Shown: positions 1-64,000, counted from the stretch's first letter. The stretch: DNA of 64,000 bases from Macrostomum hystrix (GCA_950097015.1 CATNEN010000003.1:9548001-9612000); one strand, 5' to 3'. Translations and numbers: made by a program. Notes: generated by a model not told the origin, from the letters alone.

Positions 1-930
1 GCGGTGGAGGACTATGCGGAATTTACCGCACTGTTTAAATAACCTCATTTCAGGCTTTGACTATGCGGTGGACTATGCGGTTTTTTCCGCACTGTTTAAA
101 TAACCTCATTTCAGGCTTTGACTATGCGGTGAACTATGCGGTTTTTTTCCGCACTGTTTAAATAACCTCATTTCAGGCTTTGACTATGCGGTGAACTATG
201 CGGTTTTTTCCGCACTGTTTAAATAACCTCATTTCTGGCTTTGACTATGCGGTGAACTATGCGGTTTTTTCCGCACTGTTTAAATAACCTCATTTCAGGC
301 TTTGACTATGCGGTGAACTATGCGGTTTTTTCCGCACTGTTTATAACATCTAAAAAACCGCAGTGTTTAAATAACCTCGATCATTGCAGGCTTTGACTAT
401 GCGGTGGAGGACTATGCGGAATTTACCGCACTGTTTAAATAACCTCATTTCAGGCTTTGACTATGCGGTGGACTATGCGGTTTTTTCCGCACTGTTTAAA
501 TAACCTCATTTCAGGCTTTGACTATGCGGTGAACTATGCGGTTTTTTTCCGCACTGTTTAAATAACCTCATTTCAGGCTTTGACTATGCGGTGAACTATG
601 CGGTTTTTTCCGCACTGTTTATAACATCTAAAAAACCGCAGTGTTTAAATAACCTCGATCATTGCAGGCTTTGACTATGCGGTGGAGGACTATGCGGAAT
701 TTACCGCACTGTTTAAATAACCTCATTTCAGGCTTTGACTATGCGGTGGACTATGCGGTTTTTTCCGCACTGTTTAAATAACCTCATTTCAGGCTTTGAC
801 TATGCGGTGGACTATGCGGAATTTACCGCACTGTTTAAATAACCTCATTTCAGGCTCTGACTATGCCGTGAACTATGCGGTTTTTTCCCCACTGTTTAAA
901 TAACCTCATTTCAGGCTTTGACTATGCGGT
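1..930. repeat. ~60-bp tandem array (GCGGTGAACTATGCGGTTTTTTCCGCACTGTTTAAATAACCTCATTTCAGGCTTTGACTAT) with recurring longer variant units; left arm of a foldback-like element, runs off the window
   Basis: Unit repeats about every 59-61 nt; the variant TTATAACATCTAAAAAACCGCAGTG...GATCATTGCAGG recurs near 340-390 and 620-670. Confidence 0.95.
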
Positions 931-1147
931 CTCGCGCTCCAGAGGTGTAGACTGGCTTAAGTTTTTGAACGGCGCGCCAGGCCTGGGTCTTCTTGTCCGC
1001 GATGATCACATCCGGGCTCATCACCGGGACACCCAAGTAGCGGAAGTCGCTGCACGCCGCGATGACCTCACCGTTGGGCAGGGCCAGGGGCGGTGGGTCC
1101 TCAAATCCCAGGTGTAGTACCTCCATCTTGCTGCCGTTGACGGTCAA
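920..1147 (-). pseudogene. Fragment of a non-LTR retrotransposon reverse transcriptase (RT C-terminal/thumb region, RTE-like)
   Basis: Minus-strand translation LTVNGSKMEV...DFRYLGV...KKTQAWRAVQKLKPVY matches the K(T)E / F.YLG / A...L..(I/V)W pattern of LINE RTs; GC-rich island in AT-rich flanks. Confidence 0.75.
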
Positions 1148-3529
1148 AGTGAGTGTGAGCCGCTGAGTGTCAAAGAATAAAAATAACTAACCAACTGCTT
1201 GGAGCTTAGACCGTTTGACTAAGTTTATTCTTAGCTGGATAGCTGAGACAATGACCATTACACTAGTCAAGTTAGTAAGTTATTAAATAAAAATAATATA
1301 TGAAATTATTTAATTAAATTATTTAATTAAAGGAAGTTAATGTTAATAATTTATTTTAATTTTTATTATTTATTAATTTCTTATTACTAATTAAGTATAC
1401 TAATTTCAAAATTATCACTTTCAGCGGCCTTGCATGAAGCCGTAACAACAGATTCATAGCAGAATGATCTACAATGTACCGCTTCTCAGAGAATAATATT
1501 AGGTCACGTGCAAATAACAGCTTGACAAAAAGAAAATTTGAAGTGCGTGACCAACTTAAAATTATACAACGAAGCTTTAGCTGATTGAATTAAAACAATA
1601 TTTTAGTAGTGGTGCCTTTAGAATAATCGGATGCTGCAAGATATTTATTTACCATCGGAATTTTGCAAAACCCAAAATAACATACAAGAAGTAAGTCCGA
1701 TTCGTCTTATTCTCAGTATCACAAAATTCCGGGTCAAATTCAGAAAGCACACGCGAAAAAATGTGAACGAAGGGTTTTGTCTAGAACTTTCGAACCATTT
1801 GATCAAAATGCTTAATTTTGCACAGAGTTGTATAAAAATATGTGCTTGAGGTGGTACAAATGTGGTACAGGCTGTACGAGCGTATGTATTCTATTTTTGG
1901 AGAGAGAAGACCATTTGCTACCGGGAATGACTTCATTAAAACTTCAGACGATGATTTCTTACTTATTAAAGCTTGTTCAGATCAACTTTTGAGCTCAAAA
2001 GATGCACATTTTGCTGAAATTTTATAAATTAAAAAACGGTACAGGAATCTAGTCAAAAGCAAGGACGCTAGTGATCAGCCCAATGCCAGCCGCACCGATT
2101 TTTTTAAATCCGGAAATATATTTGAAGGCTTTAAAAGTGACATGAATAGCAATATGAAGATGATTTGACGTGTGGTACAATTAAATCTTGTCAAAATCTA
2201 TTAGAAAAGACGGATTTTGCAAGTGGTACAAGTGATTTAAAAAAGTGATGCGGCTGGGTTGCGGCTAGAGATACGTCGGTGCATTGCGCTAGAATATGTC
2301 GGATATTGCCGTGCGTTGGTCCCTGTTGAAAAATGGGATGTTCTAATATCAGCAATCGTCAATATCGGTGCTATGGCCGTGTCAAGACCAAATAATATTT
2401 TGTTCCTGTTTCTGAAAATATGCTAGTGCTAAAAAGGAGAACCGGTATAAAAGATGTAGGGAAATTCTATAATATAGTTTTTAAGAAAACACACATTATA
2501 TTAAATAATGTAGTCAGTAAATACACTATACCAGATATAAGACAGCATATATTGCTTAAGTATAATAGAGTCTGACCAAGCCTAGATTTTAGTTGAGTTA
2601 AGTACTTGGTTGTGTATTTTGTTCTTAATTTAAGCAATTCAAGTCAGATTCAAGTAGGCACTGGTGTCTTTACTCTCCAGTCCTTGCTGGGCGTTTTTAG
2701 TAGATCAGATCAGGTCACAGCCTCAAAAAAACTAACCAAAAACTTAAACACATTCTTACTCAGTTATTAGTGATTTGCTTTACGCCACACTGGCGCATTT
2801 ATTTGTCTCACGTGAATTGCAGTCCTTTATACACACATTTTTTTAAATGAATGATTTCATTTGACAGAATATTATTATATTGATTATTCTACATACTTCA
2901 AAAATTTACTGCATTTAAACAAAGAGCATGGGTACAAATTTGACTTTTTAATAATAAAAGCATCCATATGCCGGCCTACTACAATCAGTATTTCGTTACT
3001 TAACTTTGCATGGCAATATTCAATTTTTTAAATATCATTTACGTAATAATAATAAGTAATAACTCTCTTTGTAAATGTACGCTACACTGGTGCTTCTAAA
3101 CTAGATTAGGTGGCGTAAGTACCGTGTGCGAGCCCTATTAACAAATCGGTAAATAAATCAAGCACCTGATTTGAGACTAACGAATTTGTAAGAACATTGC
3201 AGTAAAACGAAGGTACCATAAAAAACGTAGCATAAAATAATCAAACTACACTACCACAGTACCTTTCGAAAAAGTATTCCACATAACTCTGTAAAGTTTT
3301 AATCGGGGATTTAAAGGAAGAGACATTGACTGCAATGTCGCTCCGTCATTTGCAATTCAGTCCGTTGACTATAATTTCATAATTTTTGTACCGAAATACG
3401 CCTTGCGTCAGCATCCTGCAGTTACTATTTGCTTACTGTTTTGGCTCTGGACGAGTTTTCGCAGTGGAACTTTTTGTCATTACAGACGTGCACAATGCAA
3501 CAACAAGACTAATTACCACGACTGAAATG

Positions 3530-3865
3530 CCTGCAATGAGGTTATTTAAACAGTGCGGTAAATTCCGCATAGTTCACCGCATAGTCAAAGCCTGAAATGA
3601 GGTTATTTAAACAGTGCGGAAAAAACCGCATAGTTCACCGCATAGTCAAAGCCTGAAATGAGGTTATTTAAACAGTGCGGTAAATTCCGCATAGTTCACC
3701 GCATAGTCAAAGCCTGCAATGATCGAGGTTATTTAAACACTGCGGTTTTTTAGATGTTATAAACAGTGCGGAAAAAACCGCTAACTTTACCGCAGGGTAA
3801 TGTGTTGACATTACTATGCGGTAAAGTTAGCGGTTTTTACCGCGCGGTAAAATGTCGCCAACGTA
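3530..3865 (-). mobile_element. Right arm and terminus of a foldback-like DNA element: inverted copies of the 60-bp unit plus a terminal hairpin
   Basis: 3530-3780 is the reverse complement of the 1-930 unit, including its variant unit; 3775-3838 is a hairpin AAAACCGCTAACTTTACCGCA...TGCGGTAAAGTTAGCGGTTTT. Confidence 0.7.
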
Positions 3866-5769
3866 TAACTTATATTAAAATTACTTTTTGTTTATTGTGT
3901 TTTCTTATCAGGGTGGCAGGGCCTATTTAAAATAGGCCTATTATTAAAAACAGCTTCCTGGTCTAGAGGCGTCTGCAAAGAATAAGAAAAAATGAAGAAC
4001 CATGTTTAATAGAAATAAATCAGTGCATGTCAAATGGTCACAACGAAAATGCCAACCAATTTACTACAACACAATCAGTATTATTATTATTATTATCAAG
4101 TAGGGCCTATGCACTCAGAAAGGTGCTGATTTTTATTCCATTTTATTTCTAATAGCAACTGCGAGTAGGGCCTAGGAACTTAACAGCCAAATCTAAAAGG
4201 CATAAAATAAAAGCTAAAGTGAAAGCAGAAAACATGCAAAATAAAAAAATTGTAGCAAAGAAATGTTGTTAAATAGGCCTACTGTAATCATTTTTACACC
4301 TAAAATCACATTTTATGTCAGTTATATTGAGGTATTGTAATATTTTTTATATTGTGTATGTTGTGCCAAAATGATGCATAAATCTCATCAGGGCAGCTGT
4401 GAGCCTTCTTAAATTTTGAATAGACCTAGTTGCTTATGAATAGGCCTATGAGCAATGCTACTTTTTCCTGCCAGTTCTTTACTTTCTTGTACAATTTGGT
4501 AGGCCTGTATTCATTTTTCCTCTTCAATTAGGTTGCTAAAAGTTTGGCACCGAGGCTGATATTTCTTTTAAAAATGTCTCCCTACTTGAACTATATAAAC
4601 TCTAGCAACACTTTAAAAGAAAATAGACTTTATTTTCTACTTCTGAGCAACACTTTTTCAAATCTTATGATAGTAAGGAATTCTAGGTCTTACAGTCCAT
4701 CATGTTTCACATGATGAGTTTTGAATTCCCAGATGAAAGGTAGATTTAATGCTTGCAGTGAAATGCAAGTTGAGTAACATGTATGGCACGCAGCCGCAGC
4801 TATTTGAAACGTACCTGCAGGAATTTCTGTGGTGCAAGAAGTTCCCGCGTCCCCACTTCCGACACTTCCTGCACTATATCATGGAGCAGTACTCGCTGTA
4901 GCTTCTGCTGTAGCTTCTACCCAAAGGACATTATTCTGTTGTTTCTCAATGTTACCCGTTATCCTTGTTATGCCAGTTATTGTTTTTTGCACGAATTTGA
5001 GTTTAACAAACGAAACCATACTTATACCAGACTTGCTTAACCATATAATAATAGAAATAACTCAGTTTGCAGGTTTCTCTTCCTTTTGTGTCCAGAATAG
5101 GCCTAGGCCTAGTGTAAATTCAGCTTCAAAGTTCACACTGTGTCAATGTATGGATTCAGTTTTTGTTGTCAGGAGATAGTTTTGCATTACATTGCTATGG
5201 ATTTTGTGCCTGTGGCTGTAGCCAGTATAAGTCAAATTGAGATAATAGTCTTTTCAATTAGAGAGTGAAGCTCAGTACTGAGTTTTTCTTTTTTGTATGT
5301 ATTGTTTGTATTTTGTAAGGAAGAAGGAGCTGACCTAGTTCTGACCAGGAGCTGCTGCTGTCAGTGTTTTGGTTTACCTAGAGAATGGCGTTAGCATTTC
5401 AAAAATTTATTATTTCAATTAGACTTCTGTCCAGTGGTCTATATTTCTAAGATATAAAGGCTCCCCAGGCCTCTGAGTCATATTGCATAGTGCTTTCTAT
5501 CATGGCTATGCAAAGTTTTTTTATTTATTTTTAGTTTAACCAATTAAAACGCAGACCATGCATTATGGGATATCCATACGTGCTATTCAGTTCTTTAGCA
5601 TAAAAGTCCACTGTTCCTTTTGTGTTCAAATAGGTATTTCCAGGTATTTCCATTCATGGACAGACTCAGCTAAGCAACCCTGTAAAAACAATTGTGCTCT
5701 ATCCTTAGGGAGGTTTTTGCAGCTCATTAGCTTTTTTCTGTATGTATATTTCTAGGTTCTAGATTTGAC

Positions 5770-6270
5770 AGAATTCTGAGACTTAGTCTAGGCCCTTTAG
5801 AATTTCTACTAAATCTTGACCAAATATTACTACGTCATTGTAGTGAAGCATATTGTTTATCTCCTCATTTTGTATAAAGGTGTCACTATGAAAGCAGTTA
5901 TTGAGAATTGAAGTGAGTAGATCTATGTACAAGGAAACTAATAATGGATAAAGAGGACAAGTCCTGTTGGACTCCATTTATGATGAGGTGGGCTTGAGTA
6001 GCTCTGTTCTCAAATATTTTTACTTGGAATTTGGCTTCTGAATACATGCTGGCAATCTTTTGTAATTTTGAGTTTTGAGTTTTGAGGTAGGTTCTGAGTT
6101 CTTTGAGTCTATTAAACAGAGTGGAGTGGTTTAAAATTTCAAAGGCACTTTTAAAATCAAACAAAACAAGATAAAGGTTCTCTTTAACTCTTGCAATATG
6201 ATCAGAGGTTTGGTAATCATCCTGTTCACTATCTGATTTTGGGACAAAAGCTTGAAATTTCAAATGTGTG
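5770..6270 (-). pseudogene. Degenerate LINE reverse transcriptase, frameshifted
   Basis: YLVLFDFKSAFE (DF.KAFD motif); IINGVQQ then a frameshift to CPLYPLLVSLYID (GVRQGCPLSPLLF motif); HYNDVVIF (decayed YADD). Confidence 0.85.
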
Positions 6271-7542
6271 CCTCCAGGTTTTTTATTAAATAACTAAGCA
6301 TAATAAGTGTATTGAAAACTTTGCTTAGGTGATTTTCAATTTCTGCTGTCAGAGGTTGGGTTCTGTTTGCTCAACAGTTAGGGATTAAGAGTTCCTCAGC
6401 TTTTTAAGCCAAACCCAAAGCCTGAGAAGACTTCTTGATACCATATAGAATGTCTATCTTTTTAAGCCTTTTTAGTTTGTTTCTGTGTTTTCTAGCCAGC
6501 TCATATTTGTGCGCTAGTGACCTATCTGTTGGTCTTTGTCTTTTTTACTTGCTATGTACTTCAAGGACTTATTTAAAATTTTGAGTGTTTCATTTTGATT
6601 TACCCTGAATTTATTGGGCACAATGGCTTTCTTAGGTTTAATACTAACTATTTGTTTAGCTTTTTAAACTTTATTTGACAAAATAACTAAACTTATTTTT
6701 ATTAGGCTATTTTTTGGCTGTTTGGCCTATTTCTACTCTTTATAATTATTTAAATTAGGTCTAAAATCTTAATTGACCTAGCTACCTAGAGCAATTAGCC
6801 TTAGCAATTGGCCTGGCAAGTTTTTTTAAACCAGAAAATTTTGTTGCTAGCTAGCCTTTCAATATATATATTTTTAAATACAATTTATTATTTTTTTAAA
6901 TAATTTTTAATTTTAAGAGTATATTTTATCTGCCTACTAAATATTTATTTCATATTTTATCATTATATAATTTCTTTATTATGCTTTGCTTATGATAGAC
7001 TGTGTCTCTTGGCCTACCAGATATGAGTTAAAATTAAAATAAGCCTAAAAACTACCAAAAAATTAATTCATTCTTGTCAAATAGAAAAAATCCTAACATA
7101 ATGGTCACTGCAACTAATGTAAACTAGTTAAAATTATTATATAAATTATTAATATTAAATTTCACATATAAGTAAAATTTAGAATAAATAAACAAAATTT
7201 AAAACATTACACACTTTATATGTAATTGTTTCAAAAGTGCTAAGTTATAAATAGGCCCCTCGCCCTGGTTTTGCACCTGTGTAACTAGAGCCAAATGTGT
7301 ATCAATAAAAGGCACCTTATTGTTTAATACTTAAATATTTTATTACATGAGTACACATGGATTTTTTTGTGAAGTATCATTAATCTACGATTATTGAGAC
7401 AGAAGATATTGACTTGAGCAATCTCAATTGCACATTTGCACTAATAATTCTTTTTGCTTTATTTTTATTAGAAGAAGTTAACCTACATTTGATGAAACCT
7501 TGCAGCCATTGGAAGTATTGCATCACCTCATCGGCTTCTCAA

Positions 7543-10500
7543 ATGTCGTTCTCAAATGTAAACCAAGCTGCAGGAACTGGTCAATTGCCAACTCAGGCAC
7601 AAACTACAGTCAGTGCTGCAGCTAATAGCATCCCAGTGCTGTGTCCCAGCTCGCATGGCAGACCAGAGGCTGACATTATTGTGAAAATTGTTCGCGAATT
7701 CCGTCGCCGTTCAGTTGAAGAGATTGAACGAGAGGTTCTGTTTGTCCAGATGGGCTTGTCAGATTCTGAGGCCAGGCAGTACGAAGTGCACTGCGTGCCC
7801 AAAAGATTGTCGCCAACATTGGTGAATTTCGATTTATTGAATGCGCCAGAGTCGAGAAAGTTTACCGACATGATTCAGGTGAATAGACATTTTTGTGAAT
7901 CTTTTGTGTCCTTCAGGCTCTCTACTGTGAATCTTTCAGGCTCTCTACTGTGAACCCTTCAGGCTCTTTACTGTGAATCTTTTGAATCCTTCAGGCTCTC
8001 TACTGTGAATCTTTTGAATCTTTCAGGCTCTCTACTATGAATCTTTTGAATCCTTCAGGCTCACTACTGTGAATCTTTTGAATCCTTCAGGTTCTCTACT
8101 ATGAATCTTTCAGGCTCTCTACTGTGAATCTTTCAGGCTCCCTACTGTAAATATTTTGAATCTTTCAGGCTCTCTACTGTGAATCTTTTGAATCCTTCAG
8201 GCTCTCTACTGTGAATCCTTCAGGCTTTCTACTGTGAATCTTTTGAATCCTTCAGGCTTTCTACTGTGAATCTTTTGAATCCTTCAGGCTCTCTACTATG
8301 AATCTTTTGAACCCTTCAGGCTCTCTACTATGAATCTTTTAAATCTTTCAGGCTCTCTACTATGAATCTTTTAAATCCTTCAGGCTCTCTACTGTAAATC
8401 TTTTGAATCCTTCAGGTTCTCTACTATGAATCCTTAAGGCTTTCTACTGTGAATCTTTTAGGCTCTCTACTATGAATCTTTCAGGCTTTCTACTGTGAAT
8501 CTTTTGAATTCTTCAGGCTCTCTACTGTGAATCTTTTGAATCCTTCAGGTTCTCTACTATGAATCCTTAAGGCTTTTTACTGTGAATCTTTTAGGCTCTC
8601 TACTATGAATCCTTAAGGCTTTCTACTGTGAATCTTTTAGGCTCTCTACTATGAATCTTTCAGGCTTTCTACTGTGAATCTTTTGAATTCTTCAGGCTCT
8701 CTACTGTGAATCTTTTGAATCCTTCAGGCTCTCTACTGTGAATCTTTCAGGCTCCCTACTGTGAATCTTTTGAATCTTTCAGGCTCTCTACTGTGAATTT
8801 TTTGAATCCTTCAGGCTCTCTACTGTGAATCTTTCAGGCTCCCTACTGTGAATCTTTTGAATCTTTCAGGCTCTCTACTGTGAATTTTTTGAATCCTTCA
8901 GGCTCTCTACTGTGAATCTTTCAGGCTCCCTACTGTGAATCTTTTGAATCTTTCAGGCTCCCTACTGTGAATCTTTTGAATCTTTCAGGCTCTCTGCTGT
9001 GAATTTTTTGAATCCTTCAGGCTCTCTACTGTGAATCCTTCAGGCTCCCTACTGTGAATCTTTTGAATCCTTCAGGTTCTCTACTATATGAATCATTCAG
9101 GTTCTCTACTATCTATGAAACATTCAGGTTCTCTGCCTAAGCCTTAAATCAAACTTTCTACTTCAACTCGAAACTCTCCAAACAGGCGTGTGTCACAGTC
9201 CCGCTGACGCCGCAGACATTGCCATGCATCGGCTCGCAGCCAGGCGAAGAATCTATCCTAGATTTTCCCTTCCTAATGGTGGTGCCCAGGCGGACACTGT
9301 TCGCCCAGAATGCGGCCAGAGCTTTGCACAGTGCCGCCAAGGAGCTAAATAATGCAGATGTTGTATTCGCGCTTAATCAACTGTTGGAGACACGGCGCAC
9401 TTTCTTTAACCCCGCAAGCAGGCAGAAGGTCTGTCGGCCAATTCTTTATGATGGACAGGTGGCGGAAGAGTTAATAAGGTCAGAATTTTTATCCTATATG
9501 ATAATTTGATTATTTAAAACGTCTTTCTATGGTCATTTTTATTTCCTATAGATTCTTTAGTTCCGCTTCCCATAGTTCCTTCAGTTCCGCTTCCCATAGT
9601 TCCTTCACTTCCGTCTACCATGAATCCTTCAGTTCCGCTTCCGATAGTTCCTTCAGTTCCGTTTCACATGGATCCTTCAGTTCCGATTCCCATAGTTCCT
9701 TCAGTTCCGTTTCCAATGGATCCTTCAGTTCCGCTTCCCATGGATCCTTCAGTTCCGCTTCCCATAGTTCCTTCAGTTCCGTTTCCAATGGATCCTTCAG
9801 TTCCGTTTCCAATGGATCCTTCAGTTCCGCTTCCCATGGATCCTTCAGTTCCGCTTCCCATGGATCCTTCAGTTCCGTTTCCAATGGATCCTTCAGTTCC
9901 GCTTCCCATGGATCCTTCAGTTCCGCTTCCCATGGATCCTTCAGTTCCGTTTCCAATGGATCCTTCAGTTTCGTTTCCCATAGTTCCTTCAGTTCCGTTT
10001 CCAATGGATCCTTCAGTTCCGCTTCCCATGGATCCTTCAGTTCCGCTTCCCATGGATCCTTCAGTTCCGTTTCCAATGGATCCTTCAGTTTCGTTTCCCA
10101 TAGTTCCTTCAGTTCCGTTTCCAATGGATCCTTCAGTTCCGCGTCCCATGGATCCTTCAGTTCCGCGTCCCATGGATATTACAGTTCCGTGTTCTCAATC
10201 ACTTACATTTCAGAGAGGGCGTTCTAAACTTTGTACTAACCAGCTTAGCCGATCGTCGCTTGGACACTGAGACTAAAATGCAGCAGCTGCTGGTTCAGGT
10301 GCTGGCCTGCATGCTGCGCTACGCTTTGGGTGATTCAGCCTCTAACGACAGCGTTGGTAACGGCGTTGCGGATGATACTGGTTGGTTGCTACCGCCTACT
10401 TATCTTCCGCTTCCCTTGTGTTGTTTTCCGCACTCAATTCCACCCCCTTAGGTTTTCCGCCCTCATTTCTGCCGCCTACTTATCTTCCGCTTCCCTTGTG

Positions 10501-13500
10501 TTGTTTTCCGCACTCAATTCCACCCCCTTAGGTTTTCCGCCCTCATTTCTGCCGCCTACTTATCTTCCGCTTCCCTTGTGTTGTTTTCCGCACTCAATTC
10601 CACCCCCTTAGGTTTTCCGCCCTCATTTCTGCCGCCTACTTATCTTCCGCTTCCCTTGTGTTGTTTTCCGCATTCAATTCCACCCCCTTAGGTTTTCCGC
10701 CCTCATTTCTGCCGCCTACTTATCTTCCGCTCCCCTTGTGTTGTTTTCCGCCCTCAGTTCCGCCCCCTTAGGTTTTCCGCCCTCATTTCTGCCGCCTACT
10801 TATCTTCCGCTTCCCTTGTGTTGTTTTCCGCACTCAATTCCACCCCCTTAGGTTTTCCGCCCTCATTTCTGCCGCCTACTTATCTTCCGCTTCCCTTGTG
10901 TTGTTTTCCGCACTCAATTCCACCCCCTTAGGTTTTCCGCCCTCATTTCTGCCGCCTACTTATCTTCCGCTTCCCTTGTGTTGTTTTCCGCACTCAATTC
11001 CACCCCCTTAAGTTTTCCGCCCTCATTTCTGCCGCCTACTTATCTTCCGCTTCCCTTGTGTTGTTTTCCGCACTCAATTCCACCCCCTTAGGTTTTCCGC
11101 CCTCATTTCTGCCGCCTACTTATCTTCCGCTTCCCTTGTGTTGTTTTCCGCATTCAATTCCACCCCCTTAGGTTTTCCGCCCTCATTTCTGCCGCCTACT
11201 TATCTTCCGCTCCCCTTGTGTTGTTTTCCGCCCTCAGTTCCGCCCCCTTAGGTTTTCCGCCCTCATTTCTGCCGCCTACTTATCTTCCGCTCCCTTTGTG
11301 TTGTTTTCCGCCCTCAATTCCGCCCCCTTAGGTTTTCCGCCCTCATTTCTGCCGCCTACTTATCTTCCGCTCCCCTTGTGTTGTTTTCCGCCCTCAGTTC
11401 CGCCCCCTTAGGTTTTCCGCCCTCATTTCTGCCGCCTACTTATCTTCCGCTCCCTTTGTGTTGTTTTCCGCCCTCAATTACGCCCCCTTAGGTTTTCCGC
11501 CCTCATTTCTGCCGCCTACTTATCTTCCGCTCCCTTTGTGTTGTTTTCCGCCCTCAATTCCGCCCCCTTAGGTTTTCCGCCCTCATTTCTGCCGCCTACT
11601 TATCTTCCGCTCCCCTTGTGTTGTTTTCCGCCCTCAATTCCGCCCCTTTAGGTTTTCCGCCCTCATTTCTGCCGCCTACTTATCTTCCGCTCCCTTTGTG
11701 TTGTTTTCCGCCCTCAATTTCGCCCCCTTGATTTTCCACCCTGATTTCTGCCGTCTACTTATCTTCCGCTATCTTTGTGTTGTTTTCCGCCCTCAGTTCC
11801 GCCCCCTTAGGTTTTCCGCCCTCATTTCTGCCGCCTACTTATAATTTGCCCCCTTTGTGTTTTCCGCCCTCAGTTCCGCCCCCTTGGGTTTTCCGCCCTC
11901 ATTTCTGCCGCCTACTTATAATTTGCCCCCTTTGTGTTTTCCGCCCTCAATTCCACCCCCTTAGGTTTTCCGCCCTCATTTCTGCCGCCTACTTATCTTC
12001 CGCTCCCTTTGTGTTGTTTTCCGCCCTCAATTTCGCCCCCTTAGATTTTCCACCCTGATTTCTGCCGCCTACTTATCTTCCGCTATCTTTGTGTTGTTTT
12101 CCGCCCTCAGTTCCGCCCCCTTAGGTTTTCCGCCCTCATTTCTGCCGCCTACTTATAATTTGCCCCCTTTGTGTTTTCCGCCCTCAGTTCCGCCCCCTTG
12201 GGTTTTCCGCCCTCATTTCTGCCGCCTACTTATAATTTGCCCCCTTTGTGTTTTCCGCCCTCAATTCCGCCCCCTTAGGTTTTCCGCCCTCATTTCTGCC
12301 GCCTACTTATCTTCCGCTCCCCTTGTGTTGTTTTCCGCACTCAATTCCACCCCCTTAGGTTTTCCGCCCTCATTTCTGCCGCCTTCTTATCTTCCGCTCC
12401 CCTTGTGTTGTTTTCCGCCCTCAGTTCCGCCCCCTTAGGTTTTCCGCCTTCATTTCTGCCGCCTACTTATCTTCCGCTCCCTTTGTGTTGTTTTCCGCCC
12501 TCAATTCCGCCCCCTTAGGTTTTCCGCCCTCATTTCTGCCGCCTACTTATCTTCCGCTCCCTTTGTGTTGTTTTCCGCCCTCAATTCCGCCCCCTTAGGT
12601 TTTCCGCCCTCATTTCTGCCGCCTACTTATCTTCCGCTCCCTTTGTGTTGTTTTCCGCCCTCAATTCCGCCCCCTTAGGTTTTCCGCCCTCATTTCTGCC
12701 GCCTACTTATCTTCCGCTCCCCTTGTGTTGTTTTCCGCCCTCAATTCCGCCCCTTTAGGTTTTCCGCCCTCATTTCTGCCGCCTACTTATCTTCCGCTCC
12801 CCTTGTGTTGTTTTCCGCCCTCAATTCCGCCCCTTTAGGTTTTCCGCCCTCATTTCTGCCGCCTACTTATCTTCCGCTCCCTTAGTGTTGTTTTCCGCCC
12901 TCAATTTCGCCCCCTTAGGTTTTCCGCCCTTATTTCTGCCGCCTACTTATCTTCCGCTATCTTTGTGTTGTTTTCCGCCCTCAGTTCCGCCCCCTTGGGT
13001 TTTCCGCCCTCATTTCTGCCGCCTACTTATCTTCCGCTCCCTTTGTCTTGTTTTCCGCCCTCAATTTCGCCCCCTTAGATTTTCCACCCTGATTTCTGCC
13101 GCCTACTTATCTTCCGCTATCTTTGTGTTGTTTTCCGCCCTCAGTTCCGCCCCCTTAGGTTTTCCGCCCTTATTTCTGCCGCCTACTTATAATTTGCCCC
13201 CTTTGTGTTTTCCGCCCTCAGTTCCGCCCCCTTGGGTTTTCCGCCCTCATTTCTGCCGCCTACTTATAATTTGCCCCCTTTGTGTTTTCCGCCCTCAATT
13301 CCGCCCCTTAAGTTTTCCGCCCTCATTTCTGCCGCCTACTTATCTTCCGCTTCCCTTGTGTTGTTTTCCGCACTCAATTCCACCCCCTTAGGTTTTCCGC
13401 CCTCATTTCTGCCGCCTACTTATCTTCCGCTCCCCTTGTGTTGTTTTCCGCACTCAATTCCACCCCCTTAGGTTTTCCGCCCTCATTTCTGCCGCCTTCT

Positions 13501-16500
13501 TATCTTCCGCTCCCCTTGTGTTGTTTTCCGCCCTCAGTTCCGCCCCCTTAGGTTTTCCGCCCTCATTTCTGCCGCCTACTTATCTTCCGCTCCCCTTGTG
13601 TTGTTTTCCGCCCTCAATTCCGCCCCTTTAGGTTTTCCGCCCTCATTTCTGCCGCCTACTTATCTTCCGCTCCCCTTGTGTTGTTTTCCGCCCTCAATTC
13701 CGCCCCTTTAGGTTTTCCGCCCTCATTTCTGCCGCCTACTTATCTTCCGCTCCCTTAGTGTTGTTTTCCGCCCTCAATTTCGCCCCCTTAGTTTTTCCGC
13801 CCTCATTTCTGCCGCCTACTTATCTTCCGCTATCTTTGTGTTGTTTTCCGCACTCAGTTCCGCCCCCTTGGGTTTTCCGCCCTCATTTCTGCCGCCTACT
13901 TATAATTTGCCCCCTTTGTGTTTTCCGCCCTCAGTTCCGCCCCCTTGGGTTTTCCGCCCTCATTTCTGCCGCCTACTTATAATTTGCCCCCTTTGTGTTT
14001 TCCGCCCTCAGTTCCGCCCCCTTGGGTTTTCCGCCCTCATTTCTGCCGCCTACTTATAATTTGCCCCCTTTGTGTTTTCCGCCCTCGATTCCGCCCCCTT
14101 GGGTTCTCCGCTCTCATTTCTGCCGCCTACTTATCTTCCGCTATCTTTGTGTTGTTTTCCGCCCTCAGTTCCGCCCCCTTAGGTTTTCCGCCCTCATTTC
14201 TGCCGCCTACTTATAATTTGCCCCCTTTGTGTTTTCCGCCCTCAGTTCCGCCCCCTTGGGTTTTCCGCCCTCATTTCTGCCGCCTACTTATAATTTGCCC
14301 CCTTTGTGTTTTCCGCCCTCAATTCCGCCCCCTTAGGTTTTCCGCCCTCATTTCTGCCGCCTACTTATCTTCCGCTCCCCTTGTGTTGTTTTCCGCACTC
14401 AATTCCACCCCCTTAGGTTTTCCGCCCTCATTTCTGCCGCCTTCTTATCTTCCGCTCCCCTTGTGTTGTTTTCCGCCCTCAGTTCCGCCCCCTTAGGTTT
14501 TCCGCCTTCATTTCTGCCGCCTACTTATCTTCCGCTCCCTTTGTGTTGTTTTCCGCCCTCAATTCCGCCCCCTTAGGTTTTCCGCCCTCATTTCTGCCGC
14601 CTACTTATCTTCCGCTCCCTTTGTGTTGTTTTCCGCCCTCAATTCCGCCCCCTTAGGTTTTCCGCCCTCATTTCTGCCGCCTACTTATCTTCCGCTCCCT
14701 TTGTGTTGTTTTCCGCCCTCAATTCCGCCCCCTTAGGTTTTCCGCCCTCATTTCTGCCGCCTACTTATCTTCCGCTCCCCTTGTGTTGTTTTCCGCCCTC
14801 AATTCCGCCCCTTTAGGTTTTCCGCCCTCATTTCTGCCGCCTACTTATCTTCCGCTCCCCTTGTGTTGTTTTCCGCCCTCAATTCCGCCCCTTTAGGTTT
14901 TCCGCCCTCATTTCTGCCGCCTACTTATCTTCCGCTCCCTTAGTGTTGTTTTCCGCCCTCAATTTCGCCCCCTTAGGTTTTCCGCCCTTATTTCTGCCGC
15001 CTACTTATCTTCCGCTATCTTTGTGTTGTTTTCCGCCCTCAGTTCCGCCCCCTTGGGTTTTCCGCCCTCATTTCTGCCGCCTACTTATCTTCCGCTCCCT
15101 TTGTCTTGTTTTCCGCCCTCAATTTCGCCCCCTTAGATTTTCCACCCTGATTTCTGCCGCCTACTTATCTTCCGCTATCTTTGTGTTGTTTTCCGCCCTC
15201 AGTTCCGCCCCCTTAGGTTTTCCGCCCTTATTTCTGCCGCCTACTTATAATTTGCCCCCTTTGTGTTTTCCGCCCTCAGTTCCGCCCCCTTGGGTTTTCC
15301 GCCCTCATTTCTGCCGCCTACTTATAATTTGCCCCCTTTGTGTTTTCCGCCCTCAATTCCGCCCCTTAAGTTTTCCGCCCTCATTTCTGCCGCCTACTTA
15401 TCTTCCGCTTCCCTTGTGTTGTTTTCCGCACTCAATTCCACCCCCTTAGGTTTTCCGCCCTCATTTCTGCCGCCTACTTATCTTCCGCTCCCCTTGTGTT
15501 GTTTTCCGCACTCAATTCCACCCCCTTAGGTTTTCCGCCCTCATTTCTGCCGCCTTCTTATCTTCCGCTCCCCTTGTGTTGTTTTCCGCCCTCAGTTCCG
15601 CCCCCTTAGGTTTTCCGCCCTCATTTCTGCCGCCTACTTATCTTCCGCTCCCCTTGTGTTGTTTTCCGCCCTCAATTCCGCCCCTTTAGGTTTTCCGCCC
15701 TCATTTCTGCCGCCTACTTATCTTCCGCTCCCCTTGTGTTGTTTTCCGCCCTCAATTCCGCCCCTTTAGGTTTTCCGCCCTCATTTCTGCCGCCTACTTA
15801 TCTTCCGCTCCCTTAGTGTTGTTTTCCGCCCTCAATTTCGCCCCCTTAGTTTTTCCGCCCTCATTTCTGCCGCCTACTTATCTTCCGCTATCTTTGTGTT
15901 GTTTTCCGCACTCAGTTCCGCCCCCTTGGGTTTTCCGCCCTCATTTCTGCCGCCTACTTATAATTTGCCCCCTTTGTGTTTTCCGCCCTCAGTTCCGCCC
16001 CCTTGGGTTTTCCGCCCTCATTTCTGCCGCCTACTTATAATTTGCCCCCTTTGTGTTTTCCGCCCTCAGTTCCGCCCCCTTGGGTTTTCCGCCCTCATTT
16101 CTGCCGCCTACTTATAATTTGCCCCCTTTGTGTTTTCCGCCCTCGATTCCGCCCCCTTGGGTTCTCCGCTCTCATTTCTGCCGCCTGCTTATCATCCGCC
16201 CCCTCTCTGCTTTCCGCCCTCAATTCCGCATGCATTATACGCTTCACGTGGCCTCAAATTCTCAACCGCTCAGGTGCCACCGAGTCCGATGACGTGTCCA
16301 TTGTTGGAGGCGGCTCTGCCGCTCAGCAGGCTGTGGCTGCAGTAGGCGCCAAGCGCGGCCTATTCTCCTGGTATCTCATACGCGAGCAGTGCATTCGAAC
16401 TGTGGTTGCTATGCTCAATACTAGCCAAGCTGACGGCGAGGTGGTTCGAGCCTGCTTAAAAATCCTACTCCGCTTTGCTCAGAACAATCCTAATAGGAGA

Positions 16501-19500
16501 AATTTCGTCCTGGACTCGGTGAGGCTCGCCAGCTTAGTTTCGCTCATTCGCCTTCACGGCGCCAATGTTCGCGTTGTCATTGGCGCCGTCGGCATCATCG
16601 CCCACGCTTTGGCCTGCACCCAGTCTGCCGAAGTGGACAATCTGCTAATAGAATTGGACACTTACCAACTGAGGCCTATGTTAGCCAAGGCTTGCGCTGA
16701 ACTGGCTCAGGTATGGCTGACATCATTGAGATAATTTCAATGGGAGAATGAGGATTGAGATATTTTCAAATGGAGAATGAGTATCGGAATATTTTCGACA
16801 GGAGAATGCCCGCTAAAAAATAGGGATGTTTCTTTGGGTGATTCCAGTTGGAATCTGCGGTGTTTCCATAAAAAGAAACAGCCGAACGCTGGAAACATAC
16901 CAATCGGATTAGAATGCTTAGAATCTACCCAACTGGGCGTTTTCTCGGTGCTTCTTGGTGGCGAAATGGAATCACCCAAAGAATCCTCCAGTTCGGAAGA
17001 TTCCATGCTCAGAAACCGCCGAGGAATCGCCCGTAAAGAATTCTCCGGTTACATCGGCTGCTTCCTGGGTGGTTTCCTTAACTCTTGCGAGATAGGGGGG
17101 ATTTTTGTAGATTCCACTCCTATTTTGCACAAATAGGCCCGCCGAAGAAGCAGCCGAATTTTTTACAGGGTGAGGATTGGGATATTTTCAATAGGAGAAT
17201 GAGGATTGGGATATTTTCAATAGGAGAATAAGGAGTAGGATATTTTCAATAGGAGAATGAGGATTAGGATATTTTCAATGGGCGAATGAGGATTCTTTTT
17301 AACACATGGGAGAATGTGGATTGGGTTACTTTCAATAAGATAAAAATGATGGGGAAATTTTCAATGGGAGAATGAGGTTAGGGATATTTCAATGGGGGGA
17401 ATGAGATCGGGATATTTTCAATAAGAGAATGAGGATTGAGATATTTTCAATAGGACAATGAGGATTGGGATATTTTCAATAGGAGAATGAGGATTGGGAT
17501 ATTTTCAATAGGAGAATGAGGATTGGGATATTTTCAATAGGAGAATGAGGATTGGGATATTTTCAATAGGAGAATGAGGATTGGTATGTTTTCAATGGGA
17601 GAATGAGGATCGGGATATTTTCAATAGGAGAATGAGGATGGGGGATATTTTCAATAGGAGAACGAGGATTGGGATATTTTCAATAGGAGAAGGACGATTG
17701 GGATATTTTCAATAGGAGAATGAGGATTGAGATATTTTCAATAGGAGAATGAGGATTGGTATGTTTTCAATGGGAGAATGAGGATCGGGATATTTTCAAT
17801 AGGTAAAGAAGTGGATTGAGTTACTTTCAATAAGATAAAAATGATTGGGATATTTTCAATGGGAGAATGAGGTTAGGGATATTTCAATGGGGCGAAAGGA
17901 TCGGGATATTTTCGATACAACAATGAGGATCGGGAGAATGAAGATTAGGATAGGGTTGGGAGGTTGGGAGGATTAACATCAGACTTGGAGGATTGGTATA
18001 AGAATGTGAATTGGGAAGGGAGAATTGGCATTTAGAATACAACTAATAGGAGAACGATGGTCGGGATAAGAGTGGTAGAATGAGGATTTTGGTGAGATTA
18101 ATAGGATGCGATTTTTTTCGAAATTGAATAGAGTTGCGTTCTCCAAACATTGGCTTGCAGGAGCAGGCCTTTCCTCGGCTAGAATCTCAGCTGCACCGCC
18201 TGCTGCGCCTGTTCCTTCGGCCTCAGCAGCGCGAAGCCCAAGTGCCTGTCGATCATCGGCATCAGCGCGAGATTGACGGCGTCTGCTCAGCATTGGCCAT
18301 CTCGGCTGCAACCGCAGTCAACGCATCGGCCAGCTCCTCCGCCACGTCCAGCGTTGCCGAGAAGCGCCGGTCGAGTTCAACCGTTTCGTCCGGTTCATCG
18401 TCGGCTACGGACAGCGGCCTGACCACCACGACTGATCCGGCTAGCTTCCTGGCCGAATTCTCTTCGGAGACTCCGCCGGGCCTGCTGGCACTCCGCCAGC
18501 TGGACTATCTAGTCAGGGTGCGCGGTCAGGAGCTGCGCGAGATCTTCCAGAAGCAGCATCAGCAGCATCAGCAGCTTCAGTCGCAGCAGCATCATCACTC
18601 TTCAATTGCCAGCGGATCCAATGCTGAACTGCCTATGGCCCCGGCTGCTGTAGCTCTGACTAAGATTCTGCTTAGAGTTCTCTGCGGCGTGTCTGCCGGT
18701 CTAGGTGATGGAGACCATTCTGGGGTGAGTGCCTGGAGACGATGAGAGAATTTATATGGGATCTAGACGTAACCCACGGTGGCTTAGATGGAACCCCGGT
18801 GGCCTAGATAGGGGGGTCGGTGGCAGAGCGGTTATCGCGTTTGCCTCTCGCACCAAGGTCCCTAATTTCGATTCCTCGGGCAGGCCACATTCATTTAAGG
18901 CGCAGCCTCGGAGAGATAGCTTGGGGGCTTGTGGTGCAATTTACGCCATTTAACACCAAACTCCAAGGCACAGTGAAGTGTACACTGCCTGACGATGAGA
19001 AAGTCAGGGCAGATGTACACACCTGTGTGAGTGAGCTCAGGAGTCAGCGAAATGGGCAGAATTGCCTCCTCGTTGGCTGCGGATCTAGTTTCACTGAATG
19101 ATGTGCCGTTGCCCGCAGCCCTCCTGCAATTATTATTATTTTTATTTGGTCAGGCCAGATACAACCATGATGGCCGAGGTAAAACCATGGGACATTTGGG
19201 TTATATAGTTTTAACCCAACCCAACATGGGACCTAGAATGAACTGGAATATTTAATGGAATGAAATGGAATGAAATTATCCATTTCATAAATAGAATAAA
19301 TAAATAGGATAATTAGGACCTAGGAAGGACCACAGGGAAAAGAGGATTTGGATAAGACCGTTAGGATCTAGACGGAACAATGGGGAAGAGAGGAACAGGT
19401 TGAAGACGGTTTAAAGACAATGAGTTGACAAGTAATGATAATAATGATCGTTATCGTTATTTTTTCAGTTAAATTCTAAGCTTAAACTTCCTATTTTCTC

Positions 19501-22020
19501 ATCCACACCTGCAGCAGGCCGGCTTTTCCTCTCTTCCTCTGGCGGAATTTCCACCGCTGCTGCTGACGCTGCCCAATCCGTTTGGCGACTGCTTTGTGGC
19601 TTGCATGCGCACTTTTCAACGCACCTGGACTGAATCGCGAGCCAATAGAGAAGATCTAGGAACTGTAGCCGCTGTTGTTGAAGAACAATTCAGAATGGCA
19701 CTCAAACAGAGGCCTGATACCACCGACAAGCTCAGAAAGGAACTGGACAAGGTTTGTTCGCTGTCATAGTCTGTTGCTTCATTCTGTTACCCATTTATTC
19801 TGTCACTCTCCTATTCTTTCACTATACCATCCCAGTCTACTCAACCATCTCCTATACCATCTCAGTCTACTCAACCATCTCCTATACCATCTCAGTCTAC
19901 TCAACCATTTCCCATACCATCCCAGTCTACTCAACCATCTCCCATACCATCCAGTCTACTCAACCATCTCCCATACCATCCCAGTCTACTCAACCATTTC
20001 CCATACCATCCCAGTCTACTCAACTATCTCCCATACCATCCCAGTCTACTCAACCATCTCCTATACCATCCCAGTCTACTCAACCATTGCCCATACCATC
20101 CCAGTCTACTCAACCATTTCCCATACCATCCCAGTCTACTCAACCATTTCCCATACCATCCCAGTCTACTCAACCATTTCCCATACCATCCCAGTCTACT
20201 CAACCATTTCCCATACCATCCCAGTCTACTCAACCATCTCCCATACCATCCCAGTCTACTCAACCATCTCCTATACCATCTCAGTCTACTCAACCATCTC
20301 CTATACCATCTCAGTCTACTCAACCATTTCCCATACCATCCCAGTCTACTCAACCATCTCCCATACCATCCAGTCTACTCAACCATCTCCCATACCATCC
20401 CAGTCTACTCAACCATTTCCCGTACAATCCCAGTCTACTCAACCATTTCCCGTACAATCCCAGTCTACTCAACCATCTCCTATACCATCTCAGTCTACTC
20501 AACCATTTCCCATACCATCTCAGTCTACTCAACCATTTCCCAAATCATCCCAGTCTACTCGAACACCCCCAAAATCATCTTAGTCTACTCAAGCAGTCTC
20601 CCCAATTCCCCATCCCGCAGGTATCCTACGAGGATGTAAAATCGCGCTGGCGCAGCGCCCTCAGCAGCGGGGACGATGGCGCCCTGCGCTACCTCACAGC
20701 CCAGCTGCAGTCGCACGTGACTGATCTCATCGCTCGCCAACGCCTTGCCTACATGCGACAGGGCACAATGTTTTCTAGACTAGTCCGATCTAGCGGCACG
20801 CGTAAGCAGACCAATCAGAGGCTTCACCTGTCACTGTCCGCCAATGGAAAGCAGTTGTTGTTTAAAACTCCCGAACCGGCGTTGGAACATCACCAGGCTC
20901 AGCAGGTGCAGTCATCAGCTTCTGTCTATAAGGTGCCGTTGCAGAATGTAACTCGCCTTGAAATTGGTCGAGAATCAATCAGTGTAGTTGATTCTAGACA
21001 TCTTAAACAGGTGTCGGATTATCTTATACAGCTGTTTTACAGGTTGGTCATTTGTAGTTTTATTCCAACATCCTCAGTGTCTGTTTAAATCCCAGACCTA
21101 TTCCAACATCCTCAGTGTCTGTTTAAATCCCAGACTTATTCCAACATCCTCAGTGTCTGTTTAAATCCCAGACTTATTATAATATCCTCTATGCCTGTTT
21201 AAATCCCAGTCTTATTATAATATCCTCAGTGTCTGTTTAAATCCCAGACTTATTATAATATCCTCTATGCCTGTTTAAATCCCAGACTTATTATAATATC
21301 CTCTATGCCTGTTTAAATCCCAGACTTATTCCAACATCCTCAGTGTCTGTTTAAATCCCAGACTTATTCCAACATCCTCAGTGTCTGTTTAAATCCCAGA
21401 CTTATTATAATATCCTTTATGCCTGTTTAAATCCCAGACTTATTATAATATCCTCAATGCCTGTTTAAATTCCATTTTTCTATTCTAACCTATACTTAGA
21501 CCTTATATTCCTTTTCTCCCAGTTTCTTCTAATATCCCAATTCCTACTTTCACCTTGCTAGTTCCTATTTCTCCATGGACTTCCCCACTTGTGATATAAA
21601 TAGATTTTCGATGTCCCAAACTCCTACACTCGCAGTGGCCATGCTAACGAATTCGGCGAACTAACCGAAGCTGCAGCTCAGCAGCAGCAGCAGCAGCTTC
21701 TGCTACAGCAACAGCAGCAGCAGATTGGAGCATTGCAGATTGGCGGCTTACAGTCGGCGGCTAGCAGTGAATCGGAGGTGAGCTGCCTGCTGCACACTGA
21801 TGACGCCGAAGCCTTCCACTATTGGTCGGACGGTTTGAACTATCTGACTGGTGCCCAGATGAAATCACCGCTGCATCGGAAACAACTGGACGGATTTGTT
21901 CGCCTTGAACTTGAAGCCAGACTGGTTGTGCTGGCACAGGCTGGCGTCAGTGCCGCCGCCCTAGCCGCATCTGCTCAGCCTACCGTGTGTGAGCCGCCTG
22001 ATAATTATAACTTTGCCTGA
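7543..22020 (+). CDS. ELMO: ELMO/CED-12-like engulfment and cell motility protein, ~946 aa; exons 7543-7878, 9186-9478, 10214-10380, 16274-16710, 18161-18724, 19515-19751, 20621-21042, 21636-22020
   Basis: All junctions are GT-AG with matching phases; 2841 nt total. Motifs: ELM-domain FQRTWTESRANREDLGTVAAVVEEQFRMAL; PH start LIARQRLAYMRQGTMF; C-terminus WSDGLNYLTG...LELEARL...PPDNYNF (ELMO1: WTDGLNALLG...MEIKLRL...EPSNYDF). Confidence 0.9.
7905..9135. repeat. Intronic minisatellite, 32-bp unit (TGAATCCTTCAGGCTCTCTACTGTGAATCTTT) with a 23-bp deletion variant
   Basis: Direct tandem repetition filling ELMO intron 1. Confidence 0.95.
9555..10190. repeat. Intronic minisatellite, 24-bp unit (TCCTTCAGTTCCGCTTCCCATGGA)
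   Basis: Tandem repetition in ELMO intron 2; explains the overlapping repetitive ORFs. Confidence 0.95.
10390..16230. repeat. 5.8-kb intronic satellite, 80-bp unit (77-bp variant), with a 2058-bp higher-order duplication
   Basis: Unit TAGGTTTTCCGCCCTCATTTCTGCCGCCTACTTATCTTCCGCTCCCCTTGTGTTGTTTTCCGCCCTCAATTCCGCCCCCT; identical ORFs are offset by 2058 nt (12885/14943, 13205/15263, 13758/15816). Confidence 0.97.
16735..17950. repeat. Intronic minisatellite, 29-bp unit (GAATGAGGATTGGGATATTTTCAATAGGA), interrupted by the MITE
   Basis: Tandem repetition in ELMO intron 4. Confidence 0.9.
16809..17170. mobile_element. 362-bp MITE with CCC...GGG termini and 2-bp TG target-site duplication (CMC/EnSpm-like)
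   Basis: Interrupts the host repeat unit GGAGAATG|AGGATT with TG on both sides; imperfect TIRs: CCCGCTAAAAAATAGGGATGTTTCTT on the left, CCCTGTAAAAAATTCGGCTGCTTCTT on the right (reverse complement). Confidence 0.75.
18811..19145 (+). mobile_element. tRNA-derived SINE, family A copy 1, with (ATT)n tail
   Basis: A-box-like TGGCAGAGCGG and B-box-like TTCGATTCC; homologous to 22307-22640 and 24787-25140. Confidence 0.85.
19822..20595. repeat. Intronic minisatellite, 30-bp unit (CCATCCCAGTCTACTCAACCATTTCCCATA)
   Basis: Tandem repetition in ELMO intron 6. Confidence 0.95.
21060..21472. repeat. Intronic minisatellite, 38-bp unit (TATTCCAACATCCTCAGTGTCTGTTTAAATCCCAGACT)
   Basis: Tandem repetition in ELMO intron 7, with two unit variants. 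Confidence 0.93.
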
Positions 22021-22306
22021 TTGATTCAATCAGCAGCCTAATGGACTAGTGCCACTAATCCTATTTCTACTCTCTGTACTTCTCTTATTTTAATCGTGTT
22101 ACCATGCTAATTAGCTAGCTGAATAGTTGGCCTTTAGAGCGTCTTTTTGTTCAGAGCCCTCTTTTTTTTAAAGGCCTACGAAAATCGCAGATAATTTTTT
22201 CTCTAGCAACCACAGAAATCGACAATTGTTATAGTTGAATAACCTTGAAATTTCTTTAGTCCAATAAAATTAATTGAACCCACGATTTCTATGGTCCAAG
22301 TACCAA

Positions 22307-22640
22307 GGGGGTGAGCGATTAACCCGTTTGCCTCTCGCACCAAGGTCCCTAAGTTCGATTCCGCGGCGAGGCCACATTCATTTGGGGCGCAGCCGCGGAG
22401 AGAAGGCTTGGGGGCTTGTCGTGCAATTTACGCCCTTGAGGGCCAACCTCCAAGGGCACAGTCAGAGTGTACACTGCCTGACGATGAGAAAGTCAGGTCA
22501 GATGTACACACCTGTGTGAGCGTGTGCCTGTGTACAGTATCTGTGTGCGTGTATGCTCAGGAGTCAGCGAAATGAGCAGAATTGCCTCCTCGCTGGCTGC
22601 GGGTCTAGTGTCACCAAATGATGTCCCATTGCCCGCAGTT
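22307..22640 (+). mobile_element. tRNA-derived SINE, family A copy 2
   Basis: B-box GTTCGATTCC; body nearly identical to 24787-25140. Confidence 0.85.
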
Positions 22641-23004
22641 CTTTTAATAGTCCAAAAGCCTTCAAGAATCTACGATTTCTTTAGTTATAGTTGGAAAATC
22701 GGCAGTTTTCCTAGAATTTAACCACCTCAAGGGCGGTCGTGTTTTTTAATACATTTTAATTGATTGGTGTGAACTGTTAATTCTTTGTGTATTATTAAAT
22801 ATTTGTGATTTTATAATAATTTGTATTCTATAGTATCAGAATGTTTCGTTTTAAACGCTAGTAGCAAATGTACTAATCCTACATTATTTGTTTTATTTTT
22901 TTGTTACCTCTCAGTGTATATTTTATAGTACTACTAATAATTGAAGTAGTATAGTGACACATTTATACTACCTTTTCGTTACTAAAATTACTGAATAATT
23001 GATT

Positions 23005-23275
23005 ACACCTGTCCCAATAGGGACAGATGTGCAGCCGACAGCACAGCCGCAGCTATTGCGCGGCGCATCTGAAGGCTGCGTACAGCTGTTCAGTCCATGG
23101 ACTGGGGGGGCGCCACACTCAGCCTCAATTACCCCGCTAATGCCCATCGAACCCATTTAACAGCTGGGTGAACTGAAGCAATACAGAGTAAAGTGTCTTG
23201 CTTAAGGACACAAATTGTTCCAGTGCAGTCGAGAATCGAACCCTCGACCTTTAAGTCCACACGACCACAAGGCGA
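23005..23275 (-). mobile_element. tRNA-derived SINE, family B
   Basis: Reverse complement has B-box GGTTCGATTCT and core GTGTCCTTAAGCAAGACACTTTAC...TTCACCCAGCTG..AAATGGGT; homologous to 34754-34960 and 44770-45006. Confidence 0.8.
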
Positions 23276-24519
23276 CAACCCCTTTTTAGTTACTGATCCA
23301 ACGATAATAGTGAATACATTCCACTCACTAATGCTAGTAAGTGTAATAGCGAATATATGCTACTTAATAAATTTAGTTGCATGAAAACCAGCATACTACT
23401 TACCTTTTTTAGTAGTATAATTATGTTTTTAGTTTTGCCTTTGTTTGTTATAATCAAGTCGGCTACAAAAAGTGTACACTATTTATTACTTAAATTCTGT
23501 AGAGGTATACCTTTTATTCCAAAGTTACGCAAAATCTATTTATTTGGAATGAACGAATTTGCATAGATTTTCATGCCTAACAGTTGTATGGAACCGTGTT
23601 TAAATACATGTTTTTGTTTGCACTATTTCTAACGACATCTATCGCCTGTTGCATAATTCAGAACATTAGCTCAGTAGCATCTTCAGAACATTTTAACGAT
23701 TTGTAACTAGTGTTTAAAGGTGTGTGAATCGTGCTACTCTTAGTAGAAGATTGCGCACAACTATTACTAAATGTCCTATTTCTACTATTTTCATCAGAAT
23801 GTCTTCCAATGAATCGAACAGTAGTATTTTGTAGTTGTTGTGTCTCTTTTTTATTCGAAGCATGCTTTCAACTTTGATTTTCAGGATCTTTATATAAATT
23901 TGTAACTTTCGGAAACTAAACAAGAACTGTTTAACATATTTTAGTTAGTTTTATTGAATTGTGTCAAGCTGCTTCGTTCAATATGTTTTGTTTACTTGCA
24001 CATGTTATTTAAAAATCCGTAAATATTGAGAGGCCAACCAATAAATACACTTTTTATAAATGACGATTTTTAATCATTAGTGCGTGACGTTATTTACTTT
24101 ATTTCGTTAATTTTCACGACAGATTCGCGTTCTGTTATTTCAAAGGTGATATAATTTTAGTTTTTATTGATTTATTGCTTCTTTAACAGTAGAAGGACTG
24201 CACTCTCATCGGATAGAGTGAAAACTATTAGACCGTTCATGCCGATTGGTTGAATATTTTGTGAGATACAGAAAAAAAGAAAAAAAAAATTTGGCAGAAT
24301 TTCGAGTAGCCAAAAAACTCTAAGTTTAAGCCTGTTTTCTAGAATTTAACAACCCTAATGACGTTTATTCTACTTCTGATTAAAATTGAAGATAGAAATA
24401 TATGTTTATATATGTTGTCAAAATGTGATTCTTAAATTATTAATAAACTTTTTTTATTCCAGAATTCGTAAAAATAATCAAGAAACCCGTAAAAAAGTTA
24501 AAACAAATTCAATCAAAAA

Positions 24520-27490
24520 ATGAAGCGGTCTTCCGCTGTTCCATTTTTCAACGGCATCTCATCTGCTCGCAGGAATGGCCAGTGGTCCGGCGTGCAATGG
24601 CCTGGAAATGCAAAGGTTTGTTTGAGCTCATGCTTCATACTCTTCTTTGAGTAGTCTAGGGGTCATTGGCAGAGCAGTTAACGTGTTTGCCTGTATCACC
24701 AAGGTCCCAAGGTCCACATTAAATTGTGGTGCTGCCGCAGAGAGAAGGCTTGGGGGCTTGTCGAGCAAACTATCGATCAAGCTAAAGGGGGGTCGGTGGC
24801 AGAGCAGTTAACGCGTTTGCCTCTCGCACCAAGGTCCCTGAGTTCGATTCCGCGGCGAGGCCGCATTCATTTGGGGCGCAGCCGCGGAGAGAATGCTTGG
24901 GGGCTTGTCGTGCAATTTACGCCCTTGAGGGCCAACCTCCAAGGCACAGTCAGAGTGTACACTGCCTGACGATGAGAAAGCCAGGGCAGATGTACACACC
25001 TGTGTGAGCCTATGCCTGCGTACGGTATCTGTGTGCGTGTGTGCTCAGGAGTCAGCGAAATCGGCAGAATTGCCTCCTCGCTGGTTGCGGGTCTAGTGTC
25101 ACCAAATGATGTGCCATTGCACGCAACCCTCCTGCAGCTATTTTTTATATCATTACTAAGTAGGAAAAGTATTGTTACTTCGATTATAAGTCACTACCAT
25201 AATATCTTGGCAATTCACAGCGACCGTGTGCTTCGGCTCCAAATGCAGCTAACATGGACAGCTACAGACAGAATCTGTTCAGCACAGACTATGATCATCA
25301 TCTTGTCATTCAGCAGCAGCAGAAGCTGCAGTTGCAGCATCAAAAACAGCAGCAGCTTCATCAGCAGCAGAGTCGTAGCAGTTACCATAGCAACTATTGG
25401 GATGGACACGGCAATCACCATAGTCACCGTCACGATTTCCATGGCAGCCATCAAGAATCCAATGGTGGCCAACAAGATTCGCATGGCAACTATAACGTTG
25501 CCATAGCAACCAGCGAATTCGAGCTGATTCCTCAGCAAACAATAGACCTGCACCAGTCCCCCGTAGTTCATGTCAGCAATCTGGCCCCGAACACTACTGA
25601 AGCTGCTCTCTTGCACTGCCTGTCACCATTCGGCGTTATACGCGACGTTATCGTCTTGCCCAGCCGTTCCACAGCCTATGTACAGTTCAACGACATTCTG
25701 GCTGCGCAGACTGCTGTTGCTGCCAGCCGGGGCAATGTCCGGCCGCCGACTGTCTACGGCAGTCGTCTTCGACTGCAGTACTGTCGTCAGCCTGGCATTG
25801 ATCACGCGGGAGCTCTGGACGCTGTTAAACGATCCCGGGTGCTGCTGCTTGTCATCACCGACCTGGCCATTGGAGGCCCTCCAATCACGGCCCAGCTGGT
25901 TCGGCAGTCCGCCAGTCAGTTTGGTCGAATCTCCCGCCTGTTGGTGATGAGACGAGACCACGTGGCTGATGTCTGCGTTCACGTGAGTGTTTGTTGATCG
26001 GGACGGGGTTTAAGTGAGCATTACCACTCACTTATCCGTCCATCGGGACGGGGTTCTCCAATTTTACATCACATGACTTTGTTTCTAAAAATAGCATATG
26101 TGTCATTATGACTCATTCCTAAAATAGACAAAAAATTGTAGCTTAGGTTTCCTTGTAATATTACTATAAGTAGCGCGTTGAACATATTGCATATTTCAAT
26201 AGTCTCTCTACACACTGTTTACAAAACCAATCAGACTTCCATACAGAATCTATAAAAAAGCAATAAAATCTACCAACAATGCAGGCCCTGGTGGAATTCT
26301 CCACCCAGGAGGAGTCAAGTCGCGCCAAGCGTCACCTGAACGGCGCCCACCTGTTTCCGGACTCGCACAAAATTCGTGCCACCTATTCCAATCAATCGGA
26401 GATTCACTTCGGCCCCGGCACAGCCAATGACGCCTGTCATTACAGCGCCGAATTATTCGAGTCACCCGACGCACCGCATCGGGCTTCTCTGATGGATTGG
26501 CCTCCGGGAATGACGCCCGGCAGTGCCAGATGCGATCGGGCTGCTCAAACTACTGGGGTCAGTTTGAGCACTGTCATAGTGTTCGCTAATTAGATGACGA
26601 GGCGTTGCATGTCTTATTGACGATCATACCTACATACCTCGTACCTACGATCACTAGTTAACTCAATCCTTTTACAGCAGATGGAAATTCCAGCGGCGGA
26701 AACCTCCACAGTCAGCTTCCAGCAGCAGCAGCAGCAGCATGCGGAGTCCTCCCTGCCCAGCACCCCAGTTTGCACTCATCGCTGTCTTCTATTGCGAAAC
26801 GTGCCACGCGACAAGATCAACTGTCAGAGCCTATTCAATCTGCTCTGTCTCTATGGCAACGTGCTACGTTTGAAATTCTTGCGCAATCGCCCGGACACGG
26901 TCATGGTCGAGTTTAGTCAGCCAGCTGACTGCTCGGCAGCGTTGCGTCACCTGTCCGGCTGCCCGCTGTTCGGTCGACGGCTGTCGGCGACTCCCTGCCA
27001 GCAGGACAGTGTCATCAAGCATCGCAGTGTGGACACTTTGCCAGACGGCAGTCCGGCCTACGCTGACTACACCGGCAGTCGGCACAATCGTTTCGTTGTA
27101 TCCGGCAAAGCCAAGCGAAATCGGCTTTGCGCGCCGTCTTCAACGCTGCACTTTTTCAACCTGCCCTGCGGCGTGACAGATGCCAACCTGTCGGATCTGT
27201 TCGCCAGCTGCGGCGCCGATCGACCAGTCAGGCTAGTTCGCTTCGGCGGCTGCGGCTCCTCTGGCGGTGGAAGATTTGCATCCGGCTTGGCTGAATTCTC
27301 CACTAGAGAGGCCGCTGTTAGAGCTGTGTGCCTGGCCAATCACCTGCCAGTGCCTATCCCCAATGCCGGGGATATCACCGGAGATATTGGTGACCAGCAG
27401 CAACAGCAGCAGCACGTGTTAAAGTTAAACTTTAGCGATTCGGCTATATTGTCTAATTCGGCTGCTGCTGCTGCTGGTACTGCAAACTGA
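24520..27490 (+). CDS. HNRNPL: hnRNP L/smooth-like RNA-binding protein with 4 RRMs, ~647 aa; exons 24520-24615, 25221-25982, 26285-26557, 26678(or 26681)-27490
   Basis: RRM1 SPVVHVSNL; RRM2 VLLLVI...HALVEF...HLNGAHLF; RRM3 INCQSLFNLLCLYGNVLRLKFL; linker LPDGSPAYADYTGSRHNRF; RRM4 PSSTLHFFN...LANH. All junctions are phase-0 GT-AG; the first exon is less certain. Confidence 0.88.
24659..24762 (+). mobile_element. Truncated SINE family A copy directly upstream of a full copy
   Basis: GGGGTCATTGGCAGAGCAGTTAACG...GAGAGAAGGCTTGGGGGCTTGTCG matches the 5' part of family A, with the B-box deleted. Confidence 0.75.
24787..25140 (+). mobile_element. tRNA-derived SINE, family A, most complete copy (hnRNP L intron 1)
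   Basis: A-box TGGCAGAGCAGT near 24797; B-box GTTCGATTCC at 24842-24851; multi-hairpin body. Confidence 0.88.
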
Positions 27491-27589
27491 TTCAACTAAC
27501 TAGCTGCTGTCAGTGTTCTTTATTTCATTTTGTCTTTCATAATATTTGCTAGTCCTATGATGTGGCATTATTTCTGCTCTAGTATAAAA

Positions 27590-28022
27590 GTGTTTGTGTG
27601 CTCAATTGAGTGTGCTCAGACCCTCGGTGAGTTTTGTGTGCTCAGATCCTATTTGAGTGTTGTGTGCTCAATTGAGTGTGCTCAGACCCTGAGTAAGTGT
27701 TGTGTGCTTAACTTGGTGTGCTCAGACCCTAACTGAGTGTTGTGTGCTTAATTCGGTGTGCTCAGACCCTGGGTGAGTGTTGTGTGCTCAGTTGAGTGGG
27801 CCTAGACCCTGACTGAGTGTTGTGTGCTCAGTTGAGTGGGCCTAGACCCTGATTGAGTATTGTGTGCTCATTTGAGTGGGCCTAGACCCTGACTGAGTGT
27901 TGTGTGCTCAGTTGAGTGGGCCTAGACCCTGACTGAGTGTTGTGTGCTCAATTGAGTGATTGAGTATGCTCAGACCCTGAGTAAGTGTTGTGCTCAGACC
28001 ACGAGTGATTATTGTGTGCTCC
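27590..28022. repeat. 40-bp minisatellite (TGTGTGCTCAGTTGAGTGGGCCTAGACCCTGACTGAGTGT) 3' of the hnRNP L-like gene
   Basis: Direct tandem repetition. Confidence 0.9.
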
Positions 28023-29149
28023 ATTAAGTTTAAAAAATATTAAATCAGTGATATTATACTACATTTTGTCTCAAACAAATATTTAGCTAATTTGATGTCA
28101 TTTGTCTAATTTAATCCCCAACTATAGTTTATTTGTTTGTTTCAAAAATATAAAAAAATAATAAACTTTCACACTGCGTCGAATTATGTAAACAATTTTA
28201 TGCATGCTTTTTTCGTATTCCCATTGAAAATGCAGCAGTTAAAATCGTCAGCCGTTTGTGTGTGTTGATTTTTTATTGACGAACCAACTTGGTAGTTGGA
28301 TACTACCAAGCCATTTTGCCGCAAATTTTTATACCAAGGTAAGGGGGATTTCTCGCCTGAAACTTTTTTTAGCATCGCCCGAATGCTAACAGCGTTGGGT
28401 GGTGACTAATTGGTTGACAGACGATAGACGATGGTGTACTGTGGTTGAGCTGCGCGCCTATAGAGACCTATTTCCACCTGTTGTAGACCTTGAAGGTCCA
28501 GCAAATCCGACTAGATAAAGGTAGGTGACCACTGAGGATGGTGCAGGCACATTCGGGTGACATGCTGATAAATTTTGAAGGCCTGGCAAGGCCGCACTGA
28601 GGCACAGTGCTAATTCGTGTATGGGGTGTATGAAATACACTAGCGCTTATTGGAAAAATCTGACCTTCGGCCAGAAACTTTGAATATATCGACGGTCTGA
28701 AGAGTTGGCGACCTGGTTTTTTTGTTTCAGTAGATGCGCAACAAAAAGTTGGCCCGTGTTCTTGAGTTTCGTGTGCTTGCGTTTTTCTGTTCGGGTGCAG
28801 CACAAAAAGTTGTCAGGTTGTGGAAAAATCCCCCCTTTGGTAGTTCTTCTGTGCAAAAAAATAGGGAAATTTCGTGGCTTTTTTTTGGGAAATCAGCTGG
28901 GAAATAGACATAGAAAGCAATTTAGATGTTTATCTAAATACCACTAGAAGAAGGATGGGACACTACGTTTCCTGGAAAATTTATTAAAGGCTGATTTTCA
29001 CGCAAATATGCACTAGCGAGATAGGAGCTATTCATGTTCTTTTTAACATTAAATATTGATTACTTTTTATTGGAAGCAGAAAACATGTTGCTACAACGAA
29101 TTTGATTATAATAAATTTTCCAAGAAACTAAGTGTCCCGTTAGTTAGAA

Positions 29150-29705
29150 GTTCCTGGCCGGGCAGGTCCGGGGGTCGGGTCAGCGACCCTATCGCCTGGA
29201 AATAGGGCAGGACACGGGGGCCGTCGTCGGAGAGGATGGCCAGCGTCGGGTTAGGGCCGAGGACGCGGTTGCGGGTCTGGGCGTGGGCTGGACATTCCAG
29301 CATCACATGCTTCAGGTCCTCCTCCTGGTGTCCGCAGTGCCCGCAGGACGCGGGCTGTTCTTTGTCAATCCGGTGGCGGTACAGAGCCAGCAGAGAGGAG
29401 TGGCCCGTGCGGAGTTGCGCTAGCGTGATCAGCTCGCGTCTGCTGATAGTCGTCTCGGATCTGCGGTGGTCGCGGAAGGCAGCACGGTGCGTCCGGCAGT
29501 GCGGTTCCGCTTCGTAGGCTGCGCGAGCCTCGGCGGCCAGTGTGCGGCGGATCGCGGACTTGGCACTGTTAAAGTCGATTTCCGCTTGGTCTTGTGGGAG
29601 TCTAGCGGCGTCTTTTGCGAGGTTGTCCGCCACATCGTTGCGCGTCAGGTCACAGTGTCCTGGGACCCATTGAATAGTCCCGTCCTAGCGGTCCTTGGCG
29701 AAAAC
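29150..29705 (-). pseudogene. 3' fragment of an RNase H-bearing non-LTR retrotransposon ORF2 (I-group-like)
   Basis: IQWVPGHCDLTRNDVADNLAKDAA (RNase H C-terminal WVPGH...N..AD.LAK motif), LAQLRTGH, and a CCHC knuckle CGHCGHQEEDLKHVMLECP. Confidence 0.9.
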
Positions 29706-29870
29706 ATTTAAATATGACCGACCTGCATTGTATGTCTATGGTAATTATAGCAAGGTTATATGCAAAGAGAGAATCTTTGCACTCTATGCTTTCACACAGA
29801 GGCCCCACTGTGTCTAAGACTGACAAGCGGCAATTTATTCCACAAAGGCAATAATAAAACGGTGATAGAC

Positions 29871-32800
29871 ATGTCAAACACGAACAATCATGCCACTGGG
29901 AATGGAGCTCGACAAACTAATGTCCGAAGTCCTTTGTTTCGCGAATTGAACCCGGCCAGCCAATCAGATTTCTGGAACAATGCACAGGTTCTTGAACAGC
30001 ATCCGATTGGCTTACCGTCTGAGTACTTCAGCTTTAATTCGGCTGAGACGTCGACGCTGATATCGATGATTCTTGACTCAAATACGTTGCGCTTGAACCG
30101 CATATTGGATCGGGCTGAAATTCGTGCCATGTTCAGAGACAATCGCTACTATCAGGTTGTTGACGACCCGAAACTGTACTGTCGCAGCCGCTGCTTCGAT
30201 CGGCCAATATTTCACAGTGAGCCTCCTGCAAACATTCTATTTATAACAATACTTTGTCGTAAGATTTTGTGTGCCAGAAAAACGTCTTGGTTTCATGATG
30301 CAGATCGACTTACAGTATTTAACAAATAAATTACAGGGTAGAGATAAAATAGAGGAGAGATGAGAAAGGCAAGAGACAGGGGAGAGATGAGACAGAGGCG
30401 ACAGATAAAATATGTGACAGCAGAGGTAAGAAACGTAAGAGACAGGAGAGAGATGTGACACCTACGATGGTAGAGATGTTGGGAGGGGCCACAAGACTAG
30501 ATTAGACTAGATCGCTAACCTAAATGAGACAGACCACACCACAGATAGCAACAAATCTCATTGTTCCTTCCGTCAATCCATTCGCAAATTAAAAACTATC
30601 TTCAACTAAATAAACAAACTAACTATCAACCAATCACTTTCTAATCAGATCGAGTTGTTCTCTACCTGACCGCTTCCGGCTTATTAATGTACCTAAAGCA
30701 GACTCAGGCGCTGACAGTTCTGTCACGATTCCGCTGCAAAGATGTTCAGCCTAAGACGACACTGTCGGACAATGAGCCACGCCAAAACCCATTCTTCAAT
30801 GTTTATGCCTACCAATACGCCACCTACGTGCACTGCCACCTGGGTGACATATTGCGCTTTCAGTTGGACTACCTGATGTTTAGACTGGGCTACCTGGACG
30901 CTGTGCCAATTCTGTTGGGGTTGGGCTGGATGCCGAATAGTCCATCGGTGAGGATTGGGATTCTGGCTGCGATTGGGATTCTTCGTCGGGTCGTGATTTC
31001 GGGTCAGATTCATATTCTAGATCGGATTGGGATTCTTGTTCCGATTAGGATTTTCGGTCGGTTTGGGATTCATGGACGGATTGGGATTCTTTGTCGGATT
31101 GGGATTCTTTGTCGGATTGGGATTCTTCGTCTAATTAAAAATAAGTTTCTTTGTCAAATTGGGATTATTTGTCCGATTGGGATTCTTCTCGGATTGGAAT
31201 TCTGGGTCGGATTAGGATTCTTGGTCCGATTGAGATTCTTCTCGGATTGGGATTCTTTGTCCGATTGGGATTCTGGGTCAGATTGGGATTTTGGGTCAGA
31301 TTAGGATTGTGGGTCAGATTGGGATTCTTTGTCCGATTGGGATTGTTCTCGGATTGGGATTCTGGGTCGGATTGGGATTCTGAGTCGGATTGGGATTCTT
31401 CTCGGATTGGGATTCTGGGTCCGATTGGGATTCTGAGTCGGATTGGGATTATTTGTCCGATTGGGATTCTTCTCGGATTGGGATTCTGGGTCGGATTAGG
31501 ATTCTTGGTCCGATTGAGATTCTTCTCGGATTGGGATTCTTTGTCCGATTGGGATTCTGGGTCAGATTGGGATTCTGGGTCAGATTAGGATTGTGGGTCA
31601 GATTGGGATTCTTTGTCCGATTGGGATTGTTCTCGGATTGGGATTCTGGGTCGGATTGGGATTCTGAGTCGGATAGGGATTCTTTGTCGGATTGGGATTC
31701 TTCTCGGATTGGGATTCTGGGTCGGATTGGGATTCTTAGTCCGATTAGGATTCTTCTCGGATTGGGATTCTGGGTCGGATTGGGATTCTTGGTCCGATTA
31801 GGATTCTTCTCGGATTGGGATTCTTTGTCCGACTGGGATTCTTCTCGGATTGGGATTCTGGGTCGGATTGGGATTCTTGTTCCGATTAGGATTCTTCTCG
31901 GATTGGGATTCTTTGTCCGATTGGCATTCTGGGTCAGATTAGGATTGTGGGTCCGATTGGGATTCTTCTCGGATTGGGATTCTGGGTCCGATTGGGATTC
32001 TGAGTCGGATTGGGATTATTTGTCGGATTGGGATTCTTAATTGAATTGGGATTCTGGGACTGTATTGATAGGTATTGAAATTTCTCCTAAACTTCAAGAT
32101 CGCCTGTTTTCCACACTCCTCAGATGCTGCTGTATCGCCGTCGCTCCTATCAGTACAGGATTCGCTTCCTAGACTGGGTTGACCTTATGTGCAGCCTGAT
32201 GCGCGAAACGCCGACAGCTTCCGTTGGTGGATTCTACGATCGCCTCCTGGTTGATGGCGCTGACGTCGTCAATGTTCACGATCTGAAGTACCTCGGCAGG
32301 GACACGCTGGAGTGCATGGAGCTCCGACGGTTGTCTAAAGCCAACTGCCAGGCTGAGCAGCTGTGGGGACTGTACGCCGGGCGAAAGATCCTGAGGGATA
32401 AGGAGACCCAATGTCCGCCTGATTCCGACAGAGTTTTCAAACAGGTGATGCCCCATCTTGTTCAATGATTTTATTTGCTTTTTTGGAAAATAAGTTATGG
32501 GATTCAATGACCTTCATTCCTTCTTTCCATCATTCCATCACTCCATCATTCCTTCACTCCATCATTCCTTCACTCCATCATTCCTTCACTCCATCATTCC
32601 TTCATTACATCATTCCTTGACTCCATCATTCCTTCAGTACATCATTCCTTGACTCCATCATTCCTTCAGTACATCATTCCTTGACTCCATCATTCCTTCA
32701 TTACATCATTCCTTCATTACATCATTCCTTCATTACATCATTCCTTCACTCCATCATTCCTTCACTCCATCATTCCTTCACTCCATCATTCCTTCACTCC

Positions 32801-34638
32801 ATAATTCCTTTATTCCATCATTCCTTCTTTACATCATTCCTTCTTTACATCATTCCTTCATTACATCATTCATTCACTCCATCATTCCTTTATTCCATCA
32901 TTCCTTCATTCCATCATTCCTTTATTCCATCATTCCTTCATTACATAATTCCTCCATTCCATAATTTTTTGCATTTTTTCACGTCTTCATCCCACCATTC
33001 CATTATTCAATCGCTCTACAATTCCACCATTCCATAATTTATTCATTCCTTCCTTTATTTATTAGTTTTTTCCTTCATTATTCAGCAATAATTTCAAATT
33101 CGTTCACGCGGCTTCTCAGAGCCAGGACACGGTGAGGCCGATGCTGCCACATGCCTGCTCGGTGCTGCGTCGGCTTCTAATCCATCTGAACTACCACGAT
33201 AGGGCAGCCATGCACAGTCTACCCCAGTTGGTGGGCCTGATTGGCCGCCTGCTCAACACAGAGTTCTTTGCGCCCCATCCGGCCCTACCGTCGGCCAGCT
33301 TGTGGCGAGAGCCGCTACTGTTTCAGATCTACGACTTTGTCTGGAGCATCCGGGGTGGACGGCCTAGCCACGGTGGCAAGCCGCGCTACCTGAGAAATGA
33401 GTCCTGGGACTCGATACGATCTGTGAGACTGGGGTTTTTAAATTGGGATTATAGTTAATAACTGGGATTTATTAGAATAGGGATTTTAGATTTGAGATAA
33501 TAACTGGGATTTTTTGGACTGGGGATTTTAGATTTGAGATAATAACTGGGATTCTTTGGAATGGGGATTTTAGATTTGAGATAATAACTGAAATTCATTG
33601 GAATTGGGATTTAGGATTTAAGTATGTAGCTGGGATTCATTGGAATTGGGATTTAGGATTCAACTAGGTACCTGGGATTTATTATAATTGGGATTTAGGA
33701 TTCAAGTAGGTAGCTGGGATTCATTTGAATTGGGATTTAGGAATCAAGTAGGTACCTGGGATTTATTATAATTGGGATTTAGGATTCAAGTAGGTAGCTG
33801 GGATTCATTGGAATTGGGATTTAGGAATCAAGTAGGTAGCTGGGATTCATTGGAATTGTGATTTAGGAATCAAGTAGGTAGCTGGGATTCATTAGGATTG
33901 GGATTTAGGATTCAAGTAGGTACCTGGGATTTATTGAAACTGCTTTGTAATTAAACTGGTCGCCTTTCCATCGACTTCCAGAGCGAAGACGCCTACGCTT
34001 GGTACCTTCGTTGGGACGTGTTCAACTGCATCTGCCTGATGTTTGACATCTTGCAGAACGCCATCTTCAGCGAACAGAATGAAGACATTGTTGATCGACT
34101 GATGCGTCAACTGATTGACGTCTTGTACAGTTCCAGATTTTTAGAGTCATTCGTCGCCTACAGCTTCTTTGATGTTCATCTGGCTCTGATCAGCGCTGTC
34201 AACTGCGTACCAAACATTCAGCACTGCGTCCTGCTGCGCGTCGTCAAGGAGACACCAATTCATCTGACCGCCAATTTAAAACCGGACAGCATTGTCGATT
34301 CTTTCAGCGATCGGTTCTGGTCGGATGTCGGCAATGAATTCCGCAGACCGCAAACAATGGAAGAAATCAGAGCCTTCTTCATTAACCGAAGGCGTCGAAG
34401 GTGTGCGCTGAGGTGGCCGTGCACTGATGAATCCGCCGACAATTCGGACATGGGCTCTAGAGGATTTGGGAATATTTTTCAACGAAATTACACCCTGATG
34501 GAGTTGGTGACTGATGCCGATGAGGCCACAATAATTAACAATGATCCGTTGTACAAGAGGCAGCTAGCCGACGACGAAAGAAGACATCAGACTGAATTCA
34601 AGCAGTTGGAGGCCGACTATCGAAGTAGTCTATGGTAA
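29871..34638 (+). CDS. Uncharacterised ~655-aa, largely helical protein; exons 29871-30258, 30649-30947, 32124-32444, 33120-33422, 33982-34638
   Basis: Five GC-richer open blocks joined by GT-AG with consistent phases (1,0,0,0); 1968 nt total; no family recognised. Confidence 0.75.
30950..32060. repeat. Intronic minisatellite, ~19-20-bp unit (TCGGATTGGGATTCTT..)
   Basis: Tandem repetition beginning right after the donor GTGAG. Confidence 0.93.
32510..33050. repeat. Intronic minisatellite, 16-bp unit (TCCATCATTCCTTCAC)
   Basis: Direct tandem repetition. Confidence 0.93.
33430..33935. repeat. Intronic minisatellite, 42-bp units of two related types (GGGATT-rich)
   Basis: 42-nt periodicity at 33481/33523 and 33601/33643. 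Confidence 0.88.
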
Positions 34639-34753
34639 CAGCTAATTTGGGATTTTATACTCTTATCGAAATCTAGGATGGGATCATGTGGTTTCTTAGT
34701 TTAGATTTTTACTCAATTATAGGTTTTTTATGTATTGAGATTTACAGAAGGCG

Positions 34754-34960
34754 AGAATGTTGTGGCCTAGTCGCCAGAGCGTCGGTCTCACGACTTAAAG
34801 GTCGGGGGTTCGATCCCCTACTCCACTGAAACAATTTGTGGCCTTTAGCAAGACACTTAACTCTGCAGCGTTCAGTGCACCCAGCGGATAAATGCGTTCC
34901 ATCAATAGCTGGGGCAATAGGGATTGGGGCAGGTGAAATCAATTATCTATTATTATTATT
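34754..34960 (+). mobile_element. tRNA-derived SINE, family B, 3'-truncated, (ATT)n tail
   Basis: A-box TGGCCTAGTCG, B-box GGTTCGATCCC, core CCTTTAGCAAGACACTTAAC...CACCCAGCGGATAAATG. Confidence 0.8.
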
Positions 34961-35594
34961 AGGATGGGGTTCGATTCATATTGGATTTCAAGGTTACTAT
35001 AATTCGCTTTTTCACAGTACTGAAAATTTTATCGTAAATTTCTCAGTTGTCCCTTTGTCCAGCTCTGTGCATTTTGCCTTTAAAATTCCAGGCAACTGAT
35101 CGATCAGCAATGACCTTCAATGTGCCGCATCGGTGACAACTCCTCATACTCGCTCTCATGATCAGATAAATCCAACTTGCAGTCTGTCTGACACTTTTGA
35201 CGAACAATTTAACAAATATTAAAAGTGGAGCATAGACCTACGATCAGTCCTTTATTCAGTTCTTTTTATTATATTGCGTAGCTTTCAATAATATTTACAT
35301 TCAGTATTGCTTTACTACTTTACTGCTTTACTTTATTGGCAATTTTCTGTACACTTAATTTAAAGAAAAATCTTTTTTACGAATTTGTTGGCCTAAATAG
35401 AAAAAAATTTCTTTGTATTTTAACAAAGCGATGACGAATTAAAAAAACGGGTTCTTGATTCTTATTTTCTACAACACGAAATTTTATAGTTGATAAAGAA
35501 TAACTATAAATAAAAGCCGACTTAGGAGAACAGTAAAAGCAGTTTTGTTAGCATTTGCATACTTTCGGATGAAATAATATCATTCAAATGAAAA

Positions 35595-35992
35595 ATGCCA
35601 AAGGAACCAAAGATGACGAAGGAACCAAAGATGACGAAGGAACCAAAGATGACGAAGGGACCAAAGATGACAAAGAACCAAAGATGTCAAAGGAACCAAA
35701 TATGACGAAGGAACCAAAGATGACGAAGGAACCAAAGATGACGAAGGAACCAAGGATGACAAAGAACCAAAGATGTCAAAGGAACCAAAGATGACGAAGG
35801 AACCAAAGATGACGAAGGAACCAAAGATGACGAAGGAACCAAGGATGACAAAGGAACCAAAGATGACAAAGGAACAAAACATGACAAAGGAACCAAATAT
35901 GACGAAGGAACCAAAAATGACAAAGGAACCAAAGATGACGAAGGAACCAAAGATGACGAAAGAACCAAAAATGACAAAAGAACCAATGATAA
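35595..35992. repeat. 18-bp minisatellite (AAGGAACCAAAGATGACG)
   Basis: Direct tandem repetition just downstream of the DEG/ENaC stop. Confidence 0.93.
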
Positions 35993-36092
35993 CTAATGTA
36001 ACCAATTTATATGACTTTGTGTACCAGTACCTGCAGCAGAACGCGATGAGTATGTTTATTTCTAAATATTTTATTGTAGTTCAGAATTTGAG

Positions 36093-38233
36093 TCAATTTC
36101 CATTTGCCCCACGTGGCATATTGTCATAAAACGACACCTGCCTGTCAATGTCTAATTCTTGCGTGATATTGCTGACAGCCATTGACAATTCCATGATGCC
36201 CATCGGAGAGGCCATGGAATCATCGCCCAACGCGTCGCTACTCTCTGGAAGCGGTGTTCCTGCGTGCCTCTGTCCACCGCGGCACCAACGACGATAGAAC
36301 CAATCGGTTAGCAGGTAGAGCAGCTCGACTAGTTCGAAGGCGAACGTCACGGTGACTCCGATTGTGAGGCTGCCAAGGCCGCCTAGACGACTCCACAGAG
36401 CGCTGAGGCTAATTTGCAATTTCTCACGGCTGACCGTGGTGCGGTAGTTCAGTCTGGCCACCGTGACCAGAGCCATGTTTCGCAAAGCGCGCTCTTCAAG
36501 CAGTTTGATGTGGCTCAGCTCTGGCGCCTCCAGCACTGACTCGAAGTTGGCGAAGCGAAGCAGCTCTTCACGGGCAGAGGAATGCCTGATTAGAAAAGTG
36601 TTCCGTTTTTATCGATAAGTTTATATTTATAAAGTTTTGCAGGGGCCATAATTAGACGACAATCGACCCGCAGCCTAGAGTGAGGAACTAGCACACATGA
36701 CATACACGCATAGCTAGCTCTAGGAGTCCTTGGCACAGACACACTCGGTGCGCTCGCTGTACGCGCTACTCCATCCCCTCCTTATTTCTCAATATTTCTT
36801 TCCATCAAAAATACTCACGCGGGATAATTTTCCAAGAGACTAAGCGCCTGTTCAATTTGGCTCAGCCAGTGAAACTGGCACAGGGTCGGCTCCCAGTTAG
36901 AGGATGACATGTGGCTCTCGTATTCGTGATGAGAGCAGCGCTTGAGGCACTTCCGATGCCCGACGCCGTAGATCAGGTCGGTGAGGTTCAGTTGTCGGAC
37001 GCAGGCCAGTCGATCGATGAATTCCTGCGGCTCGCTCTCATTGTATAATCCGCAGAAGGGTGCCTTGCGATCCGGAAGGCGCGGTCGGAGGTGAAAAGCG
37101 GATACGCAGCCACACTGCGCTAGAATGTACTTGCCGATGAAGCTGCTGATGCAGGCGCTTCTCGTGTAGCTGTATTCTTTGTCAACATCTCGCACAATGA
37201 CGTCCGAATCGTTCTTGCATTCTTCAAGCTGTCTAGAGTCCTTCTCAAACCGAATGGTTCGATAGCGGATCAGCGTCGATGTTTGCATCTGCACGCTGAA
37301 GCTCTCCTCGTCTAGCTGCGGATAAGTGCCCGGCTCGTGTAGCACAATGCGAAACCCGGCACCCTGAGTGAAGATGTTGTACACGTGTTCCTCCATTGTT
37401 TTAGACTGCCGACCAGAAATACTGATATTGCCTTTATCCAGCTCTTTGAAGTTAACGTTGGACAGAACTAGAGATACGTCGCTAACGCTGCTAGATTTGT
37501 TCAACGGCAGCTCGAGAGTGTAGCAGGTAAAATAGTCGGGGTGCTGAATTTTTCGCGCCTGAAAGTGGCAGGGTTCGGCGTGAGACACGCTAGGATTGAC
37601 CTTAGAGCTGTGCCGCATGTTGCAGAAGGGCATCAGCTCCTCCAGCGTGTGCTCGATGGCATCCAGCTCCGTCCTATTCAGCCGCTGAAAGTAGGTTGAG
37701 ACCCGGTCGCTGTGGAACAATGTCCCGGCTTCGCTTAGCTGACCGCGCCGAATATAGTGCCCGATGCCTTGGCGCAGCTTGCGGGAAAACAACGCCGGAC
37801 TTGGAAACCGGCCTGAGGACCACACGCGGCTAGCTCCGGACGAGAACGGATAAACTGAGCACACTGTTATACTGGGAAAGTGAGTCGCCTCGTTAACTCG
37901 ATCCTCTATTTGATAGGTGGTGTGGTACTCAAAGTACTCTCTTAGTAGATCGTAGGAGCCGTACGACAGAATGGCCGTCATGCTCAACAGGTAGAAGAAC
38001 CAATGCAGCCGTAGCACTCTGTGCTGGCTGGAGTAGCATTTTCTGAAGCCGCGGAGCGATGTGTTCTCAATGAAAGTCTCATAGGCACATCTGATCACAC
38101 CGGAAGCCCGACCTACTTCATCTTCTTCTTCTGTGGGCCCTTGCTGATCTCGGTTTGATCGTCGAACTGAACTACGCTGTCCGAACTTTCCGTCCCAGTA
38201 GCCAACTCGCAGCTTTTTCCCTCTCTGTCGCAT
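36093..38233 (-). CDS. DEG/ENaC (ASIC/FaNaC superfamily) channel subunit, ~635 aa; exons 38233-36819 and 36585-36093
   Basis: FIENTSLRG pre-TM1; TM1 (RLHWFFYLLSMTAILSY); FPSITVC; CYT; GFRIVLHEPG; Cys-rich thumb (YTRSAC...CGC...CLKRC); TM2 LGGLGSLTIGVTVTFAFELVE; phase-2 GT-AG intron. Confidence 0.92.
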
Positions 38234-40588
38234 TTGTTGCGATAGTGACCATAAGGTCTGGTTGAGACCGTGGAACAAAAATGCTAGTTGCAAGCACAAT
38301 ATAACAGGTGAGCGTTGAAAATTGTTTTTGACAACCTCGATCTATAGCGTCCATCGCCTACAAATACAACAGTTTTATTGAAATATCCAGACCCTGTTGA
38401 ACGGTTTGGGTCACACTCCTTCATACTTTATTCATGACGATATTGGGGAATTGATACTTGAAATTGTTATAGTTTTATTGGGCGTCAGCTGGTAAGAATG
38501 GGAATCCAATTGTTAAAACCAATGCATGAAATATAAAGAATTGAGCGCATCTATGTACAGCTGCAGCCTGTTAATTAGTAGCTATTCCCTATTAGTTGTG
38601 TACGTTAATTGTATAGCCCCATGCATTTACAACTAAAGCGCATTACACACGTAAATATTATATTATGTATTCTATCATATAAATTTAATTAGTCTAAATT
38701 GATTTAACAATTCAAATTTGTTCCTTTAATGAGTCGATCATTGCCACTTAACATGAGTAATTTATATAAAGAAACATGAGCAGTTCTGTCTAAGCTTTAG
38801 TTGATGCGCGAATCTTTGAATTAATTGCATATACAGTATATAAGCGAGGTTGCGCAAAAGTCGTTAAAAGCCGTATTATAAAACCTGTTCTGCAGAAGAT
38901 GACTTATCTTATTTAAATACAATGTAGTTTTAGTTTAACGTATAAATTACCGCACCATGGCAACTATTTGTATGTCAGTATGTCTTTGCGAGATCTGCAG
39001 AGATGAGAAGACCACACGTCCGGTGGGTGCGGGCAGATATATCAAAATGTTAATTTGTAAATTGCATCGGATTTTTATTTTACGCAGGACCAGCTGTTAA
39101 AACCACAAATTAAATTAATTAGCTCTTGAATACTTCATTACTATTGCTTTTTAGCTGCTTTTCGGTTGTTTTGACAGATAAATAAAGCTCAACTGCTCAC
39201 AACTTGACAAGCATATTTACTCTGAACATGCAATATTTTATTGGCGTGCAGGCGATTCGGAAATGCATATCACTTTGAAATTCGTTATCAAGTAAATTAA
39301 ACGTTATATAACTGAAACATTCTACAAAAACAATGTGTCTTCAATTCTGTTCTGTATCGAATTACAAAAATGGTCAATTTCACGTGCGCGCACGGCAACA
39401 TATAAATATTTTGGACTGCCAAGCTTAATACAAAAAAGCCTAAAGACGGCAACAATTCAGAAAAAAACTACGAATTTGGGCAAACCTTTTTGAAGGTTTC
39501 ATTAGTTATTTGTCATTAGTTAGTTGATATTCAGTCGTTTAGTAGTTATTCTATTTTTGCCCGTGCTAAAACAATAAAATATCAAAGTTATCGAGTTGAA
39601 GAAACTCGATAACTAACAGCTTAATAGTTTAATGCCCACAGGCTTTTTGGCCAATAAGTTCTGTTTTCACAAAGTTTTTATTTGAACTTTAAAGGGCTTT
39701 TGGGCATATTTTTTCTTTTAAACACGGTTATGTTTTAATTTGATAAAAGATTATTTTAATTTAAAATACATAATTTCAGAGAAACGCTCGCTCGTTGTCC
39801 TTAACTGTGGTTTGTCAACTAGCTTGGCAATACTTAAGTATGGCTAACTAGTACAGACAATGAAGATTACATAGTGAATAGACAGTGAAAAAAATCCACA
39901 CGCGTCGCACGTGTGGACGCGTCGCACAAAAGTTATATTTTTACTGATAGCTATTCGTCTGATTTTGTTCGCTCTATAAAATTTAAAGGTAGTCAATTCA
40001 GTCAATTAAAATTAAATAAACTATTTAAATTTAATACACAGACCTAGTCCAAGTCAAGTGATTGTGGGACAAAGTTGTGTGACTTTAATTTTTATCGCTA
40101 GGCTATTATAAGACTTTGTTACATCACACTACATTTTGTAGACTAGCTAGTTTTTATATGGAATAATCCTGGTGTGTAATTTTCATAATTTTACTCAAGT
40201 ATGTGATTTAATACGAGAATACGAAGTACATAAAAGCTATACTACATTACTTTACTATTGAGTCATTGACATTTAAAGCTAAACCCACTTGGCCTACTAA
40301 ATGGGCTTATGTTTTCATTTCCATCTGCTTCGTTCTTACAGTTAGAAAATGAAATTTAGTCTTATAATATTTAGCCAAAATGTATTTTGTGTTTTTTACA
40401 TAACAATTAATTGTTTTGTTTCTTTATAAAAAATTATCAACTACTAGCTAGCTTGTATACAGTCATGTCATTTAGCAATGTAATCAAATTAAGTTAAATT
40501 AATAATATATGTATTTTTATTACATACAAACCATGAATAATGTGTTATAGATGACTTTCATGACTTTTTTAATCTCTATTTTCAGAAT

Positions 40589-43500
40589 ATGCTTCAAGCC
40601 AAACAGGCATTAAAAGTTACTAGACTTTGCGAACTTATTCAAAGATCTGTTCATAATGAAAGCATATTTCAGGGTGCAAAGCATGGCTCTTTTTATCAGC
40701 AACCAGTTGCAGTAGCCAACCCATTTGATAAGGATCCATTTATGCAGAGATTTGTACAATTGGCATTTGGAAATAAGGTGATTTGATTTTTTTTGCTTTT
40801 ATTTTATTTTAAAATTCGTTCTACTAGTTTCTTCCACTGTGCAACCAGCAGTTGCCTAAAATTTTAAATATCCATTATTTTTTGCATCTAGCCAGAGGAA
40901 CTAACAGCCGTCCAGTCTGACCTAAGTCGGCTTGGCAACCGCATAGCAACCGATATTCACGAGTTGGCCTTGGAGTGCGAGCGGCAGCAGCCAACACTGG
41001 AACAGTTCGACTGCTGGGGCAACCGAGTGGATCGCATTCACACTTCCCACGCTTGGAAGGCTATGAAGAATTTTTCGGCCAAGCAAGGCTTAATAGCAAT
41101 TGCCTATCCCGACCATAGCAACGGACACAGTGGAGTCGTTAGCAACGCCAGGTTGCACCAGATGTTGAAGAATCTGCTCTACGCACCGTCGAGCGGTTTA
41201 TACGGCTGTCCGCTGGCCATGACTGACGGCGCTGCCAAGACTCTGCTTCTGTTGAAGAGGCTGAGCGGCTCTGGCGCACTGACAGACAGCCTCGCTGAGG
41301 CTTATGAACGGTGCGCTATGGGAGAATATTGTATATGGAATTTAAGGCAGTAAGGCGGAATCAGGATTTCTGGAAATAGAATAATTAAAGCTAGGTGCAA
41401 GAAAGAATAAAACTGGGATTATCTTAAATTGGGGACTAACCCATTAAGAAGTACAATCAGATGTTCAGTTACAGTTTTAGAGGGTAGAAAAAAGTTTCCA
41501 AAAACTTTGCGTTAATCCAGACTGACCACTCGCGATCCGGATCGATTCTGGACCTCTGGCCAGTGGATGACTGAGCGAGGCGGCGGATCTGATGTCGGCG
41601 GCGGCACCGAGACGGTGGCCGTGGCACAGCCTGACGGCTCATATCGGTTTGCGCCAAATTATTGAGTGCCGAGACGTCAGGGAATAACCCGCACCCTGAA
41701 CTATTGGATGGTAGAATAACCCGCACCCTGAACTATTGGATGGTAGAATAACCCGCACCCTGAACTATTGGATGGTAGAATAACCCGCACCCTGAACTAT
41801 TGGATGGTAGAATAACCCGCACCCTGAACTATTGGATGGTAGAATAACCCACACCCTGAACTATTGGATGGTAGAATAACCCACACCATGAACTATTGGA
41901 TGGTAGAATAACCCGCACCCTGAACTATTGGATGGTGGAATAACCCACACCCTGAACTATTGGATGGTAGAATAACCCACACCCTGAACTATTGGATGGT
42001 AGAATAACCCGCACCCTGAACTATTGGATGGTAGAATAACCCGCACCCTGAACTATTGGATGGTAGAATAACCCGCACCCTGAACTATTGGATGGTAGAA
42101 TAACCCGCACCCTGAACTATTGGATGGTAGAATAACCCGCACCCTGAACTATTGGATGGTAGAATAACCCGCACCCTGAACTATTGGATGGTAGAATAAC
42201 CCGCACCCTGAACTCTTGGATGGTAGAATAACCCGCACCCTGAACTATTGGATGGTAGAATAACCCGCACCCTGAACTATTGGATGGTAGAATAACCCGC
42301 ACCCTGAACTATTGGATGGTAGAATAACCCGCACCCTGAACTATTGGATGGTAGAATAACCCACACCCTGAACTATTGGATGGTAGAATAACCCGCACCC
42401 TGAACTATTGGATGGTAGAATAACCCGCACCCTGAACTATTGGATGGTAGAATAACCCGCACCCTGAACTATTGGATGGTGGAATAACCCACACCCTGAA
42501 CTATTGGATGGTAGAATAACCCACACCCTGAACTATTGGATGGTAGAATAACCCGCACCCTGAACTATTGGATGGTAGAATAACCCGCACCCTGAACTAT
42601 TGGATGGTAGAATAACCCGCACCCTGAACTATTGGATGGTAGAATAACCCGCACCCTGAACTATTGGATGGTAGAATAACCCGCACCCTGAACTATTGGA
42701 TGGTAGAATAACCCGCACCCTGAACTATTGGATGGTAGAATAACCCGCACCCTGAACTATTGGATGGTAGAAAAACCTACACCCTGAACATTCAGTTAGT
42801 AGAATAACCCACACCCTGAACATTCAGTTAGTAGAATAACCCACACCCTGAACATTCAGTTAGTAGAATAACCCACACCCTGAACATTCAGTTAGTAGAA
42901 CAACCCACACCCTGAACATTCAGTTAGTAGAATAACCCACACCCTGAACATTCAGTTAGTAGAATAACCCACACCCTGAACATTCAGTTAGTAGAATAAC
43001 CCACACCCTGAACATTCAGTTAGTAGAATAACCCACACCCTGAACATTCAGTTAGTAGAATAACCCACACCCTGAACATTCAGTTAGTAGAATAACCCAC
43101 ACCCTGAACATTCAGTTAGTAGAATAACCCACACCCTGAACATTCAGTTAGTAGAATAACCCACACCCTGAACATTCAGTTAGTAGAATAACCCACACCC
43201 TGAACATTCAGTTAGTAGAACAACCCACACCCTGAACATTCAGTTAGTAGAACAACCCACACCCTGAACATTCAGTTAGTAGAATAACCCACACCCTGAA
43301 CATTCAGTTAGTAGAATAACCCACACCCTGAACATTCAGTTAGTAGAATAACCCACACCCTGAACATTATCAGGCTTCACGGCTTCAAGTGGTTTAGTTC
43401 GGCCACAGACTCGGACATGTCGCTGGCCCTGGCTCGAGTTGTGCCTTCAGACGGCCGCCCACCACTGACCGGAAGTCGGGGTCTGAGTCTGTTCTTCGTG

Positions 43501-45601
43501 CCAGTTCGCGATCCCAACGATGCCCGAGTACTGAAAGGTATCCAGGTAGTGCGACTGAAAAACAAGCTGGGAACTAGGCAACTGCCAACTGCCGAGTTGC
43601 TTCTAGACGGTTGTCGAGCTCACCTGATTGGTCAGGTAGGTCGAGGCGTGGCCGAAATTTCCACAATGCTGCAGCTGACGAGGCTGCACAATGCTGTTCA
43701 CGCGGCTGGCGCACTCAGACGATTCAGCCAGCTGTGTCGGGATCACGCGAGGTGGGACATTGCTTCCTGTCTGCTAGATATACCTGCTTCTGTTCTATAA
43801 TCCCTCCACTCTCTGAAGATTAACTGCTTATCAATCTCATCCATAATCCAAGATTTGCGTTTGAAGTTCCACTAAATTCACTCCCAAGATCCACGATTTA
43901 ATCCTACCTTTTATCCCTCCCAGGAGCCGTTATTTAATCCCAAATATAATCCCTGCTTTGTCCTTTAATCCCACCTGTAAACCCTTCTTAGAAACGTCCT
44001 TTAATCCCATCTATAATCCCTTCTTACTTACGTCCTTTAATCCCACCTATAATCCCTTCTTAGATATGTCCTTTAATCCCACCTATAATCCTTTCCTAGA
44101 TCAGTCATTTAATCCTACCTATAATGCTTCCTAAGAACCGCCATTGAATCAACCTTGAAATACCTCCCAAGATACTTCTTACCCTCCACTGAAAACTTCA
44201 TCAACGTTTTTGCAGACAACGCCGCGCTTTCGGCCATAGAATCTCTGATTATCCGTTGCACGTTCGAGGCCTAGCGGAACTAGAAGTGCATTCCCGTGCT
44301 GCATGCCTGTTCGCTATGAACTACGCGGCCAGGCTGGGTCGAACTGAGTCGACAAAGTCGCAGTTGGAAGCCAGCGAAGACGATCGTCAACTGGTTCGCC
44401 TGCTGTCGCCGTTGTTGAAATTGTTCACGGCTAAACAGGCTGTTCGACAGGCTCAGGTAAAATTGAAGCCGCGGGCGTTCAAAGTAAAAATTATATCAAA
44501 TACCCGCTGCACACTTCACGACAGCTCCCAAACTAAATGACCGATTTTTTTGTAAAAGTCCACAATATGCATAAAAATGTTCTTCCCTATACAATAAACT
44601 TTCAAAGCCGGCCGACGTCAGCATCGTCGAGATTTTCAGCGATTGTTGTCAAAGACCCTGGTGACAAGGACAACTATCATTTCTCTGTATAAACGTCTAT
44701 ACCGAATCCATATTGGTTTAATAATATAACAATACACAAAATAATTAACAATTATAGCCTAAATTAAGCCGTAAGTACGTCCAGTGGCAGAGCCGCAGCT
44801 ATTGCACGGCGCATCTGAAGGCTGCGTACGGCTTTTCAGTCCATGGACTGGTGGGACGCCACACTCAACCTCAGCTACCCCAGCTGACGCTGGTACCCAG
44901 TTAATGCTCATGCTAAAGAACACAAATTGTTTCACTGAAGTCAAGAATCGAACCCCCGACCTTCAAGTCGTGAGTCCGACACTCTAACCACTAGGCTACA
45001 ACACCCTAGGCTAGTAGCTAAATATAAGTAACAATATCCCTTATTTTTTGTCCTCTAAAATCAGGAAGCTATGGAAATGTTCGGCGGAGTTGGCTACATC
45101 GAGGATAGCGGCATTCCGGCAATGCTGCGCGACGCCAACGTCCTGCCAATCTGGGAGGGCACCACGAATGTGCTCAGCCTCGATCTGCTTCGGGCTCTGA
45201 AAAAATCTCGAGGCGCCGCTTTGCCAGCATTCCGGCGCAGCGTTGAAGCCGCCTGCTCAGACGCCTCCAACGCGCCGGACGGGTTGAACCTAGCCCCGGC
45301 TGCTGATCGTCTCCTAGCGTCGACTAATCGTGTTTTAGAAGCTGCCTCCGAATCATCGGCCGATCAGTTGACTCACGCTGCTCGCGAGTTCGCCTACTCG
45401 CTCAGTCGGCTGCACTCGGGCGCGGAACTCCTGGCATTCGCCGCTGCCACCGGACATCCGGCCGATGCTGCTGCTGCTAGGCGTTGGTGCCTAGCTGGCG
45501 ATTTGGATCAGTTTGCTAGAATTGTGGCTAGTAACGAGGCCGGCAAAACTGATCTCCTATCTGCCGAGGAAGAGCGTCGTGTTGTTTACGAAGATTCGTA
45601 A
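40589..45601 (+). CDS. Acyl-CoA dehydrogenase, AidB/ACDH-11 type, ~629 aa; exons 40589-40777, 40892-41310, 41521-41646, 43374-43751, 44216-44456, 45065-45601
   Basis: CPLAMTDGAA; WTSGQWMTERGGGSDV; LHGFKWFSSA; RLKNKLGTRQLPTAEL; RRAFG; FGGVGYIED...RDANVLPIWEGTTNVLSLD (catalytic Glu retained). Phases consistent; 1890 nt. Confidence 0.95.
41680..43370. repeat. Intronic minisatellite, 32-bp units in two homogeneous blocks (switch at ~42770)
   Basis: Block 1: GAATAACCCGCACCCTGAACTATTGGATGGTA. Block 2: GAATAACCCACACCCTGAACATTCAGTTAGTA. Confidence 0.97.
43890..44150. repeat. Degenerate ~36-bp intronic minisatellite (TTTAATCCCACCTATAATCCC...)
   Basis: TTAATCCCA recurs at 44001, 44037 and 44073. Confidence 0.75.
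44465..44675 (-). mobile_element. Dispersed ~220-bp repeat (non-autonomous element), homologous to 56494-56725
   Basis: Reverse complement shares AGGGTCTT.GA.AAC.ATCGCTGAA.ATCTCGACGATGCTGACGTCGG...TTGAAAGTT...AAAATCGGT...GTTTGGGAG.T.TCGTGAAGT. Confidence 0.75.
44770..45006 (-). mobile_element. tRNA-derived SINE, family B
   Basis: Reverse complement: A-box TAGCCTAGTGG, B-box GGTTCGATTCT; 3' body shared with 23005-23275. Confidence 0.82.
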
Positions 45602-45873
45602 CCATTTATTTAATATTTTTATTTTTTAATTTTAATTATGACGCAATTTTCCATGCTATTTGAACGATTTTACCTTAAATATTCTTTACTTTCCTACTTA
45701 TAGTAGGTTTAGTGAAAGAGACCCGAAAAATAGATTGTTACGTCATCATATTTTTTTTGTCTGTTTGAATAACGTTTTATCTATCCACTATAATATGTTT
45801 CATCTTGTCTTTCAATTTTTTAGGTACTTAATTGTCTCGAATGTTTGAATAAACTTTGTATTTTGTACAACAA

Positions 45874-45942
45874 GGAGCTTGTAGCTCAGTGTTGAAGATG
45901 TTTGAACATTTGGCCAAGAGGTCGGGGGTTCGAATTTCAGCT
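45874..45942 (+). pseudogene. Degenerate tRNA-like sequence or isolated SINE head
   Basis: A-box TAGCTCAGTG and B-box GGTTCGAAT, but the anticodon and acceptor stems do not pair well. Confidence 0.5.
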
Positions 45943-46349
45943 TATAAGGTTTGCAAAATATGACAAATTTTAAATAGCAAGTAAACCTTACTACTAATAG
46001 TACAGATATATGCGTTGAGTTTAAATTTTTTTCTAAATTACAGGCTTTGGTAATAGAAAAGCCTAAAGCTTTTTATTGCCTAAATATTTAGCCATTGGTA
46101 AAACCACAAATTCAATTTCAATTACTTACTTGAATTTTAATTCTAAACCATGACTTTTAATGTGCTAATTTAAACAAATAAATTGAAAAGTAATGACAGG
46201 GTTATTTTAACTTTTTAAGTTCAGATATTTACTGAAGCCATTGAAAGTAAGTTTAGTATTTTAGTTAATCAGTTTTTTGTCCTGAAATACTAATTAAATA
46301 CTTAAAAAATATTTTAATACTAAAAATATTAAATATTAAAAATATTAAC

Positions 46350-47305
46350 TGTACCGCCTTTTAATTCACCCGTAAACCGCCCTCCAATTCACCCGTGAAC
46401 CGCCCTCCAATTCACCCGTGAACCGCCCTCCAGTTGACCTGTGAACCGCCCTCCAATTCACTCGTGAACCGCCCTCCAATTCACCCGTGAACCGCCCTCC
46501 AGTTGACCCGTGAACCGCCCTCCAATTCACCCGTGAACCGCCCTATAATTCACCCGTGAAACGCCCTCCAATTCACCCGTGAACCGCCCTCCAATACACC
46601 CGTGAACCGCCCTCCAATTCACCCGTGAACCGCCCTCCAATTCACCCGTGAACCGCCCTCCAATTCACCCGTGAACCGCCCTCCAGTTGACCCGTGAACC
46701 GCCCTCCAATTCACCCGTGAACCGCCCTCCAATTCACCCGTGAACCGCCCTCCAGTTGACCCGTGAACCGCCCTCCAATTCACCCGTGAACCGCCCTCCA
46801 GTTGACCCGTGAACCGCCCTCCAATTCACCCGTGAACCGCCCTCCAGTTGACCCGTGAACCGCCCTCCAATACACCCGTGAACCGCCCTCCAATTCACCC
46901 GTGAACCGCCCTCCAGTTGACCCGTGAACCGCCCTCCAGTTGACCCGTGAACCGCCCTCCAATTGACCCGTGAACCGCCCTCCAATTCACCCGTGAACCG
47001 CCCTCCAATTCACCCGTGAACCGCCCTCCAATTCACCCGTGAACCGCCCTCCAATTCACCCGTGAACCGCCCTCCAATTCACCCGTGAACCGCCCTCCAA
47101 TTCACCCGTGAACCGCCCTCCAATTCACCCGTGAACCGCCCTCCAATTCACCCGTGAACCGCCCTCCAGTTGACCCGTGAACCGCCCTCCAATTCACCCG
47201 TGAACCGCCCTCCAATTCACCCGTGAACCGCCCTCCAGTTGACCCGTGAAGTGCCCACCAGTTTACGTGAACCGCCCCCGATTCACCGGTAAACGGCCCT
47301 AACCC
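46350..47305. repeat. 23-bp minisatellite (TCACCCGTGAACCGCCCTCCAAT)
   Basis: Direct tandem repetition with AATTC/AGTTG variants. Confidence 0.96.
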
Positions 47306-47827
47306 ACCAAAAACCGCCATTACCATCCCATCTACAATCGTGACTCAAACGCCTAAAATTGTAAGCAACAACACAAAAGGCAGTGCTAGTATTTTGCCAC
47401 AAAAAAACAAGGCATGTCGCAGTGGTTTTTTTACCTTGAGGTTGAATAAGGCAAATAATACAGTATTTAGATAGATGCGCGTATCAACAATTCACCTAAC
47501 TTTGCATTGTGCAGATTTTTCTTTGAAACTCCGGTCAAGAGCTAGCAAAGATACTAATTTTGGCATCTAGAAAAGCATTGGAGCAATATTTGACGGAGGC
47601 TTACCGCGAGATTTTTCTACTCGAAATTTATTATACTCAACTCGCCTGTCTTTCGGCATTCTCAAAAAAGCTCTATCATCATTATCATGTGACTTGTGTG
47701 GGAACTTTTAATGTGGCTTGAGCAGTGTTTGGTGTGTGTGGGCTGTGCTATTTTTAGAAACAACCTACTCAAACTCGTGTTTGATAAAGGCGTTAACATC
47801 ACATGATCTATCATTTACCAGTGTAAT

Positions 47828-49890
47828 CTATCTACCCCTCATTACCTACTCAGCTTGATCTACCCCTCACTAACCTACTCAACTTGATCTACCCCTCATT
47901 AACCTACTCAACTTGATCTAACCCTCATTACCTACTCAACTTGATCTACCCCTCACTAACCTACTCAACTTGATCTAACCCTCATTACCTACTCAGCTTG
48001 ATCTACCCCTCAATAACCTACTCAACTTGATCTACCCCTCACTAACCTACTCAACTTGATCTAACCCTCATTACCTACTCAACTTGATCTACCCCTCACT
48101 AACCTACTCAACTTGATCTAACCCTCATTACCTACTCAGCTTGATCTACCCCTCAATAACCTACTTAACTTGATCTAACCCTCATTACCTACTCAGCTTG
48201 ATCTACCCCTCACTAACCTACTCAACTTGATCTACCCCTCATTACCTACTCAACTTGATCTACCCCTCATTACCTACTCAACTTGATCTACCCCTCATTA
48301 CCTACTCAGCTTGATCTACCCCTCACTAACCTACTCAACTTGATCTAACCCTCATTACCTACTCAGCTTGATCTACCCCTCACTAACCTACTCAACTTGA
48401 TCTAACCCTCATTACCTACTCAACTTGATCTACCCCTCACTAACCTACTCAACTTGATCTAACCCTCATTACCTACTCAGCTTGATCTACCCCTCACTAA
48501 CCTACTCAACTTGATCTACCCCTCACTAACCTACTCAACTTGATCTAACCCTCATTACCTACTCAGCTTGATCTACCCCTCACTAACCTACTCAACTTGA
48601 TCTAACCCTCATTACCTACTCAACTTGATCTACCCCTCACTAACCTACTCAACTTGATCTACCCCTCACTAACCTACTCAACTTGATCTACCCCTCACTA
48701 ACCTACTCAACTTGATCTAACCCTCATTACCTACTCAACTTGATCTACCCCTCACTAACCTACTCAACTTGATCTACCCCTCACTAACCTACTCAACTTG
48801 ATCTACCACCCCTCACTAACCTACTCAACTTGATCTACCACCCCTCACTAACCTACTCAACTTGATCTACCACCCCTCACTAACCTACTCAACTTGATCT
48901 ACCCCTCACTAACCTACTCAACTTGATCTACCCCTCACTAACCTACTCAACTTGATCTACCCCTCATGACCTACTCAACTTGATCTACCCCTCACTAACC
49001 TACTCAACTTGATCTACCCCTCACTAACCTACTCAACTTGATCTACCCCTCATGACCTACTCAACTTGATCTACCCCTCACTAACCTACTCAACTTGATC
49101 TACCCCTCACTAACCTACTCAACTTGATCTACCACCCCTCACTAACCTACTCAACTTGATCTACCACCCCTCACTAACCTACTCAACTTGATCTACCACC
49201 CCTCACTAACCTACTCAACTTGATCTACCACCCCTCACTAACCTACTCAACTTGATCTACCACCCCTCACTAACCTACTCAACTTGATCTACCCCTCACT
49301 AACCTACTCAACTTGATCTACCACCCCTCACTAACCTACGCAACTTGATCTACCCCTCACTAACCTACTCAACTTGATCTACCCCTCAATAACATACTCA
49401 ACTTGATCTACTACCCCTCACTAACCTACTCAACTTGATCTACTACCCCTCACTAACCTACTCAACTTGATCTACCACCCCTCACTAACCTACTCAACTT
49501 GATCTACCACCCCTCACTAACCTACTCAACTTGATCTACCACCTCTCGCTAACCTATACTTAACTTGATCTACCACCCCTCACTAACCTACTCAACTTGA
49601 TCTACCACCCCTCACTAACCTACTCAACTTAATCTACCACCTCTCGCTAACCTACTCAACTTGATCTACCCCTCACTAACCTACTCAACTTGATCTACCG
49701 TCACTAACCTACTCAACTTAATCTACCACCCCTCACTAACCCACTCAACTTGATCTACCACCCCTTAATTACATACTCAACTTAATCCACCCCTCACTAA
49801 CCTCTTCAACTTAATCTACCCCTCACTAACCTCTTCAACTTAATCTACCCCTCACTAACCTACTCAACTTGATCTACCCTTCAATCTACC
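47828..49890. repeat. 28/29/32-bp minisatellite (ACTTGATCTACCCCTCACTAACCTACTCA)
   Basis: Direct tandem repetition; alternating 28/29 units early, 32-bp +CCA variants late. Confidence 0.96.
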
Positions 49891-50926
49891 ACAATCATCT
49901 CCTTAATCTAACGTTGTATCTACCACAGTGTTCGTGTCGATCTACCCCTCGGTCTTAATCTTAAACTTTCTGCATAAGTTATCTAGTTTATTAGTCAAGC
50001 TCATTCTGAGAACAATAAATTCTAATCCACTTCAAACTGGATTGCTTTAATTTTTTGAGCAGAAATAACCATTCCGTCTCGCACCGTTTTTAGCTATCTA
50101 CTCAGAGCCTACTCAGCCTGTTGTAAAACCAGCACTCGTACTGTAGTACAGGCTGTGTGTAAACTGTGGCGCATATTTATGACTAGATATGGTCCAGCTC
50201 TGCTTGCTACAACTGTACGTGACACAAGCAGGTTTGGCAGATGCATTCCATTACAAGTTATTATTTTATATTCTCAGTTGTTTCAATCGCTTTGTTCTTT
50301 TTTCTTGTGCGCAGATTTAGTAGAAGAATCTGCCACTGCAATTAAGAATCGGTTTAGGCGAAAATCTCGGTTTTAACTAATGCTGCGAAAGGTTCGGAAT
50401 AGAAGATAGATTTGAATAGATGCAATTCATAAGCCTCTTTTCATTGTGTTTTCTTTCTCTGTCTATCTGTTTCTGCCTTAAATACTAGACCATGATGCAT
50501 CTTTGTGTGCATTCATATTTAGATAAATGTGTGGCCGTAGCCTGTTGGGCCAGTGCACTAGGCTTGCCCCCCTATGCCCAGCAGTCTGAAAGCAAATGGC
50601 ATTGTGTCTATATATTATTCTTCCACTGCTCTCTCTTCTCTTCTCAATTTTTTTTCGCTTTTCCTATCCACTGAAACTTTTTCGTCTTAAAAATGGTTGA
50701 GAGCAGCCGCTGAGCATAGTCGTGTGTTTCTGAGTTGTTTGAAGCTTGTTATTTCCTTTAACAAATCTTCTGGATTGGTGTTCTAGAATTTTGTCGAAAT
50801 AATCTATTTTTTCCATTGAGAACGCAGATTTTCATAAGCTGAACCGATTTAGCTTGACTTCTTTGAGCACAAGGTATTTTTGAGCATAGACGTCTCCCTC
50901 CACCCTCGGCCTGCGACTCGAGAGTC

Positions 50927-53900
50927 ATGGGCACCGAGGTTGAGGTGCAACTGCAAGAAGCTCTCCTGGCTATCAAGGTAGGAAGATGCTTTTTCAATCA
51001 ATGACCAGCTACCTCCTCTGTCTCATCTCTACCCCTTCATCTCCCCCCTGTCTCATCTCTTCCGCGTCTAATCTCTCCTTTGACTCAACTCTCCCCTGTG
51101 TCATCTCTCATTGTCTGATCTCTCATTGTCTTATCTCTACTCTGTCTCATCTCTCCCAGCCAGTCTCACCTCTCCCCAGTCTCATCTCGCTCCTGTCTCA
51201 TCTCTCCCCAGTCTCATCTCTGCCCTCTCTCTTCCTACCCTCATCTTCGAGTATTTTTAACATCAAGCTGATGTGAAAACGTGTGAAAATCAGTTGCTGC
51301 GTCACTGCCTTCTGGTCGCACAAAGCTTTATTTCTGTACGATATTATTTGACATTTCTGCTTATCCAGGATAAAGCCACGAGAGTTCGCTTCGGCGACAA
51401 TGCCCTGTTCCTCGAAGAGGCTGGCGAGCTACAGAAAGATCTGGAGAGTCAACTCTTCGAGTTGGAGAAGCAGATCTGCGAAGGTGTTCAGGTGAGAACC
51501 TCCTTCTGTTCATTTTTTCTAATCTGATTTCCTCGCTTTCTAACAGGTGTATCAACCAATACCTGTCTAACAGGTTTATCAACCAATACCTGTCTAACAG
51601 GTTTATCAACCAATACCTGTCTTACAGGTTTATCAACCAATACCTGTCTTACAGGTTTATCAACCTACCTGTCTTACAGGTTTATCAACCTACCTGTCTA
51701 ACAGGTTTATCAACCTACCTGTCTAACGGGTGTATTGAAGACCCTGTTTCGAAGAGGTGTATCGAAGTTTGGTAACTAAGGAACCATGCCATTCTTTATC
51801 ACATATATCATATTTTCTACCCGCTCATTATTTCTTATAAAGACGATAAGCAGCTTTCACTAAAAGGATATTTTTCTAAGAATAGAATTGTTTTCAGTTT
51901 TAGTATATTTGATGACTTTCAAACTCGCAGGGCGAGACGGAGGCCCGGCTGCTGAAGGAAAGCGAAAGCATCAAGGGCGAGATTCATCAGAACAAGAAGT
52001 GCGCGAGCTACCTTCAACGCATCGCCTGCTTAGAGGAGGATTTCACCGTGAGCTCATTTAAGAGGCTGCGTTTCTTAGAAACCCGTTTTCAGGATCAGAG
52101 AAAGAATAAATCATGCGCTACTAATTACCTCAAGCATAAATCGTTTCCGAAAAAGAGGTTTCCCTGAAACGACGTTGCCCAGAAACGAAAGTTTTCCCGA
52201 AAAAGGTTTCCCCGAAAGTAGGTTTCCTTGAACCGAGGTTTCCCGGAAAAGAAGTTTCCTCAGAACGAAATTTTCCAGGAAACTAGGTTTCTCCGTAACT
52301 AGGTTTGCCCAGAAACGAAAGTTTTCCCGAAAAAAGGTTTCCCCAAAACTAGGTTTCCCCAAAACTAGGTTTCCTTGAAACAATGTTTCCTCGATACGAG
52401 GTTTCCCCAAAACGAGGTTTCTCCGAAACGAGGTTTCCAGGAAACAATGTTTCCTCGATACGTGGTTTCCCCAAAACGAGGTTTCTCCGAAACAAGGTTT
52501 CTCCGAAACGAGGTTTCTCCGAAACAAGGTTTCTCCGAAACAAGGTTTCTCCGAAACAAGGTTTCTCCGAAACAAGGTTTCTCCGAAACAAGGTTTCTCC
52601 GAAACAAGGTTTCTCCAAAACAAGGTTTCTCCGAAACAAGGTTTCTCCAAAACAAGGTTTCTCCGAAACAAGGTTTCTCCGAAACAAGGTTTCTCCGAAA
52701 CGAGGTTTCTCCGAAACGAGGTTTCTCCGAAACGAGGTTTCTCCGAAACAAGGTTTCTCCGAAACAAGGTTTCTCCGAAACAAGGTTTCTCCAAAACAAG
52801 GTTTCTCCGAAACAAGGTTTCTCCAAAACAAGGTTTCTCCGAAACAAGGTTTCTCCGAAACAAGGTTTCTCCGAAACGAGGTTTCTCCGAAACGAGGTTT
52901 CTCCGAAACGAGGTTTCTCCGAAACGAGGTTTCTCCGAAACAAGGTTTCTCCGAAACAAGGTTTCTCCGAAACAAGGTTTCTCCGAAACAAGGTTTCTCC
53001 GAAACAAGGTTTCTCCGAAACAAGGTTTCTCCGAAACAAGGTTTCTCCGAAACTAGGTTTCTCCGAAACGAGGTTTCCCGGAAACGAAGATTTCCCGAAA
53101 ATAGGTTTCCCCCTTAAATAGGTTTCCCCGAAACGAGGTTTCCCCGCAGTCTCGCCAAACACTGTCCCTTCCCTCACCTACCGTCCCGCAGAAGCTGATG
53201 CACACGGTGATGGCCAGAGCCAAAGCCATGCGGGACAACCCACACGGCGACAAAGTCACCAGCCAGGTGGTAGCCGACTGCTGGAGTCAGGTGCAGCGAA
53301 TGTCGGACCTGACACGGGTGCACACCAAGAATGCGGCCGACTATTATCAGTTCTTCTTCGACTACCGGGACACCTTCATGCGGCTGAAGGATCGCTGGCA
53401 TCAGCTTGAGCACTGGCTCACCGCATTCTCGCCTAAGCCTATTGTGCGAGAGACTGATTCTATTAAAACCTTCATGCAAAACCAGCTCACTGAATTCCTG
53501 TGCCTTTGGCAGCGAGTTCAGACCGTTGTGGCCTCGAGTCGAAGGGTTGTGCCTGTGAGTTCTACCAGTGATATACTACTGCTGATAAGTAGTGGTTAAA
53601 TAATGTTGAATTAGCTAATACTTTTAGGTAAATCTAACATTATGATTCACTCAGATCCCTTCAGATCCCTTCAGATTCCTTCAGATTCATTCAGATCCCT
53701 TCAGATCCCTTCAGATCCCTTCAGCTTCTTCAGATCCCTTCAGATCCCTTCAGATCCCTTCAGATCCCTTAAGATCTGTTTAGATCCCTTCAGATTCTTT
53801 CGCATCCCTTCAGATCCCTTCAGATTCTTTCGCATCCCTTCAGATCCCTTCAGATTCCTTCAGATTCCTTCAGATTCCTTCAGATTCCTTTAGATTCCTT

Positions 53901-56900
53901 CAGATCCCTTAAGATCTGTTTAGATCCCTTCATATTCTTTCGCATCCCTTCAGATTCCTTCAGATTCTTTTAGATGCCTTCAGATTCCTTCAGATTCCTT
54001 CAGATCTCTTCAGATACCTTCAGATCCCTTCAGATGCCTTCAGATTCCTTCAGATCCCTTCAGATCCCTTCAGATCCCTTCAGATCCCTTCAGATCCCTT
54101 CAGATTCTTTCGCATCCCTTCAGATCCCTTAAGATCTCTTTAGATGCCTTCAGATTCCTTCAGATCCCTTCAGATCCCTTCAGATGCCTTTAGATTCCTT
54201 CAGATACCTTCAGATTCATTCAGAGCCCTTCAGATCCCTTCAGATCTTTTCAGTTCCTTCAGATCCCTTCAGATCCCTTCAGATCCCTTAAGATTCCTTC
54301 AGATTCCTTCAGATTCCTTTAGATTCCTTCAGATCCCTTAAGATCTGTTTAGATCCCTTCATATTCTTTCGCATCCCTTCAGATCCCTTCAGATACCTTC
54401 AGATGCCTTCAGATTCCTTCAGATTCCTTCAGATTCATTCAAATCTCTTCAGATCCCTTCAGATCCCTTTAGTTCCTTCAGATCCTTCAGATCCCTTCAG
54501 ATCCCTTCAGATCCCTTAAGATCTGTTTAGATCCCTTCAGATTCTTTCGCATCCCTTCAGATCCCTTCAGATCCCTTCAGATTCCTTCAGATCCCTTAAG
54601 ATCCCTTTAGATTCCTTCAGATTCTTTGAGATCCCTTAAGATTTTTTCAGATTCTTTCAGATCCCTTCAGATCCCTTCAGATCTATTCAGATTCCTTCAG
54701 ATCCCTTAAGATCCCTTAAGATCCCTTCAGATGCCTTCAGATCCCGTCAGATGCCTTCAGATCCCGTCAGATGCCTTCAGATCCCGTCAGATGCCTTTTG
54801 TCTTTTATAATTATTAATCTACGAGTATTTGTTTAACTCGTTAGCTATCAGATAATCACCTTTGACACTATTAAGTACTTAGACATAACTAAAATTCGCA
54901 CTTCCACCTACCTGTCTCAGGTGCAGCAGAGGCTGGAACCAACCCGGCAGCCCCGTCCAGCCCTCCTGCTGTGCCCATTCGAAAATTCCGAAGTCCGTCT
55001 GGATGAGGGCGCCGAGGTGACTCTTCTGGACAATGCCGACAGCCTTCGGTGGCGCGTCTCGGCACAGAATGACGACGGCCAGACCGTGGCCTTCGACGTT
55101 CCATCCATTATGCTGTGGCTGCCACCACCAGACATCAGCGTGACGGAACTGGCACTCAAGTAAGGGGAGGGAGGCTTTTAAGCAGTTGGCCAATTATCCC
55201 CATTAATCCCATTTAGTTCATTCACATATTTCAGAGATTCCGACTGTTGCTAAATGATCCCCTTAGTTGGTAAATAATCCCCTCAGTTAGGAAATTTATC
55301 TCCTTAGCTGGTAAATAATCCCATCAGTTAGGAAATTTATCCCCTTAGTTAGTAAATAATCCCATCAGTTAGGAAATTTATCCCCTTAGTTGGTAAATAA
55401 TCACCTCAGTTAGGAAATTGATCCCCTTAGTTGGTAAATAATCCCCTCAGTTAGGAAATTTATCTCCTTAGCTGGTAAATAATCCCATCAGTTAGGAAAT
55501 TTATCCCCTTAGTTAGAAAATAATCCCATCAGTTAGGAAATTTATCCCCTTAGTTGGTAAATAATCACCTCAGTTAGGAAATTTATCCCCTTAGTTGGTA
55601 AATAATCACCTCAGTTAGGAAATTTATCCCCTTAAGTGGTAAATAATCACCTCAGTTAGGAAATTTATCCCCTTAGTTGGTAAATAATCACCTCAGTTAG
55701 GAAATTTATCCCCTTAGTTGGTAAATAATCACCTCAGTTAGGAAATTTATCCCCTTAGTTGGTAAATAATCCCCTCAGTTAGGAAATTTATCCCCTTAGT
55801 TGGTAAATAATCCCCTCAGTTAGGAAATTTATCCCCATCCCCTGGATGTCAAGGCGGAGGGGCCTGTGTGTGCTCATAGTCAGCGAAATCTTTCGAATTG
55901 GCTTCTCTGAATCTGTGGTCGAAAAAATCACTGCCTCAGTATCTATGGACGGTTAAATTAACAATAGCACCGAATCGAACTCCAAACTGCTCGGCAGACT
56001 CGAAGAGAAGTTCCTCTCCCTCTGGGGCAGCTCGGCGGCGCGCTTTCAGACGGTGCTGTGCGAGTACCTCACCCTGCTGTTCCGCCACCTATCGGCGCAC
56101 GACTATGCCGAGTTTGAGAGCCCCGAACAATGGCAGCTACTCAAGCAGGAGGTCCACAATCTGTTCGGCGACGACGATCGCTTCGAGTCGGTAATGCAGA
56201 CGCTGGCGCACTTGGACCGGCGCAATGACCCAGCTAAGCGCGGCTCCAGGAAGCGTGTACTACTAAAGGAGGCCGAGATTGTTCAACTGAGAAGCATGCT
56301 AGCCAAGCTGGAGTCGCACATCAAGTACTGGGAGTCGTTCAGGCGCCAGTCTCTAGCTGTGCGCGGCTCCGAGTACTGGCTGACTGAGCTTGACTGCTCA
56401 AACCCGGTTCTGCACAACTCCATCGCCCTGCTGGAGTGAGTGCTTGTACACTGAGTATTTTTTTATCCAAAAATTTCTGTCCTCATAATGTTTGTTGTAC
56501 TTGTCACTAGGGTCTTCGATAACTATCGCTGAATATCTCGACGATGCTGACGTCGGATGGCCTTGAAAGTTAGTTCATCGTAAAGGAAAGAAAATGGTGA
56601 TCCATATGGTGGCCTTTCACGAAAATCGGTTTTTCGGTTTGGGAGTTATCGTGAAGTAGGCAGTGGGTATTTGAAAATCCCCAGTGATCTTCCCCCCGGG
56701 GTAAACTTCCAGCCACGGGGCTACGCTTGTAGCATTTATTCTATTATTTTCTTGTTTAATATAATTTCTATATAATCTTCTATCATCATTTAAATATTTC
56801 GTTGAGCTTGTAATTCTTGGTTACATCTAAGGCATGGTTTTATCCGTAGAAAATTATATTATTTTGTTGAAAAATGCGTCTGTGGCAGGACACTGCAATC

Positions 56901-59900
56901 CAGCGGCCAGGAGCAGTTGGAGTCACTCATTGCCAAGCTCAACACCTGGCGCATTAGCGAAGCTGCCGAACAACGTCGACATGTGCGGAAACTTCGTCGT
57001 CAGGAGGTACTCGTGGCGTCGCGTACCGCTGGCGGCGATGCTGTCGCCGACCTGCTTCAGTTCCAGCTGCCGTCGCAACGCACTCGACAAGCCGATTTCA
57101 ACGAGGCGGCCGCGGTCAGTCTACATCAGATCGTCGACGAGGCGCACTGGAGCGAACTGTCGTCAGCTGCTTCGTCGTCCGTCCGCGGCAGCGTAGCAGG
57201 CGACGGCAACGGCCATCAGTGGCTGCGATCGCGCGGACTTCAAACGGCCCGGACTGGCACTCGCGAGGCGGCGCTGCAGACCACGGAGCGCGGCCACGCT
57301 GAGCACGCGACTCAGGCACAAATTCCGGCCAGCCATCACAACCATGGCATTCAGGCTGGCTACGCCACCGTCGAGTCCAGTGTTGCCGCTCAGAGGCCAG
57401 TAGCCGCGGATCACGCCAGTCAAACCACGGCAGACGGTGGTCTGTCTAGCTCGGCAGTGTCTCAGCGTCTGGTCACGGAGCAGTCTGGCAGCCAGTTCGA
57501 TAGCCAACGAGTCGAGCACGGTGTACAGACACGGTACACCACTAGTGACACGCTGATGCTGAGTAGCCGCGCCGAAGCTTCGCACTCTGGCACCCAGTTC
57601 AGTCAGACGGAGGGTCGCGAGTACGCCATACAAACGAAGCCGGACACTGGGGAGTCGAGCGTGTTCTTCCAGAGTGTGGCGGTTGACCGAAGCCAAAGCG
57701 TCACCGATCACTCTATTCAAACGTCTCGAGTGCTAAAGGACACGGCGTTGGAGTTTTCGGGACCAAAGATTGTCGAAATCGACTTAGATGAGGACTGGCA
57801 GACAGAGAGAAAAGTTCGCGCGGTTAGCCAGCCTGTCGATAATACCGACAGCGTCGATCCGTTGAAGCGCTTGACAATAGAGCAGCTTAGAGACGAGCTC
57901 TACCAAAGGCTCGTCCTGATTGACAAGTGCTGTCAAGCTGGATTCAAAGCGCCTGTTCGTGACATAGACACCCAGTTTGTTATCTTCCAGTCAGATAAAG
58001 ACTTGACTGCCAAACTGGCTTCCTCTGTAACCGACTCGAGCGTTCAAGCGTCGTCTAGGACAACAGAGGGTCACACCCAGTATGTACTTTTCAAGTCAGA
58101 TAAAGACCTATCGACAATGCTAACTCCAACAATGCGCGATACCGGGCTGCAGGCTTCTAGATCAATGACAGAAGGTCAAACGCAGTACCTGTTGTTCCAG
58201 TCTGACAAAGACCTTACAGCCCTGATAAGTCCAGGAGTTAGAGACGCGAGCCAGCAGGCTTCAAGAACTACTACTGAGAGCCAGGTACAGTACGTGCTAT
58301 TTCAGTCCGACAAAGACCTATCGGCACTCGTGACTAGCGAGACTCGAGATGCCAGCCTTCAGGCCTCAAGCCAAACCAGAGAAGGACAGGCACAGTACAT
58401 TCTGTTCCGGTCAGACAAGGACCTGAATACAGTGATTAGCCCAGTTAAGGATGCCAGTCTGAAAGCTGGCAGTGCTACAACTGAAAGTCAGGTTCAGTAC
58501 GTGCTGTTCCAGTCTGACCAAGATTTGTCAACTATTTTGTCTCCTGCAGTTAGAGACGCGAGTCTTCAGGCATCGGCAACAACTCGGGAAGGACAGGCTC
58601 AGTATCTATCGCAACAGGCCGACAAGTACATGAGCGCGCATTTCACACCGACTGTCAGAGACGCCAGCCAACAGGTGTCCACTGCAACCAGAGATGGACA
58701 GGCGCAGTACATCCTATTCCAGTCAGACAAGGATCTGAACGCTCTCATGGCTCCACAACTGAAGGACGCCAGTCTTCAAGCTTCGAGCCAAACAGCGGAC
58801 GGCCAGGCTCAGTACATCCTGTTCCAATCCGATAAGGATCTGGCGACTGTGTCCACCGTTAAAATGCAAGACGCCACAATGCAATCGGCGTCAAAATCTT
58901 CGGACTCTCAAACTCAATTCGTTTTGTTCCAGTGTGATTCAAACGTTAGACCCGTGGTTAAGTACTCAGACTTCAGTGCACAGGCTAGAAGCCTGACTGC
59001 TGACACACAAGCTCAGTACATTGTGGTCCAATCTGACAAGGATGTCAGTGCGCTTGCAGTTGGAATAAATGCCGCTGTTAGTAAAAATGCATCTGGAGCC
59101 TCTACAGATCAAGCCTCACAATATCTTCTTTTCCAAGCCAGTAAGCAGCTATCCGCATTCGTAGAGTCAGTGACCACTGAAACACAGGCTGCTGCTGACG
59201 CCAACGACAAGGAGACACAATTTATTTTGTTCAGCGCAGAAAATTTGAAAACTGAAAAGCCTCAGACTCGGGATTCGGAGACTCAGTTCATACTATTCGA
59301 GTCGAATCCGACACTGACCTCCAAACTAATTGGTCGAGACGCCCAGTCGCAGACAGTCAAACTAAAGCACGAGTACCTAGTGTTCCACACGCCACAGGGT
59401 GCTTCTGCAGCAACTGCAACTTCGCCGCTCAGACAAGCGGACTCGGCGGCGCAGTACCAGGCACCTGGCGTAGATCGGGAGGACCAGACTGCCGCAGAGG
59501 ATTTGTCTGACGCCGAGACCCAGTGTGTTCCGAGACTGATGAGAGACAGCCAGGGCGGTTATTGCCTGGCTCTGAACCAGGCTGATGCTCTCATTCGAGG
59601 CAAGCAGGTTAGTGAAGCGGAGGCCCAGTCTTACCTGACTCGCATGGCCGATGGTGTTGTTGTGGCTCGAGTTGCTAAAATGGAGACAAGCGACTTCCAG
59701 CAACAGGTGCATGGTAGCCGCAGTCAGGTTGGAGGTCTCAGAGATGCCGGATGCCAGTTTGAACTGTTCTCATCCGACAAGCAGGTAGCAAATTGCATCC
59801 TCAGCAATGCGTCTCAGGCTACAGCTACAGAGGAGGACGTCTTTTCAAAGTTCGCAATTTTCGAAAGCCAACCCAAGCTGGAGATTACTCGGCCTAGGCT

Positions 59901-62900
59901 TCTGAAGGATGCCAGCGGCCAGTATTACCTGTCTTCAACTGCTCAAGGAACCAGCCCCATACCCGGAAGGTTGATTGCTGATTCTCAGGTGCAAACGGTA
60001 CTACAATCATCTGACCAAAATATTGTGGCCAGAGTCACAGAAGAAGCAATCGTTCCACTAACTAGTTACGCGGCTCGGGCAGCCTTCGTGGACCAACCGA
60101 AGCCGCAGGTCAGTGAGATTTTTACGCAGTACGACCTGCTTACTCGAGATCAAAGCCTGGCAGTCAGCTTCGGCTCCTCGTCAGCGGAGGCGTCAACGCA
60201 GCCACAAGTTACAAGCGATTCGATGGCCCAGTACCTGGTGTTCACAACTGACACATCTAGCTCAACCAGTCAGCCAGATCTTCGACAAATGGCAATCAAC
60301 ACCGAGGTGGCACTAGTGAAAGATTCCAGTGGCCAGTTCTTCCTTGGCAGCAGTGATGGCTCTGTTTTGATCAGAGGTACTCAAGTAAGTCCAGCAGAAG
60401 TGGTGCACCATTTAACTAGCTCGGAAAATAGCATTGTTGTTATGGTCAGCAAAGAAAGCGCCGAAGTTAACACTGAAAGCGGAAGTGATCTCGTTGACGT
60501 TGCCACCCAGTACCTGATGTATTCGTCCGACAAAGATGCTAGCGTGGACACCATCAAGAGCTCAATGAGCTTGGCCCAGAAGGCATGCGTAGAGTCGAAA
60601 CCCGTGTTCCAGCCTACGCTACTGCGAGATAGCTCAGGGCAGTACTACCTGAACACAGCTAATTCAAACGTTGCAGTCCAGGGAGTTTTCGTAACTGAAT
60701 CGCAGGCCCGTCAGTGCTTGGCTACTTCAGAGAAAAACATTGTCGCCAGAATAGTGACCGAAACGCGAGACTTCATGGGACAGACGGTCCGCATTGTGTC
60801 GCGTGAAGCCGTAACTAAGGACTCGAGCAATCAAAGCGATAAGGTCCTGACAGAAGTCGATACGCAGTACATGCTGTACACGTCTAGCAAGAGTTTAGAG
60901 ACTGATCTTCCTAAGCAGAGTGTGGCGAAAGAATTCGCGATGCAAACCGAGCAACGAAGCGCAGATGCAACCGTGTTCCAATCGAAGCTGATGAAAGACA
61001 GTTCCGGGCAGTACTACCTCTACAGCTGCGATTCTAATGTAGCGATCGCCGGAAAGATGGTTTCCCAATCAGAGGCCAGACATTATTTGGCATCGTCGGA
61101 GAAAAATATTGTAGTTCGAGTATCCGACACCATGAGCGACTTTTCAACTCAGACGCATGAAGTCAAGCAGTCCGCATTCCTGGAACAGAAAGCCCAGAGC
61201 AGCAGAGAACAGAGAGAGTCACAGACACAATATGTCCTTTTTTCCTCTGATAAGAGTCTCTCTGCCAATTTAACTTCTGAAGTTGCCGTTCAGTCCGCAG
61301 ACACTGTTGACAATCTTGTTCCCAGACTGATGAAAGACAGTTCCGGACAGTACTTCCTGTGCAGTGCTGACTCTGGTATGGCTGTGGCAGGAACCCCCAT
61401 AGCGGAGTCGCAAGTAAAGAATTTCTTAGCTAGCTCTGACAAAAACATCGTAGCTAAAGTAATTACTGACTCAAAGGATTTTTCCAGCCAAACTGCTCAG
61501 CCAGCTGAAAGATCTGAAGGTGGAACTCAAAGCGGAGAGATCTTGACGGAGATGCAAACTCAGTACGCTCTGTACTCATCGAACAAGAGCCTGATGGTGG
61601 ATTTCAGTGCAGCTACGGAAGATTTCTCCACTCAAACGGCGTCAAGAATGTCTGCGAGTAGCGCAGTCGTGGCGCCAGTGGTGATGCGAGACAACTCGGG
61701 CCAATTCTACCTGACAAGTGAAGACTCGAGCGTCCGAGTTTTCGGAAAAGTTGTCACAGAAGCGGAAGCCATGCGACAGCTTAATACTTCGGACAACAGC
61801 ATTGTAGCTCGAGTTGTAAGCCGAGTCAGTGACTTCACGTCTCAAACTGCTCTAGATGAAAGTCGGCGCCAAATGGTATCCAGTGAGCAACAATATGAGT
61901 TGTATTCTTCCAGCAAATCGATTGCGACTGCCGACATTAAAAGCTCGGAGGAATTCGGCGCGCAGGTAGCTATGACATATACGGACTCAGCGGTATCCCA
62001 GGCCAAGCTGATGAAAGACAACTCGGGTCAATTTTACCTTGTAAGCTCAACTGCTGATGTAACGGTACGCGGTGAGTCGGTGACGGAGGCTGAAGCACAA
62101 TACTATCTGGAAAGCTCTGAAAAGAATATTGTGGCTCGAGTGATAAGCGAAGGTAGAGACTTTTCGACTCAAACAATGTCTCAATCACGCGCCACGCAAA
62201 AGGAGAGCAGTACACAGAGCAGCAGAAGTGAACTGACTGATGTACAGGCTCAGTATGCCCTGTACTCTTCAAGCAAGGGCCAGACAGTGGAGCTCATCAA
62301 ATCTTCAGAGGATTTCTCAACACAGACCCGGATTGCTAGTGTCCACAGTGGTGTCGCGAAGCCGAGTCTTCTGCGGGACAGCGCTGGTCAATACTATCTA
62401 GCCAGTCAGGACTCGAAGGTCAAGGTTCAGGGACGAGTCGTCACGGAGTCTGAAGCGCGAATGCACTTAAGCACGTCAGAGAAAAGTATCGTAGCTAGGA
62501 TAATTACCGATGTTCGCGATTTCACGACCCAAACTGTTTCTGAAGATGTTGAACAGGTCATAATCGCGGAGAGACAGCAGTACGAGTTGTACTCTGCCAA
62601 CAGAGACCTATCTGCTTTAGCAAGCAACAGTGAGGATTTCGCAGTGCAGGTGAGGCATGATTCTGCCGATATGGCCAGCCAGTTCCAACCCAAGCTAATG
62701 CGCGATAGCTACGGACAATATTACCTTTCCAGTGCAGATAGCAACTTGATCATTTCGGGCCAGCCAGTATCAGAGACTCAGGCCAGAAGCTACTTGGCCA
62801 GCTCAGACAAGAGTATTGTTGCCAGAGTTAGCAGTGAGACTCGCGAATCTACCATGCAAACCGTGCCGAAGACAAAGCCAGAGCTGAAGCAGACTGGAAC

Positions 62901-64000
62901 ACAGAGTGGCAGCACACTAGTCGAGGTGGATACGCAATACTCCCTCTACTCATCTAGTAAGAGCCTGACGGCGAATGTTATAAAGACATCGGAAGAATTT
63001 GGCACTCAAACTAAGACAAGCCTAAAGGAGAGCACATTCGTCCAGCCAAAATTGATGTGCGACAGTGCTGGACAGTACTACTTATCTAGTGAAGAGTCAG
63101 GGATGATGGTTCGAGGTCAAATTGTAACAGAGTCCGAAGCCAGGCATCACTTGTCGAGTTCCGACAAGAGCATCGTAGCCAAGGTGGTCAGTGAGACCCT
63201 GGACTTTGCCTCACAGACCGCCATTGAGAGCAGTAGCACCAAAATGCGGTCAGCTCGCGGACCACTACGCGACGTTCAAAGTGAATTCGTGTTGTATGCC
63301 TCCGACAAAAATTTGTCGACAGACGTTGCTACTGGTGAGTCCATGGCTGTTTTTCTCCAGACAGTGGAAACACGCGACGAAGGCACTCGCGTTCAGACGC
63401 AAGGAAAATCAGCTAGCGCTCTCGCCGGCTCCAGGGTGATGGTTGATGCCAGCGGGCAATACTTCCTAAAGACATCCAACTCCGCTACTCTTGTTCCCGG
63501 TGTCGTCGCATCTTCATCGGAGGCCAGAGCGGCACTAGAGAGTTCCGACAGCAGAATTGTTGCTAGGGTGTTTGGCGATGGGTTGGACGTCTCATCACAG
63601 ACGACTACAGCTGTCGCCTCAGCCCAAAGCGTCAGTACCACAAGAATGAAAGATGTTAGCACCCACTATGTCCTCATGACCTCATCGCACAATGTTTTTA
63701 GTCAGACAGAAGAAAACACCGCTACAAATTCCATGTGTCATAGTCAGGAAGAAGAGGTTGAAACAATTGTTCAAGTGTCCCAGGCACCGCTTCAGATGGA
63801 AATGACTGAACAGGTACACAGAGACACACAGGTAGCTGCTATGATGCACGATACTCACGCACAATACTTCATAGCCAGCTCAGAAGCATGCACTTCTCAG
63901 ACTGAGAGATTTGAAGCCTCGGGACACGTGCAAGCTCAGGTTGGAATGGAGTCGAGGACAGAGAAAGTGAAGGTCGACACAGCTGACTTCCAGTGTCAAA
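50927..64000 (+). CDS. Very large plakin-domain (spectrin repeat + SH3) protein with a repetitive xQT-rich tail, >2800 aa, 3'-incomplete; exons 50927-50977, 51369-51491, 51931-52047, 53192-53554, 54921-55159, 55998-56435, 56889->64000
   Basis: HTKNAADYYQFFFD (plectin HLKENAAYFQFFSD) and plakin SH3 LLCPFENSEVRLDEGAEVTLLDNADSLRWRV...VPSIMLWLPPPD...LE...LW. GT-AG phases are consistent. The frame starting at 56890 was open wherever I translated it, up to the window end. Confidence 0.85.
51538..51732. repeat. Intronic minisatellite, 26-27-bp unit (TAACAGGTTTATCAACCAATACCTGTC)
   Basis: About 7 tandem units in plakin intron 2. Confidence 0.9.
52140..53148. repeat. Intronic minisatellite, 16-bp unit (GTTTCTCCGAAACAAG)
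   Basis: Direct tandem repetition; each unit holds a GTTTC-tcc-GAAAC mini-palindrome. Confidence 0.96.
53650..54800. repeat. Intronic 10-bp satellite (AGATCCCTTC)
   Basis: Direct tandem repetition in plakin intron 4. Confidence 0.95.
55255..55836. repeat. Intronic minisatellite, 41-bp unit (ATCCCCTTAGTTGGTAAATAATCACCTCAGTTAGGAAATTT), a dimer of ~20-bp subunits
   Basis: Direct tandem repetition in plakin intron 5. Confidence 0.95.
56494..56725 (+). mobile_element. Dispersed ~220-bp repeat, second copy
   Basis: Homologous to the reverse complement of 44465-44675. Confidence 0.72.
57960..59340 (+). repeat. Coding repeat type 1: ~35-aa (105-nt) units, consensus EGQTQYxLFQSDKDLxxxxSPxVRDASLQASxxT
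   Basis: QYxLFQSDKDL-like motif near 57970, 58075, 58180, 58285, 58390, 58492, 58597, 58702, 58807 and 58912, then degenerate copies; codons are diverged, so the repeat is conserved at protein level. Confidence 0.9.
59520..63690 (+). repeat. Coding repeat type 2: 12 units of ~109-138 aa, core PKLMKDSSGQYYLxSxDSxVxVxGxxVTESEARxYLASSEKNIVARV
   Basis: DSSGQYYL-like cores near 59545, 59908, 60322, 60628, 60997, 61336, 61690, 62017, 62377, 62704, 63061 and 63445. Confidence 0.9.

What the first reader, a model, noticed from the sequence alone, without database searches (positions are those of the whole stretch)
50927..64000. Plakin head fused to a >2300-aa tail with dozens of candidate LC8/DYNLL-binding motifs: possible new cytoskeletal linker system
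Seen in sequence: a spectrin-repeat/SH3 plakin fragment is followed by one exon over 7.1 kb long, missed by the ORF track. It is Ser/Thr/Gln-rich and carries motifs such as RSRGLQT, REAALQT, EHATQA, NHGIQA, DHASQT, EHGVQT, REYAIQT, DHSIQT, DIDTQF, DASLQAS, EGQTQY, DFSTQT, EFGTQT and EVDTQY; my rough by-eye tally exceeds 50. Established: LC8 dimers bind TQT/GIQ-type linear motifs and zip disordered partners into rigid parallel rods; known multivalent partners (ASCIZ, Nup159, KANK1) carry far fewer sites; flatworms have expanded dynein light chain families. Inference: this is a plakin whose usual coiled-coil rod and plectin repeats are replaced, at least within this window, by an LC8-stiffened rod, perhaps at epidermal or muscle junctions.
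Basis: partly seen in the sequence, partly recalled or inferred. Interest (0 to 1): 0.85.

Follow-up and report, generated by a model that had tools for sequence, protein, structure and literature searches.

The report
Giant flatworm plakin-head protein, LC8-like motifs
A flatworm gene joins a short plakin "head" to one transcribed 22-kb exon whose repeat-built tail carries dozens of conserved short motifs resembling docking sites for the dynein light chain LC8; binding is plausible and testable but unproven, and the motif count and "rigid rod" idea were overstated.

Summary
Exons at 50927-56435 encode a plakin-domain fragment (SH3_10, E 8.5e-13). Exon 7 starts at 56889 and runs with no stop to window-equivalent 78957: 7,356 codons in one terminal exon, about 7,800 aa in all. 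Spliced 13.7-kb contigs in three runs of one study show the exact GT..AG joint.

The only relatives found are Macrostomum lignano "Desmoplakin SH3 domain-containing" proteins.

The tail is a mosaic of lineage-specific repeats and is not simply disordered. It has no plectin repeats, CH domains or GAR domain.

A rule-based LC8-like core, [DESTNH]x[small][TIVS]Q[TV], occurs 21 times in the window part (3.5 expected) and 69 times in the exon (10 expected). These cores are conserved islands in variable linkers. M. lignano keeps 26 of 31 positions. They recur in the unrelated tail of a second plakin-head gene.

Site spacing of 30-120 aa argues against a rigid rod. The complex prediction gave no answer.

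Earlier notes: s1-842807 covers this exon's continuation; s1-300468 reports a similar TQT-repeat plakin tail elsewhere in this genome.

Verdict: a new variant of a known kind. LC8 docking is likely but untested.

The parts
50927..50977 (+). Exon 1, CDS start (MGTEVEVQLQEALLAIK)
   Evidence: ATG and GT donor. Same N-terminus as M. lignano P0001/P0003. Transcript contigs start about 200-250 nt upstream of this ATG in transcript coordinates.
51369..51491 (+). Exon 2 (spectrin-repeat-like helix)
   Evidence: AG/GT borders. Colinear with the M. lignano protein.
51931..52047 (+). Exon 3
   Evidence: AG/GT borders. Colinear with M. lignano.
53192..53554 (+). Exon 4, spectrin repeat preceding the SH3 (SR4-like)
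   Evidence: Matches desmoplakin 3r6n residues 160-271. AG/GT borders.
54921..55159 (+). Exon 5, plakin SH3 domain
   Evidence: Pfam SH3_10 PF17902, E 8.5e-13, above the gathering score. Plectin 3pe0 and desmoplakin 3r6n. Best SH3_10 hit of the genome.
55998..56435 (+). Exon 6, last spectrin-like repeat of the head
   Evidence: Covered exactly by the spliced contigs. GTGAGT donor.
56889..64000 (+). Exon 7, window part of the terminal giant exon. It continues to the stop at window-equivalent 78958-78960: 22,072 nt, 7,356 codons.
   Evidence: The spliced contigs cover 56889-61800 without internal joints. AATAAA lies about 70 nt after the stop and there are no further plakin exons.
56890..57924 (+). 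Zone 0: end of the last helix, then a low-complexity stretch with [DE]H[GA][IVTS]Q[TA] motifs spaced 29-35 aa apart
   Evidence: M. lignano keeps the sites as EHGIQT, DHGVQT, EHAIQT and DHAIQT.
57907..59325 (+). Zone A: 13-14 repeats of about 35 aa (RDASLQAS...EGQAQYILFQSDKDL)
   Evidence: Period 35. The AF2 model alternates strand and helix at pLDDT about 48.
59527..63819 (+). Zone B: 12 units of 102-138 aa. Each has a mini-domain (LMKDSSGQYYL..G..VTESEA..L.SSEKNIVARV), a DFSTQT motif, a variable linker, TQYxLYSSxKSL, then an EDFSTQT motif.
   Evidence: These repeats occur only in this gene in the genome.
57409..63834 (+). 21 rule-based LC8-like cores. Q codons start at 57421, 57526, 57631, 57718, 58282, 58489, 58909, 59350, 59992, 61150, 61489, 61633, 61843, 62170, 62323, 62530, 62647, 63007, 63214, 63598 and 63829.
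   Evidence: Regex scan with shuffles. 26 of the 31 cores in the first 3,000 tail residues (which include these 21) are kept at the aligned M. lignano position.

Best explanation
Shown. This is a real, transcribed, single-copy gene of a macrostomid flatworm, a relative of Macrostomum lignano. It encodes a protein of about 7,800 aa. A 444-aa plakin-domain fragment (spectrin repeats around a plakin SH3; no actin-binding CH domains) is followed by one terminal 22-kb exon. That exon encodes a mosaic of lineage-specific repeats. It replaces the coiled-coil rod, plectin repeats or spectrin rod of other plakins.

Inferred. The tail alternates structured modules with poorly conserved linkers of variable length. 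The modules are the 35-aa strand-helix repeats, the mini-domains of about 50 aa, and the Q-Y-x-L-[FY] strands. The linkers carry a conserved six-residue core, D/E-x-small-[T/S/I/V]-Q-[T/V]. The most likely reader of that core is the LC8/DYNLL light-chain dimer, or one of the many flatworm paralogues. Each dimer would clamp the same site on two tails. The molecule would then be paired in register into a long, segmentally flexible ladder anchored by its plakin head. It would not be a stiff rod.

Only about 20 window sites (about 69 in the whole exon) fit this reading. The QY and QA elements are probably structural.
For: - Gene model and expression.
- Plakin head.
- Core enrichment: 69 against 10.2 +- 3.4 in the exon; 47 against 3.8 with D/E at -4.
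- Conservation profile around the core against M. lignano: D-4 0.78, Q 0.91, +1 0.84, flanks 0.28-0.56.
- In zone B: DFSTQT 0.82, against the spacer before it 0.39 and the linker after it 0.39, the linker with variable length.
- 26 of 31 cores are kept at the aligned position even when 2-4 of the six residues change, for example DHASQT/EHGIQT, SFGTQT/NNSVQT, SREIQT/NIEVQT.
- AF2 gives pLDDT below 50 for the motif-bearing segments and 60-72 for the mini-domain.
- The core agrees with the published LC8 rules: Q at 0, mid-sized T/I/V at -1 and +1, Asp at -4 making the one conserved non-anchor H-bond, and no bulky residue at -2 (PMC6607443). It is close to validated binders in its Table S4: BSN AEFSTQTP, AMOT RDCSTQTE, WWC1 LDVSSQTD, Snph QERAIQTD.
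- A canonical 89-aa LC8 is present in three intronless copies, with at least 36 Dynein_light matches in all.
- Independent recurrence. A second plakin-head gene (C34:5.587 Mb) has tail ORFs with 34 and 21 cores (3.9 and 2.6 expected) in repeats with no BLAST similarity to this tail. Its M. lignano orthologue P0006 carries SH3_10 and cores of the same class in differently amplified repeats. Other plakin-head tails of similar S/T/Q content have 0-1 cores.
Against: - There is no binding evidence of any kind. The complex prediction gave no answer.
- The strict ELM pattern is almost absent.
- Position +2 is not the preferred D/E/P and is poorly conserved (0.28).
- Several anchor-containing peptides similar to zone 0 sites are documented non-binders: VDRSIQTV, LDTSIQTE, EAKSIQTS.
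- The tail is low in Pro and Gly and sits on or near the folded side of the charge-hydropathy boundary. The motifs could therefore be strands of a folded repeat.
- The D-x-S-x-Q-[A/T/V]-S element seems to be an ancestral part of the repeat in all zones, often with +1 Ala, which LC8 binders lack.
- Spacing of 29-128 aa and intervening domains differ from known LC8 rods.
Confidence: 0.45

Rival explanations
1. Self-folding fibrous repeat protein. The Q-anchored elements (D-x-S-x-Q-[A/T]-S and x-Q-Y-x-L-[FY]) are strands or helices of a repetitive fold that builds the rod by itself. LC8 plays no part, and the resemblance to the LC8 motif is a by-product of a beta-prone S/T/Q-rich repeat.
For: - Zones A, B and F lie on the folded side of the charge-hydropathy line, with only 19-34% of windows on the disordered side. 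Pro is 1.4-2.4%, Gly 2.4-3.8%, and ILVM plus aromatics about 25-28%.
- Regular periods of 35, about 115, 88 and 47/94 aa.
- AF2 models zone A as a regular strand-helix alternation (pTM 0.42) and TQYALYSS as a strand.
- The element is shared by all zones and often has +1 Ala or Tyr.
- The QY class is conserved well beyond the anchor, 0.66-0.80 to +5.
Against: - Both AF2 models have low confidence (mean pLDDT 46-48), and no fold match was found.
- The DFSTQT-type cores sit in linkers that vary in length and sequence, which is unusual for core strands.
- The motif class is preserved while its residues are replaced.
- The same class recurs in a tail with no detectable homology.
Confidence: 0.3
2. 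Extremely diverged plakin-repeat exon of the Shot/VAB-10A type. The zone B mini-domains are degenerate plakin repeats (beta-hairpin plus first helix) separated by spacers, and the tail binds intermediate filaments or another cytoskeletal polymer. The TQT cores would be incidental or secondary.
For: - Same gene position and logic as the 10,497-nt shot exon. That exon encodes 33 plakin repeats separated by 7-128 residues, with a poorly conserved second helix. In C. elegans the equivalent exon encodes an alternative C-terminus (PMC2173965).
- The mini-domain is modelled as hairpin-strand-helix-strand.
- By eye, the mini-domain shares G-x-x-hydrophobic-[ST]-x-x-E-A with this genome's canonical repeats.
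- A third of the mini-domains score above the 95th percentile of shuffled decoys against a plectin-repeat HMM built from this genome.
Against: - Pfam Plectin gives no hit in the tail at E <= 1 or in the M. lignano proteins.
- The genome-wide PF00681 scan hits other contigs only.
- hhalign probability is 3.9%, and in a different register.
- HMM scores are at most 5 bits while the best decoy reaches 11.3.
- Zones 0, A and C-F have no such element.
Confidence: 0.15
3. The S/T-Q cores are modification sites rather than docking sites. They could be SQ/TQ clusters for PIKK-type kinases, or glutamine donors for transglutaminase cross-linking as in involucrin or envoplakin.
For: High density of conserved [ST]Q in accessible linkers. 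The possible enzymes come from general knowledge only; no tool result points to them.
Against: The conserved positions -4 (Asp), -1 and +1 (Thr/Val) are what LC8 reads. As far as I recall, they are not what these enzymes are known to require. Many cores have I or V at -1, which cannot be phosphorylated.
Confidence: 0.05

Closest known systems
Drosophila Short stop giant isoform and C. elegans VAB-10A (plakin-repeat exon of spectraplakins; PMC2173965)
   Same: A plakin domain is followed by one very large exon encoding spaced repeats, and in the worm that exon is the C-terminal end. The protein is in the 8,000-residue class.
   Different: No CH actin-binding domain. No recognisable plectin repeats. 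No spectrin rod, EF-hand or GAR domain follows. The exon is twice as long (22 kb against 10.5 kb) and is built of lineage-specific repeats.
Desmoplakin and plectin plakin domain (PDB 3r6n, 3pe0)
   Same: The head aligns to SR4-SH3-SR5, and SH3_10 is above the Pfam cut-off.
   Different: Only about 444 aa of head. No coiled-coil rod and no plakin repeat domains.
Multivalent LC8 clients: ASCIZ/ATMIN (10 motifs listed in Table S4 of PMC6607443; 7 in the fly, PMC10046861) and KANK1 L2 (at least 15 LC8 dimers; preprint 10.1101/2025.07.16.665182)
   Same: Repeated Q-anchored eight-residue motifs with Asp at -4 and T/I/V at -1 and +1. The expected outcome is a parallel duplex held by LC8 dimers.
   Different: Three to five times more candidate sites. 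Spacing of 29-128 aa with folded modules in between, instead of short uniform linkers. The host chain is not clearly disordered. No binding data exist.
Macrostomum lignano 'Desmoplakin SH3 domain-containing proteins' (PAA53624.1, PAA75311.1, PAA83991.1; P0001-P0005)
   Same: Orthologues: same head and same zones 0, A and B, at about 70% identity.
   Different: They are truncated gene models (2,482-4,042 aa) and are uncharacterised.
Second plakin-head gene of this genome at C34:5.587 Mb and its M. lignano orthologue P0006
   Same: A plakin SH3 head, then giant ORFs dense in D-x-x-[TS]-Q-T cores.
   Different: No BLAST similarity between the tails. Its repeats were amplified recently and are near-identical.

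Membership tests
Plakin family | Plakin domain: spectrin repeats with an embedded SH3 (Pfam SH3_10) | tested here: met
   PF17902 at E 8.5e-13, 48.6 bits against a cut-off of 22.8. Desmoplakin 3r6n at E 3.6e-13 for the orthologue. Exon-level matches.
Plakin family | C-terminal plakin (plectin) repeat domains | tested here: not met
   No PF00681 hit in the tail. The genome scan places all hits on C39, C2 and C1. hhalign probability 3.9%. HMM scores at most 5 bits, within the decoy range.
Plakin family | Central coiled-coil rod | not tested
   No coiled-coil predictor was run. AF2 of zones A and B shows no long helices, and Pfam finds nothing.
Spectraplakin (Shot, MACF1, dystonin) | N-terminal calponin-homology actin-binding domain | tested here: not met
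   Transcript contigs begin about 200-250 nt before the ATG at 50927. Upstream ORFs belong to unrelated genes: ELMO, an RRM protein, an ASC channel and an acyl-CoA dehydrogenase. The M. lignano models start at the same Met.
Spectraplakin (Shot, MACF1, dystonin) | Spectrin-repeat rod, EF-hands and GAR domain downstream | tested here: not met
   A stop at 78958 is followed by AATAAA. The next 19 kb hold only minisatellites and genes on the other strand. GAS2 and EF-hand HMMs were not run on that stretch.
LC8/DYNLL client | Eight-residue motif with a TQT-type anchor and permissive flanks (PMC6607443) | tested here: met
   21 window cores and 69 exon cores fit a rule set taken from the paper. They are near-identical to listed binders. 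The strict ELM form is met only twice.
LC8/DYNLL client | Motif lies in a disordered or extended region | tested here: inconclusive
   pLDDT is below 50 and the linkers are variable. However, the charge-hydropathy values are borderline or on the folded side, and Pro and Gly are low.
LC8/DYNLL client | Score above LC8Pred or AlphaFold thresholds | not tested
The complex job returned no answer.
LC8/DYNLL client | Direct binding to LC8 | not testable with these tools
   Needs ITC, pull-down or SEC-MALS.
LC8-stiffened rod (KANK1/ASCIZ type) | Short, uniform linkers between adjacent sites | tested here: not met
   Spacing is 29-35 aa in zone 0 and 39-128 aa in zone B, with mini-domains in between. 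The design rule comes from the preprint.

The most novel reading that the evidence does not exclude
Macrostomid flatworms have a family of plakin-head giants (this gene and at least the C34 gene) that are hyper-multivalent clients of LC8-type light chains, with 50-70 sites per chain, several times the current record. The large flatworm expansion of dynein light chain genes would then supply structural rivets that pair and tune these cables in the epidermal or muscle-attachment cytoskeleton. That would be a cytolinker design in which a hub protein replaces the coiled-coil rod.
Probability: 0.25. Interest if true: 0.85.

Novelty: new variant of a known kind. Interest (0 to 1): 0.6.

Why it matters
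Plakins are the universal linkers between junctions and the cytoskeleton, and all described members use a coiled-coil rod, plectin repeats or a spectrin rod. Here a plakin head is joined to a 7,356-residue tail of a different construction, restricted so far to Macrostomum.

If the conserved D-x-x-T-Q-T cores dock LC8, this protein and its paralogue would be by far the most multivalent LC8 clients known. The record so far is at least 15 dimers on KANK1. They would also offer a concrete cellular job for the unexplained expansion of dynein light chain genes in flatworms.

As far as I know, M. lignano is a laboratory model in which RNAi, in situ hybridisation and transgenesis are established. The idea is therefore directly testable.

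If LC8 does not bind, the locus is still a clean example of a transcribed 22-kb coding exon and of rapid repeat turnover in a structural protein.

Tried and rejected
- Complex prediction (LC8 x2 with a 36-aa EDFSTQT fragment x2): no answer, ipSAE 0.00 and 0.01, controls not run, folded without alignments. This is evidence neither for nor against binding.
I left the step out and used a rule-based pattern instead.
M. lignano DNA, dN/dS and sub-range references to the orthologue were therefore not available.
- Fold searches of both AF2 models found nothing: best Z 3.2, and no Foldseek hit at E <= 0.001. The models are low confidence, so this says little.
- ESM Atlas gave no usable hit and low recognition.
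- Divergent plectin repeats were not supported by hhalign (3.9%) or by an HMM-against-decoys test.
- A representative search over 1.84 billion proteins with 1,200 aa of zone B found only the M. lignano cluster. A head-only search also found only it.
Exons were searched one by one, and the M. lignano proteins served as the spliced proxy.


Full report

Yes. The + strand frame opens at 56806 and is still open at 63999 (2,398 codons). The ORF listing omits it only because it runs off the window. The window is G000:C3:9548001-9612000. With the next 28 kb, the frame continues to a TGA at window-equivalent 78958. That gives 7,356 codons from 56890.

The acceptor (cag|G, exon from 56889) and the upstream donor (GA|GTGAGT after 56435) keep the frame.

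Contigs of four public runs were laid on 55900-61800. In three runs of one study, a contig of about 13.7 kb matches 55998-56435 and then 56889-61800 with no mismatch. It crosses a GT..AG joint that skips 453 nt, and there is no other joint inside the exon part covered. These are therefore transcript assemblies.

After the stop comes AATAAA, about 70 nt downstream. The next 19 kb hold minisatellites and genes on the other strand. The giant exon is the last one.

**2. The head**

Six small exons were placed with canonical borders: 50927-50977, 51369-51491, 51931-52047, 53192-53554, 54921-55159 and 55998-56435. They encode 444 aa.

- Exon 5 is a plakin SH3 (PF17902, E 8.5e-13).
- Exons 4 and 5 align colinearly to desmoplakin 3r6n and plectin 3pe0.
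- The M. lignano orthologue matches 3r6n at E 3.6e-13 over SR4-SH3-SR5.
- The transcript contigs begin only about 200-250 nt before the ATG.
- The upstream 50 kb encode unrelated genes: ELMO, an RRM protein, an ASC channel and an acyl-CoA dehydrogenase.

There is therefore no calponin-homology domain. The M. lignano proteins served as the spliced proxy.

**3. Relatives**

A profile-free scan of 1.84 billion representatives with 1,200 aa of zone B found one cluster only. Its members are Macrostomum lignano "Desmoplakin SH3 domain-containing" hypothetical proteins. A head-only search found the same cluster.

Identity is about 70% over the first 3,000 tail residues. The genome is thus a macrostomid flatworm related to M. 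lignano (inference). The zone B repeats occur in no other gene of this genome.

**4. Anatomy of the tail**

Composition: S 12.5, E 9.5, A 9.4, V 8.8, T 8.7, Q 8.2, P 2.4 and G 3.2 %.

Self-similarity shows a mosaic:

| Zone | Tail residues | Content |
|---|---|---|
| 0 | 1-345 | Low complexity |
| A | about 340-812 | 13-14 repeats of about 35 aa |
| B | 880-2310 | 12 units of 102-138 aa |
| Beyond the window | 2311 onward | Repeats with periods of 51, 88, 146 and 47/94 aa |

Each B unit has, in order:
- a mini-domain of about 50 aa (LMKDSSGQYYL..G..VTESEA..L.SSEKNIVARV);
- a DF[ST][ST]QT core five residues later;
- a variable-length linker;
- a TQYxLYSSxKSL element;
- a second [ED][DE]F[SGA][TV]Q[TV] core;
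- a short spacer.

AF2 on two B units, with the paralogous units as the alignment, gives pLDDT 60-72 for a strand-strand-strand-helix-strand mini-domain and below 50 for everything else. AF2 on six A repeats gives a regular strand-helix alternation at pLDDT about 48 and pTM 0.42. Neither model finds a structural neighbour.

Charge-hydropathy places zones A, B and F on the folded side and zone 0 on the line. The tail is therefore not a plain disordered chain.

Pfam finds nothing in it. Canonical plectin repeats exist in this genome but on other contigs. Profile-profile and HMM-against-decoy tests do not link the mini-domain to them.

**5. The motifs**

Counts against composition-preserving shuffles:

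| Pattern | Observed | Shuffled |
|---|---|---|
| TQT, whole exon | 19 | 4.5 |
| [TSVIM]Q[TV], whole exon | 102 | 37 |
| xQ[YF], whole exon | 73 | 32 |
| Rule-based core, whole exon | 69 | 10.2 +- 3.4 |
| Rule-based core, window part | 21 | 3.5 +- 1.8 |
| Rule-based core with D/E at -4, whole exon | 47 | 3.8 |
| Rule-based core with D/E at -4, window part | 17 | 1.1 |

Asp at -4 from Q is 3.5-fold enriched.

The rule-based core is [DESTNH][^P][small or polar][TIVS]Q[TV]. I took the rules from PMC6607443: Q at 0; mid-sized T/I/V at -1 and +1; Asp often at -4, where it makes the only conserved non-anchor hydrogen bond; no Pro before the anchor; no bulky residue at -2.

The paper's Table S4 lists validated binders very close to the cores here: BSN AEFSTQTP, AMOT RDCSTQTE, WWC1 LDVSSQTD and Snph QERAIQTD. 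It also lists non-binders close to zone 0 sites: VDRSIQTV, LDTSIQTE and EAKSIQTS.

The strict ELM form [^P].[KR].TQT occurs only twice. No listed binder has those, and these elements are conserved as longer blocks inside the regular repeats. They are better read as structural.

**6. Is the core under selection as a motif?**

Three results say yes.

(a) Around the cores, identity to M. lignano is 0.78 (D-4), 0.91 (Q) and 0.84 (+1), against 0.28-0.56 in the flanks. In zone B the hexamer scores 0.82. The spacer before it and the linker after it each score 0.39, and the linker varies in length.

(b) 26 of 31 cores satisfy the same rule at the aligned M. lignano position, even where two to four residues differ. 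Examples are DHASQT/EHGIQT, HRDTQV/NKSTQV, SFGTQT/NNSVQT and SREIQT/NIEVQT.

The gene at C34:5.587 Mb has tail ORFs of 2,259 and 1,470 aa with 34 and 21 cores (3.9 and 2.6 expected): DTTTQT, DMSTQT, TVEVQT and DFASQT. That tail has no BLAST similarity to this one. Its M. lignano orthologue P0006 carries SH3_10 and has cores of the same class (DIATQT, DTASQT, DFSSQT) in differently amplified repeats. Other plakin-head tails with similar S/T/Q content have 0-1 cores per 1,756-5,472 aa. The density is therefore not a by-product of composition.

**7. The reader protein**

The genome has three intronless genes for an 89-aa LC8. From memory, this is nearly identical to the vertebrate protein. There are at least 36 Dynein_light matches in all.

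The single complex prediction (LC8 x2 plus a 36-aa fragment x2) returned "no answer". It counts neither way.

**8. Mechanism**

The best-supported reading (confidence 0.45) is that the D-x-x-[TSIV]-Q-[TV] cores in the variable linkers dock LC8-family dimers, which pair two tails in register.

Sites are 29-35 aa apart in zone 0 and 39-128 aa apart in zone B, with mini-domains between them. Known LC8 rods depend on short uniform linkers. The product would therefore be a cross-bridged, segmentally flexible ladder or cable anchored through the plakin head.

Rivals:
- A self-folding fibrous repeat in which these elements are strands (0.30).
- A relic plakin-repeat exon of the Shot/VAB-10A kind (0.15; PMC2173965).
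- Modification sites (0.05).

The first two can coexist with partial LC8 docking.

**9. Comparison and novelty**

The gene is a plakin-family member by its head only. It fails the tested spectraplakin features and lacks plectin repeats.

It works, if at all, like ASCIZ or KANK1, but with three to five times more sites and a different spacing logic. I found no paper linking plakins with LC8, and none on these Macrostomum proteins.

I rate it a new variant of a known kind, with interest 0.6. The structure and expression are solid, the motif evidence is good, and binding is untested.

**10. Limits**

- AF2 alignments were shallow (9 and 4 rows).
- RNA support comes from one study and covers the exon only to 61800 in the stretch laid. 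The contigs are long enough to reach about 69,100.
- Tissue and partner are unknown.

Noticed in passing
G000:C34:5587001-5607000 (L014/L015): A second plakin-SH3 gene. Its downstream ORFs (2,259 and 1,470 aa) are near-identical 80/251-aa super-repeats, each with DTTTQT, TVEVQT and DMSTQT cores. There are 55 rule-based LC8-like cores against about 6.5 expected. Its M. lignano orthologue is P0006.
   Followed up: partly
G000: C38:25.06 Mb, C38:23.11 and 23.13 Mb, C39:10.046 Mb, C7:1.126 Mb (L016-L027): At least five more SH3_10 loci are followed by giant open frames of 1,756-5,472 aa with unrelated repeat tails. This looks like an expanded family of plakin-head proteins with giant tails. Most have few LC8-like cores; the C38:23.13 Mb tail has 19, most of them EASVQV-type.
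   Followed up: partly
G000, genome-wide; L005-L007: At least 36 Dynein_light (PF01221) matches, many as single intronless ORFs. They include three 89-aa canonical LC8 genes that differ at a few residues.
   Followed up: partly
G000:C39:9406001-9416000 (L011): Canonical plectin-type repeats in open frames of 1,316 and 1,217 aa. Much of it is an array of near-identical 100-aa (300-nt) double repeats (SLD..G.VTDPRTGE..S.DEA..).
   Followed up: partly
window 56488-56682 (intron 6): A high-copy interspersed repeat. Summed contig depth is 570-740 against 21-45 for the flanking exons, and dozens of different contigs run into unrelated sequence on both sides.
   Followed up: no
window 47830-49883, 51539-51735, 52146-53146, 53651-54797, 55257-55836: Minisatellites upstream of the gene and in its introns, with periods of 29, 27, 16, 10 and 41 nt. 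The 16-nt array is open in all six frames and creates spurious ORFs of 224-313 aa. The 29-nt array explains the GC skew of -0.8.
   Followed up: yes
window 9500-46000: Unrelated neighbours: an ELMO-like gene (ELMO_ARM, PH_12), an RRM protein (RRM_5/RRM_10), an amiloride-sensitive channel on the minus strand (36818-38341) and an acyl-CoA dehydrogenase C-terminus (45059-45598).
   Followed up: partly
window-equivalent 71900-77700 (tail residues about 5000-6950; L003/L004): The C-terminal third is a 47/94-aa repeat (SVETxYSLRLxDxxSQ[AV]S..A.V....E....ES.[FI]K) with SQA/SQV anchors. It seems related to the zone A element.
   Followed up: partly
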